Below are positions 1 through 64,000 of a stretch of 64,000 nt of DNA, piece by piece. The position numbers were made by a program, and so were the translations under genes. The stretch is from contig CAWBPM010000002.1 of the NCBI GenBank assembly GCA_963790825.1, positions 487,159-551,158 on the forward strand, written 5' to 3'. Within the stretch, counting starts at the first letter, position 1; each line of letters opens with the position of its first letter. The notes below the pieces were generated by a model. The model saw nothing but the letters and a program-made list of their open reading frames with translations. It did not search any database and was not told the DNA's origin. This DNA comes from Candidatus Levyibacteriota bacterium. Its GTDB lineage: Bacteria; Patescibacteriota; Microgenomatia; Levybacterales; UBA12049.

Positions 1-710
1 TGAGTGACAAAGAAAAAGGACTGGGAAAATATAAAAAATCCATAAGAGACGAGGCATCCGAACTTCTGATTCGCTTATCAGGCGGAGACGCGCGGATTCT
101 TCTCAATGCTCTCGAGATTGCCGCTACCAGTTATAAAGAAAAGAAAATTACATCCGAAATCATTAAGGAAGTTTTTCAAACCAGATCAGCCGGGCTTTAT
201 GACAAGAAAGCAGATGAACACTATAACATTATTTCTGCTTTTATTAAATCTATGCGCGGTTCTTCGGTCGATGGCGCGCTGTATTATCTCGCCCGCATGC
301 TAGAAAACGGGGAAGACCCGAAGTTTGTCGCCAGACGGATGATTATTTTCGCATCGGAAGATATAGGAATGGCTGATAGGGGAGCGTTAATCCAGGCAAA
401 TGCCGGATTTGAAGCGGTACAGAAAATCGGCATGCCGGAAGCACAGTTAATTCTTGCCCACATTGTTATTTATCTATCTCTTGCGAAAAAATCCCGCGCG
501 GTTCCAAATGCACTAGGACGGGCCAAGCAAGCAGTCTATGATTTGCCGAACGAGCCGATTCCTTTGCATCTCCGAAATGCTCCAACCAAACTAATGAAAA
601 GTTTAGGCTACGCAAAAAACTACGAATGGTCCGACTCTCACGTCGGTCCCACCGAAAACCAATCCTTTCTGCCGGAAAAGTTAAAAGACCGGAAGTTTTT
701 CGAGAGATAA
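1..710 (+). CDS. rarA: Replication-associated recombination protein A (RarA/MgsA AAA+ ATPase), 5'-partial; reading frame is open from window start (codons from nt 3) to stop at 710
   Basis: Translation from nt 3 gives ...LSGGDARILLNALEIAAT...HYNIISAFIKSMRGSSVDGALYYLARMLENGEDPKFVARRMIIFASEDIGMAD..., the conserved C-terminal MgsA/RarA helical-lid region. The ORF track reports only the internal Met (252). Confidence 0.85.
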   Translation, partial: SDKEKGLGKYKKSIRDEASELLIRLSGGDARILLNALEIAATSYKEKKITSEIIKEVFQTRSAGLYDKKADEHYNIISAFIKSMRGSSVDGALYYLARMLENGEDPKFVARRMIIFASEDIGMADRGALIQANAGFEAVQKIGMPEAQLILAHIVIYLSLAKKSRAVPNALGRAKQAVYDLPNEPIPLHLRNAPTKLMKSLGYAKNYEWSDSHVGPTENQSFLPEKLKDRKFFER

Positions 711-882
711 TGGGGAAATAATGAATTCAATTGATTTAACTGCTTTCTTAATACAGACAATAGGATAATACATACCCAGTTCACCATTTTATCTTTATAA
801 ATAATATGATCGCAAGTTTTTTTTCACGTTATTTATTCTCCTTTGACTATCCAGATGTAAATATTTCATAAGTCTCCCATCT

Positions 883-925
883 ACGCTTCGGCGTCTTCCG
901 TTCCGAAGCATAGTCAGAGATTATA
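883..925. repeat. Copy 1 of a ~38-nt direct repeat (GGCGTCTTCCGTTCCGAAGCATAGTCAGAGATTA) containing the hairpin GCTTCGG-N11-CCGAAGC
   Basis: Seen in sequence. Second degenerate copy lies at 1405-1445. The hairpin 170 nt after the rarA stop could act as a terminator. Confidence 0.5.
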
Positions 926-939
926 AGATAGGTAAACTA

Positions 940-1278
940 TTATAAGATATACTTATCTACAAACCTCGTTATTTTCCTGTTTAGCCTCTGCCCCCGTGTG
1001 AGCTTGTACTCTTTACGTAGGTAGTAGAGTATTTCGTCTCTCTTCCGGTATTCTGTCTCAATCGCTTCCGACTTAGGCTCGGTATAAGGCTGTATACCCT
1101 GCTCTACATCAATCTGAACCGGCTTAATCTCTTTCCATTCTGTCAGCTCTTCCTTCTGAACCGGCTCTACCTCATTCCAGATCGGGCAAGGTGTTTGTAT
1201 CGGGCAAGGTAGCATTTCATCCTGTCCCTGCCAGGGCATGATTTTGTATCTTTGTCCGTTTATAAATACCTCTTTCAT
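940..1278 (-). CDS. Hypothetical small protein (112 aa) with a duplicated LPCPIQTPCPI motif, orphan
   Basis: ORF with a GGCGGTGAGAT-ATG SD-like sequence. No recognisable domain. Flanked by two copies of a ~38-nt repeat. Confidence 0.4.
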   Translation of the reverse strand: MKEVFINGQRYKIMPWQGQDEMLPCPIQTPCPIWNEVEPVQKEELTEWKEIKPVQIDVEQGIQPYTEPKSEAIETEYRKRDEILYYLRKEYKLTRGQRLNRKITRFVDKYIL

Positions 1279-1404
1279 ATCTCACCGCCTTTATGTCCTG
1301 TAGCATATCATATTAATTCATTTTGTCAAGTACGTATTATCCTTATAATTTTTTGCTACTTACACAAGAAACCTTTTTTGACCCTTCTTTATAGTCTCTC
1401 ATAT

Positions 1405-1445
1405 ACACTCTGGCGTTTTCCGTTTCGAGCATAGTCAAAGACTTA
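1405..1445. repeat. Copy 2 of the ~38-nt direct repeat (GGCGTTTTCCGTTTCGAGCATAGTCAAAGACTTA), hairpin partly deleted
   Basis: About 30/35 identity to copy 1, same orientation, on the other side of the orphan ORF 940-1278. Confidence 0.5.
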
Positions 1446-1618
1446 CCATAGCCAATAGATAAGTCTACGCCAGATGTAACTACCTACCTCTTAACAACTC
1501 CAATTTCCCTGTGCTTCTTTAACCTATAGTCTTATATAGGACAGGTGGGTAGTTTCCTTAACTTGTTCGTTAACTTGATAGGTTGAAATTATCGTTGAAT
1601 TCTGCAATAATAGGGTAA

Positions 1619-3568
<1,950 letters not shown>

Positions 3569-3570
3569 TG

Positions 3571-3636
3571 AATTTAGAATCTAGAATTCAGAATTTAATT
3601 ATGAATTTTAAACTCTGAATTCTAAATTATATTTTA
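3571..3636 (+). terminator. Imperfect long inverted repeat (AATTTAGAAT[CTAG]AATTCAG ... CTGAATTCTAAATT) followed by an A/T tract; putative gyrB terminator or attenuator before ppa
   Basis: Seen in sequence. 14-nt arms with a 23-nt loop, then ATATTTT. Confidence 0.3.
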
Positions 3637-3652
3637 AAGGAGGTGAAACATT

Positions 3653-4174
3653 ATGAATATCAGTAAAGTTTCAGCCGGAAAAGACGTAAAAAACGGGTTG
3701 GTCAATGTTTTTATTGAGATTCCGAAAGACGGTAATATTAAATACGAACTGGATAAAGAGACCGGGGTTATTTTTGTTGACAGATTTCTTTATACTGCAA
3801 TGAATTATCCTTTTAATTATGGATTTGTTCCCAATACTTTAGCAGAAGACGGTGATCCGATTGATGTTTTAGTCTTAAGTGAACAAGCAGTTGTACCTGG
3901 AGTTGTTATTCCGTCTCAAGTTATCGGCATGCTCGAAATGGAGGATGAAGAAGGAATTGACACTAAGATATTGGCAGTTCCGAGTAAAAAAGTAGATCCG
4001 CTTTTCGGCGCGTATTCAGATATAGCCGATGTTCCTGACGCAATTAAGAATAAACTTCGCCATTTTTTTGAGAATTATAAGACATTGGAGCCCGGAAAAT
4101 GGGTAAAATTGAAAGAGTGGAAAGATAAGAAAACAGCCTTGAAAGCTGTAGAGAAGTCAATTAGGAATAAATAA
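3653..4174 (+). CDS. ppa: Inorganic pyrophosphatase (family I)
   Basis: 173 aa. Motifs [21 protein letters not shown] and [10 protein letters not shown]. Strong SD AAAGGAGGTG 7 nt upstream. Confidence 0.93.
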
Positions 4175-4182
4175 TTAATTTC

Positions 4183-4275
4183 TAATGTCTAATTGATCTA
4201 ATCAAATCCTAATTAGTAAATAGCTAATGGGTTTTAATATTTATTAGTAATTAGGTTAATTAGAAATTTTTAATT
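4183..4275. repeat. AT-rich intergenic array of CTAATTG / CTAATT(A) short repeats with ~8-9 bp period (family also at 43040-43125 and 50810-50905)
   Basis: Sequence TCTAATGTCTAATTGATCTAATCAAATCCTAATTAGTAAATAGCTAATG...TAATTAGGTTAATTAG. Confidence 0.5.
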
Positions 4276-6837
4276 ATGGATATAGGAGAATTAAAACAAG
4301 CAAATATTTCCCTGGAGATGAAAAAAGCGTATCTCAACTACGCCATGTCTGTTATCGTTGCCCGTGCTCTTCCCGATGTCCGCGACGGACTGAAGCCGGT
4401 TCACAGAAGAATTCTTTTCGCAATGCATGAGCTTGGTCTTACTCATGCGGCGAAATTTTCTAAAAGCGCGAAGATCGTCGGAGAAGTCATGGGTAAATAT
4501 CATCCGCATGGAGATGTTCCGATTTATGACGCACTGGTCCGATTGGCACAGGATTTTGCGATGCGCTACCCAATCATTCAGGGACAAGGAAATTTCGGTT
4601 CAATTGACGGCGATCCTCCGGCTGCAATGCGTTATACCGAGGCGAGAATGGCGGCAATTGCCGCGGAAATGCTGACGGACTTAGATAAAGAAACCGTGGA
4701 ATTTATTCCGAATTTTGACGGGAGTGAGGATGAACCTGTTTATCTGCCGGCAAAACTGCCGAACCTTCTTCTTATGGGATCTGAGGGTATTGCCGTCGGC
4801 ATGGCAACCAAAATCCCACCCCACAATCTCGGAGAAGTAATCGACGCGATCATTTATATGATTGGGAAGATTACTTTCGCCGGACTAAAGACGGGAAACG
4901 GACAGATACAAACTCCTGCTGTCTTAAAAGGAACTGTTGTTGAGTCAGCTAAGATAGGCCCCAAAGTGACACTTACCAGTAACGTTTCTATCGATGAACT
5001 TTTGGAATTTATTAAAGGCCCTGATTTTCCGACAGCCGGAAGTATCTTCGACATTACCGAGATTAAAAACGCGTATTATACAGGACGCGGGAAAGTTCTC
5101 ATCCGGGGAAGGGCAGAAATTGAAGATATCGGAAACGGTAAATCAGCAATCATCATTACCGAGCTTCCTTACCAGGTGAATAAAGCGCTGCTGGTTGCGA
5201 AAATTGCCGATCTGGCCAAAGAGAAAAAAATAGAAGGTATTTCAGATCTTCGGGACGAATCTGATAGACGCGGACTTCGGATTTATGTCGAGTTGAAACG
5301 CGACGCAACGCCAAAAAAGATTTTGAACAATCTCTATAAACATACCGCGCTGCAAACCAGTTTTCCGGTTAATATGGTTGCTCTGGTTGACGGCACTCCG
5401 CAAACACTTAATTTGAAAATTATTCTTGAAGAATATTTAAAACACCGTTATATCGTTATCAGACGCCGGTCGGAATTCGAACTTCGGCAAGCGAAAGCCA
5501 GACTGCATATTCTTGAAGGATTAAAAATTGCGGTTGATCACATTGATGCCGTTATTCGGACGATTCGCGAATCGGCTACCCAGGAAGATGCGAAGAAAAA
5601 TTTAATGCAGAAATTTGATTTGTCTGAAATTCAGGCAGTTGCGATTTTGGACATGCAACTGAGGCGTCTGGCAGCACTGGAAAGGCAAAAGATTGAGGAT
5701 GAGCTACAATTGGTCAAAGAGACTATCGAGTACCTGGAGGATCTTCTGACGCATCCTGAAAAGATACTCCATGTCGTAAAAGACGAGCTTGAAAATTTGA
5801 AAAGTAAATACGCCGATCCGCGTCGTACTAGGGTTTTCAAAAGTAAAGTCGGCGAGTTCTCCGAAGAGGATTTGATACCGAATGAATCGACTGTTATTAC
5901 CTTAACTAACACCGGCTATATCAAGAGGCAATCGCTTAATAGTTTCCAGTTGCAAAACAGGGGAGGGAAAGGGATTACCGGCATGAAAATGAAAGAGGAA
6001 GATGCTATCGCTCATATCCGTCATGCCCAAACGCATGACAATCTACTCTTTTTCACCAACAAGGGAAAGGCGTATCAACTGAAAGCGTATGAAATTGCAG
6101 AAAGCAGCAGAATCAGTAAGGGATCGGCGGTAATTAATCTGCTTAATATCGAATCCGGAGAAAAAGTGGAATCATTTATCAGCTACACGAAGGCAAGTCG
6201 TGGAACATATGTTTTTTTAACGACAAAAAACGGTACGGTGAAGAAATCTGCGCTGTCGGAATTTGAAAATATCAGGAGAAACGGCATTGCCGCAATTAAA
6301 TTGGATAAAGACGACGAGCTTGTTTGGAGTAAATTGACTGACGGCCAGAACGATATTATGCTCGTGACCAGAAATGGTCAGGCAATCAGATTCGGAGAAA
6401 GTTCTGTGAGACCTATGGGAAGAGCAACTATGGGAGTTCGGGGAGTAAGACTACAAAAAGATGATAAGGTAATCAGTATGGATATTATTTCAAAGACCGA
6501 GAAATTGGATCTCCTTACCATTATGGAAAACGGTCTCGGCAAAAAAACAGCAATTGATCTTTTCCGTGGTCAAAGCAGGGGAGGAATGGGAATTCATGTC
6601 GCTAAAGTAACCGATAAAACAGGAAAAGTCGTTGTATCGCAAGTTGTTCCCAAAACTGCAGAAGAAGTCATTATAACTTCCAAGAGGGGACAAGTTGTAA
6701 AACTGGCAATTACTTCTGTTCCTAAACTTAGCCGTGATACCCAAGGCGTCATCTTAATGAGATTTTCAAATCCAAATGATAAAGTCGCCTCCGCCACCTG
6801 CATCGAAAAAGGAGCTGAACTCGAGAAGAAAATGTAG
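4276..6837 (+). CDS. gyrA: DNA gyrase subunit A
   Basis: 853 aa. Motifs [43 protein letters not shown], and C-terminal beta-pinwheel repeats. Confidence 0.97.
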
Positions 6838-6889
6838 CTAAGGGGTCTTGAAGTTTTACATATATAGGTAATATTAATATAATTAATTT

Positions 6890-8377
6890 ATGCCAGAATT
6901 AGGTTCGGGAGAATCAGCCGAAAAAACTGCTGTTCCATATGCAGATTTAGTTACGCCTATTGATAAGGCTACTATTACAGACGTAGCTCACGCAGGATTT
7001 ACAACAATAGAATCTCGTTTAGAAGATTGCAGAGTTCCGCTTCTAAGACCAGGCTTTCGAGACGAAGTTCAGAGAGCGCAGGAGGCAAAAGTTAGAGATG
7101 GTACTCCAAACGATATTTTAAGGGTAGATGCTCAATATAGAGGACATGTTGATGCATATGAATTTTCTTTAAGTGAATTAGGACAAGGAGGGACACCGAT
7201 TAGTAGTGATGCACATAGGAGAGCATGGATTCGCGCAGGAAGTCCTAATACTGTTAAGCTTCCTCCAAATCCCAAAGACCACATAGATGTTGCAGGCTTT
7301 GAAAGAGCCAGTAAGCAAGGCCTAGGGAGAATTGCAACTGCGCTTGAAGACTCATTAGTTTCTTCTCGTGATCTTACACTTCTGGAAAAGAAAGCAGTAG
7401 ATCCTACTACAGTTTCAGATGAAGAGCTAGGAAGACGAAAAGCTGAAGGAGAGGAAAAAAGTTATAGAGTAGTATTGGAAACGTTTGGACAATGGGAACT
7501 TATTCAAGCCGCTGATGAAAGAGCAACAAAAAGAATCATCGCAGCTACACCTTCTGAAGCGACGTTAGCTAAAATTAGGGCCGGACACGAACATAAATTC
7601 TTAGATTCTCGAAAACCAGCAGTAGTCGAAGACAGAAAAGGAATGGAATCCTCCTTAGCAGGTGTACGATCAAAACTTGCAGAAGAAACTCGATCAGATG
7701 GTTCAACGGCTGAAGAAGTAGAAAAAACCGATGAGAAGACCCTTGCATATAGCAACGCTTTGCAAAAAAGTATTGACTCGCATGGTGGAATTGAAAAATT
7801 TATGGGGGTAAGCGTATATAGGGCAATATTAGAACTTGAACGACACCTGGAAGATAATTTAACAACACTTCATAGACCAGAATTTCGAAGTAAATTAAGG
7901 GAAGCTATGCAAGCAAGAAGAGAAGGAAAAATAGTTGGTAATATGCCATTATTAGATGCAAGCCTCAGAGGAGAAGTTAACGCTTATGAAGTAACATTAC
8001 GCAACCTCGGACAACTTGCTGTCATTGAGGATGCTCGAAGCAGAGCAAAGAGTAGAATTGTAGCCACTGACGACTTAGAGTTACCTTCATATGGAAAGGG
8101 AAGCATAGATATTGCATCGCTTAAAGACAGATATGTTAAAAGATTTGTGGGCATTGCAAGAGATTTTGAGGGCGCATTAGCTTATGCCAGAGATCCTGTA
8201 CGAGTAGAAGAATCCATGCGTAATTCTACATCAACCTCAGACGAAGCACTTATTAGGATGCGTGAAGAAGGAAGATGTAAAGGATATAATAAAATTATTG
8301 AGGAATTCTCATTGGGTTATCTTGGAAGTGCTGTATCAGACGTAATAGCAAAAAGATTTACAAAGCCCACAGAATAG
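6890..8377 (+). CDS. Hypothetical 495-aa charged protein with an internal two-fold repeat; no recognisable domain
   Basis: Long ORF. Repeated module DAQYRGHVDAYEFSLSELGQ / DASLRGEVNAYEVTLRNLGQ. Confidence 0.6.
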   Translation: MPELGSGESAEKTAVPYADLVTPIDKATITDVAHAGFTTIESRLEDCRVPLLRPGFRDEVQRAQEAKVRDGTPNDILRVDAQYRGHVDAYEFSLSELGQGGTPISSDAHRRAWIRAGSPNTVKLPPNPKDHIDVAGFERASKQGLGRIATALEDSLVSSRDLTLLEKKAVDPTTVSDEELGRRKAEGEEKSYRVVLETFGQWELIQAADERATKRIIAATPSEATLAKIRAGHEHKFLDSRKPAVVEDRKGMESSLAGVRSKLAEETRSDGSTAEEVEKTDEKTLAYSNALQKSIDSHGGIEKFMGVSVYRAILELERHLEDNLTTLHRPEFRSKLREAMQARREGKIVGNMPLLDASLRGEVNAYEVTLRNLGQLAVIEDARSRAKSRIVATDDLELPSYGKGSIDIASLKDRYVKRFVGIARDFEGALAYARDPVRVEESMRNSTSTSDEALIRMREEGRCKGYNKIIEEFSLGYLGSAVSDVIAKRFTKPTE

Positions 8378-8549
8378 TTAATTTTAGAGAAAATATTGAT
8401 TTATTATCATACATAAGTTTTAACTATTTAACCCCCGATGGAAAATATTTTATTAAACATTACACTGAAGAATAAGTAGTTATTTAATTTTGCTAAGCTT
8501 TTATTTCACACTGTAATTAATCCCGATAATATGGTATCCTTCATATATT

Positions 8550-8885
8550 ATGGCTGGAAATGATGATTCTATAGAAGAAACACCACCATCTACTTCGCAA
8601 ACGATGACGCTTCAGAAAGCAGTTGATTTGGGCGAGTATGATCCTAAATACTTAGCTGGCTTTCCGGAATGGCATAATTTTAGTAAACATATTCAGTTTC
8701 AATATATAAAAAAGGCTTTAGAAAATAGACATAGACAATTAATTCTACAATATACAGAACTTAACAATGTTTTAGACCTAAGAAATAAACCTGAAGTTTG
8801 GGAAGCGATTAAAAATGTTGAAAAGCAGTTGCATCATTTGTTGGAAGAAAAAGAGAGACTGTTCATTGAATATTCAAATGCTTGA
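8550..8885 (+). CDS. Hypothetical protein (111 aa), first gene of an AT-rich overlapping three-gene cluster
   Basis: ORF. Stop is 3 nt before the next start. Confidence 0.45.
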   Translation: MAGNDDSIEETPPSTSQTMTLQKAVDLGEYDPKYLAGFPEWHNFSKHIQFQYIKKALENRHRQLILQYTELNNVLDLRNKPEVWEAIKNVEKQLHHLLEEKERLFIEYSNA

Positions 8886-8888
8886 AAT

Positions 8889-9410
8889 ATGTCTTTATCT
8901 TCGACTTCGAATACAATAAATGCCCTGGGAATATTTGGAAGACTAATGCCGCAACAGGAGAAGTATCTCCATGAATTAGAAGTAAGGTTTAGTAAAAGAC
9001 CAGAAAATGATGAGGCGAATGGTATATTCAATCACTTATCCTTAGTTATTAATAACAATGTACCTATAGGTAATATGCCTCTTTATATAGATTTATTGAA
9101 AGAACTAAAATCTTATTTACCTTTGAGAATTAAGACTTCGGGTGTAATTGTAAAAGAAGATAAACATCTTGCGTTGTCTTTCGAAACCACACAGACGCAA
9201 CAGATTAGAGATTTGGCAAGTAAATATTTTAATGAAGGAGTTGTGATAACACACTACACAAAAGTTGTGTGGTTTGTACCAAAAGAAAACCAAGAAAAAG
9301 TAACAAAAGAACTAAAAAATATAAAAGAAATGGTATTTTACGATTTTATATTAGTAGCAAATAGACAAAACGATGATAATACAGTCTATTCATCAAATCG
9401 ATACCAATGA
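8889..9410 (+). CDS. Hypothetical protein (173 aa)
   Basis: ORF. ATGA overlap with the downstream methyltransferase gene. Confidence 0.45.
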   Translation: MSLSSTSNTINALGIFGRLMPQQEKYLHELEVRFSKRPENDEANGIFNHLSLVINNNVPIGNMPLYIDLLKELKSYLPLRIKTSGVIVKEDKHLALSFETTQTQQIRDLASKYFNEGVVITHYTKVVWFVPKENQEKVTKELKNIKEMVFYDFILVANRQNDDNTVYSSNRYQ

Positions 9411-9988
9411 CATTATCTGCTTATCATCAAAAATATGCCAATCAATCCGACGAAGAGCTAGAGCGCCGGGTTAAAGTCAAAGAAGAAGAACTACGAACGA
9501 TATTTGAAAAAGTAAAATTGCAAACAGACGGTGAAACTGTCAGAGTAGCGGTTTTGGGCTGTGGAGATAAAAGATTCGTCAAAGCGCATAAAAAGCTATT
9601 TGAACAATTTACAAAAAAGTCGGTTGAATTAACAACATTTGATATTACGATTGAGCATTTGCAAGGAGAAGAAAACGTTATTCAGCATGACTGCACGCTA
9701 CCCCTACTAAACCCGCCCTATGACATAACCTTTGCACATGTTTTATTAAAGTTTATTGAGACAGACAAACAATTGGGTGTCATTAAAAATTCTTACAACT
9801 CTCTAAAACCCGGTGGTTTTGCAATTCATATCATGGATAATGAGGAAATCGAAACAAAAGAAAAAATATTACCAAGCGGTCAATATGCCGTCCCTTTGCA
9901 AAGATGGAAAGAATTACTAAATCAAGAAGGAATTACATTTTCAGAAATACCGCTGAAATACGGCATTGCAATTGTTGTGATTAAATGA
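9407..9988 (+). CDS. Minimal SAM-dependent amino-methyltransferase with NPPY motif (gamma-type N6-adenine / HemK2-Mtq2-like fold), 193 aa
   Basis: Motif I VAVLGCGDKRF at ~aa 48, acidic beta2 end TTFDIT, motif IV TLPLLNPPYD at ~aa 103, LKPGGFAI after it. No target-recognition domain is evident. Confidence 0.55.
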   Translation: MTLSAYHQKYANQSDEELERRVKVKEEELRTIFEKVKLQTDGETVRVAVLGCGDKRFVKAHKKLFEQFTKKSVELTTFDITIEHLQGEENVIQHDCTLPLLNPPYDITFAHVLLKFIETDKQLGVIKNSYNSLKPGGFAIHIMDNEEIETKEKILPSGQYAVPLQRWKELLNQEGITFSEIPLKYGIAIVVIK

Positions 9989-10037
9989 TTGTAAAAAAGC
10001 AATTGACTTTTGCCTCTTATGGATTTAATATGATGAT

Positions 10038-10298
10038 ATGAAAGTTAAGAGTGATCCTCAAGATTTAGTAACAAAAATCCATCTCGATATTAAATTGGGT
10101 GGACTAAAAATTGAATTGGGAGACACAATGAAAAAATATAGAAACGACGTGTTAAATAGCTTAGATAAAGTAGTAAAGGAACTAGAAGCTGCAAGAGAGG
10201 ATAGAATTATTTCAAATCACAAATTAGATCAAATACAGGAAATCGTGCAAGAGCAAGGATCGCGGTTATCTGACTTAGAACAGCAGCAAATTAATTAA
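10038..10298 (+). CDS. Hypothetical small coiled-coil protein (86 aa)
   Basis: ORF preceded by TTGACT-N17-TAATAT at 10003-10031. Start would be near leaderless. Confidence 0.4.
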   Translation: MKVKSDPQDLVTKIHLDIKLGGLKIELGDTMKKYRNDVLNSLDKVVKELEAAREDRIISNHKLDQIQEIVQEQGSRLSDLEQQQIN

Positions 10299-10361
10299 AA
10301 GCAGGGAAGAGAGTTACTAAGCCTCATTTCAACTTACTCCCAATTACGCTATAATAATTTC

Positions 10362-11216
10362 ATGAAAGTTGACGGGCGAGTTATTGCCGAAAAGATTTAT
10401 GATGAATTAAAGCTTAAAGTAGTTAGCTTACAAGGCAAAGGAATTTCCCCGAAACTCGCGGTTATAATGGTTGGAGAAAACACGGGATCTCTTACATATA
10501 TTAAGCAGAAGCAAAAGTTTGCTGAGTATATCGGCGCGGAAGTGCAGGTTTTTCGCTATAAAACAGACGTAAAAGAACAAATAATTTTAAATGCAATTGG
10601 AGAACTGAATAAAGATAACTTGGTTCAGGGAATTATCGTCCAACTTCCGCTTCCTGATCACATGCATGAGGAAACAATAGTTCGGGCAGTTAATCCCAAA
10701 AAAGATATTGATGGATTTCATAAAAATTCTCCATTTACTGTTCCTATTGTTAAAGCAGTTATAAGGGTTCTTGAAGAAATACAAAAGATCGATGTTCCTT
10801 CGGAAGAATTTCTCATTTGGTTAAAGACTAAACAAATTGTCGTGATCGGAAAAGGGAAGACCGCAGGCGGTCCATTGATTAGTTATCTGCAAAAACAAAA
10901 AGTTTCCTGTGTTGTTATTGATCAAAAAACAAACAATCCTGAAAAAATAATGAGGGAAGCTGACATTATCCTCTCTGCTGTTGGGAAATCGAATGTAGTA
11001 AAGTCAACAAATATTAAAAAAGGTGTGATACTGATTGGGGTGGGGCTTGATAGGGGAGAGGATAAAAAACTCCATGGCGACTACGTCGAAAAAGAAATAG
11101 AACCCATTGCTTCATTTTATACACCAACACCCGGCGGCATCGGACCGGTCAATGTTGCGTGTTTACTGCAAAATCTGGTAATCGCGGCGAAAAACCAAAC
11201 AGATAAAAATAATTAG
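10362..11216 (+). CDS. folD: Bifunctional methylenetetrahydrofolate dehydrogenase / methenyl-THF cyclohydrolase
   Basis: Motifs LAVIMVGEN..SLTYIKQKQK, GIIVQLPLP, DIDGFH, PTPGGIGPVNVACLLQN. Confidence 0.93.
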   Translation: MKVDGRVIAEKIYDELKLKVVSLQGKGISPKLAVIMVGENTGSLTYIKQKQKFAEYIGAEVQVFRYKTDVKEQIILNAIGELNKDNLVQGIIVQLPLPDHMHEETIVRAVNPKKDIDGFHKNSPFTVPIVKAVIRVLEEIQKIDVPSEEFLIWLKTKQIVVIGKGKTAGGPLISYLQKQKVSCVVIDQKTNNPEKIMREADIILSAVGKSNVVKSTNIKKGVILIGVGLDRGEDKKLHGDYVEKEIEPIASFYTPTPGGIGPVNVACLLQNLVIAAKNQTDKNN

Positions 11217-11316
11217 ATGAATAAGTCTATTTTGAATTCTTACTGGACTCTTACTCGATTTTTATAGTATTATAGTTGTTGAGTTAGATAATAGACGAGA
11301 AAGGGAGGTGATTAGA

Positions 11317-11583
11317 ATGGGTAATAAGAAAAATATGGGTACGGCACTGGGTGCCGCGGCTGTCGGTGCGGCAATCGGGGCAGCAGCGATGACGCTTACC
11401 GATGAAAAAAATCGTAAAAAAGTTGTCGCGACAATGAAAGACGTAAAGAAAAAAGCGACGAAACAAATTGATATACTGAAAAAGAAAACGAGAGAGTTAA
11501 GAGACCGTAAAGGCGATATTTCACAATCTGCAGTTTTGAAAAAACCGACAGCAAAAAAAGTCGTTACAACGGCAACAAAATAA
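11317..11583 (+). CDS. YtxH-like glycine-zipper small protein
   Basis: GTALGAAAVGAAIGAAAMTL glycine zipper followed by a Lys-rich helix. SD AAGGGAGG 8 nt before ATG 11317. The track start 11308 is a GTG inside the SD. Confidence 0.55.
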   Translation: MGNKKNMGTALGAAAVGAAIGAAAMTLTDEKNRKKVVATMKDVKKKATKQIDILKKKTRELRDRKGDISQSAVLKKPTAKKVVTTATK

Positions 11584-11589
11584 CACCTT

Positions 11590-11847
11590 ATGTGGTTACA
11601 AAATACTTTTTATATCTTCGGTATTATTTTTATGGTTCTCAATATTGTGATTTTGATCAGTATTGCTACTGCAGTTTTATATTTAAAGAAAAAAGTTGAT
11701 GAGATTCATCGGACGTTCAATCAGAAAATTGCTACAGTGAAACAAATTACGACGGAACCAAGTGCTATAGCACGAGGAGTAGGAGCAATCGCGACAAGTA
11801 TATTATCCTTTGTACTCCACAAAATATTTAGCAGGAAAAAAGAATAA
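11590..11847 (+). CDS. Small membrane protein, DUF948/YtxG-like (N-terminal TM plus helical region)
   Basis: 85 aa. A hydrophobic N-terminus, and pairing with a YtxH-like gene as in Firmicutes ytxG-ytxH. Confidence 0.4.
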   Translation: MWLQNTFYIFGIIFMVLNIVILISIATAVLYLKKKVDEIHRTFNQKIATVKQITTEPSAIARGVGAIATSILSFVLHKIFSRKKE

Positions 11848-12049
11848 ACCTTCCCATATTTTCACTCTTTACTTTTTATTAATTTGGAGGATATGCCACT
11901 CCGCTTTGATTTAACAAATTTTGGCTTATACCTTCGTAGCAATCAAAAGAAAGTTACTATATATAGTTTCTGTGGCTCGAATATTCAAAGCTTCGGTTGG
12001 CATTATACCTTGTATTTTGATTGCGAAGAGGTATAATACAAAAGAAGCT

Positions 12050-12817
12050 ATGTCTTTTCTTGTTTTTCTTTTTGTCATTATCTTCATTTTTCTCAGCTTA
12101 AGTATTAAAATTCTCCGTGAGTATGAACGGGGAGTTATTTTCTTTCTCGGCCGTTTTACCGGTGTTAGGGGTCCGGGACTTATTATCCTTATTCCAATAT
12201 TTGAGAGGATGGTAAAAGCAACTCTTCGGATTGTTACCATGGAAATTCCTTCGCAAAAAATTATTACCAAGGATAACGTCTCAATCGATATCGCAGCAGT
12301 CGCATATTATAAAGTCGTCAATCCATCTAAATCCGTTCTGGCAATTGAAGACGTCTATACAGCGGTAAATCAGATCAGCCAAACAACCGTTCGTAATGTT
12401 ATTGGTCAATTTATGCTTGACCAGCTTTTGTCTCAAACCTTAAAAATTAACACGCAAATTAAAGAAGTAATTGACCGTCACACCGAGCCATGGGGAGTAC
12501 AGGTCACTGCAGTTGAAATTAAAGATATTATGCTTCCTGATAATATGCAGCGGGCAATGGCCAAAGAAGCGGAGGCTGAGAGGGAACGGAGGGCAAAGAT
12601 TGTCGCAGCAGAAGGGGAGATGCAGGCCGCAACAAAATTAGGAGAAGCCTCAGACATTATCGCCAAACACCCGATAGCGCTTCAACTCAGAACTTTGCAA
12701 TCATTGACCGAAATCAGTACTGAACGAAATTCAACGATTATTTTTCCCGCACAATTTATGACTACTGTCCAGGAAGTTTTAAGAACCGTGACAGAAGATT
12801 TAGCGAATAAGAAGTAA
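12050..12817 (+). CDS. SPFH/band-7 (stomatin-prohibitin-like) membrane protein
   Basis: [35 protein letters not shown]...[44 protein letters not shown]. Start moved to Met44 of track ORF 11921; the upstream 43 codons look non-coding. Confidence 0.85.
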
Positions 12818-12883
12818 TCCACACTTCGTAATAAAAGTCTTATAGTTCGATTTTCCTTTATTTCCGCTGTATAATTTAATTTT

Positions 12884-13693
12884 ATGTCTGAACAACTTAA
12901 AATAATTCCTTATACAACGCTTCAGGAAAGGGCAGACCGAAGGTTAGAATTTCTTGTCGCGGCAAATACCGAACCGGGTTCGAACTCTTCATCTACCGAT
13001 CAAAGAAAATCAAGCTTGGAGTTAGCGCAAAAACGATATTTCCAAACAGATAAGCTTTTCGAGATCGCAAATCAAATATTGACAAATGATCGTACAAAAG
13101 AAACATATAGAAGACAGCAAACTGAATTGAATGCATTTCTTAAAGAAACGAGCCGGCCCGATTGGTATTATGCCAACCGGAACTTTCCCTTAGTCGGCTT
13201 AAATATGCAACAAGCATTAGCCGGAGTAACCGATCTAATACGTGAAGAACAGGCAAAATCTATTTTTGAAGTATTAAAAGGGGCAACAATCCCCGGTTAT
13301 GAAAACGATATTTATATAGAACCGGCAACACTGGAATTATTAGATCCGGAAAAAGCTGAGTGTATCTGGAATGGATTTAGAGCCAGAAAAAAATTTTTAG
13401 ATATTGCTGTCTCGGATGGGGAACATGCGGGAAATAATCTGGCTCTTAGGCTGCTTCAACAGTTTAGATTCTCCGGGAATACAGTTTCAATTCTCAGTCC
13501 TGTTCTCGATGTGCCGACAAGAGAGGTAGCCAAACAATCACTTCGCGGAAAAACAAGATGCGGCGTTTTGCAAGCCGAAATTCCAACAGTTCTTAGGGGA
13601 ATTAACCTACAATTCCAATATTCCACTCCCGATCAAGACGCTCTCCCGGACAGAATCTTTCTCAAAGTTACACCTCAAGATAAATTACACTAG
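12884..13693 (+). CDS. Hypothetical protein (269 aa)
   Basis: ORF only. Confidence 0.5.
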   Translation: MSEQLKIIPYTTLQERADRRLEFLVAANTEPGSNSSSTDQRKSSLELAQKRYFQTDKLFEIANQILTNDRTKETYRRQQTELNAFLKETSRPDWYYANRNFPLVGLNMQQALAGVTDLIREEQAKSIFEVLKGATIPGYENDIYIEPATLELLDPEKAECIWNGFRARKKFLDIAVSDGEHAGNNLALRLLQQFRFSGNTVSILSPVLDVPTREVAKQSLRGKTRCGVLQAEIPTVLRGINLQFQYSTPDQDALPDRIFLKVTPQDKLH

Positions 13694-13815
13694 TACCTCG
13701 CCGCCTGAACCTTTAAGTGGGAATAAATCTTAAGTAAACTACTTGTTTTCTGTTCTTGCAACAAAAGATGAGATGTGCTTAAATGCCATTGACTTATGAC
13801 TCCTGATTATTCCTA

Positions 13816-15003
13816 ATGAAACGCTTATTGAAATTTAAAAAAAATTACTATCTTGTTATCTTTCTCTTGCTCGGAATTATCATTACTGCTATATCATTTC
13901 TTATGGCATCACTAAATACGAATAAACCAGTGACTATCGCAAAACAACAAGCAGTACTTGCCGCACAAACTCTGAAACCAACTCCCACCTCTATACTTAC
14001 CCCGACACCAACAATTGCTATCCCGACTCCGACTGCTTCTCCTTCCGTAGCGACATCGCAACCCTCAAGCGGCATTAAGCTGTTCGGTGTAAATATGGCA
14101 GGAGGCGACTTTGGGGAGGATAATTTACCGGGAAACGGTAATTACATTTATCCCAGTGATCAAACAAGTTTTAATTATTTTGCAAATCACGGATTAACGA
14201 TTATCAGAGTTCCGTTTCGCTGGGAAAGAGTACAACATACAGCAATGGGAGATTTGAATCAACCGGATATTGATGGGCTCAATGCAACAGTTGCGACAGC
14301 CAGCAATGCAAACGAAAAAGTAATTTTGGATATGCATAATTACGGGAGATATTTTAATACGCCATTAACTCTTAGCGACAGTACAAAATTTGCCGATGTC
14401 TGGAGAAAGTTAGCTGATACGTTTAAAGATAATCCCGCGCTTTTCGGTTATGAGATTATGAACGAACCGCATGATTTGCCGGATGGAACAAATGAGTGGG
14501 CAAGTCTTGCGCAAAGTGCAACCGACGCGATTCGCCAGCTAGACACTACGCATTATATTATTATCCCCGGATACGATTGGCAGAGTGCAAACGGCTGGCC
14601 GGAAAATAATCAGAACCTCAATATTAATGACGCAACCGGAAAGATTCTTTATTCCGCGCATCAGTATTTTGATAGCGATCAAAGCGGAAGATATAGTGAG
14701 GGTTACGATGCAGAACAAGCAAATCCTAATACCGGCGTTACACTTATTCAACCTTTTTTAACCTGGCTGGCAGCGAATAATAAACAGGGAATTTTTACTG
14801 AATACGGAATACCGGGAGATGATCCGCGTTGGTTAACAATGCTGGATAATTTCTTGGCAAGGTTAAACAGTAATCCGAATATTGTCGGCGGTACGTACTG
14901 GGCGGCAGGTCCCTGGTGGGGAGATTATAAATTGTCCGTGGAACCGCAAAACGGATCTGACAAACCCCAAATGAGTATACTGCAAAAATACAAAAGTCGA
15001 TAA
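13816..15003 (+). CDS. Glycoside hydrolase family 5 endoglucanase-like, N-terminal membrane anchor and Pro/Thr-rich linker
   Basis: GVNMAGGDFG, IIRVPFRWERVQ, ILDMHNYGRY, YEIMNEPHD (acid/base Glu), IFTEYGIPG (nucleophile Glu). Confidence 0.85.
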   Translation: MKRLLKFKKNYYLVIFLLLGIIITAISFLMASLNTNKPVTIAKQQAVLAAQTLKPTPTSILTPTPTIAIPTPTASPSVATSQPSSGIKLFGVNMAGGDFGEDNLPGNGNYIYPSDQTSFNYFANHGLTIIRVPFRWERVQHTAMGDLNQPDIDGLNATVATASNANEKVILDMHNYGRYFNTPLTLSDSTKFADVWRKLADTFKDNPALFGYEIMNEPHDLPDGTNEWASLAQSATDAIRQLDTTHYIIIPGYDWQSANGWPENNQNLNINDATGKILYSAHQYFDSDQSGRYSEGYDAEQANPNTGVTLIQPFLTWLAANNKQGIFTEYGIPGDDPRWLTMLDNFLARLNSNPNIVGGTYWAAGPWWGDYKLSVEPQNGSDKPQMSILQKYKSR

Positions 15004-15134
15004 AAAATTCTATTGTACTTTGATATTATTTAGTTTTTAGATATTAGAAATTAGGATTTTATTTGAGCCGAATTACTGAGGTTAAACAAAGTGTCTTGAC
15101 AAGCTTAGTTTGAAAGAACTACGATAGAAACGTC

Positions 15135-15983
15135 ATGGGATCATTACATCAACTAAAAATTCCCTTCCTCAGTGTTCTTTTTTTCTTTTTGTGCTTTTAT
15201 GTCTTTAGCAAAATTTTTGGACCGATTCCATTCTACATACAAAGTGTGACAACAGATAAACAAGATCTTTTTACGGTTGATGGAACAGGTAATGCAACAG
15301 TGGTACCCGAAACCGCTCAAATCTCCCTTGGAGTAAGCAAAACTACAGCAACAGTGCAAGACGCGCAGAAACAGGTAAACGAAATTGCTAATAAATTAAC
15401 TTCCGATTTGAAAGCACTGGGAATAGCTGACAAAGATATAAAAACTACCAATTATTCATCATATCCGTTATATGGACCAATTCTGCCAATGTCTGCTCAG
15501 TCAGGTGACGAAACGTCTGGATCAGTTCAGTCGGGAGAGACTGCTGCGGGACCAGTGACAAGTGACATCGCAATGCCGATGCGTCCGCCAAGCAGTCAGG
15601 GATATACAGTCACAGAGGATATAAATGTCACTAGCAAATCAACCGATATCGCGAATAAAGTATTGGATTTGGCTCCGAAAGATGGGGCGAATGTCATAGG
15701 TGGTATTCAGTTTGTTTTAACTGATGAGGAGCAACAAGCGCTCGAATCACAAGCAAGAACACAAGCTATCCAAAACGCCAAACAAAAAGCGCAATCGATT
15801 GCAAGTGAAGCAGGTTTACGATTGGGAAAACTCGTTAATATTCAGGAATCGCCAAGTGGATATCCCGGACCAATTATGTATAGTGCAGCAAAAACTGCAC
15901 CAGATCAAAATTCACAGACAAGTGTTAACCCCGGACAAAATAGCATAACAGTAACCGTAACCCTCTCCTACGAAACCCTCTGA
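15135..15983 (+). CDS. SIMPL-domain (DUF541/BP26-like) secreted protein
   Basis: Signal/TM at the N-terminus, DGTGNATVVPETAQISLGV... and C-terminal ...NSITVTVTLSYETL, typical of the SIMPL family. Confidence 0.65.
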   Translation: MGSLHQLKIPFLSVLFFFLCFYVFSKIFGPIPFYIQSVTTDKQDLFTVDGTGNATVVPETAQISLGVSKTTATVQDAQKQVNEIANKLTSDLKALGIADKDIKTTNYSSYPLYGPILPMSAQSGDETSGSVQSGETAAGPVTSDIAMPMRPPSSQGYTVTEDINVTSKSTDIANKVLDLAPKDGANVIGGIQFVLTDEEQQALESQARTQAIQNAKQKAQSIASEAGLRLGKLVNIQESPSGYPGPIMYSAAKTAPDQNSQTSVNPGQNSITVTVTLSYETL

Positions 15984-16007
15984 AGAATAAACAAATACTA
16001 CCAATAA

Positions 16008-16943
16008 TCACTTGTTTCCGCTATGAAATGCCTTGTGCACATCTCTGAGTTGTTTATTCGTAATATGGGTATAGATTTGTGTAGTCGCAATATTCTTATG
16101 CCCCAGCATTTCCTGAACCGAGCGGATATCGGCACCGTTTGTGAGTAGATCAGTTGCGAACGAGTGGCGCATCGTGTGAACCGTCGCGTCAACCGGAAGC
16201 CTAGCCAACTTTACATATTTTTTAATCACCCGCTCGATACTCCTTGCAGTCAGGCGCATTTTTTCGCCGTCATTTTCCTCATTGGGACGTCCCGAATATC
16301 TGATAAAAAGCGGTTTATAGGAATCCTGCCGTATTCCCAAATAGTTCTGAATCCAATCGGCAGCGCGGTCCGAGACAAATACAATTCTTCCTTTTCCGCC
16401 TTTCCCAATTACACCGAATTCTTTCCGCTCCAAATTAATTTCTCCATGATTTAATTTTACAAGCTCCGATACGCGAAGTCCTGTTGAAAAAAGTAATTCC
16501 ATGATGCAGCGGTCCCGCATTCCTTCTTCTTTTGAAGTATCAGCCATATTAACCAACTGATCAATTTGCTCCCGTTCGAGAAATTTTAAGCTCCGGCTCT
16601 CGGTTTTTGGTAAATCAATTTTCGACGGCTCCAGAGTTTTATAATCATTCTTAATTAAAAACCTTAGAAACGAGCGAAGCGCGATTACATAATAATTTTG
16701 CGTCACTTTCTGAAGAGTCTGACCTTTATCATCTGTTCTATTGGCCAAAAATACCCGGTATCTGCGGATTATCGATAGGTCCAAATCTTCAATTGTTTTG
16801 TGTGGCAGGGTAGAGGAGAACCATTTTTCAAAAGTATCCAAGTAATGCCTGTAGTCCCGAATCGTTAACCGGGAAGAATTTTTTTCAATTTCCAAATATT
16901 CCAGATAATTATTAATTAGGTCAGGCAAGAACAGCGAACGCAT
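16008..16943 (-). CDS. Tyrosine site-specific recombinase XerC/XerD family
   Basis: C-terminal HTMRHSFATDLLTNGADIRSVQEMLGHKNIATTQIYTHI, with R..HxxR..Y catalytic residues. Start moved to Met48 (MRSLFLPDLINNYLEYLE) for a normal ~311-aa length. Confidence 0.88.
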   Translation of the reverse strand: MRSLFLPDLINNYLEYLEIEKNSSRLTIRDYRHYLDTFEKWFSSTLPHKTIEDLDLSIIRRYRVFLANRTDDKGQTLQKVTQNYYVIALRSFLRFLIKNDYKTLEPSKIDLPKTESRSLKFLEREQIDQLVNMADTSKEEGMRDRCIMELLFSTGLRVSELVKLNHGEINLERKEFGVIGKGGKGRIVFVSDRAADWIQNYLGIRQDSYKPLFIRYSGRPNEENDGEKMRLTARSIERVIKKYVKLARLPVDATVHTMRHSFATDLLTNGADIRSVQEMLGHKNIATTQIYTHITNKQLRDVHKAFHSGNK

Positions 16944-17000
16944 ATTCACTATACTAAAGGACAGGCAGTAGGAAGTCAAACCCAATGAGATCAATTTAGC

Positions 17001-18497
17001 TTGACAATACTTCCCCAAAAAAGCCATACTAAGTATATGCGGGAAGAATATATTCTCAGAGCAAAAGCATATCTTTTGTCTCAACCGGACTATAGAGAAA
17101 AATTCGAAGACATTAAAAAAGATCTCTTAGCACTTGGTGCCAGCGAAGAAGAAATCCAGAAAGCGATTGCAGACATTGAAGATGAGCCGATTGAAGAAGC
17201 GGACAAAAAGAAAGAACAAGCCGATAAGCCTGAAATTATAAAAAAATTACTTGAAGTAGATATTGCGTCCCACATTGTAACCGGCGTGCTTATTGTCTTT
17301 GCTCTTTTTTTCTTCTTTATGTTTCTGCACAATAGACAAGTATCTATGTCCCCTTCGTCAACCAATATTCAAACTAATGAGGGCTCACCGTTGGTCACAA
17401 GGGTATACGCTCTCACGCTTCCGGTAAATGCAACGCAGGTTTTTTCCTATCCCGGAACAAATATTAGTTTACCTATCTCAGGTTTTCCAAAGAGGGAAGT
17501 ACTTGGATTTTTTCCCTATTGGATGCTTGACGTTGAGGACAAAGTAAATTTAATTGGTATTACCGACATTAGTTTATTCGGTCTTGAAACAGATGGTAAT
17601 GGCAATATCATTACGGTCGGTAGTGATGGCACGACGGACCCGGGATGGACCATGTGGAATGATCCCAGGCTTACACTCTTCTTAAACAGAGTGAAAGCAA
17701 AAAACATTCACGTAGCACTCACAATAAAATCATTCAATAATAACAACATTGAGCATCTGATAAGTTCTGATAATAGTCAAAAGCAATTAATTGCTAATGT
17801 GATTCATCTAATTAGTATAAAAAATCTGGACGGAGTAAATTTGGATTTTGAATATACCGGAAACCCGACACCTTCTCAAATCAACTCATTTACTGCATTT
17901 ATTACCAATCTTAATACAAATCTAAAACAGCAAAATCCTAATCTCGCACTTACCCTGGATACAAATATTACTGCCGCCTCTCAGCCTCTGCTTCTAGATA
18001 TTCCTTCTCTTGCAGGCAGCGTCGATTCATTCATCGTCATGGGATATGATCTGCATACGCCGCAAGGCGAACCCGGCGCGATAGCACCGATTGACGGGAC
18101 CAATGGACTTATTGAACTTGTACAAAGTTACCTGGAAAAAGTAGGGCCTGAAAAAATTATTTTGGCTGTTCCGTATTATGGTTACGACTGGCCGATAAGC
18201 GACGCGGTAAACAACACAAGTCAAAATGCGGCAATACTTCCATATGCACAGGTGATGGATTTAGCCAAAGATAAAACTGTTTCCTGGGACGAAACTACAC
18301 AAACTCCATACTTTACTTATATTGACCCCACAACGAAGCTAAAACACCAGGTATATTTCGATAACACTCGCTCAATCGGTTTGAAATATGATTATATAAA
18401 TCAGAAGAATCTTAAAGGCGTCGGCATTTGGGCACTCGGCTACGACGGACTCAATCAAGACCTCGGCGCCCTCATCCTCGAGAAATTCGCCAAGTAA
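17001..18497 (+). CDS. Glycoside hydrolase family 18 (chitinase/YaaH-like) with N-terminal cytoplasmic segment and one TM helix
   Basis: DGVNLDFEY (DxxDxDxE catalytic motif), MGYD, PYYGYDW, VGIWALGYD. TM segment IVTGVLIVFALFFFFMF. The start might instead be Met13 at 17037. Confidence 0.75.
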   Translation: MTILPQKSHTKYMREEYILRAKAYLLSQPDYREKFEDIKKDLLALGASEEEIQKAIADIEDEPIEEADKKKEQADKPEIIKKLLEVDIASHIVTGVLIVFALFFFFMFLHNRQVSMSPSSTNIQTNEGSPLVTRVYALTLPVNATQVFSYPGTNISLPISGFPKREVLGFFPYWMLDVEDKVNLIGITDISLFGLETDGNGNIITVGSDGTTDPGWTMWNDPRLTLFLNRVKAKNIHVALTIKSFNNNNIEHLISSDNSQKQLIANVIHLISIKNLDGVNLDFEYTGNPTPSQINSFTAFITNLNTNLKQQNPNLALTLDTNITAASQPLLLDIPSLAGSVDSFIVMGYDLHTPQGEPGAIAPIDGTNGLIELVQSYLEKVGPEKIILAVPYYGYDWPISDAVNNTSQNAAILPYAQVMDLAKDKTVSWDETTQTPYFTYIDPTTKLKHQVYFDNTRSIGLKYDYINQKNLKGVGIWALGYDGLNQDLGALILEKFAK

Positions 18498-18538
18498 ATC
18501 CGTTGACAATAAGAAACAAGATTTTTATTATATTTCAC

Positions 18539-19444
18539 ATGACGAAATTTCTCCTCGATAGCGGTAATCCTAACGAGTATCGTGAGATTGCAAACCTTGC
18601 CAAACAACATAGTACTGAGATTTGGGGTGCGACGACCAATCCTACTTTGATTGCCAAACAATTAGGCGGCAAAAAACTAACTTCCCAAGAGGCATTTAAT
18701 TTACAAAAGCAAATCGTCATGGAAATCTTACGTCTCGTCCCCGGTGCGGTTTCCGCAGAAGTATATGCTGACGGAAAAACTACTGCCTCTGAAATGGTAG
18801 GGCAGGGGAGTGAGATCGCCTCCTGGCATGAACGGATAGTCGTCAAGCTCCCGACGACTTTGGAAGGATTATATGCAAGAACCAAACTTCGGCAATTAGG
18901 AATTATCATCAATAATACCTTAGTATTTTCGCAGGAACAAATTTTCGCAATTTGCCTGCATGAAAAATTGGTAATGAAAGAGGGGAGTGGCACTGAGAAA
19001 AAAGCCTACCCATGCTTTATCTCCCCTTTTGTCGGAAGACTTGATGACTCGGGATTAAATGGCATGGATATTATTAAAAATGGCGTGACACTTCGAAACG
19101 CTTTTAAATTTTCTCCCTGGATTTTATCTTCGTCAATCCGGACCCTCAGACATATGGAACTAACAATTCATTACAACTGTGACATTCTAACTGCACCGGC
19201 AAAAGTATATTTGGAGCACTTCGGACATGATAATAAAAGCGAAGACGAGTTAGGCTCGTCGACACAAACTCCGGAGTTAATACAAATCCCCTACTGGAAG
19301 CCAAAAGATGAGCTTCTGCGAATTTCGACACTCGACGAATTGTTTTCTGCAATTTCCTCCGGCAGATTAAATATAAATCATCCGCTTACTATAAAAGGCA
19401 TCCAGAAATTTAGCGAGGATTGGAGCAGTATCATCACCTTATAG
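18539..19444 (+). CDS. Transaldolase family protein
   Basis: FLLDSGNP, GATTNP, VVKLPTTLEGL...GIIINNTLVFSQEQ. Start set at MTKFLLDSG; the track ORF 18428 reads through from the upstream gene end. Confidence 0.85.
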   Translation: MTKFLLDSGNPNEYREIANLAKQHSTEIWGATTNPTLIAKQLGGKKLTSQEAFNLQKQIVMEILRLVPGAVSAEVYADGKTTASEMVGQGSEIASWHERIVVKLPTTLEGLYARTKLRQLGIIINNTLVFSQEQIFAICLHEKLVMKEGSGTEKKAYPCFISPFVGRLDDSGLNGMDIIKNGVTLRNAFKFSPWILSSSIRTLRHMELTIHYNCDILTAPAKVYLEHFGHDNKSEDELGSSTQTPELIQIPYWKPKDELLRISTLDELFSAISSGRLNINHPLTIKGIQKFSEDWSSIITL

Positions 19445-20538
19445 TCTTTTTCAATAATTACACTATTTTTTTGTTATTAATAGAAATCAGTGTATTTTTT
19501 TATTACCATCTCTAAAGTAACCCAACGAGCTCAAGCTGCAAAGCCCTAGAATGCCCTAGGAGGCTTTCGAAACTAAAAAGATGAGTAAATACATGTCTTT
19601 GGTTATAGTGATTAAAATTATTAACTAAAACAAGTAACACAAACATGTTCCACTCCGATACAAAAAAGGCAAGGGGAGATCAATTTTCATCAATTTTAGC
19701 CTCAAGTTAGCCTGATAAACCAATATGAAAAACAATTTAAGCCCTATAGTAGGGATTTAATGAACCATTCTAAGCAGACGAGAGTATAAATAAATCCAAA
19801 CCGACAAAAAATTTGGGTCTGATAAAAAATATTAATTAAGCACAAGTTGCAGAAAGCAGAAAAAGTCCTTCCCCGGCAATCCGCCCCAGAACGCGTCGTA
19901 AAAGTATTATTGTGCGACGTTATTAATTCAGCTTCCTGTCCGGTAATACCTGATCGATTTTCTTTTTTGAGAACTTCCAGAATATGATCACAGCAGTTAT
20001 TCCATACCAGAGTAGAGATCATCTCTATTAATAGATATACTCTTTTCTTAAAGGTGATAGTTTCGCTCCGTAGCTTGATAAGCTGCAATTGGAATAAGAT
20101 TATCATAGGTACCTTGGGGTATCCTTCTCTGGAGATAAGCACAATACTTTAATTTAGACTGTAGAATCAAGCTAAAGTATACATTTTAGCTTCACATAAA
20201 CGCATTTTAGTTGTTCGTATTTTTTTCAAATGAATAGTAAACTAAGTATATCTCCGTCATCTCTTCGAGTCCTCAGAGTCAAGGACCTGGAGAAGCAATG
20301 ACTTTGATGGGATCTAAAAAATTGACGGGATTCTATCGTCCCGTTAAGCGTGACTTCAGAATGACAAGTAAAAAACCACCAATTACTTATATACAGCCAT
20401 GTTACTCTGTGAAAAGTAAAATATTATTGTGAAAATTCTTACTTTTATCCTATAACTATATCATACCACATCATAAATATTATGGGATTTTCCTGTTCTT
20501 CCTTGCCCTTCTCCCCTCTCCTACTTACTAGTTGGCTA

Positions 20539-21399
20539 TTATTTTCCCCAAGCGGTAAAAATATTTAAAACAAGAAGTACAATTGTTGCTACCCAGAGAT
20601 ACTCCCACAAAATGCTGCGAAACAGCCTCTTCTCCAACCAGACATGGGAGAGCCCAACGATAATATAAAAAAATCCTGTCATGAAAAGCGCGAGGACTGT
20701 CGGACTGCTTGGCCAAAACCAAAGTGCCGCCGCCACTTCCAGACAACAAAGACTTAAGCCAAAAACCCACTTTGAAATTGATAACGGATATTTCCCGAGA
20801 GTATATGTCCATACCGCATGATAAGCCAACAAATACGAATATAAAGATACCAGAACTACTTCAAGTATGATAAATTGATGGAGAGAGAAAATTATATTTG
20901 AGAGAAAAAAGAAGGAAATGAGCGTGATAACGAAAGAAACAATTCGTGCTCCGGATAGTAAGGCAATCGTTCTGATCGATGCTACAATAAAAATGTTTTG
21001 GCTTAACAGTAAGGAATATAAACCAAAAGCATATAATACAGCTAAAATAATTCTGAAGATTAACCTGGCCGGTACTAAAAAATAAAATAATCCAAATGCC
21101 AAGCTATAAAAAAATGGCAGGATAAAAATCGCATACATCCCCTTCTCCGTCATGTCTCTCCTCATTGCCCAAAATACAAATAAATCGGTAAATACCGATA
21201 AAAAAGTTGTAATATATACTCCTGACTTACCAAACTGAAATTCGGTAAAAAATAAGCCGAGGGAGAGAATGATAACGCTGATAACAAACTTCTGTCGTTT
21301 ATCAATAGTAAATGTGATCGGTCTCCTTCCCTTTTTGCTAAATGTCAGATGCCGCCTATGCAATGCGGGATTAGGATATGTTGACAAAATATTTTGCAT
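20539..21399 (-). CDS. Hypothetical polytopic membrane protein (286 aa)
   Basis: Multiple hydrophobic helices. No motif recognised. Confidence 0.55.
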   Translation of the reverse strand: MQNILSTYPNPALHRRHLTFSKKGRRPITFTIDKRQKFVISVIILSLGLFFTEFQFGKSGVYITTFLSVFTDLFVFWAMRRDMTEKGMYAIFILPFFYSLAFGLFYFLVPARLIFRIILAVLYAFGLYSLLLSQNIFIVASIRTIALLSGARIVSFVITLISFFFLSNIIFSLHQFIILEVVLVSLYSYLLAYHAVWTYTLGKYPLSISKWVFGLSLCCLEVAAALWFWPSSPTVLALFMTGFFYIIVGLSHVWLEKRLFRSILWEYLWVATIVLLVLNIFTAWGK

Positions 21400-21410
21400 G
21401 CAGATATTTC

Positions 21411-22145
21411 TTAGGGCGTAATAATATCATAATTTGCATAGATTTCTTGGACATCAGGATGCTCTTCGAGTTTTTCTAAAAATGCCAGAAGTTTATCTGC
21501 TGACTCTTTATCCGAGATTGTAATGACAGTAGTCGGACGTCTAATAAGTTTTGCCTCTACTATCTCAAGCCCTAAACTAATTAAGTTGTCTCGTACCTTT
21601 CCAAGTGTTTCAGCTCGCGTATAAATGAGAACCTGATCATCAACTTCTTCAACGTCTTCCGCACCATTGTCGGCTGACATGAGATAAATATCATCAAGAG
21701 TGCGTCCGTTTTTCTTAACCAAAATCATTCCTGCTTTTTGAAACTGGTAAGAAACCGAACCGGGTGTTGCGATATTGCCTCCATTTTTATCAAAAATACT
21801 TTTTACCTCAGGAGTAGTCCGCAATTTGTTATCAGTGACAGCTTCAACAATAATACTGATTCCACCGGGACCAAACCCTTCGTAAACGACTTCTTCAAGA
21901 TTTGCCGCGTCTTTGCTGGTTGCCCGCGTAATTGCCCGCTCAATATTATCCTTTGGCATGTTAGCATTTCTCGCAGCTTCTATTGCCAGACGCAGACGGA
22001 AATTCATGGCCGGGTCCCCTATCCCGCCCCCCTGCTTCACCGCTAAGGTAATTGCCATTGAGAGTTTAGTAAATGCTTGCCCCCTTTTAGCATCATTCGC
22101 ACCTTTTTGTCTTTTAATGGTCTTCCATTTTGAATGTCCGCTCAT
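21411..22145 (-). CDS. yebC: YebC/PmpR family DNA-binding regulator
   Basis: MSGHSKWKTIKRQKGANDAKRGQAFTKL, the canonical YebC N-terminus. Confidence 0.93.
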   Translation of the reverse strand: MSGHSKWKTIKRQKGANDAKRGQAFTKLSMAITLAVKQGGGIGDPAMNFRLRLAIEAARNANMPKDNIERAITRATSKDAANLEEVVYEGFGPGGISIIVEAVTDNKLRTTPEVKSIFDKNGGNIATPGSVSYQFQKAGMILVKKNGRTLDDIYLMSADNGAEDVEEVDDQVLIYTRAETLGKVRDNLISLGLEIVEAKLIRRPTTVITISDKESADKLLAFLEKLEEHPDVQEIYANYDIITP

Positions 22146-22198
22146 AGTTTTTGATAGCTAAAAATACGTAGCTAACAGCCTATTATAGTCTTTCTATA

Positions 22199-22245
22199 TT
22201 GACTTTTGCAATAAATACTTGTAGAATTACAAACTGTTATTGTAA
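22199..22245 (+). promoter_or_regulatory. Sigma70-like promoter TTGACT-N17-TAGAAT with the palindrome TTACAAACTGTTATTGTAA (22227-22245) overlapping the transcription start
   Basis: Seen in sequence, upstream of the 22277 gene and divergent from yebC. Confidence 0.4.
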
Positions 22246-22276
22246 CTGCCTAAAAAGTAAACGATAATAGTTCCGG

Positions 22277-22981
22277 ATGTCAGCATTAAAAGCTCAAGCT
22301 ATACAAACCGCCCTGCTGGGAGATTGGACTAACGCCATCCTTCTTAATCAAGCCATTCTTGATGAAGATCCCACTGATATAGACGCCCTCAATCGGCTCG
22401 CTTTCGCGTTTTTTAGCTCCGGGGATACCCGCGAAGCTAAAAATATTTATCAAAAAGTTCTCAGTCTTGATACATTAAATCCGATTGCCATGCGCAATCT
22501 AAAACGTTTAACCGTAAACGGTAAACGTCCGGTCGTCAATATTTTGCAACTTGGTAACCATTTTATTGAAGAGCCGGGTAAAACCAAAGTGGTCGATTTA
22601 ATTAATATTGCAGAACAAAAAATTATCGGTCCACTCCGCTCGGGAGAAATACTGACGCTTAGTGCAAAACGAATGAAAATATTTGTGCTGGAATCTCAAA
22701 AACAATATGTCGGTATGCTTCCTGATGATATCAGCAAGAGACTTATTAAATTCATTGACGGAGGCAACACCTACGAAGCATATGTAAAAGCAAACGACAA
22801 ACGTCATCTGTCAATTTTTATTCGTGAAACAAAGCGAGTGAATAGGTTTAGGGACCAGCCCTCATTTGTTTCAAGTGATAAGACAAAATTAACGTTTGAA
22901 AAAAATCGATCAGTGAAGCGTGATGATGATATTGATCAAGATAAACAGCCCTACGTTTTTGAGGAAGAAGAATCTTTATAA
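22277..22981 (+). CDS. Hypothetical protein with TPR-like N-terminal region
   Basis: ORF. N-terminal helical repeats (LNRLAFAFFSSGDTREAKNIYQKVLSLD). Confidence 0.5.
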   Translation: MSALKAQAIQTALLGDWTNAILLNQAILDEDPTDIDALNRLAFAFFSSGDTREAKNIYQKVLSLDTLNPIAMRNLKRLTVNGKRPVVNILQLGNHFIEEPGKTKVVDLINIAEQKIIGPLRSGEILTLSAKRMKIFVLESQKQYVGMLPDDISKRLIKFIDGGNTYEAYVKANDKRHLSIFIRETKRVNRFRDQPSFVSSDKTKLTFEKNRSVKRDDDIDQDKQPYVFEEEESL

Positions 22982-23131
22982 AAAATCACTTTTCCTTTGC
23001 GAAGATCTTTCTTTACTTTTTTTTCCAACTCCCCTGCTTTTCGTATACTGCTAAGTGAATGCAAAGCCAATATGAATGAGACAAAAAATAGTAGGCTAAT
23101 AATAAGAAAAAACATATAATTTGTATTAATC

Positions 23132-23971
23132 CTAAAATGCCTCCGATCTCAGACTATTTTTCCCAAGTATTATTATAATATCTGCTATTTGTTTAATGTT
23201 TACTTGCTGGATGGGAAAATGGAAAAGTTCGGTTAATTTTCTTAATGTATAGGAACTTTGCCCGTAATAAATAATACGAGAAGTATTACTGATATCTTGT
23301 GCCGTTGCAATATCAATAACATTTCCCCCTAAACTATTAATGATTCGTTCGCATCTCATTCCGAGGCCCGAAACTCCTGTAGCGTTGACAATTTGGATAC
23401 TGATATTTTCACTTTCTATTCCGTCATCGCTAAATTGTGTTACGAAATTATCAGGCAGATTATTTACGTCTTCAGGTAGTTTAACAGAAAGTACTTGTGT
23501 CTTTCCGCCGCCTATTTTCTGGGCAACAATCGCCATATTAAGAATATCGAAAATAGTAAGATCCGCATGGAGACCGGGACTCAATGCAAATGTCATAAGT
23601 TGTTTACTAATTGGCTGATTTATCTGTAAACTTGACGGATAAAATATTCTTCCGTCTATGCCAATACCCAATACTTTTCCTATTGTTCGGATATCTGAAT
23701 TTCCCGTAATTGAAACGCGTTGCAAGAAGTTACTCCCCTTGTCCATTGACAGTATTTCACTTTGCTTTTTCTGATCCTCAACTGCGATGGTAAAGCGATG
23801 CTGTCCGTCAAACTTGCTTGCTTTAAAAACATAAAATATCTTAATACCAACTGAAATGAGAATGAAAAATAAAACAACACTACAATAAATAAACAGCATT
23901 TTAAAGCTTTTCCCGTTTTCTTTTGCTTGCTGTTTCCTCTTCATTACCCCTATTATGGAACAATTTAGCAT
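23132..23971 (-). CDS. Membrane-anchored protein with LytR_C-like C-terminal domain (LCP-associated)
   Basis: TM near the N-terminus. C-terminus ISIQIVNATGVSGLGMRCERIINSLGGNVIDIATAQ...SRIIYYGQS resembles the LytR C-terminal domain. Alternative start Met10 at 23944. Confidence 0.5.
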   Translation of the reverse strand: MLNCSIIGVMKRKQQAKENGKSFKMLFIYCSVVLFFILISVGIKIFYVFKASKFDGQHRFTIAVEDQKKQSEILSMDKGSNFLQRVSITGNSDIRTIGKVLGIGIDGRIFYPSSLQINQPISKQLMTFALSPGLHADLTIFDILNMAIVAQKIGGGKTQVLSVKLPEDVNNLPDNFVTQFSDDGIESENISIQIVNATGVSGLGMRCERIINSLGGNVIDIATAQDISNTSRIIYYGQSSYTLRKLTELFHFPIQQVNIKQIADIIIILGKNSLRSEAF

Positions 23972-24035
23972 TGTTATGCAATCATGCCTAAAAATAACAG
24001 GCTGTGGAGTTAGAATGTCTTAGGGAAAAGAATAG

Positions 24036-24173
24036 TTATTTGTTTTTCTTAATGAGTTCAGGAAGTTTGAATACCGGTGCTCCTGACGAGATATTCTGCC
24101 CGAAAGATTTATTCTGCTTATTTTTTTTTGCTTTTTTCTTTTCTCCTTTATAAAATCCGCTGCCCTGTGCCAT
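24036..24173 (-). CDS. Small basic protein (45 aa: MAQGSGFYKGEKKKAKKNKQNKSFGQNISSGAPVFKLPELIKKNK), not in the ORF track
   Basis: Perfect SD GGAGGTGAATTTACT-ATG on the minus strand. Lysine-rich. Confidence 0.45.
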   Translation of the reverse strand: MAQGSGFYKGEKKKAKKNKQNKSFGQNISSGAPVFKLPELIKKNK

Positions 24174-24217
24174 AGTAAATTCACCTCCCGATAATTAAAA
24201 TGATTATAACATAACTT

Positions 24218-25018
24218 TTACTTTTCTTGAATTTCCTGCAAATTTTTTTCTATGAATTCCTTAAGTTCAATCGGTAGTGGACTTTCGAAATGCACTTCTT
24301 CCCCACTCTTTGGATGGAGGAAACTAATTTTTGCCGCATGGAGAAAAACCCGATTAAGAAGTTTTCTGTCTCTATTTGCAGTTTTACGTCCGGCGTAGAG
24401 AAAATCGGAAAAAATCGGGTGATTAAAATACTTCAAATGAACTCTGATTTGATGAGTTCTGCCTGTTTTTGGCGTCAATTCAACAAGAGATAACTCTTCC
24501 CTCTGTTTGCCGGGCATTAAAAAATACTGGGGTACCTGATAAAATGTTACCGATTCCCGTCCTCCCGCGACAATTCCAAATTGCCTACGGTTCCAAGGCA
24601 GTCGGTCTACCGGAACGTTAATTTCCCCATTCCGCGGAGCGATTCTGCCATGAGCTAAGGCAATATATGTTTTCTGCACGGTTCGCTCTTTAAATTGTTT
24701 TTGTAGATTTTGGAAAGCATCAGGATTTTTCGCAACCAAAAGGATTCCCGAAGTTTCCTTGTCTATGCGGTGTACTATCCCTCCCCGTTCACGGAATGCT
24801 TGCTGAAAATATTCTTTACTTGTGTAGTCATCAATTTTTTTCCTTCCAACTTTTAATTTTTCACTTTCAATTTTTAATTTGCTTTCCGTCCAATCCTGAA
24901 CAGTTAATTGGCTTTGGGTCGTATCAGACTTATTGACGGTGATGCCTGCCGGCTTATTTAAAACCAGTAAATCATCGTCTTCATAAATTATTTGGATGGG
25001 ATTTTCTTGATTTTCCAT
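24218..25018 (-). CDS. RluA-family 23S rRNA pseudouridine synthase (RluD-like)
   Basis: LLVLNKPAGITV, HRIDKETSGILLVAKN, HQIRVHL. Confidence 0.88.
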   Translation of the reverse strand: MENQENPIQIIYEDDDLLVLNKPAGITVNKSDTTQSQLTVQDWTESKLKIESEKLKVGRKKIDDYTSKEYFQQAFRERGGIVHRIDKETSGILLVAKNPDAFQNLQKQFKERTVQKTYIALAHGRIAPRNGEINVPVDRLPWNRRQFGIVAGGRESVTFYQVPQYFLMPGKQREELSLVELTPKTGRTHQIRVHLKYFNHPIFSDFLYAGRKTANRDRKLLNRVFLHAAKISFLHPKSGEEVHFESPLPIELKEFIEKNLQEIQEK

Positions 25019-25021
25019 AGT

Positions 25022-25717
25022 CTACTCTATTTTTTTACGTGTGGGTTTTATTTGTAAACGTAAAAAGAGGAAAAGAAAAATAAGTAAAATAATAAGGGTA
25101 AAAATGTCTTCGGGGGTAACTCTATATACATTGCCTTTTACATAAAATATGATACGGAGAACAAGAGAAATGAGTGAGACGTTAAAGACAAATAAGGTTC
25201 CGATACTGCCATCCCGGATACTACCCCGAAGCAGCTTCCTGTAGAGTACACGAATAAAGAAGAAGAAAAGAATGATATAGCATACCATTTCGATAAGTAT
25301 TTGAGGAGCTACGTTTAGCGGGTATAAAAAGATACTACCCAATAAAGCAAAGGGCAAAGCACAAAGAACAGAAAGAGAGAAAAAGTCTGCTAGTCTGCCC
25401 GCAGGATATTTTTTTAGTTTAGAAATATAGTAGATATACCCTCCTCCACCGAGTATTCCGCCTAAAAACGAAAGGCCGGGAAAATACGGTATTGCCAGAA
25501 TAATAATCGGGCTTAAAAAATGATTGCTGAAATGTAAAATAATATAGATAAGCCGGCTGCCAACGAGACCCATAAAAGAGGTGCTAAAAGCGAGGTTAAA
25601 TAAATACTCTAGCGTAACATTTCTCCTGATTAGGATGAGATCTTCCTGTCCCAGTTTATATAAACAAAAGAGGAAAATAAAAAAACTAATAATAAAAAAT
25701 AAAATAAAAAACAGCAT
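25022..25717 (-). CDS. Hypothetical polytopic membrane protein (231 aa)
   Basis: Hydrophobic helices. A tentative Lgt resemblance was checked and rejected. Confidence 0.5.
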   Translation of the reverse strand: MLFFILFFIISFFIFLFCLYKLGQEDLILIRRNVTLEYLFNLAFSTSFMGLVGSRLIYIILHFSNHFLSPIIILAIPYFPGLSFLGGILGGGGYIYYISKLKKYPAGRLADFFSLSVLCALPFALLGSIFLYPLNVAPQILIEMVCYIILFFFFIRVLYRKLLRGSIRDGSIGTLFVFNVSLISLVLRIIFYVKGNVYRVTPEDIFTLIILLIFLFLFLRLQIKPTRKKIE

Positions 25718-25720
25718 GTG

Positions 25721-26986
25721 TTAACGCATAACAACCCGGACAATACCGAGCATTACTAAACTAATTCCTATACCAATAATAACCCTTCCTACTCCTATTA
25801 AATCCGACAGTCCTCCAACCGCAATAATCGGCACCAGGGAAAAAATTCCGACAATACTGTTTAAGCCGCCGTAGATTTTCCCCCGGAATTCATCCGCTGT
25901 TTGTTCTTGTAAGATTGTGTTCGAAGGGACAAAAACAAGTGCGTTCGCAACTCCTAGAACAAACGCTAAAAAAATCAGAATATGAATATTTGTAATTGTC
26001 AAAAAGTGCGGAATAAGACTGTTAACTACCTTAACAAAATCATGCGAGCTGATCGCTGAAGCAAATGGCAGCACCATCATCGAAACTCCCGAGAGAAATA
26101 GACCCACAATAACCATTTTATTTCTGGAATAATGATGAAATACGTTTACCAAAAATATTCCGCCCAAGATCATTCCGAGCGCCGCAGGTGTTACAAAAAT
26201 AACCGGAAATTCTTCAACTTTCATGCCTAACACCTGGTTAGCAAATCCCGGAATGACGGCGGCAATAACTAAAATAAGAATTTGCGCCAACGCCAGCAGA
26301 AAAAGCGATCCATAGATTTCCCGCGTCCGGCTCATAAGCTCCAAAGCGCGCTTTATTTCTCGTCCTATATCTAAATTCGCCATAAAATCGATCGAATCAG
26401 GCTTTTTTTGTGTTTTGGGTAGTTTAATGAAAGATATAAAAACCGCTCCAATCAAAAGCGCCACAGCTAAAATAATCAGCGTTCCAATTTGTCCGAAAAG
26501 CAAAATTAGTGGTCCCGAGAGAACATAGGCGAGAAGAATTGAGCCAAAAATAGCCATGCTGAATAGTGCATTTGCCGAAAACAGCACTTCTTGTTTTACA
26601 AGAAGCGGAATCATAGGTGTTTCGGCAGGAATAAAAAATTGAGTAACAATGGAGATGCAGAAAGAAACAAGATAAATTATGAGTAAATTCGTATGGAAAA
26701 ACGCCAAAAACAACAAAAGGAAAGCGCGAAGAATATTACAAATTCCCAGTACTCTTTTTTTATCCCGCCTGTCGACATAGACACCTGCCACAATGCCAAA
26801 TAAAATTGCCGGAATAGTGAATGATATAATAACACCTGCCACAGCAGTGTTGGAGTGCGTCAATGTATACACGGTAAGAATAAGATAGAAATTAAAAAGA
26901 TTGACAGAAATCTGGGTAAAAATCTCGCTCAGCCAGAGAAAAAGGAAAGGTTTTTCGCTAAATGCCTGGAAAATATTATGTTTCAT
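25721..26986 (-). CDS. MFS family transporter
   Basis: About 12 TM segments and a VYVDRRDKKRVLGICNILRA loop motif typical of MFS. Confidence 0.8.
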   Translation of the reverse strand: MKHNIFQAFSEKPFLFLWLSEIFTQISVNLFNFYLILTVYTLTHSNTAVAGVIISFTIPAILFGIVAGVYVDRRDKKRVLGICNILRAFLLLFLAFFHTNLLIIYLVSFCISIVTQFFIPAETPMIPLLVKQEVLFSANALFSMAIFGSILLAYVLSGPLILLFGQIGTLIILAVALLIGAVFISFIKLPKTQKKPDSIDFMANLDIGREIKRALELMSRTREIYGSLFLLALAQILILVIAAVIPGFANQVLGMKVEEFPVIFVTPAALGMILGGIFLVNVFHHYSRNKMVIVGLFLSGVSMMVLPFASAISSHDFVKVVNSLIPHFLTITNIHILIFLAFVLGVANALVFVPSNTILQEQTADEFRGKIYGGLNSIVGIFSLVPIIAVGGLSDLIGVGRVIIGIGISLVMLGIVRVVMR

Positions 26987-27543
26987 TCTTGGGCTCTTTC
27001 GGAATATGCACCGGTGCGGGTATCAATTCGAATCGTGTCACCCGAATTGATAAAAAGTGGAACTTTCGTTTTCAATCCGTTCTCAAGTATTGCATCTTTA
27101 AAAACATTTGTCGCTGAATTTCCTTTTATTCCAGGTGCGGTTTCTGAGACAACAAAAACCATTTTAGGCGGTAGTTGGACCGAAAGCGCCCGGTCTCCGA
27201 GAAAACTAACGGTAAAACTTTCTCCTTCTTTTAAATATTCATATTGGTCTATTACGTCAAGAGCAATGGTAATTTGCTCATACGTTTGCAAATTCATAAA
27301 ATAAGCATTTTCGTCATCCTTATAGAGAAATTGCAGTTCATTCTTTGCGACTGTAACAGCATCTACTTTGGCACCGTTAATGTAGCTTTTCTCCACCGTT
27401 GAGCCATTGCTAAGATTCTTTACTCTAACTTTAATATTTGCCGAACCCCTACCCATTTTAATGTGTTCGTAGGAGATTACTTGATATAAATTACCGTCTT
27501 CACGGTATGTTGTACCGGATTTTAGATCTGTAACACCAATCAT
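26983..27543 (-). CDS. efp: Translation elongation factor P
   Basis: MIGVTDLKSGTTYREDGNLYQVISYEHIKMGRGSANIKVRVKNL. Loop-tip residue is Arg. Confidence 0.93.
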   Translation of the reverse strand: MIGVTDLKSGTTYREDGNLYQVISYEHIKMGRGSANIKVRVKNLSNGSTVEKSYINGAKVDAVTVAKNELQFLYKDDENAYFMNLQTYEQITIALDVIDQYEYLKEGESFTVSFLGDRALSVQLPPKMVFVVSETAPGIKGNSATNVFKDAILENGLKTKVPLFINSGDTIRIDTRTGAYSERAQE

Positions 27544-27603
27544 AGTTAATTAAAAATTCAAAGTGAAAAGTTTAATGTTATTGAGCTTAACAACTTGTAT
27601 AAT

Positions 27604-29139
27604 TTACTTTCCTTTTCGCTCTTCCATTAATTGTAGCATAGTTCTGACACCAAATCCGCTCCCGCCTTTCGGCCCCAAACTATGCGGTTTTTCGGCAAAA
27701 GCCGGTCCAGCGATGTCAAAATGTACCCAGGATTTATCTCCGATAAATTCCTGCAAGAAAAGTGCGGCAGTAATTGTCCCAGCGTAACGGGAATTTGGAA
27801 TGTTGGCAATGTCTGCAATTTCGCTTTTGTTCATGTCTTTATACTCTTTTTCCAAAGGTAATTCCCAAACCTTTTCTCCTGCTCTATAAGCAGCATTTTT
27901 AACTGAGTCAACCAAATCCCTGTTGTTGGAAAAAATAGCAGCAATTTCGGTTCCCAATGCCACCAAGCATGCTCCGGTCAACGTGGCAAAATCGATAATC
28001 TCAGTTGCTCCTTCTTTTACCGCAAAAGAAAGACTATCTGCCATAGTGACTCTTCCCTCCGCATCGGTGTTCAGAACTTCAATTGTCTTTCCGTTTAGAG
28101 CTTTTACGACGTCGCCCGGGACAATTGACTCGCCCGAGATGAGATTCGGAGTTGCGGCAATAAGACCCATGACTGGAAAATCGGGTTTGATCTTTGCTAT
28201 GACGGAAAATACGCCGAGAACTGTCGCTGCACCTGCCATATCCATTTTCATATCCTGCATATGATCACCCGGTTTGACATTAATACCGCCGCTGTCAAAC
28301 GTAATTCCCTTCCCGACCAATGCCAGTTTTCTTTTACTTTTCGCTTTTTCCGGTGTATATGAAAGGAAAATAAATTTCGGCTCAGCTGCTGATGCGCGAG
28401 CAATGCCGAGTAGTGCTTCCATTCCCATCCTTGTAAGTTCTGTCTTGCCAAAAACTTTACACGTGATAAGCGGGCTGGATTTGGCAATGTCTTTGCCTAA
28501 ATTTGCCAAATACTCAGGTGTCGCAATCGCCGCTTGCTCGTTTACCAAATCTCGCGCCAAGATAGTTGCATCCGAATAAAGTATGGCTTTTTCAATTGCC
28601 TTTCTCACTTTATTTGACGGAGTCTCTTCTGAAATTGCGAGAATAATAGTTTCCAGATTTCTTTCTTCGGGCTTCTTGGCTTTATATTTCAGAAAAGTGT
28701 AGTTTGCCAAATTAACCGCTTCTACAATAACATGCACAACGTCTTTCATATCCTCATCTGCTACTCCCTGCACAGAAATTGTTAGTGAATTAATCTTCCC
28801 TTTTTGAGACGTGACAAATTTACCGGTAATATTTCGTAAATCATTGAGGACAAATTCGGTTTCTTTACCCAAACCCAAGACAACTACCTTGGTTGGTACA
28901 ATTTTTCCCTGAGTAAATAAAATGCACGTTTTTTCTGATTCTCCTTTAAAATGCTCTACGTTACAAATTGCCGATAATTGTCCGTCGAGTGTTTGGTCAA
29001 GCTGTGTAAACGCAGAAGACGTGAGATAGGATTTTTCATCTTCTTTTTCAAATACATACACGAGAAGAATGTCGGACGAGATTTTTGAAAGAAGATTTTG
29101 TGAGACTTCAAATTTCATAGCTAAGCGATATTTTATCAT
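27604..29139 (-). CDS. pepA: Leucyl aminopeptidase (M17 family)
   Basis: NTDAEGR signature, DMAGAA, and KPGDHMQDMKMDMAGAA metal ligands. Confidence 0.9.
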   Translation of the reverse strand: MIKYRLAMKFEVSQNLLSKISSDILLVYVFEKEDEKSYLTSSAFTQLDQTLDGQLSAICNVEHFKGESEKTCILFTQGKIVPTKVVVLGLGKETEFVLNDLRNITGKFVTSQKGKINSLTISVQGVADEDMKDVVHVIVEAVNLANYTFLKYKAKKPEERNLETIILAISEETPSNKVRKAIEKAILYSDATILARDLVNEQAAIATPEYLANLGKDIAKSSPLITCKVFGKTELTRMGMEALLGIARASAAEPKFIFLSYTPEKAKSKRKLALVGKGITFDSGGINVKPGDHMQDMKMDMAGAATVLGVFSVIAKIKPDFPVMGLIAATPNLISGESIVPGDVVKALNGKTIEVLNTDAEGRVTMADSLSFAVKEGATEIIDFATLTGACLVALGTEIAAIFSNNRDLVDSVKNAAYRAGEKVWELPLEKEYKDMNKSEIADIANIPNSRYAGTITAALFLQEFIGDKSWVHFDIAGPAFAEKPHSLGPKGGSGFGVRTMLQLMEERKGK

Positions 29140-29215
29140 CTAAACGTGAAAAAAGAAAGCGAACGAGAACAATTTTCATTTCTATCTACGGCCAACTGAA
29201 AATTGTTAGGTCTGT

Positions 29216-29244
29216 TGAATATCGAATGTAAATACCGTAAAATA
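29216..29244 (+). promoter_or_regulatory. Sigma70-like promoter TTGAAT-N17-TAAAAT about 15 nt upstream of tRNA-Leu
   Basis: Seen in sequence. Confidence 0.5.
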
Positions 29245-29259
29245 CTATATAAGCGACTA

Positions 29260-29344
29260 GCCGGGATGGCGGAATGGTATACGCGGTAGTCTCAAAAACT
29301 ACTGGCTCTAAACGGCCTTGTGGGTTCGACTCCCTCTCCCGGTA
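29260..29344 (+). tRNA. tRNA-Leu (anticodon CAA), class II with long variable arm; no encoded CCA
   Basis: Hand-folded: acceptor GCCGGGA/TCCCGGT (G1:U72), D-stem GCG/CGC, anticodon stem GTAGT/ACTAC, loop CTCAAAA (U33, A37), variable arm ~16 nt, T-arm GTGGG-TTCGACT-CCCTC, discriminator A. Confidence 0.85.
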
Positions 29345-29366
29345 CTAAAATATCGAGTTTTGTTAT

Positions 29367-30965
29367 TTACCATGGGCACTCTTCATCCCAATCCTCTTCG
29401 TCTTTTCCAAATATAAACTCCATTTGTTTTGACTGACCTTCTTTGATCTTTTCAAGTGTTTCATGATCTGCAAAATCGTATTCATCCCATTCTCTTCCTT
29501 CATTACCCGGATCTACCAAATCAAATAATTTAGCCATCGGCGGCTCTTCGCTATGAACTGCATCGTTTAGAAAAAGATTTTCTTCCCAATCGTAATCAAC
29601 AGTAAATTCCGGTTCTTGATCAGGCAATGGAATTTCCTCGGTTTCCAAGTCTTCAAGAGTTGCAAGTTCCCCCCTGTATAAATGTTCCGGTCTTCCCAGT
29701 CCAACTGTTTTATATCCTTGGTCCCGTACAATTCCAGCCGTATACTGAAGTGCTGTTATTGCCTCTTTCTCACCCCCATACAGATTTTGCTGATAAATAT
29801 CGAGGACATTGGTAAATAATTTCTCCATATTGCTATTAATTTTAGGACCAAACCACATAGTTTTAGTAAAAACTTTTTTAGAGACCCTGTCATGAAATGA
29901 GAGCAACAAATCTGAGCAGCGTTGTATCTTACTTGGCTGAACCATCAGAGAATAAAAAACAGCAGCTCCACTACCGGCGCGGTTTGCAATATTTATAAAT
30001 GCAGCTTTAAATGCATCTGGATTAACTGCTTGCAGTCTTTGACTGTATTCATTAACTTCGTTAACTTGTTGTTTCGTTTCCTCTTCATCTTTCGGATATT
30101 TTTTTATATAATTTTCCGCTCCGCTTATATAGGATAGCTGTGCATAGGCAAACTTTCCCAGCCGAGATAATCCATAACCGAACCATTTCGTTATATCTTT
30201 CCCTCTTTTTGTTCGCGGAACTTCCGTTTGCACTTGTTGTAAGTCTTTTACTGCTTGCACTGGTGGATAGTCTGTATATGCATGCAAAAGTGCTACTCCA
30301 GGCAACGTCCACCCTGTCGTCTCTCTGCCAAACCGGCGAACCATATCTTCTGTCATATCCGTAAATTCTTCAACAGTAGGATTATTTTTCCCAAGAATAT
30401 GTGGAACACTGTACATAAACGTGTCAGCTAACCGGAGGGAGCCAATTCCACGCAAATATGCTCCGGAAACGCGTAGTGTCTGCAGATCTCCCCCCTTTTC
30501 AAGGTATTCCGGAAGTCGACTTGCATACCTGGCTGCGAATAATTTTCCGCCTGCATCGACTGCCGTATCGACTGATTCAAAAAATGCATTCGGGTCTATT
30601 CCCTGCTTTCGCACATCATTATATGATCTTGTAAACTGCGCTGCAGCTTTCATACCAAACCTCTGATACGCCAGTGGCACTAATTTACTGTATGTTTCAA
30701 AATCAAAGTCAGGTCTGCCTAGCTCATCCATGGAGTGTTCTATAAATCGCTCTGCCTGGACAGGATTATAACTTCTGCCCAAATGTATCGTTTCTTCTTC
30801 AATTTGCGCTGTCCAGTTGCCTTTTCTTACCATTTCCTCGACAAATTTTCCCAGCGCTTTCACTGATTCTGTCTCAGAACTGCCAATTGCAGCTTCTACT
30901 CTTTCCCGCGCATGACGCTCTTCTGACTGGTAATATGACGCATATCCTTGTTTTTCGGATGACAT
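29367..30965 (-). CDS. Hypothetical 532-aa protein with strongly acidic C-terminus (...DWDEECPW)
   Basis: Long ORF with no recognisable domain. Immediately adjacent to the tRNA-Leu gene. Confidence 0.55.
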   Translation of the reverse strand: MSSEKQGYASYYQSEERHARERVEAAIGSSETESVKALGKFVEEMVRKGNWTAQIEEETIHLGRSYNPVQAERFIEHSMDELGRPDFDFETYSKLVPLAYQRFGMKAAAQFTRSYNDVRKQGIDPNAFFESVDTAVDAGGKLFAARYASRLPEYLEKGGDLQTLRVSGAYLRGIGSLRLADTFMYSVPHILGKNNPTVEEFTDMTEDMVRRFGRETTGWTLPGVALLHAYTDYPPVQAVKDLQQVQTEVPRTKRGKDITKWFGYGLSRLGKFAYAQLSYISGAENYIKKYPKDEEETKQQVNEVNEYSQRLQAVNPDAFKAAFINIANRAGSGAAVFYSLMVQPSKIQRCSDLLLSFHDRVSKKVFTKTMWFGPKINSNMEKLFTNVLDIYQQNLYGGEKEAITALQYTAGIVRDQGYKTVGLGRPEHLYRGELATLEDLETEEIPLPDQEPEFTVDYDWEENLFLNDAVHSEEPPMAKLFDLVDPGNEGREWDEYDFADHETLEKIKEGQSKQMEFIFGKDEEDWDEECPW

Positions 30966-31141
30966 AATTTCGCATTATACATCGAGGATTTTGAAAAAAC
31001 CATGGTCGTAGAATTCGTAAAATTTTCTCTGCTTGCCGCCTAAGAAGAAAAATTTTAGCAGTCTTTTGCGTCTGGTACATTAGTCTGAATTTGTTTATCC
31101 CCTTTCGCAGAAAATCACGATTGTAAGATTATAGATGAATG

Positions 31142-31531
31142 CTAAGGGTTTCTGTTTCGGAAGGATTTCGCTTCCGACGAAGTGTGAATAAAATCTCGAT
31201 CGTAAGGCTGGGGAGCTTTATCTGCAGAAACAGACGCATCAACTACCTGTCTAAATAATGGCTCGGAGAATTGACCCTGAGCTAATAATATTTCACTTCC
31301 GCCTAGACTCTGAGCGAGAGAAGAATTTGGATCGCTTAGCCTAACACGTAGCGCTCTATATTTATCTATTCTTTCAACTATTATCCCCCTATACCACTTT
31401 CTCTCACCTTTCTCATCTTTACCTAAACTAAACTCTACCTCAGGTAGCCGGTTATGGTTATTAGTACCAGGTTCTATTGGCAATAATTCTCTATTATTAT
31501 TCATTGTTATATTATCTCCGGCAAACTTCAA
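31142..31531 (-). CDS. Hypothetical protein (129 aa)
   Basis: ORF only. Lies between the ABC exporter and the 532-aa protein. Confidence 0.45.
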   Translation of the reverse strand: MKFAGDNITMNNNRELLPIEPGTNNHNRLPEVEFSLGKDEKGERKWYRGIIVERIDKYRALRVRLSDPNSSLAQSLGGSEILLAQGQFSEPLFRQVVDASVSADKAPQPYDRDFIHTSSEAKSFRNRNP

Positions 31532-31545
31532 GAATTGATAGGGGG

Positions 31546-33333
31546 TTATTTATATCCCTTCGCTTGAAGTTCGAAAAGTTCTGCGTATAGTCCTTTTTTC
31601 CTGAGCAGTGCTTCGTGGTTTCCGGCTTCGACAATTCTTCCTTCATCCAGAACGAGTATCCGATCGGCATTTCGTACGGTTGAAAATCTGTGAGAAATAA
31701 TAATGACTGTTTTATCACTTTGCAATTTCTGCACATTTTCAAAAATTTCATATTCTGCTTTCGCGTCAATTGCTGCTGTCGGCTCGTCTAAGATTAAAAT
31801 CGGAGCATTGCGGAAAAATGCTCTGGCCAATGCAAGTTTTTGCCACTGTCCACCGGATAAGTCGATCCCATCATCAAACATTTTTCCCACGATTTGATCT
31901 ATTCCTTTGGGCAAGTTATCAAGGTATTTATCAGCTCCTGATTTTGCAATTGCGTCTTTAAGTAGTTTTTCATTGTTTTTCTCTGCTAAGTTGCCAAAAT
32001 AAACATTTTCTTTAAAGGTAAACTGGTACTTGATAAAGTCCTGAAATAATGCGCCAACCATTTTATGCCACTCTTCAAGACTTAAATCCTTTATATTTAC
32101 TCCGTTAATAAGTAGTTCTCCTCCTGTGACGTCGTAGAAGCGAAGGATTAGTTTAATAATCGTTGTCTTCCCTGCCCCGTTTTCTCCAACCAATGCAATT
32201 TTCTCACCACTTTCAATCTTCAGATTAAAATTTTTTAAGATAAACCGATCAGTTTTTGGATATTTGAAAGACGCATTTTTAAACTCAATGACAGGCGGAG
32301 TAGGTTTTTGAGATAAAGAGATAGGATTTACAGACGATTTGATGACATTTTCAATCTCTAAAAAATCAAAGAACTTGGCAATTAAATCAATTCGCATGGC
32401 AATACTAGAATACATACCTAAAAGTCCTTCAACTCCATACGCCAGACTCATGATTTGTTGAAAATACAAGGTAAATTGACCAATCGTAACGTTACGCCGA
32501 ACAACCGCTAAAACAAGCAGATATTGCGAATAGAGAAATGCAGACAGCTGGATAAAATTCATCATGAACGTTTGTTCAACCCCTTTTTCAGTTATTACAT
32601 TAAACGGTGTAAAATAGTTCTTTAGTTCATGTGAAACTTTTTGCTGCATTGCCGGACCGGTTTTAAAAATTGCCGCTTCTTTCGAGGTGGAATCAGACGA
32701 TAAGAGATTACGGATATACATGATCACTCTTTTTACGGCTGCACGTTTGGGAAGAAAGTAGGGAAACACTTTCGTCCGGTATTTGTCGGTAACAAAATAG
32801 GTAGGAATTGTGGTAATAATTATTAGTGGGACAACCCAGGGAAAGATAGGAAAAAGGATCACTATTGCTGCTGTGACTTTGACAATATTATTGATAAGTC
32901 CCGTAATCCGGTCCTGCAGTATTACCATAGGTCCAACAGTACCGTCAATTTGGGAGAGTAAGTTCTGAAACTTTGATTTTTCAAATGTTGCCGGATCAAG
33001 CGTTGCAAGTTTCTGGATAATGACACTATCAAGATAAAATTCGAGTTTATTTTGAAAATATGGTTGTTTTAAACTGTCATAATTGGCTAAATAGTAATTC
33101 AGTAAACTTGCTACTGCGTAAGCAGAACCTATCCAAATAAAGCTTGATTGAATAGCGAAGATGGAGCTTAGGTGTGTCAATAAATCAATAACTCTGGCTA
33201 AAAGGATGAGCTGAATCAAGGGATAAAGTGTATTACTGTAAACTCCGGAAAATATTGAGACGACCACATAAACTCCGTAAGCTCTCCAGGAGAGCTGAAA
33301 CACTTTCCAGGTGTAATAAAGATTCTTCTTCAT
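31546..33333 (-). CDS. ABC transporter, fused permease/ATPase exporter (type I, MsbA-like)
   Basis: N-terminal 6-TM domain. GENGAGKTT Walker A, LSGGQWQKLALARAF signature, ILILDEPTAAID Walker B. Confidence 0.88.
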   Translation of the reverse strand: MKKNLYYTWKVFQLSWRAYGVYVVVSIFSGVYSNTLYPLIQLILLARVIDLLTHLSSIFAIQSSFIWIGSAYAVASLLNYYLANYDSLKQPYFQNKLEFYLDSVIIQKLATLDPATFEKSKFQNLLSQIDGTVGPMVILQDRITGLINNIVKVTAAIVILFPIFPWVVPLIIITTIPTYFVTDKYRTKVFPYFLPKRAAVKRVIMYIRNLLSSDSTSKEAAIFKTGPAMQQKVSHELKNYFTPFNVITEKGVEQTFMMNFIQLSAFLYSQYLLVLAVVRRNVTIGQFTLYFQQIMSLAYGVEGLLGMYSSIAMRIDLIAKFFDFLEIENVIKSSVNPISLSQKPTPPVIEFKNASFKYPKTDRFILKNFNLKIESGEKIALVGENGAGKTTIIKLILRFYDVTGGELLINGVNIKDLSLEEWHKMVGALFQDFIKYQFTFKENVYFGNLAEKNNEKLLKDAIAKSGADKYLDNLPKGIDQIVGKMFDDGIDLSGGQWQKLALARAFFRNAPILILDEPTAAIDAKAEYEIFENVQKLQSDKTVIIISHRFSTVRNADRILVLDEGRIVEAGNHEALLRKKGLYAELFELQAKGYK

Positions 33334-33389
33334 AATAAGAGTATCCCTCTATTACTGTAGCATATAATTCTTGTGGTCTAAAACATTCA

Positions 33390-34514
33390 CTATTTTATAA
33401 CTACTCTTCTCGTTGAGGAAGCGAGATGGACTAAGAGTTCGTAGGGAATCGTCCCGCAGATTCGGGCAGCTTGAAGAATAGAGTTTTTATTTTGATTATT
33501 AGAGGAATAGACAGTAACTTTTTGTCCCACAAAGGGATTTTTAACATCGGTTATATCAATGGTTGTAATATTCATACTAACCCTCCCCACAATTTTACAA
33601 GCCACATTACCTATATAAACAAATCCTTTATTTGATAATCGAATATCTACACCATCATTGTAGCCGATCGGTAAAACACCGATCTTCATTTCCGAGTTTG
33701 CTGTATAGGTAAAGTCATATCCCACTTTTTCTCCTCGATGCAAACTTTTTATTTGTACTAAGGTCGTCGTCAAGGTAAGTACTGGCTGTAACTTATCAAT
33801 TTGCTTGTAACTAATTCCGTACAGTGCCAAACCAACTCTGGCAACATTTCCTGTGTTAGCCAAAATTTCCCGGTTACTAATACCGTCCGACGCTGTAAGA
33901 TGTATCCACGTCGGTACTATCCCCTCTTCTCTCAGGATATTTTTTGCTTTTTCAAACTCGACCAATTGTTTTTTAGTCAGAAGATCTTTTGGCTTTCCTG
34001 CTACTGCAAGATGCGACATCAAACCTTCAATCCGAATATTTGGCAATAACTTTAAATGGCGAACAAACGCTCGAAGATGGGAAACGGGAATTCCTTCCCG
34101 ATGCATGCCGGTATCAACAAATATATGAACCTTAGATCCTGGCTGATATTGACTTAATGCTTTCGCAGATTCTCTATCGTATAATGCGTAAGAAAAAGGT
34201 AATTTTTTTACCTGCACATTTTCCGGCTTCACATACCCCATGATAAGAATCGGGGTTTTTATTCCTGCCTTTACTAGCTCATATCCTTCATATAAACTGT
34301 TAACACAAAAAAATGGCGGATGTTCGAGATCCAAGATTTTTGCAACTTGGACTAACCCATGTCCATAGGCATTACTTTTCAAAACAGGAGCAATTTTCCA
34401 AGTAGGCCGCAGGGATAAAAGATAGTGATAGTTATGAAGAAGACGAGACTGAGATATTTCAATAGTATTAAGCGGCTGGCAAGAAGTAAGCACGTGCTTT
34501 AGTATTTTTTGCAT
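33390..34514 (-). CDS. alr: Alanine racemase
   Basis: APVLKSNAYGHG PLP-lysine motif and C-terminal beta-domain. Confidence 0.9.
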   Translation of the reverse strand: MQKILKHVLTSCQPLNTIEISQSRLLHNYHYLLSLRPTWKIAPVLKSNAYGHGLVQVAKILDLEHPPFFCVNSLYEGYELVKAGIKTPILIMGYVKPENVQVKKLPFSYALYDRESAKALSQYQPGSKVHIFVDTGMHREGIPVSHLRAFVRHLKLLPNIRIEGLMSHLAVAGKPKDLLTKKQLVEFEKAKNILREEGIVPTWIHLTASDGISNREILANTGNVARVGLALYGISYKQIDKLQPVLTLTTTLVQIKSLHRGEKVGYDFTYTANSEMKIGVLPIGYNDGVDIRLSNKGFVYIGNVACKIVGRVSMNITTIDITDVKNPFVGQKVTVYSSNNQNKNSILQAARICGTIPYELLVHLASSTRRVVIK

Positions 34515-34586
34515 AGACTAAATAGATTAAGAAACAGATTTTTTAAGCAATCGCTCCAGATATTTTTTTAGTTAGCAAATGTTATT

Positions 34587-35930
34587 CTAATCCCCATATT
34601 CCTGGCGAGACTGGTCGGCTGTTTTATCGACTCCGTAAAACCTGATTCGGTCTCCTCTAAACAGAAGGTCGATTTCTCCTGTCGGACCGTTTCGGTGTTT
34701 GGCAATTAAAAGTTTGGTCGGAATATTGCCGGTGGTTATTTCCGCTTCCGGACGATAAATAAACATTACCACATCCGCATCCTGCTCAATTGTTCCCGAC
34801 TCCCTAAGATCGGCGAGTTGCGGCCGGCGTTCTCCCCTATGCTCTACTGCACGAGACAATTGGGAAGCTGAAAGCACCGGGACTTTTAATTCCCTTGCCA
34901 GGTTTTTTAAAGACTGGGAAATGATCGCAACTTCCTGTACCCTGTTATCATACCTGCGTCCGGGATCGATGAGTTGAAGATAGTCAACGATGATTATTCC
35001 CACCCCATGTTCGATTTGCAACCTGCGCGCTTTACTTCGCATCTCCATAAGGTTAAGCCCGGGCGTATCATCTATAAAAATCGGCGCGTCGGCTAATTGC
35101 CCCATGGCTTCTGATAATTTGGTAAAGTCATCTTCCGATAACTTTCCTGTTTTAAGCCGCCATGCATCTACGTCAGCTTGAGAGACGAGGAAACGATCCA
35201 CCAGCTCTTCTTTGCTCATTTCCAAAGAAAAGATACCAACCGGAATTTTTTCCTTTATTGCCATAGACTGGGCCATATTAAGCAAAATCGCGGTTTTTCC
35301 TTGTCCCGGTCTGGCTGCCAGAATAAGTAAGTTTGACTTTTGCATACCGGAAAGCATATTGTCGAGGTCTGTAAATCCCGTTCTCACGCCGCGAAGTCCG
35401 GATCCCTTTTTATGCAGCTCGTCAATGCGATCAAAACTTTCCGTCAGGCTTTCTTTGATCGGAATAAAACCACGAGAGATATGACCCTGAGAGATGGAAA
35501 AAATTGCCGATTCTGCCTTATCGAGAAGATCTTTGACCTCCCGTCCGTCTTCAAAACCCATTTCCGCAATTTCCGAGCTGGCTTGGATAAGAAAACGTTT
35601 GGTTGCGGATTCTTTCACAAGCTCGGCATAATACTCAATATTCGCTGCCGTCGGGACAATATTCACGAGCTCTGCCAAATATGACGAGTCAATATTCTTA
35701 TGTTCTTTCCTTTTTTTAAGTTCCGAGGTAAGCGTGAGCAGGTCGATTGGCTTTCGGTGTTCGACAAGTGTCAACATCGCGTCATAAATAATTGCAAGGG
35801 CATCATTGTAAAAATGCTTGGGGCGGAGCGATTCCGAGACAACATGAATCGCGTCTTTATCAATCAGGATTGCGCCTATAACACTCTGTTCTGCTATATC
35901 GTTGTGAGGGAGAACTCGCAAATTGGCCAT
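34587..35930 (-). CDS. dnaB: Replicative DNA helicase DnaB
   Basis: N-terminal LPHNDIAEQSVIGAILID, Walker A ARPGQGKT, and RecA-like core. Confidence 0.95.
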   Translation of the reverse strand: MANLRVLPHNDIAEQSVIGAILIDKDAIHVVSESLRPKHFYNDALAIIYDAMLTLVEHRKPIDLLTLTSELKKRKEHKNIDSSYLAELVNIVPTAANIEYYAELVKESATKRFLIQASSEIAEMGFEDGREVKDLLDKAESAIFSISQGHISRGFIPIKESLTESFDRIDELHKKGSGLRGVRTGFTDLDNMLSGMQKSNLLILAARPGQGKTAILLNMAQSMAIKEKIPVGIFSLEMSKEELVDRFLVSQADVDAWRLKTGKLSEDDFTKLSEAMGQLADAPIFIDDTPGLNLMEMRSKARRLQIEHGVGIIIVDYLQLIDPGRRYDNRVQEVAIISQSLKNLARELKVPVLSASQLSRAVEHRGERRPQLADLRESGTIEQDADVVMFIYRPEAEITTGNIPTKLLIAKHRNGPTGEIDLLFRGDRIRFYGVDKTADQSRQEYGD

Positions 35931-35948
35931 ATGAAATTACATTGGAAG

Positions 35949-36464
35949 TTACGTCAGTAAAACTGTTTCAACCTCCGAAGGCATTTTGTCAAAAAAAATC
36001 TGGTACTTATTCATTTTCTTAAGCTTATCCTTAGCTAGCGTCTGTGCCATTACTGCTCCTTGTTCACCGTAAAAAAGCAGGGCATTACTTGCCAGACCCG
36101 AAGCAAAAGCAGCGTCTCTCGGACTGTCCGCCAGGAGAAGCGCGACATGGTGTTCCTGCAACTTCTGATATATTTTCTCGACTTCTGTTATTTTTCCAAT
36201 CAAAATACTGATGTTGTCAATTGTGAGACTATAAATTGTTTCTGTTTCGTTTTGAATACCTACTATTTTAATTCCGCCCGTCTCATACTCTCCGGGACCT
36301 TCAATAGTAACAATGTCCTCCCGAATTTTTAATAAATTCTTGTCCAAATTACCCAATATAATAGCGGCATTGGTTACTGAAGTTTTTTCCAGAGGATTAA
36401 TAGTAACAGCAGCATGTTTACCCCGAAGTTTGATTGAGTTTGGCCCGAGTAACGTAATCTCCAT
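35949..36464 (-). CDS. Hypothetical protein (171 aa) upstream of dnaB
   Basis: ORF. L9 and MBL-fold assignments were considered, but neither is supported by the sequence. Confidence 0.45.
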   Translation of the reverse strand: MEITLLGPNSIKLRGKHAAVTINPLEKTSVTNAAIILGNLDKNLLKIREDIVTIEGPGEYETGGIKIVGIQNETETIYSLTIDNISILIGKITEVEKIYQKLQEHHVALLLADSPRDAAFASGLASNALLFYGEQGAVMAQTLAKDKLKKMNKYQIFFDKMPSEVETVLLT

Positions 36465-36493
36465 GCAGACATACTACCACACGGGCCGTTCCC

Positions 36494-36522
36494 TTGACAA
36501 GAGTTATGCTTTGGCGTAATAT
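36494..36522 (+). promoter_or_regulatory. Consensus-like sigma70 promoter TTGACA-N17-TAATAT
   Basis: Seen in sequence, 50 nt upstream of the 36575 gene. Confidence 0.5.
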
Positions 36523-36574
36523 CAAAAACAGTTCTTGAGAAAGATACTACTTCCAATATATAATCAACTAGCCG

Positions 36575-37003
36575 ATGAAAGCTGAAAAATTTATTCTTTC
36601 TGTTATTGCAATTCTTATAGGTTTACTTGCCGCAGGCGGCATATTTTACGTTTATCAAATGATGAGAGTCGTTCCTAATAAAACAAAGACTATTGCCATG
36701 AAGCACGTAATACCTACTCCGACTCCTGATTTAAACAATTTTCTAACGGTCGATAACCCCGCAGATGAATCGGTAACAAGTAGTAAGACGCTTTCTATAT
36801 CTGGGAAAACCGTAAGCAGCGCAACTGTTCTCGTCGACTCAGACAGCAATGACGAAGTTGCTACTCCTGCAAGTAACGGCAATTTTACACTTACCATTCC
36901 TCTTGACGATGGCACGAGCCTTATTCATATTACGGCGATTTTTAAAAATGGTGATGAAAAACAAATAACAAGGACAGTAACTTTTTCAAGCGAAAGTTTT
37001 TAA
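36575..37003 (+). CDS. Membrane-anchored hypothetical protein with Ig-like beta-rich ectodomain
   Basis: N-terminal TM, then Ser/Thr-rich beta segments. Confidence 0.5.
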   Translation: MKAEKFILSVIAILIGLLAAGGIFYVYQMMRVVPNKTKTIAMKHVIPTPTPDLNNFLTVDNPADESVTSSKTLSISGKTVSSATVLVDSDSNDEVATPASNGNFTLTIPLDDGTSLIHITAIFKNGDEKQITRTVTFSSESF

Positions 37004-37004
37004 T

Positions 37005-37838
37005 ATGAAAAAAATTATTTCTATTACTATTTTATTCGCCGCAGGTACTTTTCTGCCAAGTCTTCCGGTCTTTGCCGTTTCTATAACACCCACAACTCAT
37101 GCAAATTCGCCGACAGCGGTACAAAAGCAAAATACATTAGACAACCAAATTAATGAATTGAAAGATAAAATCGCTTCACGAGTGGCACAGCTGAAACTGG
37201 TGGAAAAGCGGGGAATCATAGGAACGGTTACCGCTGTCTCTCCTGTTCAAATTACCGTCAATGATCTGCAGGGTAATACCGTTTTTATCGACGTCGATGA
37301 TATAACTCAATTTTCCTCCCCCGGTCAGAGCACTTCATTTGGGATTTCGGATATAACCAAGGGCATGAGGATAAGCGTGTTGGGTACATATAACAAAGAC
37401 TCAGAGAGAATACTCGCCCGTTTTGTCGATGTTATTATTCTTTCTCAATTTGTCTCGGGAGAAGTAAGCAGTATTGATAAAGTAAACTATCAGTTTAAGT
37501 TAACTTTGTCCGGCAATAAACAGGTACTTATTGATGTTGAAAATGTAACAAGGACTTTTTCCTATACAAACAGCGATACGAATTTAGTAAGGTCGGGTTT
37601 TTCCAAAGTTACTTTAGGAGAACGGGCATACGTTATAGGCTATCCTGATAAAAAAACGCCGAGCATGATTGTCGCGACGAGAATTCTTCTCTTTCCTGAT
37701 CTTCCACAAAATCCTAATATCCCGCTTTCTTTGATTGAAAACAGCCCTACACCTACGTCTTCACCAACTCCCGTGCTAAAAAAATCAACCCGTCCAACGC
37801 CCACTCCGATTAAATCGAAACCGACAACAAGTTATTAA
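37005..37838 (+). CDS. Secreted hypothetical protein with C-terminal Pro/Thr-rich tail
   Basis: Signal peptide MKKIISITILFAAGTFLPSLPVFA. No known domain recognised. Confidence 0.5.
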   Translation: MKKIISITILFAAGTFLPSLPVFAVSITPTTHANSPTAVQKQNTLDNQINELKDKIASRVAQLKLVEKRGIIGTVTAVSPVQITVNDLQGNTVFIDVDDITQFSSPGQSTSFGISDITKGMRISVLGTYNKDSERILARFVDVIILSQFVSGEVSSIDKVNYQFKLTLSGNKQVLIDVENVTRTFSYTNSDTNLVRSGFSKVTLGERAYVIGYPDKKTPSMIVATRILLFPDLPQNPNIPLSLIENSPTPTSSPTPVLKKSTRPTPTPIKSKPTTSY

Positions 37839-37841
37839 TTC

Positions 37842-38936
37842 ATGAAAAACCGGCTGCAAACACTTCGCACTATCCTGCAGCGAAACAATCTTGATGCAAT
37901 TCTTATTTCTTCGCCAATGCATATTCTCTACCTGACTGAATATCCAGGATTTTCCGAGATTGAACGCGAGGCTTTTATCCTAATGACAAAAATAAAGAAT
38001 TACTTGATTACCGACGCACGGTATACTGAGCAGGTCAAAAAAGAAGCATCTTCTTTTGGGATTCTTGAAAGGGGTCAACAAAATTCCACGTTTAAATTAC
38101 TGCAAGAAATTATTAACAATGAAAAAATAAAAATTCTTGGCTTTGAAGCGGAAAATTTGACCGTCGCGGAATACAAGACATTTAAAAAAGTTGGTGTAAA
38201 ATTCAAGCCCGTTAGTTTAAGAGAATTAAGAAGCAATAAAACAAAACAGGAAATAGAAGCTATTCAAAAAGCCTGCAAAATCGGAGACAACGCATTTACT
38301 TTTATTATAAAACAAATTCATGAATCGGTAACTGAAAAAGAACTGGCATACAAATTGGAAAATTTCATGCGCCAACAGGGTGCCGAGCCGTCATTTGCAA
38401 GTATTGTCGCCTTCGGTCCAAATGCTGCCATTCCCCATCATCACGGCGGAAACACAAAATTGAAAAAGAATCAATTTGTGTTATTTGATTTCGGCGTCAA
38501 AGTAGATAACTACTGTTCCGATATGTCGCGGACTGTTTATTTCGGAAAACCAACAGATGAAGAAGTAAAGGCTTATCAAACGGTTCTAATAGCGCAGCAA
38601 AAAGCAGAAGAGTATATTACTACAAAGTTAAAAAATAAAAGATCTAAGAAAGCATATGCAGGAGAAACAGACGGAATTGCAAGAAAATATATCGTCTCAC
38701 AAGGATTTCCCTCTTTCCCCCATTCACTTGGTCATGGCATTGGACTAGAGGTCCATGAGGCACCTTCCCTTTCTCCCCGATCTAAAAATACGCTTACCGA
38801 AGGAATGGTATTCACCATCGAACCGGGAATTTATATACCTGGCAAATTCGGCGTAAGAATCGAAGATGATTATATAATTGAAAACAATAAGTTAATACAG
38901 CTTACGCAATCACCCAAAAACCTCATCAAAATCTAA
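37842..38936 (+). CDS. Xaa-Pro aminopeptidase / M24B family peptidase
   Basis: Pita-bread fold metal ligands DFGVKVDNYCSDMSRT, HSLGHGIGLEVHE, FTIEPGIY...IEDD. Confidence 0.88.
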   Translation: MKNRLQTLRTILQRNNLDAILISSPMHILYLTEYPGFSEIEREAFILMTKIKNYLITDARYTEQVKKEASSFGILERGQQNSTFKLLQEIINNEKIKILGFEAENLTVAEYKTFKKVGVKFKPVSLRELRSNKTKQEIEAIQKACKIGDNAFTFIIKQIHESVTEKELAYKLENFMRQQGAEPSFASIVAFGPNAAIPHHHGGNTKLKKNQFVLFDFGVKVDNYCSDMSRTVYFGKPTDEEVKAYQTVLIAQQKAEEYITTKLKNKRSKKAYAGETDGIARKYIVSQGFPSFPHSLGHGIGLEVHEAPSLSPRSKNTLTEGMVFTIEPGIYIPGKFGVRIEDDYIIENNKLIQLTQSPKNLIKI

Positions 38937-38983
38937 TGCTTGACTTTATCTTAGTAAAGTGATATACTTTATCGTACTAAAGT

Positions 38984-39313
38984 ATGAAAGCGGACAAAAA
39001 AATACAGTCATTATATAAAGCAATTCTTTTTTTGAGAGATGAAAAGGAATGCCGCAGGTTCTTTAGAGACCTCTTAACTGAGGCTGAAATTAAGGAATTT
39101 GCTGCTCGTTGGAGAGTCGCACAAATGCTAGAGGACAAAGTTGATTATGAGACAATTACGAAAGAAACCGGTATGAGCTCAACGACAATTGCCCGAATCA
39201 ATAAATGGTTAAATAGCGGAATGGGCGGATATAAACTTATGCTAAAAAGAATAAATAAAACAAATAAAAAAATAAACGCAAATCATCATCACTCCCCTTT
39301 CGTGGCGGAGTGA
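38984..39313 (+). CDS. TrpR-like YerC/YecD family protein
   Basis: FFRDLLTEAEIKEFAARWRVAQMLEDKVDYETITKETGMSSTTIARINKWLNSGMGGY matches the YerC/YecD family. Confidence 0.75.
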   Translation: MKADKKIQSLYKAILFLRDEKECRRFFRDLLTEAEIKEFAARWRVAQMLEDKVDYETITKETGMSSTTIARINKWLNSGMGGYKLMLKRINKTNKKINANHHHSPFVAE

Positions 39314-39363
39314 TTGTTTTGGTTTTAGTTAAAGAGTAAACAAGAAGTCAAACAAAAATAATC

Positions 39364-39387
39364 ACCCCGCCAAGCGGGGTTTTTTTG
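39364..39387 (+). terminator. Rho-independent terminator CCCCGC-CAAG-CGGGG followed by T7
   Basis: Seen in sequence after yerC. Confidence 0.6.
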
Positions 39388-39776
39388 TGGAAAAAATACA
39401 AAGACAATTGATATTTGATTTTTACAACACGTTATATAACCCTCAGACAGGGAGACTCTTCTGTGGAGTAATATCGTACTTGGAGAAAAGCAAAAAAGCA
39501 AATTTGTTGGTTTTAATTACAGCCGGCGGCAGTAAGAGGCGGAATTTAATCAGTTCGTTAAAGATTAATAAATACTTCTCTCAGATTATTATTTGTAAGA
39601 AAAAATCCGTGCAAGTATTTGAAAGCGCTATTGGTAAGAAATTACCAGCAATAATTATCGGCGACCGACAAGATGAGGAAATTGTAATAGCAAAATATCT
39701 AAACATTAGTTACATCATTGTTAATCCGCTTTTAGAAAATCCAATAAAAACAATCGAAAGGAAGTTATCAATATGA
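39387..39776 (+). CDS. Putative small HAD-like hydrolase family protein (start uncertain; GTG at 39387 lies in the terminator T-tract, alternative TTG at 39408)
   Basis: N-terminal IFDFYNTL (HAD motif I-like, second Asp replaced) and IIGDRQDEEI (motif IV-like). ATGA overlap with the next gene. Confidence 0.35.
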   Translation: MEKIQRQLIFDFYNTLYNPQTGRLFCGVISYLEKSKKANLLVLITAGGSKRRNLISSLKINKYFSQIIICKKKSVQVFESAIGKKLPAIIIGDRQDEEIVIAKYLNISYIIVNPLLENPIKTIERKLSI

Positions 39777-40858
39777 TAAACGAAAAATTTGAATCACGAT
39801 ATAGGACCGAGCAGCCTTATTTGGAGCAGACGAGACAATGGCAGGATACTATGCGTTATCAATACTCTCCTGAAAATTATCTTGTTAAAAAAGAGCAGCT
39901 CCAAGACCTAGGTGAGTGTGGTAATTTGGTAGCGGAATTACTCAAAGAGAAATTTGGGGATCGAGTACTTTGTTTCCGAATTGATTATGTTACTGACCGT
40001 AAGGGTAAATTGTTTATGACCGAGGTGCAAACAGATGATCGCGGCTTCCCTGCAATGGCAATCGCCCGAAACGCGCGAGGAAGAACCTCCGCTTTCCCCG
40101 GTGTCATTGAACCGTTTATGAAGAACATGCAAACAACAGCAAATAAGAAAGACCCAGATCTTCTTATCAGCTTTCCTGATGAAGAAGCTTTTTATTATTC
40201 CGGATTTTATGACGTCGGAAAGATGCTTTGGAGTGTTAATCCGAGAGCGACGGTTGTCGTATCTCCCAGGTCCATGCTTTCTGCTAAAGATAACCAGGTT
40301 CTCGTCAGCAATAACCGCAGATCTTTTTGCATGGAACCGGATTTAATTTGGGATTTTTCTCAAACCTTGACAATTCCGGGAAAAAATATTCAACCCGTGG
40401 TAAATAAACAGTCTCTTTTAGATGTATGGCAAAAAGATTCTTCTCTTAACCGAGAACTTAGACAGTTTATTCCGGAAACGATGCAAACAGATAACCTGCG
40501 TGTCTGTCTGGGAAAAGACCAATGGGTTCTAAAACCGATTGACGGTCGCTGGAGTAAAGGCGTGGTATTTGGAGAAAATACTCAACAAACGGTGTGGGAA
40601 CAATCGCTCAGAGAACCGAATATTCTGGCGCAGCGATACATAAACCCCCGGCGAGAAATGTACTATACGCGGAGAAAAAACGGAAATTATATTCCTTTCG
40701 GTTACTTTACCCGGGTTGAAGGTTACTATTCAACAAACTCCGAAGAGACAAAATTGGCTGACGTATTAGTTACTGCCACTTACGATATGCCGGTACACGG
40801 CAAAAGGGATTGTATCATGATACCCGGTAAGGCTAGAAAGAATTATGTGGTACAATAA
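39773..40858 (+). CDS. Hypothetical 361-aa protein, possible ATP-grasp-fold enzyme
   Basis: WVLKPIDGRWSKGVVFGE and ILAQRYINP resemble ATP-grasp nucleotide-binding strands. Ends 13 nt before hisS. Confidence 0.45.
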   Translation: MINEKFESRYRTEQPYLEQTRQWQDTMRYQYSPENYLVKKEQLQDLGECGNLVAELLKEKFGDRVLCFRIDYVTDRKGKLFMTEVQTDDRGFPAMAIARNARGRTSAFPGVIEPFMKNMQTTANKKDPDLLISFPDEEAFYYSGFYDVGKMLWSVNPRATVVVSPRSMLSAKDNQVLVSNNRRSFCMEPDLIWDFSQTLTIPGKNIQPVVNKQSLLDVWQKDSSLNRELRQFIPETMQTDNLRVCLGKDQWVLKPIDGRWSKGVVFGENTQQTVWEQSLREPNILAQRYINPRREMYYTRRKNGNYIPFGYFTRVEGYYSTNSEETKLADVLVTATYDMPVHGKRDCIMIPGKARKNYVVQ

Positions 40859-40870
40859 AGGTAATCTATT

Positions 40871-42136
40871 ATGAATATACAAACACTTAAAGGATTCAGA
40901 GACTTTCTGCCTACTGAGGCGAGGAAACGGCAGTATATGATTGATAAGATCAGAACTGTCTTTACTTCGTTTGGTTTTGAACCATTAGAGACACCGGCTC
41001 TCGAATACGAAGAACTCCTGATGGGAAAATATGGTGACGAGGGAGATAAGCTGATGTACCGTTTTGAAGATAACGGAAAACGCCGCGTGGCTATGCGCTA
41101 TGATCAGACTGTTCCTCTCGCTCGTGTAGTAGCAGAATATGGTTCGGCAAGCTCGCCACAAGGCCAACCTCTTTTACCGATGCCGTTTAAACGCTACCAG
41201 ATTCAGCCGGTCTGGCGCGCAGATAAACCGCAAAAAGGGCGTTTCAGAGAATTTTTGCAATGCGATTGTGATACGGTGGGCGTCGACACTCCCCTTTCCG
41301 ATGCGGAACTCCTAGTAGTTGCCGGTAAAACAATTGAAAGTCTCAGTTTTTCAAATTTCAAAATTCTTATTAATGACCGGAATATTTTCCGTGGACTTAT
41401 TCAAGATCCGAAACAAGGATTAAAAGAAGAAGAATTGCCTGCCGTAATCCGGGCAATTGATAAGCTGAAAAAAAATGGTGAAGAAAAAGTTCTGGAAGAG
41501 ATGGTAGAAAATGGCTTAGCGAAAGACAAAGCAGCATATATTTTACAAACCCTGCAAAATCAGGAACCGACTATGCGCCTAAAAATTATTTTTCACTTCA
41601 TAAAAAAGATGGGGTTAAAACCGGAACAATTCGTATTCCTTCCGACTTTAGCCCGGGGACTCGACTATTACACCGGTCTTATTTTTGAAATAGAAATTGA
41701 CGGATACAGCGCAGGCTCAGTAGGTGGAGGCGGAAGATATAATAATTTGATTGGGGTTTTTGCAGGAAAACCGATACCAGCTGTCGGGTTCGCATTAGGT
41801 TTCGATCGACTACTTGATGCTATGGAGGAACAGAATCTTTTTCCTGAAAATTTACAAACAACCAAAGTTCTGCTGACTATTTTTAATATGAATTTTGAAG
41901 ACAAAGCAGTTGAAGTATTTTCCTATCTTCAATCAAATGGGATCAACTGTGAACTCTATTCTGACAGCAATGCGAAAATGGAAAAGCAATTAAAATATGC
42001 AGATCAAAAACAAATTCCCTATGTTTTACTCCTTGGCTCTGATGAAGTGGAAAAAAATATTGTGACAATTAAAAATATGAGGACAAGAGAGCAAAAACAA
42101 CTGGCTGTTAAGGATCTACTTAAATATTTATCATAA
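40871..42136 (+). CDS. hisS: Histidyl-tRNA synthetase
   Basis: Class II motifs (GFRDFLP, motif 2 YQIQPVWRADKPQKGRFREFLQCD, motif 3 GGGRYNNL) and C-terminal anticodon-binding domain. Confidence 0.95.
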   Translation: MNIQTLKGFRDFLPTEARKRQYMIDKIRTVFTSFGFEPLETPALEYEELLMGKYGDEGDKLMYRFEDNGKRRVAMRYDQTVPLARVVAEYGSASSPQGQPLLPMPFKRYQIQPVWRADKPQKGRFREFLQCDCDTVGVDTPLSDAELLVVAGKTIESLSFSNFKILINDRNIFRGLIQDPKQGLKEEELPAVIRAIDKLKKNGEEKVLEEMVENGLAKDKAAYILQTLQNQEPTMRLKIIFHFIKKMGLKPEQFVFLPTLARGLDYYTGLIFEIEIDGYSAGSVGGGGRYNNLIGVFAGKPIPAVGFALGFDRLLDAMEEQNLFPENLQTTKVLLTIFNMNFEDKAVEVFSYLQSNGINCELYSDSNAKMEKQLKYADQKQIPYVLLLGSDEVEKNIVTIKNMRTREQKQLAVKDLLKYLS

Positions 42137-42148
42137 CTTCACACGAGC

Positions 42149-42176
42149 TTGACAACCCATGATTATAGGATATAAT
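42149..42176 (+). promoter_or_regulatory. Sigma70-like promoter TTGACA-N16-TATAAT
   Basis: Seen in sequence, upstream of the 42187 gene. Confidence 0.45.
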
Positions 42177-42186
42177 ACAGATTAGT

Positions 42187-42657
42187 ATGTCTGATAAACA
42201 TGAATCCAATTCTGGTTCTGTCTCGTGGCGTACGCCTCAAAGAGACGAGGCTGGAAATTACATATTCAGCGAACCAGACGACCCCACTACCGCTGAACGT
42301 CCTCATCGCAAAGAAAGTCCTTATACTCAATCTTTTTACGATCAGGCTAAATATGACGGTAACCAGTTTGTAGAAAGGTTATTAGATACCAGAAATGGCA
42401 CTGGATTAACATCAACTCAAGTAAATGGAGTTTTGCAACAAATTGATTTATATTTCGGTGGTTATCGGGGTTTTTCCCCAGATGAACCAGGTGTAAAGAC
42501 TTATCGAGAAAATTTTCAAGCAATGGAAGCAGCTCGGGATTGGATCTACGAGGTGATAGCAGGAGCAGGCGATGCCTTAGTACAAAAAACCGGAAAAGTT
42601 ACTCTTCTTCGTAAGGCTACTACACCACGATATAAATATAATCCGCCAAAAAAGTAA
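42187..42657 (+). CDS. Hypothetical protein (156 aa)
   Basis: ORF only. Confidence 0.5.
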   Translation: MSDKHESNSGSVSWRTPQRDEAGNYIFSEPDDPTTAERPHRKESPYTQSFYDQAKYDGNQFVERLLDTRNGTGLTSTQVNGVLQQIDLYFGGYRGFSPDEPGVKTYRENFQAMEAARDWIYEVIAGAGDALVQKTGKVTLLRKATTPRYKYNPPKK

Positions 42658-42732
42658 GCTACCTGCAATTTTTGAAGAAAATAATAGTTACTCTTGCCTA
42701 TATTTCCTATTTAAGCTATAATAAACATACTT

Positions 42733-43032
42733 ATGAAAGCAAATATTCACCCAAAATATTATGAAGATGCGCAGGTAATTTGTGTTTGCGGCAACCGGTT
42801 TACAACTGGTTCTACAAAGGACATTATTCATATTGAGCTTTGTAATAAATGTCATCCGTTTTATACCGGACAGAATAAGTTCGTCGATACTGCTTCTCTG
42901 ATCCAGAAATTCCAAGATAAACAAAAAGTGGCAGCGACTCACATGGCAACTGCAAAGAAAAAGAAAGATGAAAAGAAAAAAGCCCAAGAAGGCCCCAAAA
43001 CACTTCGTGAGATGCTCATGGGAGCTGAGTAG
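42733..43032 (+). CDS. rpmE: 50S ribosomal protein L31 (zinc-binding type, extended basic C-terminus)
   Basis: [11 protein letters not shown]...CVCGN...[10 protein letters not shown]. Confidence 0.88.
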
Positions 43033-43039
43033 CTACTTC

Positions 43040-43125
43040 CAAATTGATCTAATTTCTAATTAACCTAGTTACTAAAATACCCAGTGAGTAATTTTAGAGC
43101 AATTAGTATAATTAGAGCAATTAGA
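43040..43125. repeat. CTAATT / AATTAG short periodic repeat array (same family as 4183-4275 and 50810-50905)
   Basis: ATTGATCTAATTTCTAATTAACC...GAGCAATTAGTATAATTAGAGCAATTAG. Confidence 0.5.
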
Positions 43126-43130
43126 AATTT

Positions 43131-44006
43131 ATGACAGATTATCGTCTTACGCAAATTCAGGAGTTGGAGAAAAAAATTGAAGAGACCCGGTCTCTTCTTT
43201 CCGATCCTGCTATGGCTGAAATGGCACAAATAGAAATCCAAAATCTTGAGGCGCAGAAGAAAGAATTGGAAGAGAGTATGCTGCCCCAAGAGAGCACAGA
43301 AGAAGATACTCTCGATAGCCGGAATGTTATTCTGGAAGTAAAAGGAGCAGCCGGCGGTGATGAAGCAAAACTGTGGGCAGACGAGCTACTTAGGATGTAT
43401 ACACGCTTTGCAGAGCTCAAGGGGTTTAAGGTTGAAAGTTTGGATGAAACAATTATTAAGATAACGGGTAGAAATTGTTTCGCTGTTTTTAAATATGAGG
43501 CAGGGGTTCACCGGGTACAACGTATTCCGAAAACCGAAAAAAAAGGACGCATTCATACCTCTACTGCTACTGTATCCATCCTGCCGGAACTTGAAGATAT
43601 TGATTTGCATATTAATCCTGAAGATATTACGTTTGAAGCGTTCCGCTCAGGCGGACATGGCGGTCAAAATGTGAATAAGGTTTCAACAGCGGTCCGCATC
43701 GTCCATAACCCATCAGGTATTGTCGTTACGTCACAGTCCGAACGCTCACAGTCGCAAAACCGCGAAATCGCGATGAAACTTCTCAGGTCTCGGCTATGGG
43801 AAAGGGAAATTGAAAAACAAAACGCGGAGGTAGCATCTCTCAGGTCTACCCAGGTAGGACGCGGCATGCGGGCTGAAAAAATTAAAACATATAATTTCCC
43901 TCAGGATAGGTTAACCGATCACCGTCTCGGTAAATCGTGGGGTAACCTGGCTTCGATTATGGACGGAAACATGCCGGAGAGCAGCGAATCTATTGAAAAA
44001 TCCTGA
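43131..44006 (+). CDS. prfA: Peptide chain release factor 1 (short form)
   Basis: GGQ motif RSGGHGGQNVNKV and PxT-type tripeptide (IPKTEK). At 291 aa it is shorter than canonical RF1. Confidence 0.88.
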   Translation: MTDYRLTQIQELEKKIEETRSLLSDPAMAEMAQIEIQNLEAQKKELEESMLPQESTEEDTLDSRNVILEVKGAAGGDEAKLWADELLRMYTRFAELKGFKVESLDETIIKITGRNCFAVFKYEAGVHRVQRIPKTEKKGRIHTSTATVSILPELEDIDLHINPEDITFEAFRSGGHGGQNVNKVSTAVRIVHNPSGIVVTSQSERSQSQNREIAMKLLRSRLWEREIEKQNAEVASLRSTQVGRGMRAEKIKTYNFPQDRLTDHRLGKSWGNLASIMDGNMPESSESIEKS

Positions 44007-44055
44007 ATACTAAACGCTAAGTTCTAGGCAATATTAAAATACAAATGATCAAATT

Positions 44056-44070
44056 TCAAAACTGTTTTGA
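44056..44070. promoter_or_regulatory. Perfect palindrome TCAAAAC-T-GTTTTGA
   Basis: Seen in sequence, 120 nt upstream of the Cho-like nuclease gene. TATAAT lies at 44074-44079. Confidence 0.35.
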
Positions 44071-44143
44071 ATTTATAATTTTGTAATTGTAATTTATTTA
44101 ATCCGTCAGCTGGAGGATTAGATATTAGGAATCAGGATCTTAC

Positions 44144-44157
44144 CTGTTTGCAAACAG
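44144..44157. promoter_or_regulatory. Perfect palindrome CTGTTTG/CAAACAG (CTGT-N6-ACAG, SOS-box-like) 31 nt upstream of the Cho-like nuclease start
   Basis: Seen in sequence. Confidence 0.4.
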
Positions 44158-44188
44158 TCTCGTATTCTGCTACTATTTTTTCTACTTT

Positions 44189-45661
44189 ATGCTGCCTAAA
44201 AAACTAGCTTTCGTCGACATAGAAACTACCGGCATGCGATCTAGTTTTGACCGGATTATAGAAATCGGAATTCTACGGGTAGAAGACAATCAAATTATAC
44301 AAACCTACCATTCTCTTCTCAATCCCGAGGATCATCTTCCGCCGGAAATTGAAAGACTGACCGGTATCACATCAATCGAGCTTGAACACGCACCGACATT
44401 TCGCAATGTTTTGATGGATGTTGAGGAAATTTTAAAAGACTGCTTATTTGTCGCACATAATGTCCGCTTCGATTACGGATTTTTAAAAAGCGAATTTAGG
44501 CGGGAAAATATTAATTTTTCCTCTAAACATTTTTGTACGGTAAAATTATCGCAACTCCTTTTTCCTCATTTTCGTCATCATAATTTAGATGCAATTATCG
44601 AGCGGTTCCATATCACTTGCGGGACGCGGCATCGGGCATTAGAGGATGCTACGGTGTTATTCGAATTCTATAAACTTCTCAGGGAGCAATTTAGTGAAGA
44701 TGTGTTAGTGAAAGCGCTTGCTACTATTCAGAAACAACCTTCGCTACCGATTAAATTAAAGAGAGAGGACCTGGATAATCTTCCCGAGTCACCGGGCGTA
44801 TACATTTTCTATGCCTCCGAATCTCAGGAAAACGCAGTAGCAGATAAAAGTAATGATAAAAAACAAAGCAAAGGAAAACAGAAACCCTTGATTCCTCTCT
44901 ATGTCGGAAAGAGTAAAAATATTAGAGAACGTGTGCTTTCGCATTTTTCCTCTGATATTCGTTCGGGAATTGAGATGAAAATCTCTCAACAAATCGAAAG
45001 TATTGAAACTATTACGACCGCAGGCGAACTCGGAGCACTGTTTATGGAATCACGGTTGGTAAAAGAATTGCTTCCTCTTTATAACCGGAAGCTTCGATTA
45101 AAAAGAGAGCTGATTGCACTGCGAAGAAAAATAAATTTGAACGGATATGAAACCGTTTCTTTAGAACAAGTAAGCAAGATTAACTCTGAGGATTTAGCCA
45201 ATTTTGTTGGTTTTTTCCGATCAAAAAAACAAGCCAAAGAGTTTCTCTCTGGAGTTGCAAAAGAATATATGCTTTGCGAGAAATTATTGGGACTTGATAA
45301 GACAAAAAATGAATGCTTTCTAAGCCGGCTGAATATTTGTAAAGGCGCTTGCACCGGACAGGAAGAAGCGTATAAATACAACGTTCGTTTTGTTAGCGCA
45401 TTTGCAAACACAAAGATAAAGCCGTGGCCTTTTAAAGGCCCTATTATTATTGAAGAAAAAAATTCTTTCACCGGAGAGACTGAGTATTTTCTTATTGATA
45501 ACTGGTGCTACCTGGGAAGTTTGCGCCGAAAAAATAACGACAGCAATCAAAATCTTTCGTTGAAAGACTTGAAGTTTGACTTAGACATTTACAAAATCAT
45601 TCTTCAATACCTGAGAAAAACAAGCAATTATAAATTCATACAAGAAATCAAGCGTGAATAA
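44189..45661 (+). CDS. DnaQ-like 3'-5' exonuclease (DEDDh) fused to GIY-YIG nuclease domain (Cho/UvrC-N-like)
   Basis: N-terminus FVDIETTG...VAHNVRFDYGFL...HRALEDA (Exo I-III). Middle GVYIFYASE...LYVGKSKNIRERVLSHF (GIY-YIG). Confidence 0.85.
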   Translation: MLPKKLAFVDIETTGMRSSFDRIIEIGILRVEDNQIIQTYHSLLNPEDHLPPEIERLTGITSIELEHAPTFRNVLMDVEEILKDCLFVAHNVRFDYGFLKSEFRRENINFSSKHFCTVKLSQLLFPHFRHHNLDAIIERFHITCGTRHRALEDATVLFEFYKLLREQFSEDVLVKALATIQKQPSLPIKLKREDLDNLPESPGVYIFYASESQENAVADKSNDKKQSKGKQKPLIPLYVGKSKNIRERVLSHFSSDIRSGIEMKISQQIESIETITTAGELGALFMESRLVKELLPLYNRKLRLKRELIALRRKINLNGYETVSLEQVSKINSEDLANFVGFFRSKKQAKEFLSGVAKEYMLCEKLLGLDKTKNECFLSRLNICKGACTGQEEAYKYNVRFVSAFANTKIKPWPFKGPIIIEEKNSFTGETEYFLIDNWCYLGSLRRKNNDSNQNLSLKDLKFDLDIYKIILQYLRKTSNYKFIQEIKRE

Positions 45662-45694
45662 TTACCATCTCTTATGAATACGTACAGCTAACTT

Positions 45695-45844
45695 TTATTG
45701 CAGCATATAACTCACCACAATAATGATGATAACTGCGCTGAGAACGATAAGTAATGTATGATCATTATCAAAAAAAGAATAGTGTTTAGGTGCTCTTGCT
45801 GCCTTTCTCCGTGTTACGAGTTTTTTTGTGGTTTTTTTCGGCAT
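45695..45844 (-). CDS. Small tail-anchored membrane protein (49 aa: MPKKTTKKLVTRRKAARAPKHYSFFDNDHTLLIVLSAVIIIIVVSYMLQ), not in the ORF track
   Basis: SD AGAGAGGTGAA 8 nt upstream. Basic N-terminus plus a single C-terminal TM. Confidence 0.4.
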   Translation of the reverse strand: MPKKTTKKLVTRRKAARAPKHYSFFDNDHTLLIVLSAVIIIIVVSYMLQ

Positions 45845-45944
45845 AAATATAATTCACCTCTCTTTCTCAAGTAATTTCTTACTACACTTCCATCATACAA
45901 GAAATACATTGGGGTTTGTCAAGAAGGTAAATAATAAGGAGAGA

Positions 45945-46673
45945 TCAATAGCTTACGTAGTAATTAATTTTCGCATTTTTCTGCAAATCCGCAATCCAAC
46001 TTTGAACTTTTGGAGTAAGTTTTTGTTGGTAGAGCTGTTGCTCTACATTTGCTTTGGTCATTCCCGGCATTCCTTTATTTTTATTCATATAATCTGTTAC
46101 TTCTTTAGCGGATACCGTAATATTCTTGCCCACCATTTTCTCAACCAGTTTTTGCAGACGTACCTGATCCTCAAGCGTTTGTCTGGTCATCCCCTGAGAC
46201 TTTAAAACATCATCTAATTTTTGGCCTTGACCCGTAACATTACTTTCAATTGTTTTCATTTCGCTGTCAATCTCGGCTTGACTCACCGTCACGTGCTCTT
46301 TTTGGGCTTCCTGCTCAATTAACGTCTTGGTAACTAATGTATTTAAGGCCTGCTTACCACCCTGCTGCTCAAGAGAATTGATAACTGTTAAACGACTGAT
46401 CGGCTCCCCATTTACTGTCGCGGCGATGAACAAACCCCGAAAAACATACAGCAAGATAGCCAAAACGATAATGATAACACCTAGAATAATATATGATTTT
46501 TTTAATTTAAGAGTAGGGCTCATTTTTTGATAGGCTGCATTAGATGTTACTTTCTTTTCGGGGATAGCTGAAACTTCGGATTTTGCAATTATTTTCGGCT
46601 GTGATGTGGTTTTGCTTGTCTTTGTTATCTTTCTCGCCATAACAGTATTATAACATAAATTATTAAATTGCAA
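45945..46673 (-). CDS. SurA N-terminal-domain-like periplasmic chaperone, membrane anchored
   Basis: TM helix, then AATVNGEPISRLTVINSLEQQGGKQALNTLVTKTLIEQEA (SurA_N-like). Likely start is Met12 at 46640. Confidence 0.6.
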   Translation of the reverse strand: MQFNNLCYNTVMARKITKTSKTTSQPKIIAKSEVSAIPEKKVTSNAAYQKMSPTLKLKKSYIILGVIIIVLAILLYVFRGLFIAATVNGEPISRLTVINSLEQQGGKQALNTLVTKTLIEQEAQKEHVTVSQAEIDSEMKTIESNVTGQGQKLDDVLKSQGMTRQTLEDQVRLQKLVEKMVGKNITVSAKEVTDYMNKNKGMPGMTKANVEQQLYQQKLTPKVQSWIADLQKNAKINYYVSY

Positions 46674-46694
46674 TATAGTATTTTAATGACTGTA

Positions 46695-47906
46695 CTATTG
46701 TGCCGGTGCAGCCTCAAGAGTAATTATTACGTTCTGTGTTTTTCCGTCCCGCCAATAATTAACTTTTACACTGTCCCCTACTTTTTTCTTCGAGATAATA
46801 GTTGAAAGCTGTCCCTGATTATTTCCCGATAATCGCTGCCCGTCAATTTTCAGAATAATATCTCCGCTTTGCAGTCCTGCTTTATCCGCGGGCGAGGAGG
46901 AGATAACATCTGAAATATATGCTCCCTCTGGAACATCATTCAAGATTGCCAGGTCCTGGCTTATTACTTTATAGGCAATTCCTAAGTATGGCCGGTTAAA
47001 TTGACCTGTTTGATTGAAATTACTTAGCGAATCTTTAATGACACTGATCGGAAGGGCAAAACCGATATTCTGTCCGCTTTGAGAAACTGCAGTATTAACA
47101 CCAACTACCTGCCCTGAAGAATTTAAGAGGGGACCACCGGAATTTCCCGGATTAATTGCCGCGTCTGTCTGGATAACGTTATTAAGTTGTTCGACAAATC
47201 CTTCAAAGTCCGACCCTGCCGTTATTCCCCGTCCTAACCCTGAAATAACACCAGTTGTGACAGTGTTGCGAAATTCTCCCAGTGCAGTACCGATTGCCAC
47301 GACAAACTGACCCACTTGCAGATGCGATGAATCTCCGAGCACAACCGGCTTTAGTGTTTCTTCATTATTTTGTGTTGGATCAATTTTAATCAGTGCTACG
47401 TCATTAAGAGGGTCCCGATAAATTTTTTGCACGTCGTATTTTTTATCGTCACTGGTTATCACCTGATATTTTCCGCTCGTATCGGAAACTACATGTTTAT
47501 TGGTCACGATCATCCCGTCAGTTGAGAGAATAAAACCGGAGCCGATACTTTGCGGTTCGGATGGTTGATTTGGTTGATTATTATCTCCTCCCGAAGGAAA
47601 ATCAAAAAATGAAAACGGTCCTTGGTCCTGGAAAGAAGAGGAATCTGTCGGTGTTTGTTCAGTGATCGTTACAACCGAAGGTCCGACTTTCTTTACAATA
47701 TCAATAGTTACCGATTCCTCAGTCACTATCTTCACCGGTTGTTGCTGCTGGAAATTCAGGGATTTCTGGGAACTTAGATAGTTTTGCAACTGCGGAGAAT
47801 ATTTCTCAGCAAAACTTACTAAACCTAATACAATAATTAAAGCTAAAACTAGAAGAATAAGTTTTCGCATAAAAAATATTCTAGCAACATTGTCAAAAGA
47901 TTTCAA
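46695..47906 (-). CDS. htrA: HtrA/DegP-family serine protease with PDZ domain
   Basis: Catalytic triad context TNKHVV, D...ALIKI, GNSGGPLLN. C-terminal PDZ (GDIILKIDG). Confidence 0.92.
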   Translation of the reverse strand: MKSFDNVARIFFMRKLILLVLALIIVLGLVSFAEKYSPQLQNYLSSQKSLNFQQQQPVKIVTEESVTIDIVKKVGPSVVTITEQTPTDSSSFQDQGPFSFFDFPSGGDNNQPNQPSEPQSIGSGFILSTDGMIVTNKHVVSDTSGKYQVITSDDKKYDVQKIYRDPLNDVALIKIDPTQNNEETLKPVVLGDSSHLQVGQFVVAIGTALGEFRNTVTTGVISGLGRGITAGSDFEGFVEQLNNVIQTDAAINPGNSGGPLLNSSGQVVGVNTAVSQSGQNIGFALPISVIKDSLSNFNQTGQFNRPYLGIAYKVISQDLAILNDVPEGAYISDVISSSPADKAGLQSGDIILKIDGQRLSGNNQGQLSTIISKKKVGDSVKVNYWRDGKTQNVIITLEAAPAQ

Positions 47907-47910
47907 TATT

Positions 47911-49185
47911 TTACTCTACGATAGCTTGCACTGCTTTCTCAAGTTGCGTATCATGGCTTGGATCTTTTGGATCTAACGGAACTGAGATATCGGGAGTAAG
48001 TCCCACTCCGTCTTTACCGTTTCCGACCCAGCTGCCTTTTGGCGTTAACCATTTCGCGGTGGTTACATGAAGTCCGGCACCGCCTCCCATGTCTTCCGCT
48101 TGTTGGACTATTCCTTTCCCAAATGAGTTCTCACCTACAAGCTTCGCTCTGCCATGATCCCGAAGCGCACCGGAAACGATCTCGGATGCCGAGGCTGATC
48201 CTTTGTTAATCAGGACTACCAGTCGCACATTTGTCAGGAGTCCTTTCCTGGATACTGAAAGATCGGTTTGGTCTCCCCTTCCATCTTGCTGAATAACGAT
48301 AGTACCGCTGGGAATAAATTCCGATGCGATAAATGCAGCATCATTTAAGTATCCTCCCGGATTATTTCTAAGATCAAGAATGACTCCTTTAATACTGCTA
48401 TCTTTTTGCATGCTCAAAGCGATTTTATTCGCGGCATCCAGCCATTCCTGATTTGTGTTATCTCCAAATTGAGATAGTCTTACATATGCAACTTTCGCAT
48501 TGGCAAAACCTTTCAATTTATTCGTATCTATTCCGTCAATGTCTTTTACATTTTTAATCCACATCGCTACACTTTTCACATTGATAGTATCCCGAGTAAT
48601 CGTAATATCGGTCGGCTGCGTTTCTGATTTATGCATGACTGTCAAGGTTACCTTCGTCCCTTTTGGTCCGCGGATTTTGTTCACCGCATCGTTTAGACTA
48701 AGACCCGAATCTGTCTGACCATCTATCTTAAGGAGTATATCACCAGCTTTTAGGCCTGCTTTTTCGGCCGGACTTCCATCAAGCGGTGCGACAACCACAA
48801 TGTCCTTACCCTTCATCCCAAGCTCCGCGCCAATCCCTTCGAATTGACCCGCCAATTGCTGTTTAAAACTGGCGTTATTTTGCGGAGGAAGGTACAAAGT
48901 ATACGGATCGTTAAGCGTACTGACCATACCTTCGATCGCACCATTTACCATTTCCTGAGGGTTAATTTTTGACCGGTCATAGTAAAGCGAATTGATTTTA
49001 TCGAGGACGCTCCAAAACTGTGTCATGTCAACATTTGTTACGGAAGGAGGCGGTTCTTTACTGATAACATTCACTTGCGGATAGTAAACTTGCCAATCCC
49101 AGCTGATTTTCATCACGCCGATATAGTAACCGACGAGTCCGGCGATTATAACAAAGAGGAAAAATCGTAATGTTCGAGCTTTCAT
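47911..49185 (-). CDS. ctpA: Carboxy-terminal processing peptidase (S41)
   Basis: PDZ (GDILLKIDG), VILDLRNNPGGYL, GSASASEIVSGAL, and catalytic Ser/Lys context. Confidence 0.92.
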   Translation of the reverse strand: MKARTLRFFLFVIIAGLVGYYIGVMKISWDWQVYYPQVNVISKEPPPSVTNVDMTQFWSVLDKINSLYYDRSKINPQEMVNGAIEGMVSTLNDPYTLYLPPQNNASFKQQLAGQFEGIGAELGMKGKDIVVVAPLDGSPAEKAGLKAGDILLKIDGQTDSGLSLNDAVNKIRGPKGTKVTLTVMHKSETQPTDITITRDTINVKSVAMWIKNVKDIDGIDTNKLKGFANAKVAYVRLSQFGDNTNQEWLDAANKIALSMQKDSSIKGVILDLRNNPGGYLNDAAFIASEFIPSGTIVIQQDGRGDQTDLSVSRKGLLTNVRLVVLINKGSASASEIVSGALRDHGRAKLVGENSFGKGIVQQAEDMGGGAGLHVTTAKWLTPKGSWVGNGKDGVGLTPDISVPLDPKDPSHDTQLEKAVQAIVE

Positions 49186-49985
49186 GCGTGTAATAAAATA
49201 ATGGATTTACTTGATCCTTCTAAAAATACTTTCTTCTGTGCCCAATTTTCAAGTCGTTTAATATCTTCACTAGTTACCTTGATAACAGGTATAGTTAGTT
49301 TCTTCTCAATTAAATAGGAAAAGTAATCTTCAGTGATGTTGCTGCTTACTATGCCTATTACCCCCATGCCGATACTTTTCATAAGCGCTTCTTTCGTCAT
49401 ATGGGGACTCATTACTACTTTTCCAATCACCTTTGCGTCCAGCGCGAAAAGTAACAGATCATCTTTTTTCGTCTCATCGGGAGTTGAAATAAATATCGCT
49501 TCGCCTTGATTACTCCCTCCTACACCATTCGTTCCGCTAATAACGTCTTTGTCCGTTTCGATGACAATTTGTCCATTATTACATAATATTACTTTGCCAT
49601 CAATAGGAGAAATTATGTCCGTCTGCATCTCATCATCATCACTACCTTCCGTACTGCTCCCATTCGTAAGCCGTATTACCAGATTTCCTAATCCACGGTC
49701 AAATTTCAAAATAATTCCTTCTACTTTACTCTCGAGCCGGTCTTCACTCATTCCGAATAGTCCCCGTTTTATAGCCACTATATCTCCGGGTTTCAGTGAG
49801 TCGCCGGGATTTTTCCGAAGTGTTCTTCCTGCTTTTTTAATGGGAATATGAAATGCTTGAGTAAGGCTGATGACCGCATCTTCCTTACTGTTTTTTTTCG
49901 CGAGTATGTCACCTATCTTGACCGAATCATCTACTTTAACAATGGGAGAATAACCTTCAGGAAAAGTAATCGGCAGTGATGTCAT
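49182..49985 (-). CDS. Hypothetical protein (267 aa), first gene of the ctpA-htrA envelope operon
   Basis: ORF with a 4-nt overlap with ctpA. No domain recognised. Confidence 0.5.
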   Translation of the reverse strand: MTSLPITFPEGYSPIVKVDDSVKIGDILAKKNSKEDAVISLTQAFHIPIKKAGRTLRKNPGDSLKPGDIVAIKRGLFGMSEDRLESKVEGIILKFDRGLGNLVIRLTNGSSTEGSDDDEMQTDIISPIDGKVILCNNGQIVIETDKDVISGTNGVGGSNQGEAIFISTPDETKKDDLLLFALDAKVIGKVVMSPHMTKEALMKSIGMGVIGIVSSNITEDYFSYLIEKKLTIPVIKVTSEDIKRLENWAQKKVFLEGSSKSIILLHA

Positions 49986-50048
49986 AGATTAATTATACAA
50001 TGAGCTGCGGTATATTTGGCAAGGTGATATTTTATATTAAGTCGAGAT

Positions 50049-50294
50049 TTACTCTTGAGTAACAAAGGGTAAAAGTGCCAGATGTCTGGCATATTTTATT
50101 GCGCTGGTTAGATGGCGCTGATGCTGTGCACAAAGTCCTGATCTGACTCTTCCGATAATTTTCCCCCGCTCTGTCGTAAACCTTAGGAGTACTGCAGTAT
50201 CCGTATATACAGGCGTTTTTTGTTCGCTACAAAAATAGCACTTTTTCGGCGCCAGTATTTTTCTTTTCATTATTCTTTTACTTCGTTTTTTCAT
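50049..50294 (-). CDS. rpsR: 30S ribosomal protein S18
   Basis: KKCYFCSEQKTPVYTDTAVLLRFTTERGKI. Confidence 0.92.
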   Translation of the reverse strand: MKKRSKRIMKRKILAPKKCYFCSEQKTPVYTDTAVLLRFTTERGKIIGRVRSGLCAQHQRHLTSAIKYARHLALLPFVTQE

Positions 50295-50311
50295 ACGTTT
50301 TTAGATGGATA

Positions 50312-50803
50312 TTAAAATGGTATGTCGTCCGGAGCCACATCTTCTTCCTGAGTTTCGGCAGCATTTTCAGGTTCTACTTCAGCTTTTTTTGCGCTTTTCT
50401 TTTTTACTGCCGGCTCCTCTTTTTTCTCGTCCGGAGCTTCCTCAGTTACCGGATGTGTTTGCCCGGAACCTTTACTATCCAAAAGAATCATGTCGCTAAT
50501 GACGATCTCAGTCGTCGAGCGCTGCTGACCATCCTGGGTAGTCCATTTTCTGGTCTGAAGACGCCCTTCGACATACACTTTTCTCCCTTTTACCATAAAC
50601 TGACTGCATAGCTCTGCCAATTTATTCCAGGAAACAATATTATGAAACTCCGTTTCTTCGTGTTTCTCGCCGGTATCGGTTGTCCAGGAACGATTTGTCG
50701 CGATACCAAATGAGCAGACCGCTGTGCCACTCGGGGTATAGCGGAGTTCCGGATCGCGGGTTAAATTACCGATTAATTCTACTCTATTTAAACTTCGTGC
50801 CAT
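50312..50803 (-). CDS. ssb: Single-stranded DNA-binding protein
   Basis: OB-fold N-terminus MARSLNRVELIGNLTRDPELRYTPSGTAV...VEGRLQTRKW and acidic tail ending DDIPF. Confidence 0.95.
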   Translation of the reverse strand: MARSLNRVELIGNLTRDPELRYTPSGTAVCSFGIATNRSWTTDTGEKHEETEFHNIVSWNKLAELCSQFMVKGRKVYVEGRLQTRKWTTQDGQQRSTTEIVISDMILLDSKGSGQTHPVTEEAPDEKKEEPAVKKKSAKKAEVEPENAAETQEEDVAPDDIPF

Positions 50804-50809
50804 ATTATT

Positions 50810-50905
50810 AAAATTGCTAATTTCCTAATTGTCTAATTGCTAATTATACTAATTGTTCAGCTACATTTCATTATTCTAAATCAACTTAAATTAATTAGGT
50901 TAATT
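50810..50905. repeat. Five or more copies of CTAATTG at ~8-nt period in the rpsF-ssb intergenic spacer
   Basis: GCTAATTTCCTAATTGTCTAATTGCTAATTATACTAATTG. Confidence 0.5.
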
Positions 50906-51184
50906 TTATTTCTTCCTCAGCAATAAATGCCTCAGAACGTTTTCGCTAGCTAAGATTTGTTTCTCAAAATCCGCAGGAATTGCCTTTTCTCCTTCAAACT
51001 GGAACAGGTAATAGTGTCCTGCCGCTTCCCGTTTTATTTCGTATGCTAAGGGTTTTTGTCCCCACTCTTCCTCTTTCGTGACTTTTAAATCTTTCACCCA
51101 GCTTTTAATAGAAGTAAGTAATTTTTTTCGCTCGGCTTCCGACAATGATGTACGCAGAACCAGAACTAACTCGTACAATTTCAT
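50906..51184 (-). CDS. rpsF: 30S ribosomal protein S6
   Basis: MKLYELVLVLRTSLSEAE...WGQKPLAYEIKREAAGHYYLFQFE. Start set at ATG 51184 (track ORF begins at an upstream GTG). Confidence 0.88.
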   Translation of the reverse strand: MKLYELVLVLRTSLSEAERKKLLTSIKSWVKDLKVTKEEEWGQKPLAYEIKREAAGHYYLFQFEGEKAIPADFEKQILASENVLRHLLLRKK

Positions 51185-51235
51185 AAATACCACCCTATTT
51201 TACAAAACTTAGCATCTCTTCGCAAGTAGGAAAAG

Positions 51236-52618
51236 GTGAATTTGTCCTATAACAAAATTTGTGTTACTATCACGCTGATGAACATTGAACATGAAGCTAC
51301 TGCTTATTCACATGAACATGAACATGAATCAGAGGACTTTACCATGCAAACCCTCAAGCAAATGTATCACCTGCGAAACTTTTGGTTAAATAGTCAACAC
51401 AAGAATCCGGAACCGACTATTTACCCGTTAAAATTTATGGAAACACTTCTCCCAGAGCTTAAGGACCCTAAATCAAGGAATGAATATCTTGCAAGTATTA
51501 CCCAAAAAGTGAGTAGTTCTAGAGTACCCATCGAATACCACGCGGATGCGGTAACTTTGATTCTCGCCACAACAAGTATTAATGGAACGCTTCCAGCCGT
51601 CCATCACGTGGCACAGATGAGACAAGTTCCGACAAAAGAAATCTTGCAGCAAATACACAGCATGCTGGGAACCATGAAATCACGCCCCGCAGCCGGAGAC
51701 GCTTTATATAAATCCTGGTATAATATGAATCCTCTACCTCTAAAAGAAGCAACTCCAAAAGAAAAAATGAGATTCTATAGAAAAAGCGGGCGAAGACCTA
51801 AAATTGATAAATCCGCCGCAATCACCCATTGGCAAGTGAAAAAAGATGAAAGATTCGAAGGAGGTGTTTTTGAACGTAAATTACACATTATTACTTCTCC
51901 TCGCTATATAAAAGACATCCTTACCCCTACAGAATTTAAGTTTATTTCTCTGCGTAACCAAGGACTAACTATCCAAGAAATTGCTAAAATTGCAGGGTTA
52001 AGCGAACATCATGTTAATAAAATCTTGCAAAAGTGTCGAAATAAAGTTGAAACAAGTAGACTTGTACCCGCTGACATTGTAGCCGTACACACTATTAAAG
52101 ATAGTAGTGCTCATAATGCTGCTAGGAATGGTAGGATTAAGATTGCATCATTTTGGGGAAAGCCATATACCACAGAAAGACTTATTGATCGATATATTCA
52201 TTTTCGCAAAAGAGCTCTTGACCAGGAACTGATGAGTAAGGGGTATGTGCCACTCGCTAATGCTACTACGCCAGATATTTACGAAAAAGTACGTCGTGTG
52301 GAAAAAGTGTTTCGTAAATATATCGTGAAACAAGGAGATGTCCTCTATGTTCAACCAGGAGATTTAGAAGTTTGTCGTTCAATTATAGAGAGGCAGGAAG
52401 AAGCAGAAGCCAGCTTAACCAAACAGCACCTTCCCTTGTCTTATTATATTACAAACTCTATAACTACTACGGAGAGAGGTAGATTATTATATGCAATATC
52501 TCGTGGATATCTTCCAGCAATAAAAACAACTTGTGGTTGTTATGTTACACAGCAAGATTATGATAGATACAAAGAGAGTAATGGTACAAAAAGATATTCA
52601 GAAGAGCAAAAAACTTAG
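51236..52618 (+). CDS. Hypothetical protein with HTH motif (LuxR/sigma-region-4-like); N-terminal HEHEHE stretch
   Basis: LTIQEIAKIAGLSEHHVNKILQKCRNKV helix-turn-helix. Start uncertain (51236 or Met37 at 51344). Confidence 0.5.
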   Translation: MNLSYNKICVTITLMNIEHEATAYSHEHEHESEDFTMQTLKQMYHLRNFWLNSQHKNPEPTIYPLKFMETLLPELKDPKSRNEYLASITQKVSSSRVPIEYHADAVTLILATTSINGTLPAVHHVAQMRQVPTKEILQQIHSMLGTMKSRPAAGDALYKSWYNMNPLPLKEATPKEKMRFYRKSGRRPKIDKSAAITHWQVKKDERFEGGVFERKLHIITSPRYIKDILTPTEFKFISLRNQGLTIQEIAKIAGLSEHHVNKILQKCRNKVETSRLVPADIVAVHTIKDSSAHNAARNGRIKIASFWGKPYTTERLIDRYIHFRKRALDQELMSKGYVPLANATTPDIYEKVRRVEKVFRKYIVKQGDVLYVQPGDLEVCRSIIERQEEAEASLTKQHLPLSYYITNSITTTERGRLLYAISRGYLPAIKTTCGCYVTQQDYDRYKESNGTKRYSEEQKT

Positions 52619-52634
52619 AATTAAAAAAGCCATC

Positions 52635-53738
52635 TTAACTCCCGATCTTAAACTCGACCACATCTCCATCCTGCATGATATAATCCCGTCCTTCAAGTCT
52701 CGCTTTTCCCTGTTCCCGACTTCCTTTCCACCCATTATTCGCGACAAAATCTTTGTACGACACGACTTCTGCTTTAATAAATTTCTTCATAAAATCCGTA
52801 TGGATTTCACCTGACGCCTCAACTGCATTTGCACCTTTTCTAGTCGTCCAGGCTTTCGTTTCCTTCTCTCCTGTTGTAAGAAAAGAAATCAATCCCAATT
52901 CTCCGTATGCTTTCTGAATCAAACGCTCAAGTCCTGAAGTTGAAAAACCTAATTCGTGCAAATATGCCTTTTGTTCCTCATCAGACAATGCGGCTATATC
53001 GGATTCGATTTTCGCGCTGATTACGACGAAATGGGTTTGGGACAATTGCAAAAGGTCTGCATATCTCTGTATAATCCTTTCATCATTTACAGGAGAATAT
53101 TCGTCTTCGTCAACGTTTAGAAGTACCAATTCCGGCTTACGTGTTAATAAAAACAAAGTCTTAATATATTCATCTTCTTCCTCATCAAATTTAATATCCC
53201 TTGCAGGTCCACCGATATTTAAAGCTTCAATCAATTTATCAATTCCCCGTTTTTCTATATCCGAAACGTTACGCTTTTGTCTGCTTTGCACATTTTGCGC
53301 TGTCTGAAGATCTGCCAGAATCAATTCCGTTTGCACAGTGGCATAATCACTTTCCGGATCATTGCTTCCTTCCCTGATGATATCTTCATCGGTAAAAGCG
53401 CGCACCACATGACAGATTACAGATACTTCACGAATGTGGGATAAAAATTTATTCCCCAATCCCGCCCCCTCCGCTGCGCCTTTTACTAGACCTGCAATGT
53501 CAACAAATTCGATAGTCGCGGGTTTAAGTGGCGGTAATACCGGCATCTTTTCTTCCTCTTTCGTAATCTCTGCTAATTTATACAACCGCGAATCAGGTAC
53601 AGCTACTACTCCGATATTAGGTTCTATAGTTGCGAATGGATAATTCGCAGCCAAAGCCAGCTGCTTTTTTAAAAGCGCATTAAATAATGTCGACTTCCCA
53701 ACATTGGGTAACCCCACTATCCCAACAGAAAGATTCAT
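52635..53738 (-). CDS. ychF: Ribosome-binding ATPase YchF (Obg-family GTPase with TGS domain)
   Basis: GIVGLPNVGKSTLFNAL, DIAGLVKGAAEGAGLGNKFL, NxxE G4 variant, C-terminal TGS. Start set at MNLSVGIVG. A TATAAT on the coding strand lies 7 nt upstream, suggesting a near-leaderless transcript. Confidence 0.9.
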   Translation of the reverse strand: MNLSVGIVGLPNVGKSTLFNALLKKQLALAANYPFATIEPNIGVVAVPDSRLYKLAEITKEEEKMPVLPPLKPATIEFVDIAGLVKGAAEGAGLGNKFLSHIREVSVICHVVRAFTDEDIIREGSNDPESDYATVQTELILADLQTAQNVQSRQKRNVSDIEKRGIDKLIEALNIGGPARDIKFDEEEDEYIKTLFLLTRKPELVLLNVDEDEYSPVNDERIIQRYADLLQLSQTHFVVISAKIESDIAALSDEEQKAYLHELGFSTSGLERLIQKAYGELGLISFLTTGEKETKAWTTRKGANAVEASGEIHTDFMKKFIKAEVVSYKDFVANNGWKGSREQGKARLEGRDYIMQDGDVVEFKIGS

Positions 53739-53785
53739 AAGGAGATTATAGCAGAAAATTATTAGTAAAAACTTACTTGTATGCG

Positions 53786-54814
53786 TCACGCACTTATTGG
53801 AATCTTGGCTTGTATAAAGGACATAGGCGACATGTATTTAAGCGAAGCATGTGGCCTCTTATAGTTATACCAGTATAAATACTTTGTGAGCTTTTTTGCA
53901 AATGCTTCTGAGTCATAGTAAATCTCGTCATTTCTTAAAATGAATTCCTCCTGGATTGTCCGATTGAATCTCTCAATGTAACTATTAATCTTTGGCATTC
54001 TGGGATAGATAAATTGATGTTTAATTTTCTGTTCAACTATATACTCATGGAATGATTTGAGAAACTCTGATCCATTATCTGTTTGGATTGTATGAATCGG
54101 TGTTGGATTATTGCACTGGAACTGCTTAAAAACCTCTCTTGCTGTTACTGAGGAGAGATCCGGTACATATACAACTAAGGCAAATTTTGTGTAAATATCA
54201 ATCACACACATAAACAAATGTTTCTCAAAATTGATATAGACAACTACTGAATCCATCTCAATAAATCCAGGAGAAACTACCTTAGGAGACTTTCTCACTC
54301 TTAGCTTTTTGAACTTGTTTTTTTGTTTCTGTGGGTAGACTTTCTTCTCAAATGTTAAGTGACGTCTTTTAAGTACTTTCCCAATAGTACTTTCTGCCAA
54401 GGTCTTAATACCCAGCTCTTTGGCATACGCATCAACAAAGGGCTTGAGCATACTTTTACCAATATTCCCATGCTCATGCCTCATCTCTCTAATGAACTCA
54501 ATTATTCTCCAGTCTGTCTCCATCTTTCGCACATGGAGAGGTCTAGTTCCGTGTGGCACTAAACTGATTGTCCTTTTTCCGTTGTGTTCATAAGCATTTC
54601 TCCAGTTGTATAAGCTGCTCTTCTTTATTTTGAATGCAGCAAGGGTTGGACGCAGTCCATACTTGTAGTAGTGATTAATCACGTGAAGGCGAAAAGCAGC
54701 TACATCGGATACTTCAACTGCTAATGAATTCTGGAGCATTTTCATCAGTATATGATAGCTCTTTTGTGAGTATTTTGGTCGTAAATGTCTTACTCGTTTA
54801 AAATCACTTGGCAT
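53786..54814 (-). CDS. IS481-family DDE transposase (N-terminal HTH plus rve integrase core)
   Basis: IQTDNGSEF...YPRMPKINSYIERFNRTIQEEF...YNYKRPHASL. D..D..E catalytic spacing typical of the rve superfamily. Confidence 0.85.
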   Translation of the reverse strand: MPSDFKRVRHLRPKYSQKSYHILMKMLQNSLAVEVSDVAAFRLHVINHYYKYGLRPTLAAFKIKKSSLYNWRNAYEHNGKRTISLVPHGTRPLHVRKMETDWRIIEFIREMRHEHGNIGKSMLKPFVDAYAKELGIKTLAESTIGKVLKRRHLTFEKKVYPQKQKNKFKKLRVRKSPKVVSPGFIEMDSVVVYINFEKHLFMCVIDIYTKFALVVYVPDLSSVTAREVFKQFQCNNPTPIHTIQTDNGSEFLKSFHEYIVEQKIKHQFIYPRMPKINSYIERFNRTIQEEFILRNDEIYYDSEAFAKKLTKYLYWYNYKRPHASLKYMSPMSFIQAKIPISA

Positions 54815-54851
54815 AGAATCTTCTTCCTTAAGATTCCAATATGTATCGTGA
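53786..54851 (-). mobile_element. IS481-family insertion sequence (~1066 bp) with ~21-bp imperfect terminal inverted repeats TCACG-N4/5-TATTGGAATCTT
   Basis: IRL at 53786-53806 (overlapping the transposase stop). IRR at 54830-54851 (AAGATTCCAATATGTATCGTGA). No clear target-site duplication found. Confidence 0.65.
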
Positions 54852-54942
54852 CTTATTCATTACTTTCTATAACTCTCACTTTTCCACTTCCAATGTGGAA
54901 TCGCTCATTATATAGATCACATTCCAGGTGCTATAATCACGG

Positions 54943-55952
54943 CATGAAAGAAGGAGAAAATATCTTGAAAGAAGCAATAAACCCGATGCAAATACAACAA
55001 ATCCTAAGAGGGATATCTGAGACCTCAATCAATGTTGGAGATATTACCCAGATTAAATCTGGATAATTCAACACTACTTTTAAAGTAGAACTAGAAAATA
55101 ATAGTCCTCTTATTTTAAGGATTGCACCTCACGACTCACAAGAAACCTATAGACATGAGAAGAATCTGCGTGAATACTCTGTGCAACCCCACCTTTTATC
55201 TGTCTGCAGACTTATCCCACAGATTATATATGCAGACTTCTCAAAAGAAATAATTAATAGAAATTTTCGATTCAGTCTTTTATTGATGGCATAACACTTG
55301 ATGAGTCTTCCACATCGAATATTGATGCATCTGTCCAACTTTGGAAAGAAATAGTTGAAATCTCAGCACAAATAAGTAATGCAACAAATAAAGACTTTGG
55401 TTTTCCAGATCCATTCACAAGACATAATACATGGTCAGGTGCTCTTTCAAACATATTAGTTGGAATGATAGATGATCTATCTTCATATAATATGCCAACT
55501 CAATATTCCAAAGAAGTCTTAAAAGCTATTTCCGCTAATCAAAACGTATTAGATGAAATCTCCATACCTAGACTAGTCCATGGAGACTTATGGCCTGAAA
55601 ATATATTATTATCTCAAGATCAGTCAAAGGTAATAGGTGTCCTTGACTATGAGCGGGCATTCTGGGGGGGATCCAGATGCAGAATGGATTTGGGCTGGGA
55701 GAATTTGGAGGTAAAAAGGCAAAAGCGAATCATATTTTCAGATGCGGACTATTCTCTGCTGATTTTTCAGATATACCTAAAGAAATATTTGAAAACATTA
55801 ATGAGGCGGATAAAGGAAGGAGAACTAGAAACAATATATATTTAGGCGTATATCTTTCACAAAGGCTATTGGAGTCTCAAAGATACCCACGGGACGAAGA
55901 ATGGATCGAAAAAGAATTTATAAAAATTATAGATGATTCAAGAACTTACTAG
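54943..55952 (+). pseudogene. Aminoglycoside/choline-kinase-type phosphotransferase (APH/ChoK family) gene disrupted by an in-frame TAA (55064), a frameshift near 55265-55280 and a +1 G in a G7 homopolymer (55669-55675)
   Basis: Pieced from three frames: ...LILRIAPHD... / ...SFIDGITLDE... / ...LVHGDLWPENILLSQDQSKVIGVLDYERAFWG[G7]DPDAEW.... Brenner motif HGDLxxxN and the D..E...GDP..D motif are both present. Confidence 0.7.
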
Positions 55953-56320
55953 TCCGACACTTTATCTTTTTTAAATAATTTTCTATGATTCTCCCCATGT
56001 AAAACCTGCTTGATTACAAAAAAGCTCACGGAAGAATTACTTTCGTTCGCAATAGCATGTGAACTAGCCCCAAACTCTATTACATCACCAGGAGCAAGAA
56101 TTTGTGATTTTTCCTTATTATTTTCTATCCACTTTACGGTTAGTTCCCCATCAATAACATATAACGTTTCCCAAATTTCTTCATGGTGATGCCACGATTG
56201 ACTTGTACCCGATCGGAGTTCATTCGCATGCAATTCATATTCATCAAACAAAAAGTAATTAACATTTGTACCGTCTGGTCTCTTCACAAAGACTCCTTCA
56301 TCTTTTCTTATCATCTTCAT
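55949..56320 (-). CDS. Cupin-domain protein
   Basis: WHHHEEIWETLYVIDGELTV...GDVIEFGASSHA, a cupin 2 conserved barrel pattern. Confidence 0.75.
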   Translation of the reverse strand: MKMIRKDEGVFVKRPDGTNVNYFLFDEYELHANELRSGTSQSWHHHEEIWETLYVIDGELTVKWIENNKEKSQILAPGDVIEFGASSHAIANESNSSVSFFVIKQVLHGENHRKLFKKDKVSD

Positions 56321-56567
56321 TGCAACTAAATTGTATCATATATACTAAAGGGGAAATGGTTTATAAAATATGTTTATATTATGTGAGGATATTGCTTGCT
56401 CTATCTTAACTAATCTATTTTTTCTACAATTATTCTGGCTTTTCTTAAAGGAGGTAAGCGTAATTTGAAGCTGAACGGGACAAATTGTGGGTTTATGTCC
56501 TGCCAGTTCCTACACTAAGATTCTACGCTAAGATTCATGCTGAAGAGATTATATCATGGAAGTTTAA

Positions 56568-57206
56568 TTATCGTGTCTTGGTATACACGACCATTTTCGC
56601 AGACATTCCGTTTTTTATATCAGCGTATAGAGCCGAATCAAATTTGGCATAAATAGTAAATTGCTGCGTGGGACGTTCGGTCGAAGTCGAAAAAGAAAAT
56701 GCGCTCGCATTTGCAGCCGGTGCTATTTCATCGATATACCCCCAGTATGTGTTACCAGGCAGCGCATCGACAGTAAATGAAACTGCTTGTCCAACCCGGA
56801 TATCATTTAGTCCTTTATTTTCATCAATTGTACCGGCAACCCTCAGGTTAACAGGCCGGATCATTTGGATAAGTTGTGCTTGCGGATTTACTGTTGATCC
56901 TGTCAGATCACTTGCCGATATAATAAGACCATCTTCGGGGGCACGAAGTGTTTCCGAACCAACTACAGCCAGCGTATCACCGCTTTGAACGGTTTGTCCT
57001 TCTTTGACATCAATTTCCTCAACCTTACCCGCGTAGGAAGGAGAAACAATAATAACCGGTGCCTGTATAAGTGAGTTATCAATATATATCCTGCCGGTTG
57101 TTTCCTGGAAAAAAATAAATAAACCGGTAAGAAGAATCAGCAGACACACAGTACCTGTAATTTTCAAAAATTTCCGATTTTTAAAGAGAGAAAATATTTT
57201 TTTCAT
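56568..57206 (-). CDS. HlyD-family periplasmic adaptor (short, membrane anchored)
   Basis: N-terminal TM, biotinyl/lipoyl-like hairpin (AGKVEEIDVKEGQTVQSGDTLAVV), then beta-barrel segment. Confidence 0.65.
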   Translation of the reverse strand: MKKIFSLFKNRKFLKITGTVCLLILLTGLFIFFQETTGRIYIDNSLIQAPVIIVSPSYAGKVEEIDVKEGQTVQSGDTLAVVGSETLRAPEDGLIISASDLTGSTVNPQAQLIQMIRPVNLRVAGTIDENKGLNDIRVGQAVSFTVDALPGNTYWGYIDEIAPAANASAFSFSTSTERPTQQFTIYAKFDSALYADIKNGMSAKMVVYTKTR

Positions 57207-58333
57207 AGCAATGGATATTTGAGAGATTGTAAATATTTCGGATCAACTATAATTTTGTCATTTGACGATAATCCACTCGTGACTTCTATTTCGTTTCCGT
57301 GAATCTTTCCGGCAGTTACTTGTTTTAACTGCGGGGTTCCGTTATTGTCAACCCAGATATATTTGCCGGCAAGCACAGTCCATGCCGGAACTAGCGCTAC
57401 GTTTTCGGAATTAGTACTGATTATTGCTGTACCTGTCTCATCCAGTTTTGCAAGTTTTTTTAATTCATCACTTGCAACATCAATCTGGTAAACTGCTTCA
57501 CCGCTTGGTAAAATGACTTTTGACGGATATATTTTAATTACTGTACCAGTTATTTTATTTTGCAAGCCGTCTATTGCAAGTGTAACAGTGTTTCCTTCGG
57601 AGATGTAGTAAATATTTTCCGTTGGTACGTTTGCGCGAAAAACCATAGTATTCGGATCGGCAACCGAAAACGCGGTAGACGGCGTAACATTTACTCCTGA
57701 GGTAGTTACGTCCTCGTGTGTCACGACTCCGTCAATCGGAGAAGTGAGCGTCGCAAGCTGCAGTGCGTAATTAGCAAGATCAACGTTAAGCTGCGCAGAA
57801 TTCTGCGTAAGCAAGCTGTTATCTACAAATCTTTTTACTGCATCATCAATGACCTGTACTTCCGTTATACTGGTGTTGTAGTTATTTTTATTAGCTGTAT
57901 CGAGTGATAATCTTTGCTGCCCATTAACAACTCCTGCTTGGTTATTCTCCTGGGTTTGATCATTGTCATTACTGGCTATTTCGTAAGCGTTTGCCGCAAG
58001 CTGCAATTGTCTCTGAAGCGCATAGGTATCAAGCCGCGCAACCACTTGCCCCTGCGTTACTTTATCTCCTTCTTTTACCGGTAAAGCCGTTAGCTTACCA
58101 CCTGCTTGGAAATGCAGCGTTGCTTGATCTTGGGCTGTGACGGATCCATCAGCGGTAACTGTTGAATTTACAAATTTTACAGAAACCGACGTTGAAGGTT
58201 CGGTAATGGATCTTTGTGATGTTGAAGCACCTGCGTTTTTCGAATAGACAAAAATTCCAGCTCCGATAATAAGAAGAAGAATTATTACTAATATAATTTT
58301 CCCCGTACCCTTTTTTTGTTCTTTACTTTTCAT
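57203..58333 (-). CDS. HlyD/membrane-fusion-protein family efflux adaptor
   Basis: TM, lipoyl-like (GGKLTALPVKEGDKVTQGQVVARLD), coiled-coil (LQRQLQLAANAYE), and beta-barrel. Confidence 0.8.
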   Translation of the reverse strand: MKSKEQKKGTGKIILVIILLLIIGAGIFVYSKNAGASTSQRSITEPSTSVSVKFVNSTVTADGSVTAQDQATLHFQAGGKLTALPVKEGDKVTQGQVVARLDTYALQRQLQLAANAYEIASNDNDQTQENNQAGVVNGQQRLSLDTANKNNYNTSITEVQVIDDAVKRFVDNSLLTQNSAQLNVDLANYALQLATLTSPIDGVVTHEDVTTSGVNVTPSTAFSVADPNTMVFRANVPTENIYYISEGNTVTLAIDGLQNKITGTVIKIYPSKVILPSGEAVYQIDVASDELKKLAKLDETGTAIISTNSENVALVPAWTVLAGKYIWVDNNGTPQLKQVTAGKIHGNEIEVTSGLSSNDKIIVDPKYLQSLKYPLL

Positions 58334-58424
58334 TTAGGCAGTTTAATTTGTTAACTAATATTCCAGTATTCGACTGGTAAAAAGCTATCACATCAATTGT
58401 AGCATCTTTTATGAAAACTTAATG

Positions 58425-58865
58425 CTACTTACTTTCCGCTTTTAATATTTCTACCAGGTTCGAATGAATACGAATTAGTTCCATCAAATCCTTTTCCGGG
58501 ACTTTTTGAAAGATTTTCCCCATTTTATCCATAACTTTCTTCTTCAAATCTATAATATTCTGTTCGCCTGTCGGTGTTATGGCAATGTGAATAATCCTTC
58601 TGTCAGTTTTATCATTCACTTTTCCAATGAAACCCATCTTAACCATTCTTTCTATGAGCTGTGTCGCGGAAGACTTTGACAGCTTCAAATGACCCGCAAG
58701 ATTTCCGATACTGCTGTTTTTATTTGATTTTAAAAACATAAGTGCAGAAAATTGCATCATTGTAGCTATTTTTTCTTCGTTAGATTCCTGATTTTGGGTT
58801 CCAATAAATTTACGAAGCTGCCACATTGTGTTGAATAGCTGATCTATATATCGTTGCTTATCCAT
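58425..58865 (-). CDS. MarR-family transcriptional regulator
   Basis: Winged HTH LAGHLKLSKSSATQLIERMVKMGFIGKVNDKTDRRIIHIAITPTGEQ. Confidence 0.88.
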   Translation of the reverse strand: MDKQRYIDQLFNTMWQLRKFIGTQNQESNEEKIATMMQFSALMFLKSNKNSSIGNLAGHLKLSKSSATQLIERMVKMGFIGKVNDKTDRRIIHIAITPTGEQNIIDLKKKVMDKMGKIFQKVPEKDLMELIRIHSNLVEILKAESK

Positions 58866-58876
58866 ATTCCTATTGA

Positions 58877-58917
58877 GTTAAACTGATATATAGTTTAACA
58901 TATAAACTATATATCAG
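58877..58917. promoter_or_regulatory. Two related palindromic operator candidates, GTTAAACT-GATATAT-AGTTTAAC and AAACTATATATCAGT, in the marR / ABC-exporter divergent region
   Basis: Seen in sequence. The second site is the reverse complement of the first site's core. Confidence 0.45.
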
Positions 58918-59002
58918 TCAAGATGAGTATGAGATTTTTGCTTTTTCTGATAAATTTATTATATATATTGATTAGGTAAATTGGAAAAATATATAAGTAA
59001 AC

Positions 59003-60736
59003 ATGATTAAACTCTTACGATTTTTAGAACCATACCAAACTCTATTGGTATTTATTTTTGTTCTTGCCGTCGGGCAATCCGTAGCCAATCTGTATCTGCC
59101 CAATTTAATGTCTGATATCGTGAATAACGGAATTGCTGCTTTTGACACTAACTATATATGGAGAACGGGAGGCATTATGCTGCTGGTTACGATTGGAGGC
59201 ACAATTTGTGCTGTTGTAGGAGTTTATTACGCGTCCCGAGTCGCAACAGGAATGTGTAAAACTATCCGTGCTCAAATTTTCGACAAGGTTCAACGTTTTT
59301 CACTGCAGGAATTTGATAAAGTGAGCACTGCTTCGCTTATCACACGCACTACGAATGACACGACACAAATTCAGCAGGTCATGGTAATGATACTGGGTAT
59401 GTTGATCACTGCTCCTATCACGTTGGTTGCCGGCATAATTCTGGCTTTAAATCAGGACGTCGGGCTGTCCTGGATTTTGGTGGCGATCACGCCGGTGCTG
59501 GTTATCGTTATACTAGTACTACTTGTAAAAGCTGTTCCGCTGTTCACCGTGATGCAGGTGAAGCTTGATAAATTGAATCTTATATTGGATGAGAATTTGA
59601 CCGGTGTACGGGTGATCCGGGCTTTTAATCGCATAAAACATGAGGAAGCACGGTTTGATGTGGCTAATCGTGATGTAACAAACGTTGCTATCAGAGTAAA
59701 TCAGATGGTGTCATTTATGATGCCGATTATGATGCTCCTGATTAACGTCTCCAGCGTAGCTATTATCTGGTTCGGAAGCAAGCGGGTTGCGGGCGGTGAT
59801 TTGCAGATTGGCGCAATGTTTGCTTTCATGCAGTATGCCGTCCAGATTCTTTTCTCACTTTTAATGGTTGCGCTTTTATTTATCATGATTCCGCGCGCAC
59901 AGGCTTCTGCAACCAGAATTAACGAGGTGCTGGATATGGAACCCGAAATTAAGGACCCCAAACAGACCAAGGAGGAGACGCCGCTGCAAGGGTACGTCGA
60001 ATTTCGTGACGTGACATTTCGCTATCCCGGCGCGGAAAATCCAGCCCTCTCTGATATATCCTTTAAAACCTCACCGGGTACGACTACGGCTATTATTGGC
60101 GGTACCGGTTCGGGTAAATCCACCCTGATCAACCTTATTCCGCGTTTTTATGATGTGGAAAAAGGACAGGTGCTGGTTGATGGCATCGAGACCCGGGATA
60201 TGTCACAGGAGTATTTGCGTGCAAAAATCGGTTTTGTACCGCAGAAGGCTGTGTTGTTTGCAGGAACGATTAACAAGAATATCCTCTACGGTAAGGAAGA
60301 TGCAACTGACAGCGAAATCAGACACGCGGCTGACGTAGCACAGGCCAGTGAATTTATCGAAAAAATGCCTGATAAATTTAATTCTTTAATCGCCCAAGGC
60401 GGGACAAATGTATCAGGAGGACAAATGCAGCGTCTCTCAATTGCCAGAGCATTAGTTCGAAAACCGGAAATTTACATATTCGACGACACTTTTTCAGCCC
60501 TTGACTTCAAAACCGACGCTAAGTTACGCGCTGCTCTTAAAGGAGAAATTCGTAAAGCGACAGTGCTGATTGTAGCCCAAAGGGTCAGCACGGTTGTGGA
60601 TGCAGACCAGATTATTGTTTTGGATGATGGACGTATCGCAGGTATCGGCAAGCACCATGATTTGATGAAAACCTGTGATGTTTATCGGGGAATTGTGACT
60701 TCACAGTTGTCAGCAGCAGAAATTGCTGAAGAATGA
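59003..60736 (+). CDS. ABC multidrug-type exporter, permease/ATPase half-transporter (heterodimer subunit A)
   Basis: 6-TM N-domain. GGTGSGKST, VSGGQMQRLSIARAL, IYIFDDTFSALD. Confidence 0.92.
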   Translation: MIKLLRFLEPYQTLLVFIFVLAVGQSVANLYLPNLMSDIVNNGIAAFDTNYIWRTGGIMLLVTIGGTICAVVGVYYASRVATGMCKTIRAQIFDKVQRFSLQEFDKVSTASLITRTTNDTTQIQQVMVMILGMLITAPITLVAGIILALNQDVGLSWILVAITPVLVIVILVLLVKAVPLFTVMQVKLDKLNLILDENLTGVRVIRAFNRIKHEEARFDVANRDVTNVAIRVNQMVSFMMPIMMLLINVSSVAIIWFGSKRVAGGDLQIGAMFAFMQYAVQILFSLLMVALLFIMIPRAQASATRINEVLDMEPEIKDPKQTKEETPLQGYVEFRDVTFRYPGAENPALSDISFKTSPGTTTAIIGGTGSGKSTLINLIPRFYDVEKGQVLVDGIETRDMSQEYLRAKIGFVPQKAVLFAGTINKNILYGKEDATDSEIRHAADVAQASEFIEKMPDKFNSLIAQGGTNVSGGQMQRLSIARALVRKPEIYIFDDTFSALDFKTDAKLRAALKGEIRKATVLIVAQRVSTVVDADQIIVLDDGRIAGIGKHHDLMKTCDVYRGIVTSQLSAAEIAEE

Positions 60737-60832
60737 AGCTCCCTGGGTTTAGACCCAAGGTATCTTCATCTTTGCTTCGTTGGGAGCGGAATCCCTCCGA
60801 AGCACCACTGAACGGGGCGAAGGGGGATAAAT

Positions 60833-62788
60833 ATGAACGAAGACAGTAACAAAAAAACTACGAGTCAGGACGGCCCTAAAAGGGGTCCTATGGGCGGCGG
60901 CTGGGGTGCAATGGGCAGGCCAGTAGAGAAAGCGAAAGACTTTAAAGGAACACTTAAAAGATTAATGCGCTATTTTTTACCGGAAAAAGTTCTTCTGTTA
61001 ATCGTGTTTGCGGCGGCAATTATCGGAACAATATTCAATATCGTTGGCCCGAAAATTTTGGGGTTGGCAACGACGAAACTTTTCGATAACCTAATTGCAA
61101 GTTTCATAGTACAAGCACAAAACCATGTAATACTAAAAGAATTAGCCCAAAACCCGGCACTTCCCCTGCATGCGTCTCCTGTTCCCGGCATAGAATTTGG
61201 TTATATAGGGAGGATTATTCTCATCTTACTTGTACTATATGTAATCAGTGCGATTTTTGTATTCGTCCAACAATACCTGATGGCCGGTGTGGCACAGAGA
61301 ACTATCTACAAACTGCGTAAAGAAGTGGACGAAAAGCTGTCAAAATTGCCGCTTAAATACTTCGACGGGCGCACTCATGGAGAGACCCTAAGTCGGGCCG
61401 TCAATGATATGGATAATATCAGCTCCACGCTGCAGCAAAGCGTATCACAATTAATTACCTCAGTTGTTACTCTGATAGGTGTACTTGTGATGATGCTAAG
61501 TATCAGTTGGGTATTAACCCTGATTGTGCTGGCAACACTTCCTCTAAGTATTATTGTTGTAGCCGGTATAGCGAAACGCTCACAGGATTTCTTCCGAAAA
61601 CAACAGAGTTCGCTGGGGAATCTTAACGGACATGTTGAAGAAATGTACACGGGGCACAAGATCGTGAAAGCTTTCGGGCACGAAGGGAAAGCTATAGCCC
61701 AATTTGATGATTTAAACAATAAGCTCTACGACGCCGGATGGCAAGCGCAATTCGTTTCAGGAATTATCATGCCACTCATGAGGTTTGTCGGAAACATCGG
61801 TTATGTTCTTGTGGCTATTGTGGGAGGTATTATGGCGACTCAGAATGCGATTTCCCTTGGCGACGTGCAGGCATTTATTCAATATTCCGCTCAGTTCACT
61901 CAGCCAATTACTCAGTTGGCCAATATTATGAATGTTATCCAATCTGCCATCGCCTCTGCCGAGCGTGTTTTTGAACTGCTCGATGAAGAGGAGCAAGTAC
62001 CCGAGGCAGTTGATGCTTTGACTATCAAAGATCCCAAAGGTGCTGTCAAATTCCAGCATGTCCGGTTTGGTTATAGCAAGGATAAAGTCCTGATTGAGGA
62101 TATGAATATCGACGTAAAACCCGGCCAGATGATAGCCATCGTTGGTCCGACCGGCGCCGGCAAGACTACCCTGGTCAATCTGTTGATGCGTTTCTACGAA
62201 GTTAACGGCGGGAAAATTATGATTGACGGTGTTGATATTACCAAGCTTAAACGCGGTGACCTGCGACGCATGTTTGGTATGGTTTTGCAGGATACTTGGC
62301 TTTTCCATGGAACCCTTCGTGATAATATTGCTTATGGTCGAGAAGATGCAAGTGAAGACGAAATCGTACAAGCTTCGCGAACTGCTTATGCTGATCATTT
62401 TATAAGAACATTGCCGGAAGGTTATGGAACGATTCTGAATGAGGAGGCATCAAACATCTCCCAGGGTCAGAAGCAGCTTTTAACCATCGCACGCGCGTTC
62501 TTGGCAGATCCCGAAATCCTTATTTTGGATGAAGCAACCAGCAGCGTAGATACCAGAACCGAGCTCTTAATCCAAAATGCAATGAGCAAATTGATGAAAG
62601 GCAGAACTAATTTTGTAATTGCTCACAGACTTTCTACGATCCGTGACGCGGATTTGATCCTGGTAATGAATCACGGTACAATCATCGAGAAAGGCAGCCA
62701 TAAGGGTCTACTGACACAGAAAGGCTTCTATGCCGATCTGTACAATAGCCAGTTCCGTGGACACGTCCTTAACGAAGAGCCTACGTAG
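60833..62788 (+). CDS. ABC multidrug-type exporter, permease/ATPase half-transporter (heterodimer subunit B)
   Basis: GPTGAGKTT, ISQGQKQLLTIARAF, ILILDEATSSVD. Pairs with the upstream gene as in LmrCD/YheIH. Confidence 0.92.
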   Translation: MNEDSNKKTTSQDGPKRGPMGGGWGAMGRPVEKAKDFKGTLKRLMRYFLPEKVLLLIVFAAAIIGTIFNIVGPKILGLATTKLFDNLIASFIVQAQNHVILKELAQNPALPLHASPVPGIEFGYIGRIILILLVLYVISAIFVFVQQYLMAGVAQRTIYKLRKEVDEKLSKLPLKYFDGRTHGETLSRAVNDMDNISSTLQQSVSQLITSVVTLIGVLVMMLSISWVLTLIVLATLPLSIIVVAGIAKRSQDFFRKQQSSLGNLNGHVEEMYTGHKIVKAFGHEGKAIAQFDDLNNKLYDAGWQAQFVSGIIMPLMRFVGNIGYVLVAIVGGIMATQNAISLGDVQAFIQYSAQFTQPITQLANIMNVIQSAIASAERVFELLDEEEQVPEAVDALTIKDPKGAVKFQHVRFGYSKDKVLIEDMNIDVKPGQMIAIVGPTGAGKTTLVNLLMRFYEVNGGKIMIDGVDITKLKRGDLRRMFGMVLQDTWLFHGTLRDNIAYGREDASEDEIVQASRTAYADHFIRTLPEGYGTILNEEASNISQGQKQLLTIARAFLADPEILILDEATSSVDTRTELLIQNAMSKLMKGRTNFVIAHRLSTIRDADLILVMNHGTIIEKGSHKGLLTQKGFYADLYNSQFRGHVLNEEPT

Positions 62789-62947
62789 AGATCTGTTCCT
62801 ATTTTCCAAGTAGCAATAGAAATTATAGCATTATTAATATGAAATCAAAATTCTGTTTATAATTCCGGTCTTTTTCCATTAATAAGCAACTTATCCAAAC
62901 ATGAGAAAAATTTGACACAAGAAAAAGTACGCTTCATACTAAGTATC

Positions 62948-64000
62948 ATGGATGAGTTTCCAAACATTCAGCCTAAAGTTCTGCAAAATGAACAACCTCC
63001 CCAATTAGAAGATACTGCCATACACAGAATGAGCCCTACCGTTAGAATCACAGGGTACACCCTTATCCTGCTTGCCGCAGTAGCAGGTTTTCTTTCCGGC
63101 TTACTCTCTTTTTACACTTCTCAAACCGGTTTCTCTCAGTCTGGTATTCTGGGATATTTTTCTACCTATACTCCCGGCATCATTTTTGGCATCGTTCTCG
63201 CTCTTTTCTACGCCTCCCTTATCAAGCATACACTACCCAGAACCATCTTCCTACTCCTCTTCTTCCCATTTGCGTCAAGTATCGCCTACGCAGCCGCATA
63301 TAATTCCGCGATATTTACTTTCGAGTCCGGCATTTTCTGGCCCTTCTTCTCAGGATTAATTGGCGCGTTTGTTCTCACAGCAGGATTTTGGTTGTGTATA
63401 TACAAAATTTCAAGAAATTATTTTGCTCTGCTTGTTTTCCTAGGCGGAATCCTTGGTTTTACCATTTATCTTTTGCCCGAAGGAAGTATTTTCCCTTCTC
63501 AAAGCTTTGATATGTCATACTCACAGGAAGGATATCTCTGCTTGCAAGTCCTCTGGCAAACCGGTATGGCGATTGCATTCGCCCTTTCTATAATATCTCT
63601 TGCACAAAAAACCATTGCTATAAAAATTACTAATCAAAATAGTTCTCCTACCCCTGATAATCCTAACCCCAAGTCTCCCCCACACAATGAGAAACTAATC
63701 ATTATTACCATCATCATTATTTTATGCGCAGTAACGTCCCTTCTTATCCTTTTCCACGTCTCACAACCACACAGCACACTGCAAACAGTCTTTTCCTCTG
63801 ACGATAAACAAGTACTGACAGCGAAGAATGGTGTCATCTATTATCTCGATTCGCAAAACAATCTTCATGCATATGCAGTGCAGACAAAGAAAGATATCTT
63901 CACTCTTCCCTTTACCGAAGCCCTAGCACCTGATTTGTATTACGGTATTAATAAACCGATATTTGTAAAAAATAATCTTTATATTGTCTCGAAAACCACT
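62948..64000 (+). CDS. Hypothetical polytopic membrane protein, 3'-partial (runs off the window; absent from the ORF track)
   Basis: Frame is open from ATG 62948 to nt 64000 with no stop. Several hydrophobic helices and a Pro-rich linker. TTGACA at 62924. Confidence 0.55.
   Translation, partial: MDEFPNIQPKVLQNEQPPQLEDTAIHRMSPTVRITGYTLILLAAVAGFLSGLLSFYTSQTGFSQSGILGYFSTYTPGIIFGIVLALFYASLIKHTLPRTIFLLLFFPFASSIAYAAAYNSAIFTFESGIFWPFFSGLIGAFVLTAGFWLCIYKISRNYFALLVFLGGILGFTIYLLPEGSIFPSQSFDMSYSQEGYLCLQVLWQTGMAIAFALSIISLAQKTIAIKITNQNSSPTPDNPNPKSPPHNEKLIIITIIIILCAVTSLLILFHVSQPHSTLQTVFSSDDKQVLTAKNGVIYYLDSQNNLHAYAVQTKKDIFTLPFTEALAPDLYYGINKPIFVKNNLYIVSKTT

Follow-up and report, generated by a model that had tools for sequence, protein, structure and literature searches.

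Between conserved core genes, some junctions are variable and known as integration hot spots. In bacterial Pnkp/Hen1 RNA repair, RNA is healed, methylated and sealed. The 2H superfamily, i.e., LigT/ThpR, plant CPDase, YjcG, Usb1, AKAP7, viral 2'-5' PDEs and Acb1, is recognized by a defining signature (PMC5283653). For amino-methyltransferases with a (D/N/S)PP(Y/F/W) tetrapeptide, the true motif IV is found where strand beta4 ends, on its carboxyl side (PMC7544214). Below, we relate these systems to five genes located between gyrA and folD of a small CPR genome. All positions refer to the window, i.e., the whole analysed stretch of 64,000 nucleotides. The features are

4276..6837, + strand: gyrA, conserved upstream flank; Pfam DNA_topoisoIV (E=2.8e-158) and DNA_gyraseA_C
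6838..10361, + strand: inserted segment, from a tblastn synteny map versus L002, L003, L004, L005, L008 and L010
6855..6883, + strand: TTTACA-17-TATAAT, best promoter-like site of the region (11/12, consensus scan), just upstream of p495; suggestive, the count of such sites being at chance level
6890..8377, + strand: p495, 495 aa, acidic, 32% charged; two-fold internal duplication at about nt 7007-7549 and 7835-8371
8378..8549, no strand: AT-rich spacer of 172 nt from p495 to the three-gene cluster, with a weak promoter-like site at 8505-8532
8550..8885, + strand: p111, 111 aa; family of ~113-aa helical-hairpin proteins conserved in Microgenomates-type CPR bacteria
8889..9410, + strand: p173, 173 aa, predicted 2H-phosphoesterase fold; motif 1 H49-L-S51-L at 9033-9044, motif 2 H122-Y-T124-K at 9252-9263
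9407..9988, + strand: p193, 193 aa, standalone class-I SAM methyltransferase (Methyltransf_11/TehB-like); motif I LGCGD at 9554-9568, non-catalytic NPPY at 9710-9721
10003..10031, + strand: promoter-like site TTGACT-17-TAATAT before p86 (9/12, consensus scan), of a class found at chance frequency
10038..10298, + strand: p86, 86 aa, small charged protein with coiled-coil-like sequence; sub-threshold matches to coiled-coil families
10362..11216, + strand: folD, conserved downstream flank; Pfam THF_DHG_CYH and THF_DHG_CYH_C

The segment 6838-10361 is an insertion because folD sits only 3-83 nt after gyrA in six Patescibacteria relatives (L002, L003, L004, L005, L008, L010), i.e., directly 3' of gyrA in 6/8 relatives showing both genes. 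Within L006 and L015, the junction is filled with other, unrelated genes (two other gene pairs), which makes gyrA/folD a variable spot. We also checked the ORFs at these two junctions as diverged relatives of p495 and rejected them. Pfam identifies the flanking genes as gyrB, ppa, gyrA and folD, and the identity to relatives is 56-79% for GyrA and 36-48% for FolD. The gyrB/gyrA and folD/SIMPL junctions of the same backbone likewise differ among relatives. That is, the gyrA-folD stretch of about 3.5 kb is a real lineage-specific insertion. An earlier note on this DNA, made from the sequence alone, had described five ORFs between gyrA and folD, their spacing and the internal repeat of p495, had taken the block as an island wedged between the two genes and had suggested to check whether folD directly follows gyrA elsewhere. 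All of this agrees with our results, the answer to the last point being yes for 6 of the 8 relatives. As at known integration hot spots, the cargo of the junction differs per genome, with nothing in six relatives, two gene pairs (L006, L015) and five genes here. In contrast to such hot spots, the junction is not marked by any recombinase, tRNA or repeat, and with p111 its cargo includes a gene that is conserved in the lineage rather than mobile.

The GC content is 0.30-0.35 across 8251-10250 versus 0.395 for the window. Conditioned on the amino-acid sequence, synonymous GC3 is unusually low for p495 (z=-7.2, the lowest among the 65 genes of the window), p173 (z=-3.4) and p111 (z=-3.0), while that of p193 and p86 (z=-1.7) resembles folD (z=-1.0). 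The AT-rich contrast is exaggerated by gyrA and gyrB, which mark the GC-rich extreme (z=+3.8). Furthermore, all five island genes over-use the preferred codons of the window itself, and no foreign codons are favoured. The view of an AT-rich block with different codon preferences thus holds for the low GC of 8251-10250 and the low GC3 of p495, p173 and p111, but neither for the normal p193 and p86 nor for the codons that are over-used.

A consensus scan yielded 14 promoter-like sites compared to 15.1 +/- 4.0 in shuffled sequence, such that these sites are suggestive at most, their count not being above chance. This also affects the promoter attributed to p86 (TTGACT-N17-TAATAT): the sequence is present, but it scores 9/12 and belongs to the sites found at chance frequency. 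Rfam revealed no RNA element in the island, including the 8378-8549 spacer. Within the three-gene cluster, p111 and p173 are 3 nt apart and p173 and p193 overlap by 4 nt (ATGA). Such packing is common, i.e., the gap is at most 5 nt in 12/52 same-strand pairs (23%).

For p495, the two-fold repeat proposed for this charged protein is confirmed by the similarity of its halves (34% identity over 182 aa, E=4e-23). Among 5.8 billion proteins queried by word index, p495 matched only itself. Nothing matched in Pfam, NCBIfam, PHROG and PDB (the latter by sequence and by profile, also using the repeat), and no match was found in phage genomes by tblastn or in viral contigs. As a separate unit with its own promoter-like site and no relatives detected, p495 grew by this internal duplication; it may be a young gene that arose in this way at the variable junction. 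The small charged p86 with its coiled-coil-like sequence would form a third unit. Neither the 1.5 Mb of fetched loci nor viral contigs contained a relative of p86. When the four small proteins were joined into one word-index query, only methyltransferase relatives were returned and the 70 p111 and 29 p173 relatives were missed, such that the silence of this query on p86 means little.

The relatives of p111 number 70, with a best identity of 78%. We examined 9 p111 loci in 5 assemblies, which represent 4 distinct contexts. Elsewhere, p111 relatives sit among housekeeping genes, and one is encoded in the same MAG whose gyrA abuts folD. When comparing one MAG with this genome, the identity is 71% for p111 and 73% for GyrA, and this similar divergence fits vertical descent with relocation. 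We take p111 as a small helical protein that is conserved in the lineage and has simply moved to this place. Searches of PDB with p111 by sequence and profile gave nothing significant. One of the p111 relatives lies at the edge of a block in which resolvase, relaxase and zeta-toxin genes occur. A 174-aa gene following the p111 relative in L112 was considered as a p173 relative and rejected by a family HMM check.

The p173 family comprises 29 representatives at 50% identity, and the best relative (P0010) is 76% identical. The statement that no partner can be matched to a family is therefore wrong for p111, given its 70 relatives, as well as for p173, given these representatives and the 2H fold discussed below. 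It is right in so far as most of the five proteins are without a curated family (Pfam, NCBIfam, PADLOC, PHROG). According to its structural model, p173 is a divergent member of the 2H-fold family, which is a new annotation. The model shows the bilobed alpha+beta 2H fold, and H49-L-S51 (9033-9041) and H122-Y-T124 (9252-9260), as read from the sequence, are both placed at strand starts. With this, p173 carries the defining signature of the 2H family (PMC5283653), and its size of 173 aa is similar to the 168-185 aa of the superfamily. When comparing folds, cellular cyclic phosphodiesterases and LigT outscore Acb1. The relationship is undetected by Pfam (LigT_PEase, 2_5_RNA_ligase2) and NCBIfam, both without a match at E<=1, by PDB searches with sequence and profile, which gave nothing significant, and by hhalign to a LigT_PEase-positive protein (probability 0.2%). 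Instead of the extended HxTxxF and HxTxxR motifs of ThpR, p173 shows HxSxxI and HxTxxV. H49 and S/T51 are conserved across the family. Position 122, on the other hand, is H only in some relatives; most of them, among these P0010 (76% identity), carry Y, S, N, D, G, P or W instead. The predicted activity is thus uncertain because the second His is unconserved in the family: H125A abolishes the activity of ThpR (PMC4201822), and the p173 family mostly replaces the distal His. With both His-x-Ser/Thr motifs intact, p173 itself would hydrolyse a phosphodiester or cyclic phosphate carried by a nucleotide or an RNA end. Contexts of p173 relatives were taken from contigs of 1.5 kb or less; one relative adjoins a putative HicA-like gene.

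The third gene of the cluster, p193, is by its sequence motifs a class-I SAM methyltransferase of the Methyltransf_11 type. Pfam Methyltransf_11 scores 19.9 bits on p193, just under the cut-off of 21.2, and matches 8/21 relatives (best E=2.2e-8). Its relatives in 27 metagenome loci are 51-63% identical. LGCGD and TFD are invariant or nearly so in the family. The protein resembles TehB-like/Methyltransf_11 enzymes in the GxGxG-type motif I (LGCGD), the acidic end of beta2 (TFD) and the 'LP..P(Y/F)D' loop before beta4, and TehB 2xva aligns to p193 over residues 32-142. The family has features of its own, namely an N-terminal helix, LSxYHxxY, that is conserved and a His after beta4 that is invariant. 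Its members include fusions with NUDIX or ANT(2'')-like nucleotidyltransferase domains, which to our knowledge are not a TehB feature. Neighbours elsewhere are NUDIX, APH, MazG and Fic genes, and p193 relatives at times adjoin integrases or transposases.

The earlier note had called p193 a minimal NPPY amino-methyltransferase. Literal NPPY and the Rossmann-type SAM-binding fold are indeed shared with enzymes carrying (D/N/S)PP(Y/F/W). However, NPPY is found in only 13/28 relatives (variants include NVPF, DTPY, KSPY, YAPY, GMPY, FGHF and HGPY), with only the third-position Pro being conserved. HMMER alignments to TehB 2xva and 8k76 place the tetrapeptide in the loop before the beta4 strand 'DITFAHVLL', i.e., N-terminal to beta4 and not at its carboxyl end as known for motif IV (PMC7544214). 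The amino-methyltransferase reading fails because the motif is unconserved and located on the wrong side of beta4, and we rejected p193 as a DNA, RNA or protein amino-methyltransferase with motif IV. Some 45 N-terminal and 50 C-terminal residues lie outside the core, and no target-recognition domain is detected by Pfam. We infer that p193 would methylate a nucleotide-like or other small molecule and not DNA.

To what extent the genes occur together was surveyed with family HMMs, and also tblastn, in 41 loci (1.5 Mb with the GyrA loci counted in). We found 29 methyltransferase, 10 p111 and 4 p173 loci, which overlap only in the window. That is, the 111/173/193-aa trio, for which the earlier note had suggested looking in other genomes, is absent from all the other loci surveyed: 28 with a methyltransferase, 9 with p111 and 3 with p173, the last on contigs of 1.5 kb or less and not including the closest p173 relative (P0010, 76%). 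In L001, a LigT-type 2H gene (Pfam LigT_PEase) is located three genes upstream of a nucleotidyltransferase-methyltransferase fusion. Its product has no detectable sequence similarity to p173, and with 2/29 contexts it hints at a recurrent association of 2H and methyltransferase genes.

Taken together, we read 6838-10361, with a probability of roughly 0.7, as a lineage-specific fill of a variable Patescibacteria junction that consists of at least three independent units and forms no single system. The genes p111, p173 and p193 are probably co-transcribed, and their families live apart everywhere else sampled; the units would be functionally independent. We regard the island as a commonplace patchwork of accessory genes that are not related to each other, a case of ordinary genome flux. 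What speaks against separate units is the spacing, since with a 3-nt gap and a 4-nt overlap, translational coupling and hence a local functional link are conceivable. One could accordingly think of p173 and p193, possibly joined by p111, as a functional pair acting on one substrate, where the 2H protein would first act on an RNA end or nucleotide, opening or trimming its 2',3'-cyclic phosphate or phosphodiester, for the methyltransferase to mark it afterwards. Beside the tight spacing, the intact HxS/T motifs within a 2H fold, the fusion of p193 relatives to nucleotide-handling NUDIX and nucleotidyltransferase domains and the L001 arrangement point in this direction. We nevertheless consider such a pair unlikely: it is seen in 0/27 metagenome methyltransferase loci and 0/3 p173 loci at the sensitivity of the HMMs, 23% of same-strand gene pairs are equally tight, and 2/29 contexts with two 2H proteins dissimilar in sequence is weak. 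The pair resembles Pnkp/Hen1 RNA repair in that an enzyme of the 2',3'-cyclic-phosphate-processing type is encoded next to a SAM methyltransferase. It differs from this system since Pfam and NCBIfam reveal neither a kinase, phosphatase or ligase domain nor a methyltransferase of the Hen1 type in the island, and since the p173-p193 pairing is unconserved. A newly assembled two-enzyme CPR pathway unrelated to Pnkp/Hen1, for heal-and-mark or signal-quenching, seems quite improbable to us; here, p173 as a divergent 2H phosphoesterase would act on an RNA 3' end or a signalling nucleotide by opening or cleaving its cyclic or 2'-5' phosphodiester, and p193, from a methyltransferase family so far unannotated, would methylate the product.

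Horizontal acquisition, as suggested earlier, is not shown. In its strongest form, the whole block would be one recently acquired mobile island from a donor of lower GC, i.e., a phage, plasmid or integrative element. This would explain the absence of the block from the gyrA/folD junctions of relatives, the low synonymous GC3 of p495, p173 and p111, the integrases or transposases sometimes found beside p193 relatives, and the resolvase/relaxase/zeta-toxin block bordered by a p111 relative. We regard it as quite unlikely, given that the island holds no integrase or transposase ORFs, its boundaries no direct (att-like) or inverted repeats, and the sole tRNA of the window is at 29260. Neither PHROG matched the island nor did phage genomes (tblastn with p495); scans of viral contigs with p495, p111, p173, p193 and p86 gave no relatives, the p173-family alignment being too diverse for a pattern scan. 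Also the normal composition of p193 and p86 and the over-use of host-preferred codons stand against it. Best-relative identities (p495 none, p111 78%, p173 76%, p193 63%) and contexts differ, which argues for separate histories of the member genes, and with the nearest sampled relative at 79% in GyrA, 'recent' cannot be judged. Very unlikely is the proposed anti-phage defence, restriction-modification or toxin-antitoxin module. It is suggested by the small, tightly packed genes including a methyltransferase and by the HicA-like neighbour of one p173 relative. However, PADLOC gave no significant match (its best E values, 0.0015-0.018, all fell on coiled or low-information segments, the 0.0015 on a coiled-coil one), Pfam and NCBIfam gave no toxin or antitoxin families, and no target-recognition domain, nuclease, ATPase or known toxin fold was detected in the island. 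In addition, its genes were not found together in any other surveyed locus by family HMMs, NPPY of p193 is no DNA amino-methyltransferase motif, p111 is conserved about as GyrA with housekeeping neighbours elsewhere, and the p173 fold scores higher for cellular cyclic phosphodiesterases and LigT than for Acb1.

What appeared as a plausible 'mystery defence island' thus turns out as gene flux of an ordinary kind, in a reduced CPR genome and at a junction that varies, and this negative result spares follow-up. It also shows that literal NPPY and tight packing are unreliable cues in AT-rich, gene-dense genomes. Beyond that, three families are put on the map: p111 as a strongly conserved lineage-specific protein of ~113 aa in Microgenomates-type CPR bacteria, a compact methyltransferase family with its neighbourhood, either standalone or NUDIX/nucleotidyltransferase-fused and largely below Pfam cut-offs, and the p173 family, which was unplaceable by sequence methods and may now be annotated as 2H-phosphoesterase fold.

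The block between gyrA (4276..6837) and folD (10362..11216), i.e., window positions 6838-10361, holds five ORFs, whose positions are exactly those of the earlier note and whose products we name by their length in amino acids:

6890-8377, + strand, ORF encoding p495
8550-8885, + strand, ORF encoding p111
8889-9410, + strand, ORF encoding p173
9407-9988, + strand, ORF encoding p193
10038-10298, + strand, ORF encoding p86

In a collection of about 15 billion proteins clustered at 90% identity, each of the five is a singleton (751-kb contig). The flanks are gyrB, inorganic pyrophosphatase (ppa), gyrA and folD according to Pfam.

We surveyed the gyrA-folD junction by a GyrA scan of species-representative genomes and then mapped the window proteins onto the closest loci. 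The relatives carry labels such as Patescibacteria and Levyibacteriota, which marks the organism as a CPR bacterium of small genome size; GyrA identity is 79% for the nearest genome sampled. To the question raised in the earlier note, i.e., whether gyrA is directly followed by folD elsewhere, six relatives answer yes: folD starts 3-83 nt past gyrA in the loci L002, L003, L004, L005, L008 and L010 (GyrA 56-79% identical). Against the background of the lineage, the window segment 6838-10361 thus represents an insertion. Two further loci, L006 and L015, carry junction inserts of 1.5-1.7 kb with different content (a membrane protein and a Pro/Ala-rich protein; an alpha/beta-hydrolase-like protein, by reading, and a Pro-rich protein), and none of these ORFs is related to any window gene. 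The gyrB-gyrA junction is variable too, with either ppa (window, L002, L006, L015, L018, L023, L025) or 2-5 kb of other sequence instead, and L003 and L015 have folD next to the SIMPL-family gene, against a distance of 3.9 kb in the window. Given these other inserts and the variation of neighbouring backbone junctions, the gyrA-folD junction is variable, as part of a backbone whose junctions are fluid. The island region shows no tRNA, boundary repeats or recombinase, and no Rfam family matches within it.

Some details of these junctions were recorded separately. The ORFs immediately upstream of folD in L006 (13365-14207) and L015 (13347-14039) are both Pro/Ala/Thr-rich and have a short motif in common (GL.TL.Q.P.F, local E=0.003), being otherwise unrelated. 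The loci with different sequence in place of ppa are L004, L005, L007, L008 and L009. Within the window, 11217-15134 forms a second lineage-variable segment between folD and the SIMPL/DUF541 gene (15135-15983), with genes for a YtxH-like protein of 91 aa, an 85-aa membrane protein, an SPFH/Band-7 protein, a 269-aa protein without family and a GH5 cellulase.

Horizontal acquisition had been proposed from composition. Raw GC over 8251-10250 is indeed low (0.30-0.35 vs. 0.395 for the whole window). In a bootstrap with the amino-acid sequence of each gene held fixed and synonymous codons sampled from the remainder of the window, p495 shows the lowest synonymous GC3 among 65 genes (0.20 vs. 0.36 expected, z=-7.2), and p173 (z=-3.4) and p111 (z=-3.0) rank third and fourth lowest. 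By contrast, p193 and p86 are unremarkable (z=-1.7) and near folD (z=-1.0). Since gyrA and gyrB sit at the opposite extreme (z=+3.8), the contrast between island and flanks looks exaggerated. Nor are foreign codon preferences found: the codon log-likelihood z is positive for the island genes, i.e., they use to excess the A/T-ending codons that the window itself prefers. A lower-GC donor would explain the low GC3, but genes that are young or under weak constraint and drift with mutational bias would explain it just as well; composition does not prove horizontal acquisition. Elsewhere in the window, genes at 59003-62788, 34587-35930, 16164-16454 and 940-1278 combine significantly high synonymous GC3 (z=+3.4 to +4.9) with poor codon fit (log-likelihood z down to -5.6) and look more 'foreign' than the island by this measure.

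For p495, alignment of the two halves (34% identity over 182 residues, E=4e-23) bears out the reported two-fold internal repeat as a real internal duplication, through which the protein in part arose. It is charged (32% D/E/K/R, pI 5.9), and reading its sequence revealed no hydrophobic N-terminus. Pfam, NCBIfam, PHROG, PADLOC, PDB, viral and phage searches gave no match, and a word-index search of 5.8 billion proteins, whose sensitivity is below profile level, returned p495 itself only.

The smallest protein, p86, is charged and has coiled-coil-type matches, all of them sub-threshold. Neither the fetched loci (1.5 Mb) nor viral contigs yielded a relative, and its coverage in large databases comes solely from an insensitive concatenated query. 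This multi-protein query, run as a word-index homologue search, returned methyltransferase relatives only and missed even the exact p111, p173, p193 and p86 entries held in the collection; concatenated queries are therefore unfit as evidence of absence. The promoter-like site ascribed to p86 is present but scores 9/12, and such sites occur at chance frequency (14 observed vs. 15.1 +/- 4.0 expected). The best promoter-like site (11/12) lies upstream of p495.

Relatives of p111 were found in the following contexts among the fetched loci:

L112, between RmuC and TsaD
L115, adjoining a block with resolvase, relaxase and zeta-toxin genes
L118, adjoining a TPR protein
L121, between PGK and an ABC ATPase, with GAPDH beyond

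L115 and L003 have the WGS prefix JAJYWL01 in common and thus represent one assembly, in which folD directly follows gyrA and the p111 relative is located elsewhere. Since p111 relative and GyrA of this assembly are similarly close to their window counterparts (71% vs. 73% identity), the pattern suggests vertical inheritance of a lineage gene whose position shifts. In L115 1-6900 (GCA_021791545.1, contig JAJYWL010000016.1), the p111 relative borders an apparent integrated mobile element with serine recombinase, Replic_Relax relaxase, zeta-toxin-like kinase, beta-lactamase-fold protein and NUDIX genes, followed by DUF3800 and an HTH regulator.

The predicted structure firmly assigns p173 to the 2H-phosphoesterase fold, a relationship that every sequence method applied left undetected; a search of a viral structure library returned the same family and nothing closer. 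Within the p173 family, the first motif is conserved and position 122 is variable, with Y in the closest relative. Mutating the equivalent position in ThpR (H125A) yields a dead enzyme (PMC4201822). For these reasons, p173 itself is plausibly catalytically competent; canonical two-His chemistry may not apply to its family taken together. In L109 (1-311 and 859-996), a p173-family gene is followed by a short HicA-like gene and preceded by sequence resembling a tRNA gene, both by reading.

By its sequence, p193 is a class-I SAM methyltransferase of the Methyltransf_11/TehB-like type. Its NPPY tetrapeptide had been taken to indicate an amino-methyltransferase, whose catalytic motif IV, (D/N/S)PP(Y/F/W), lies at the carboxyl end of beta4 (PMC7544214). 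We reject this reading because the motif is poorly conserved (13/28 relatives) and, aligned to solved methyltransferases, maps to the loop preceding strand beta4, i.e., to its wrong side. The family comprises 27 metagenome loci (51-63% identity) on contigs of 27% to 58% GC and includes fusions to a C-terminal NUDIX domain or an N-terminal ANT(2'')-like nucleotidyltransferase, the latter on a TGA-recoded contig (L001). Recurrent neighbours are NUDIX (4 loci), Fic (4, counted by BLAST clustering with an L001 gene annotated PF02661), APH (3), other methyltransferases (3), MazG (2), SET (2) and integrases (2). We infer a nucleotide-like or small-molecule substrate. The genes of L001 1-7400 are intact solely if TGA is read as sense, and the fusion gene lies there in a nucleotide-centred neighbourhood (RecJ-like, DprA/SLOG-like and asparaginase genes, these three by reading; LigT-type 2H phosphoesterase, Fic, NUDIX, S66 peptidase and RNase T).

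Whether p111, p173 and p193 form a module was assessed by a family-HMM search of six-frame ORFs from the full set of 121 loci and from the window. Outside the window, there are 28 loci with the methyltransferase family, 9 with the p111 family (from 5 assemblies, in 4 distinct contexts) and 3 with the p173 family, for which contigs of at most 1.5 kb provide the context. The window is the sole locus with more than one of the three families, and tblastn agrees. The tight packing is as described earlier (p111 and p173 lie 3 nt apart, and p173 and p193 overlap by ATGA) but is not special, because 12/52 same-strand pairs have gaps of at most 5 nt. With neither co-occurrence of the families in the other loci nor any PADLOC defence component in the block, the suggested defence, restriction-modification or toxin-antitoxin block is very improbable. 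A local functional pair of 2H protein p173 and methyltransferase p193 is somewhat less remote, though still unlikely: L001 has a Pfam-positive LigT-type 2H gene three genes upstream of its nucleotidyltransferase-methyltransferase fusion, yet that protein has no detectable sequence similarity to p173, and a 2H gene near the methyltransferase family in 2/29 contexts is weak support.

The earlier note thus observed largely correctly and interpreted wrongly. Our working model, to which we give a probability of about 0.7, is one of independent functions that share a transcript through an accident of packing. The block itself is an insertion at a variable junction. It comprises p495 (duplicated, without detected relatives), p111 (a conserved gene of the lineage that has relocated), p173 (a phosphoesterase with a divergent 2H fold), p193 (a small methyltransferase of the Methyltransf_11 type) and p86 (small and charged, with coiled-coil-like sequence).

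Beyond the block, a GH5 cellulase-family gene (13816-15003) and a GH18 chitinase-type gene (17001-18497) lie close together in this 0.75-Mb CPR genome. These polysaccharide-degrading enzymes may be tied to an episymbiotic or scavenging lifestyle.

Follow-up and report, generated by a model that had tools for sequence, protein, structure and literature searches.

The window, that is, the whole stretch of 64,000 nucleotides analyzed here, contains a gene-free spacer of 1094 nt (positions 19445-20538), the longest in the window, where the median spacer is 72 nt and the second longest 650 nt. As had been noticed from the sequence at the outset, this spacer separates a transaldolase gene from a gene for a membrane protein, the latter belonging to the DUF5656 family. 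The DUF5656 gene is the syntenic anchor of a module of short motifs, including a dif-like element here denoted X. The features of the region, in order of their coordinates, are the following:

16008-17084, minus strand: gene for an Xer-family tyrosine recombinase, 2.8 kb from X, with the Pfam domains Phage_int_SAM_1 and Phage_integrase
18539-19444, plus strand: transaldolase gene, one flank of the spacer
19445-20538, no strand assigned: the whole spacer between the transaldolase and DUF5656 genes, with equivalent gaps of 0.7-1.4 kb in relatives
19671-19679, plus strand: Y1, AAGGGGAGA (minus-strand reading TCTCCCCTT), the first of the polar G-rich motifs that face back to X
19695-19705, minus strand: G2, a copy of the G motif, TTGAGGCTAAA, near-palindromic (TTNAGSCTNAA)
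19742-19754, minus strand: motif CCCTACTATAGGG (C[CT]ACTAT[AG]GG; CCCATAGTCA in one subgroup)
19744-20142, minus strand: spurious ORF of 132 aa, overlapping X and P2
19865-19874, minus strand: P2, GGGGAAGGAC (in relatives GGGGAGG[AG]C), located 20 nt beyond X when read along the DUF5656 strand
19892-19920, minus strand: X, dif-like site of 28-29 bp, ACGTCGCACAA-TAATAC-TTTTACGACGC(G)
19895-19918, minus strand: conserved 24-nt core of X, GTCGCACAATAATACTTTTACGAC, with the pattern GTCG[CT]A.AAT...ACTTTT[AG]CGAC
20153-20193, minus strand: G1, a copy of the G motif (GAAGCTAAAA), then a 24-bp palindrome, TTTAGCTTGAT..ACAGTCTAAA
20214-20227, minus strand: K motif, GAAAAAAATACGAA, found in 48 of 58 loci some 300 nt before X
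20316-20344, minus strand: terminator-like hairpin ACGGGA-N8-TCCCGT with a T run, specific to the window and not conserved in relatives
20408-20435, minus strand: two DnaA-box-like TTTTCACA boxes, with a degenerate upstream box in the window
20454-20463, minus strand: R motif, TGATATAGTT, present two or three times in relatives, including a tandem pair with a 10-nt spacing
20506-20521, minus strand: purine tract GGAGAGGGGAGAAGGG, which comes shortly after the DUF5656 stop codon, points to X and contains AGGGGAG and GAGAAGGG, both KOPS/SRS-like
20539-21399, minus strand: DUF5656 membrane protein gene, the other flank
21411-22145: yebC, which precedes the DUF5656 gene

The initial impression that the spacer holds no convincing ORF and that its one long ORF is implausible was borne out. 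The 132-aa ORF has no match in Pfam, is its own sole match among 5.8e9 proteins in a homology search and has a codon score of -0.127, lower than that of any real-gene window. Pfam searches with every small ORF in the spacer also returned nothing, and a 44-aa basic ORF (20298-20432) to which attention had been drawn is not conserved. When the spacer was compared in six frames with 57 related gaps, the X block alone was recovered, in all frames, and no conserved reading frame emerged. A protein-coding gene or pseudogene, to be recognized by a conserved frame or by protein homology, was accordingly rejected. No match to the gap was found among plasmids and phages with blastn, a repeat search of the gap and of the whole window yielded only short chance repeats, and comparison of close strains for inverted, shufflon-like segments gave zero inverted matches. 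A TIGR-like or CRISPR-like array was discarded given the absence of both a periodic repeat and an associated protein.

A gene-free gap of 0.7-1.4 kb is present directly downstream of the DUF5656 gene in every relative examined, which is the opposite of the adjacency of the flanking genes in homologous genomes that the original prediction had considered as a sign of junk or of a deletion scar. The mean pairwise divergence of these spacers is 0.53. The short conserved motifs, among which X lies, are collinear over approximately 850 nt, retain their order at protein identities as low as 47% and keep a conserved block spacing (about 30 nt from K to G1 and about 195 nt from X to G2). In moderately diverged pairs, the identity of the gap is 73-80%, compared with 47-62% at four-fold degenerate (synonymous) codon sites. 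The gap constitutes a module of non-coding DNA that is conserved throughout an entire group of Patescibacteria. A transaldolase-based search of genome contigs retrieved only distant, non-syntenic loci, and literature searches on DUF5656, on Patescibacteria and oriC, and on Patescibacteria and dif returned nothing relevant, a preprint on intergenic features likewise having no bearing on the module.

The X pattern is found as one copy, in the same orientation, in each of the 60 related loci whose sequence extends 700 nt or more beyond DUF5656. It is absent from the approximately 400 kb of these loci that lie outside the gaps and from viral contigs, and in the 64-kb window it is single even when three mismatches are allowed (0 expected). 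The site has an 11-6-11 layout, with near-symmetric arms (ATGTCG[CT]ACAA and TTTT[AG]CGACAT) matching at 9-10 of 11 positions and a center that reads TAATAC, TATAAC or GAATAC, in agreement with the broad layout of Xer/dif sites (about 28-31 bp, inverted arms of about 11 bp and a 6-8-bp center). The arm positions are invariant or co-varying (at one pair, UA 25, UG 12, CG 10 and CA 1), the arms carry one fixed asymmetry, and the asymmetric 16-bp interior is nearly invariant. By the criterion for canonical XerCD-dif sites, positions 7-12 of the 28-mer must form more than four complementary pairs with positions 17-22 (Kono et al., 2011; PMC3025954). X departs from this rule, with three pairs of six between CACAAT and CTTTTA (four in the T variants), and it is the outer halves of its arms that are symmetric. 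The CCCNACTATGGG motif was inspected as an alternative dif and rejected, its arms being too short and too variable.

A dif site also calls for an Xer-family tyrosine recombinase encoded in the genome, and the gene at 16008-17084 encodes one. Its NCBIfam scores are 244 bits for XerC, 242 for XerD and 213 for XerA, every one of them under the equivalog cut-off. An Xer-family gene is located 2-5 kb from the gap in seven of seven annotated loci; in the relatives L003-L005, L086, L089 and L090 it is syntenic, 2-5 kb past the gap.

The gap is where two kinds of polarity signal, G-rich motifs and the orientation of genes, converge. All eight GGGNAGGG sites of the window point to it, the three to its left being on the plus strand and the five to its right on the minus strand; 3.2 sites are expected, and eight were reached in 1 of 100 shuffles. 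The wider G-rich family is distributed 39:5 on the left and 4:37 on the right, and inside the plus-strand genes on the right side of the window it is antisense by 9:1. In relatives, where these motifs occupy many and varied gene positions, the orientation of GGGNAGGG is 16:1 upstream and 2:20 downstream, and within downstream plus-strand genes the antisense orientation prevails for both GGGNAGGG (7 vs 1) and AGGG[AG]AG (15 vs 3). Control purine motifs instead track the sense strand of genes, and an unbiased k-mer scan recovered the same G-rich family. The orientation of genes converges on the gap over at least 10 kb on each side. KOPS are G-rich motifs skewed towards dif (PMC3384302), and the GGGNAGGG/AGGG[AG]AG motifs are likewise skewed from both sides, independently of the gene strand. 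Purine tracts comparable to GGAGAGGGGAGAAGGG lie between X-700 and X-500 in relatives, and P2, allowing one mismatch, is found between X+0 and X+50 in about 43 of 58 loci. Inside the module, the polarity of AGGGGAG flips between X+45 and X+200-260, which puts X about 20 nt outside the innermost converging pair. The GC3 skew shows neither a sign change nor an origin-type flip at the gap: an excess of G on the DUF5656 strand is seen to either side of it (43/43 and 33/33 loci) and, in L089 and L090, persists for 10 kb downstream. For the window itself, the maximum of the corrected cumulative GC3 skew falls at 11.6-16 kb, and the flip is thus displaced by 4-8 kb from the gap.

Given that the GGGNAGGG/AGGG[AG]AG motifs and the gene orientation converge on the gap, the motifs even when antisense to genes, we read the gap as a terminus-type chromosome polarity switch that holds a candidate dif site, an interpretation to which we assign about an even chance of being correct. 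X is inferred to serve the Xer-family recombinase encoded 2.8 kb away as its chromosome-dimer resolution site (dif); this recombinase would bind to and recombine at X. FtsK is predicted to recognize the G-rich motifs; these point at the gap from both sides, as KOPS do towards dif, so that at division they would guide an FtsK-type translocase to X. Several observations count against this reading, namely the approximately 850 nt of conserved motifs, whereas dif needs about 30 bp, the absent GC3 flip, the departure from the XerCD palindromy rule and the position of X outside the innermost AGGGGAG pair.

Alternatively, the module could consist of one or more lineage-specific non-coding RNA genes on the DUF5656 strand, with X, the G1/G2 hairpins, the 24-nt palindrome and P2/Y1 forming helices; such an RNA could be, for example, a protein sponge with repeated GAGGCUAAA and GGAG motifs. 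We consider this unlikely on balance, while recognizing that the collinear blocks with conserved spacing and the excess of gap conservation over four-fold degenerate sites would fit an RNA. So would the compensatory changes seen in the closing pair of X, in the palindrome (L003 vs L005 and L012) and in the G-/G+ hairpin (L059), the complementarity of P2 and Y1, and the similarity of R (TGATATAGT) to an extended -10 element. Set against these are the results of the RNA searches and of folding. Structured RNAs were sought as covariance-model matches to all Rfam 15 families or as ARAGORN detections. Rfam at the gathering score gave no match in the window and L003-L005; permissive E-values (E<=10 for the window gap) gave only scattered chance hits in the gap and 11 related loci, so that the window and 14 related loci are without a match. 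ARAGORN detected no tmRNA or tRNA in any gap of the window and 39 loci. The RNAs suggested at first (ssrA, rnpB and ffs), together with 6S RNA, are thus excluded by Rfam and ARAGORN in both the window and relatives. The tmRNA-like string proved to be a chance resemblance, with no tmRNA found by Rfam at the gathering score or at E<=10 or by ARAGORN, and the same applies to the AAGUCC string reminiscent of RNase P P4, for which Rfam gave no match.

The four hairpins originally listed all exist, one of them (GTCCT-N8-AGGAC) at 20269-20286 rather than at 20262; the description of the spacer as hairpin-rich did not stand, hairpins being no more frequent than expected by chance. The z-scores of the minimum free energy of 150-nt windows stay at or above -2.5 on both strands, and the fold of the whole 856-nt module is not better than that of shuffled sequence (z of +0.5 for the minus strand and -1.6 for the plus strand). 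With 48 sequences, RNAalifold recovers the X stem as the only structure, and even within X the mismatches conflict, clean RNA pairing being found on neither strand (pair 122/137 is C.A in 23/48 sequences and pair 117/142 is U.G in 12/48). In an 11-sequence subgroup the two strands score alike, with 14 vs 15 pairs showing two-sided changes, and many pairs are broken. Among the non-Watson-Crick cells of the 24-bp palindrome, 34 are of the G.U type vs 25 of the A.C type, and a strand-specific RNA signal is therefore absent. Conserved intrinsic terminators were looked for in relatives and none was found. Finally, the orientation of the G motif is reversed in some lineages, e.g., L010 and L012, which is easier to reconcile with a near-palindromic protein site than with a fixed helix.

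The R repeats, the DnaA-box-like trio, K, the G copies and the 24-bp palindrome look like protein-binding sites, and a second alternative, also improbable in our estimate, is that the module is a cluster of such sites without an Xer role, with X being an operator-like palindrome. It could be a DnaA-titrating or DnaA-regulated locus (a datA-like cluster of DnaA boxes) or a nucleoid-organizing or centromere-like site bound by some factor at the repeated G motif. A perfect DnaA box, TGTGGATAA, stands directly beside CTTTTCACA in 38 of 58 loci, with a second TTTTCACA after it at a fixed position. The R form TGATATAGT is found in 52 of 58 distinct loci, with its repeats phased at 10 nt, and the G motif, in 4-7 copies and both orientations, occurs 103 times inside gaps vs 9 times in 400 kb outside, a 69-fold higher density. 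The lack of an RNA strand bias in the palindrome also agrees with protein binding. An interpretation of the R repeats as a DnaA-trio was rejected on inspection for want of trinucleotide periodicity. DnaA-box-like motifs had been reported initially for the gap of the window, which, unlike the gaps of relatives with their perfect box, has no DnaA box at one mismatch or less; the boxes being degenerate in the window, they are not universal, which weakens this alternative. A site cluster also leaves unaccounted for the exact convergence of polar motifs and gene orientation at the gap and the near-invariant asymmetric 16-bp interior of X, and it is compatible with the dif reading.

That the gap is the chromosomal replication origin, which had been among the first suggestions, is very improbable. 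A long AT-rich spacer with repeats, the DnaA-box trio of relatives and the presence of gyrB/gyrA, dnaB, ssb and ychF all within 35 kb are reminiscent of oriC. A bacterial oriC is expected to combine a cluster of DnaA boxes with divergent polarity, usually near dnaA; here this reading is contradicted because the gap is a point of convergence for genes and polar G-rich motifs, which at an origin would diverge, and it is further opposed by the absence of an origin-type GC3 flip, by the lack of DnaA boxes in the gap of the window and by the finding of dnaA/dnaN neither in the window nor in the related loci. A decayed gene, a deletion scar, neutral junk or a divergent tmRNA, RNase P, SRP or 6S RNA, to which the 132-aa ORF and the short tmRNA-like and RNase P-like strings might have pointed, can practically be dismissed because of the conservation pattern, with about 60 relatives retaining both the gap and the order of its motifs and showing no conserved frame, the ORF being an orphan with non-coding codon usage and Rfam and ARAGORN being negative. 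The spacer is functional non-coding DNA, neither junk nor a decayed gene nor a known RNA, and the original prediction was right in supposing a functional non-coding region, possibly tied to the architecture of chromosome replication.

The approximately 850 nt of additional motifs, the DnaA boxes of relatives and the mismatch in position between GC3 skew and motif polarity indicate biology beyond a plain dif. Tentatively, and with low probability, the roughly 850-bp module could be a previously undescribed 'terminus organiser' of this group of Patescibacteria or, alternatively, a new motif-rich, structure-poor RNA of about 0.8 kb. A terminus organiser may unite an Xer site, FtsK-loading motifs, a phased array of DnaA boxes and R repeats, and multi-copy palindromic protein sites, and, if real, it could, in these minimal-genome bacteria, link dimer resolution and segregation to the control of replication initiation. 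Most of the Patescibacteria (the candidate phyla radiation) have yet to be cultured; to our knowledge, almost nothing is known of how the group completes replication and separates its chromosomes. Under the dif reading, the 24-nt core of X together with the polar AGGG[AG]AG/GGGNAGGG motif would mark the segregation terminus on assemblies and could be used to check them, and X and the polar motifs would provide defined substrates for in vitro Xer and FtsK tests.

Among known systems, XerH/difH of Campylobacterota and XerS/difSL of streptococci and lactococci likewise combine one Xer-family gene in the neighborhood of the site with near-matched arms, a 6-bp center and a small conserved asymmetry. 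X (TGTCGCACAA-TAATAC-TTTTACGACA) shares with the difH consensus, GTATTGAAAA-CTATAA-TTTTCAAAC (PMC3325230), the form of the inner arm ends, ..AA-N6-TTTT.., whereas beyond these A/T ends its arms are unrelated to the XerH and XerS sites. Furthermore, the Xer gene is adjacent to the site in those systems and 2-5 kb away here, with sugar-metabolism genes between; the putative recombinase scores about equally as XerC, XerD or XerA, all below cut-off; and X, unlike the XerH and XerS sites, is surrounded by additional conserved motifs over approximately 850 nt. Canonical XerCD-dif with KOPS/FtsK, as in E. coli and B. subtilis, is similar in having a site of about 28 bp, here unique in the window, on which apparently over-represented polar G-rich octamers (GGGNAGGG; GAGAAGGG in B. 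subtilis; PMC3384302) converge. Gene orientation converges in both cases, and X differs in the inner palindrome rule, in the symmetry of its outer arm halves and in the unflipped GC3 skew at the site.

The plasmid Xer sites cer and psi consist of a core and accessory DNA on one side only (about 180 bp), which binds ArgR, ArcA and PepA and is needed for proper recombination. The module resembles them in that conserved, putatively protein-binding DNA extends for a few hundred bp beside a putative Xer core, and differs in that its conserved blocks extend on both sides over about 850 nt and consist of unrelated motifs. E. coli datA and the B. subtilis DBCs are clusters of DnaA boxes outside oriC, with which the intergenic consensus DnaA boxes of 38 of 58 relatives, away from dnaA and oriC, can be compared; here the boxes number about three, are degenerate in the window and belong to a fixed-order motif array beside a dif-like site.

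The original prediction of a 1.1 kb gap without a convincing ORF is borne out: with its 1094 nt, this is the longest spacer of the window, followed by one of 650 nt, and the median is 72 nt. The gap and its surroundings comprise:

18539-19444, plus strand, transaldolase gene, left flank of the gap
19445-20538, gap between the transaldolase and DUF5656 membrane-protein genes
19744-20142, minus strand, sole long ORF in the gap (132 codons), judged not credible
19892-19920, minus strand, dif-like site X (conserved core 19895-19918)
20539-21399, minus strand, DUF5656 membrane-protein gene, right flank of the gap, with yebC next

The ORF has no Pfam match, found only itself among 5.8 billion proteins and has a codon score of -0.127, compared with a minimum of -0.004 for real genes (132-codon windows, genes of the window). 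Six-frame translations of the gap matched 57 related gaps at one short nucleotide block only, whichever frame was used, and conservation of a reading frame is not seen. On these grounds, a protein-coding gap was rejected.

We consider the chances about even that the gap, as a conserved module of non-coding DNA, lies at a polarity switch of the terminus type, with X as the candidate dif of a neighbouring Xer-family recombinase, G-rich motifs as the KOPS-like guides of this lineage and the other motifs probably serving as protein-binding sites. The source contig (751 kb) encodes proteins that form singletons at 90% identity; Patescibacteria are rich in DUF5656 homologues (47-65% identity). The order yebC, DUF5656, gene-free gap of 0.7-1.4 kb is retained in every related contig inspected, a convergent gene comes next in most cases (for trehalase, transaldolase, GH18 or hexokinase), and an Xer-like integrase gene is found 2-5 kb beyond that point. 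Of 80 metagenome loci that align to DUF5656, 60 extend for 700 nt or more downstream, and all 60 contain exactly one copy of GTCG[CT]A.AAT...ACTTTT[AG]CGAC, the core of X, in constant orientation, 330-1360 nt past the DUF5656 stop. The core was absent elsewhere in the related loci and is unique in the window at up to 3 mismatches (19895-19918, minus strand). In two loci (L031 and L083), an extra ORF (181 and 218 aa, respectively) follows the DUF5656 stop ahead of the module, placing X at +1326 and +1362; because this ORF splits DUF5656 from the module, the latter is not simply a 3' UTR and behaves as an independent unit. A tRNA-Leu(CAA) gene is syntenic in the window and in relatives, about 7-9 kb upstream of the module:

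29260-29345, the window
3014-3099, locus L086
2205-2289, locus L089
2999-3082, locus L090

With its flanks, X reads ATGTCG[CT]ACAA / TAATAC / TTTT[AG]CGACAT, that is, two inverted 11-bp arms alike at 9-10 positions, with a fixed asymmetry at one arm position, around a lineage-variable 6-bp centre (TAATAC, TATAAC or GAATAC). Xer recombination sites are built in this way; by the inner-palindrome criterion for canonical XerCD-dif (PMC3025954), X does not qualify. The neighbouring integrase belongs to the Xer family (XerC, 244 bits; XerD, 242; XerA, 213), with all scores under the equivalog cut-offs. Comparison with plasmids, phages and viral contigs gave no match, and a literature search found no paper on dif, KOPS or such a module in Patescibacteria.

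The E. coli KOPS consensus GGGNAGGG occurs 8 times in the window (3.2 expected), with 3 plus-strand copies left of the gap (5106, 5960 and 18800) and 5 minus-strand copies right of it (24779-33581), so that all 8 are directed to the gap. The wider G-rich family counts 39:5 left of the gap and 4:37 right of it; inside right-hand plus-strand genes it is 9:1 antisense, so the bias is no coding-strand effect. In relatives, the GGGNAGGG counts are 16:1 upstream and 2:20 downstream, with copies scattered over many gene positions, and in downstream plus-strand genes both GGGNAGGG (7 vs 1) and AGGG[AG]AG (15 vs 3) are mostly antisense; the control purine motifs GAGGGA|GGAGGA, AAGAAG and GAAGAAG follow the sense strand of the genes. 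When k-mers were scanned without bias for a flip across the gap, the same G-rich family emerged (AGGGAAG, 52:8 and 1:30; CAGGGGAG, 16:0 and 0:14). Genes, too, are oriented towards the gap over at least 10 kb to either side. Polar G-rich motifs, KOPS and SRS, converge at dif (PMC3384302). The motifs described here would be KOPS-like guides converging on the gap that holds X, the candidate dif. The gyrB/gyrA, dnaB, ssb and ychF genes (1622-6837, 34587-35930, 50312-50803 and 52635-53789), which cluster near oriC in Bacillus-type genomes, lie here on both sides of the terminus-type polarity switch, and the transcription of each runs in its direction.

Several observations fit the terminus reading poorly. 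The GC3 skew shows no flip at the gap: at third codon positions, G is enriched on the DUF5656 strand to either side (43/43 and 33/33 loci), and in two loci (L089 and L090) this continues for 10 kb downstream. For the window, the peak of the cumulative GC3 skew, corrected for orientation, falls at 11.6-16 kb, away from the gap; placing a switch at 11-12 kb improves the fit only slightly over having none, and one at the gap fits worse. The mutational skew is therefore offset from motif and gene polarity; the distance is 4-8 kb in the window and exceeds 10 kb in some relatives. The zone of disagreement holds xer-like, GH18, transaldolase and trehalase genes. Within the module, the AGGGGAG located 20 nt past X (in GGGGAGG[AG]C) keeps to the DUF5656 strand, and the flip comes only at 200-260 nt past X, at the first G-rich motif pointing back to X. 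Furthermore, some 850 nt of conserved motifs is more than dif alone accounts for.

A motif-rich, poorly structured RNA specific to the lineage is an unlikely alternative, given that tests of conserved structure were mostly negative. The hairpins listed in the original prediction exist, but the level of structure is ordinary: all 150-nt windows of the gap have MFE z-scores above -2.5 on both strands, and the whole 856-nt module scores +0.5 (minus strand) and -1.6 (plus strand). RNAalifold on 48 sequences recovered the X stem alone, an alignable subgroup of 11 sequences showed 14 vs 15 pairs with two-sided changes on the two strands and many broken pairs, and no conserved terminator was found in the gaps. 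Mismatches in the 24-bp palindrome of the module are G.U-type (34) and A.C-type (25) about equally often. One pair position of X is C.A in 23 of 48 sequences, and another is U.G in 12 and C.A in 1, so that pairing is clean on neither strand. The orientation of the near-palindromic TTNAGSCTNAA-type motif is switched in some lineages. Protein-binding DNA sites with slightly unequal half-sites account for these patterns better than RNA helices do.

A locus bound by proteins other than Xer, for example a DnaA-box cluster, has a similarly small probability and is compatible with the dif interpretation.

The gaps share short motifs in fixed order around X (about 20521 to 19671 in the window):

1, purine tract
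2, TGATATAGTT, 1-3 copies, two exactly 10 nt apart
3, TGTGGATAA abutting CTTTTCACA, plus further TTTTCACA
4, GAAAAAAATACGAA
5, TTGAGGCTAAA, near-palindromic, several copies, both orientations
6, 24-bp palindrome
7, X
8, GGGGAGG[AG]C
9, C[CT]ACTAT[AG]GG
10, second TTGAGGCTAAA
11, ACTCCCCTT

Motif TGTGGATAA matches the DnaA-box complement perfectly in 38 of 58 loci and is degenerate in the window; TTGAGGCTAAA occurs 103 times within gaps and 9 times in 400 kb outside them.

An origin of replication is highly improbable because the G-rich polar motifs converge on the gap, whereas divergence would be expected at an origin.

Junk, a decayed gene or a known RNA can be practically dismissed. The tmRNA or RNase P-type RNA originally suggested was not found: at the gathering score, Rfam matched only tRNA-Leu (29260-29344) in the whole window and nothing in the gap, a permissive scan of the gap yielded only chance matches to eukaryotic families, ARAGORN detected no tmRNA in the window, and both programs were equally negative for known RNAs in the related gaps. 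In one subgroup (L022, L027 and L057), the segment separating X from the 24-bp palindrome contains GGGGTGTGAAAGGGTGACTTTTCAC, which is reminiscent of GGGUGAAAGGGUG in bacterial RNase P RNA; no RNase P RNA is reported there by Rfam.

In moderately diverged pairs, the gap (70-80% identical) is better conserved than synonymous sites (47-56% at four-fold degenerate sites; about 60% at third codon positions). Among very close pairs, divergence of the spacers that separate the blocks outpaces that of the flanking genes: the gap is 95.6% identical between L043 and L047 (third positions, 98.8%) and 71% between L018 and L020 (4822-6065 of L018; third positions, 93.6%; flanking DNA, about 96%), with clustered differences. 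Strain pairs with 96-99.6% identical flanking genes have inter-motif segments that are 40-70% identical or carry clustered substitutions, which might reflect either local hypervariability or imported DNA tracts; no inverted segments were found between close strain pairs.

Elsewhere in the window, an rve-family (IS-type) integrase gene (53786-54814, minus strand) is followed by the spacer that ranks second in length, 54815-55464. Three intergenic regions share dense CTAAT/TAATTAG-type repeats, which may represent a common operator or promoter motif; the first two contain an inverted 25-nt match at 96% (4244-4268 vs 43051-43075):

4175-4275, repeats before gyrA
43033-43130, repeats before the release-factor gene at 43131
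50840-50858, repeats near ssb
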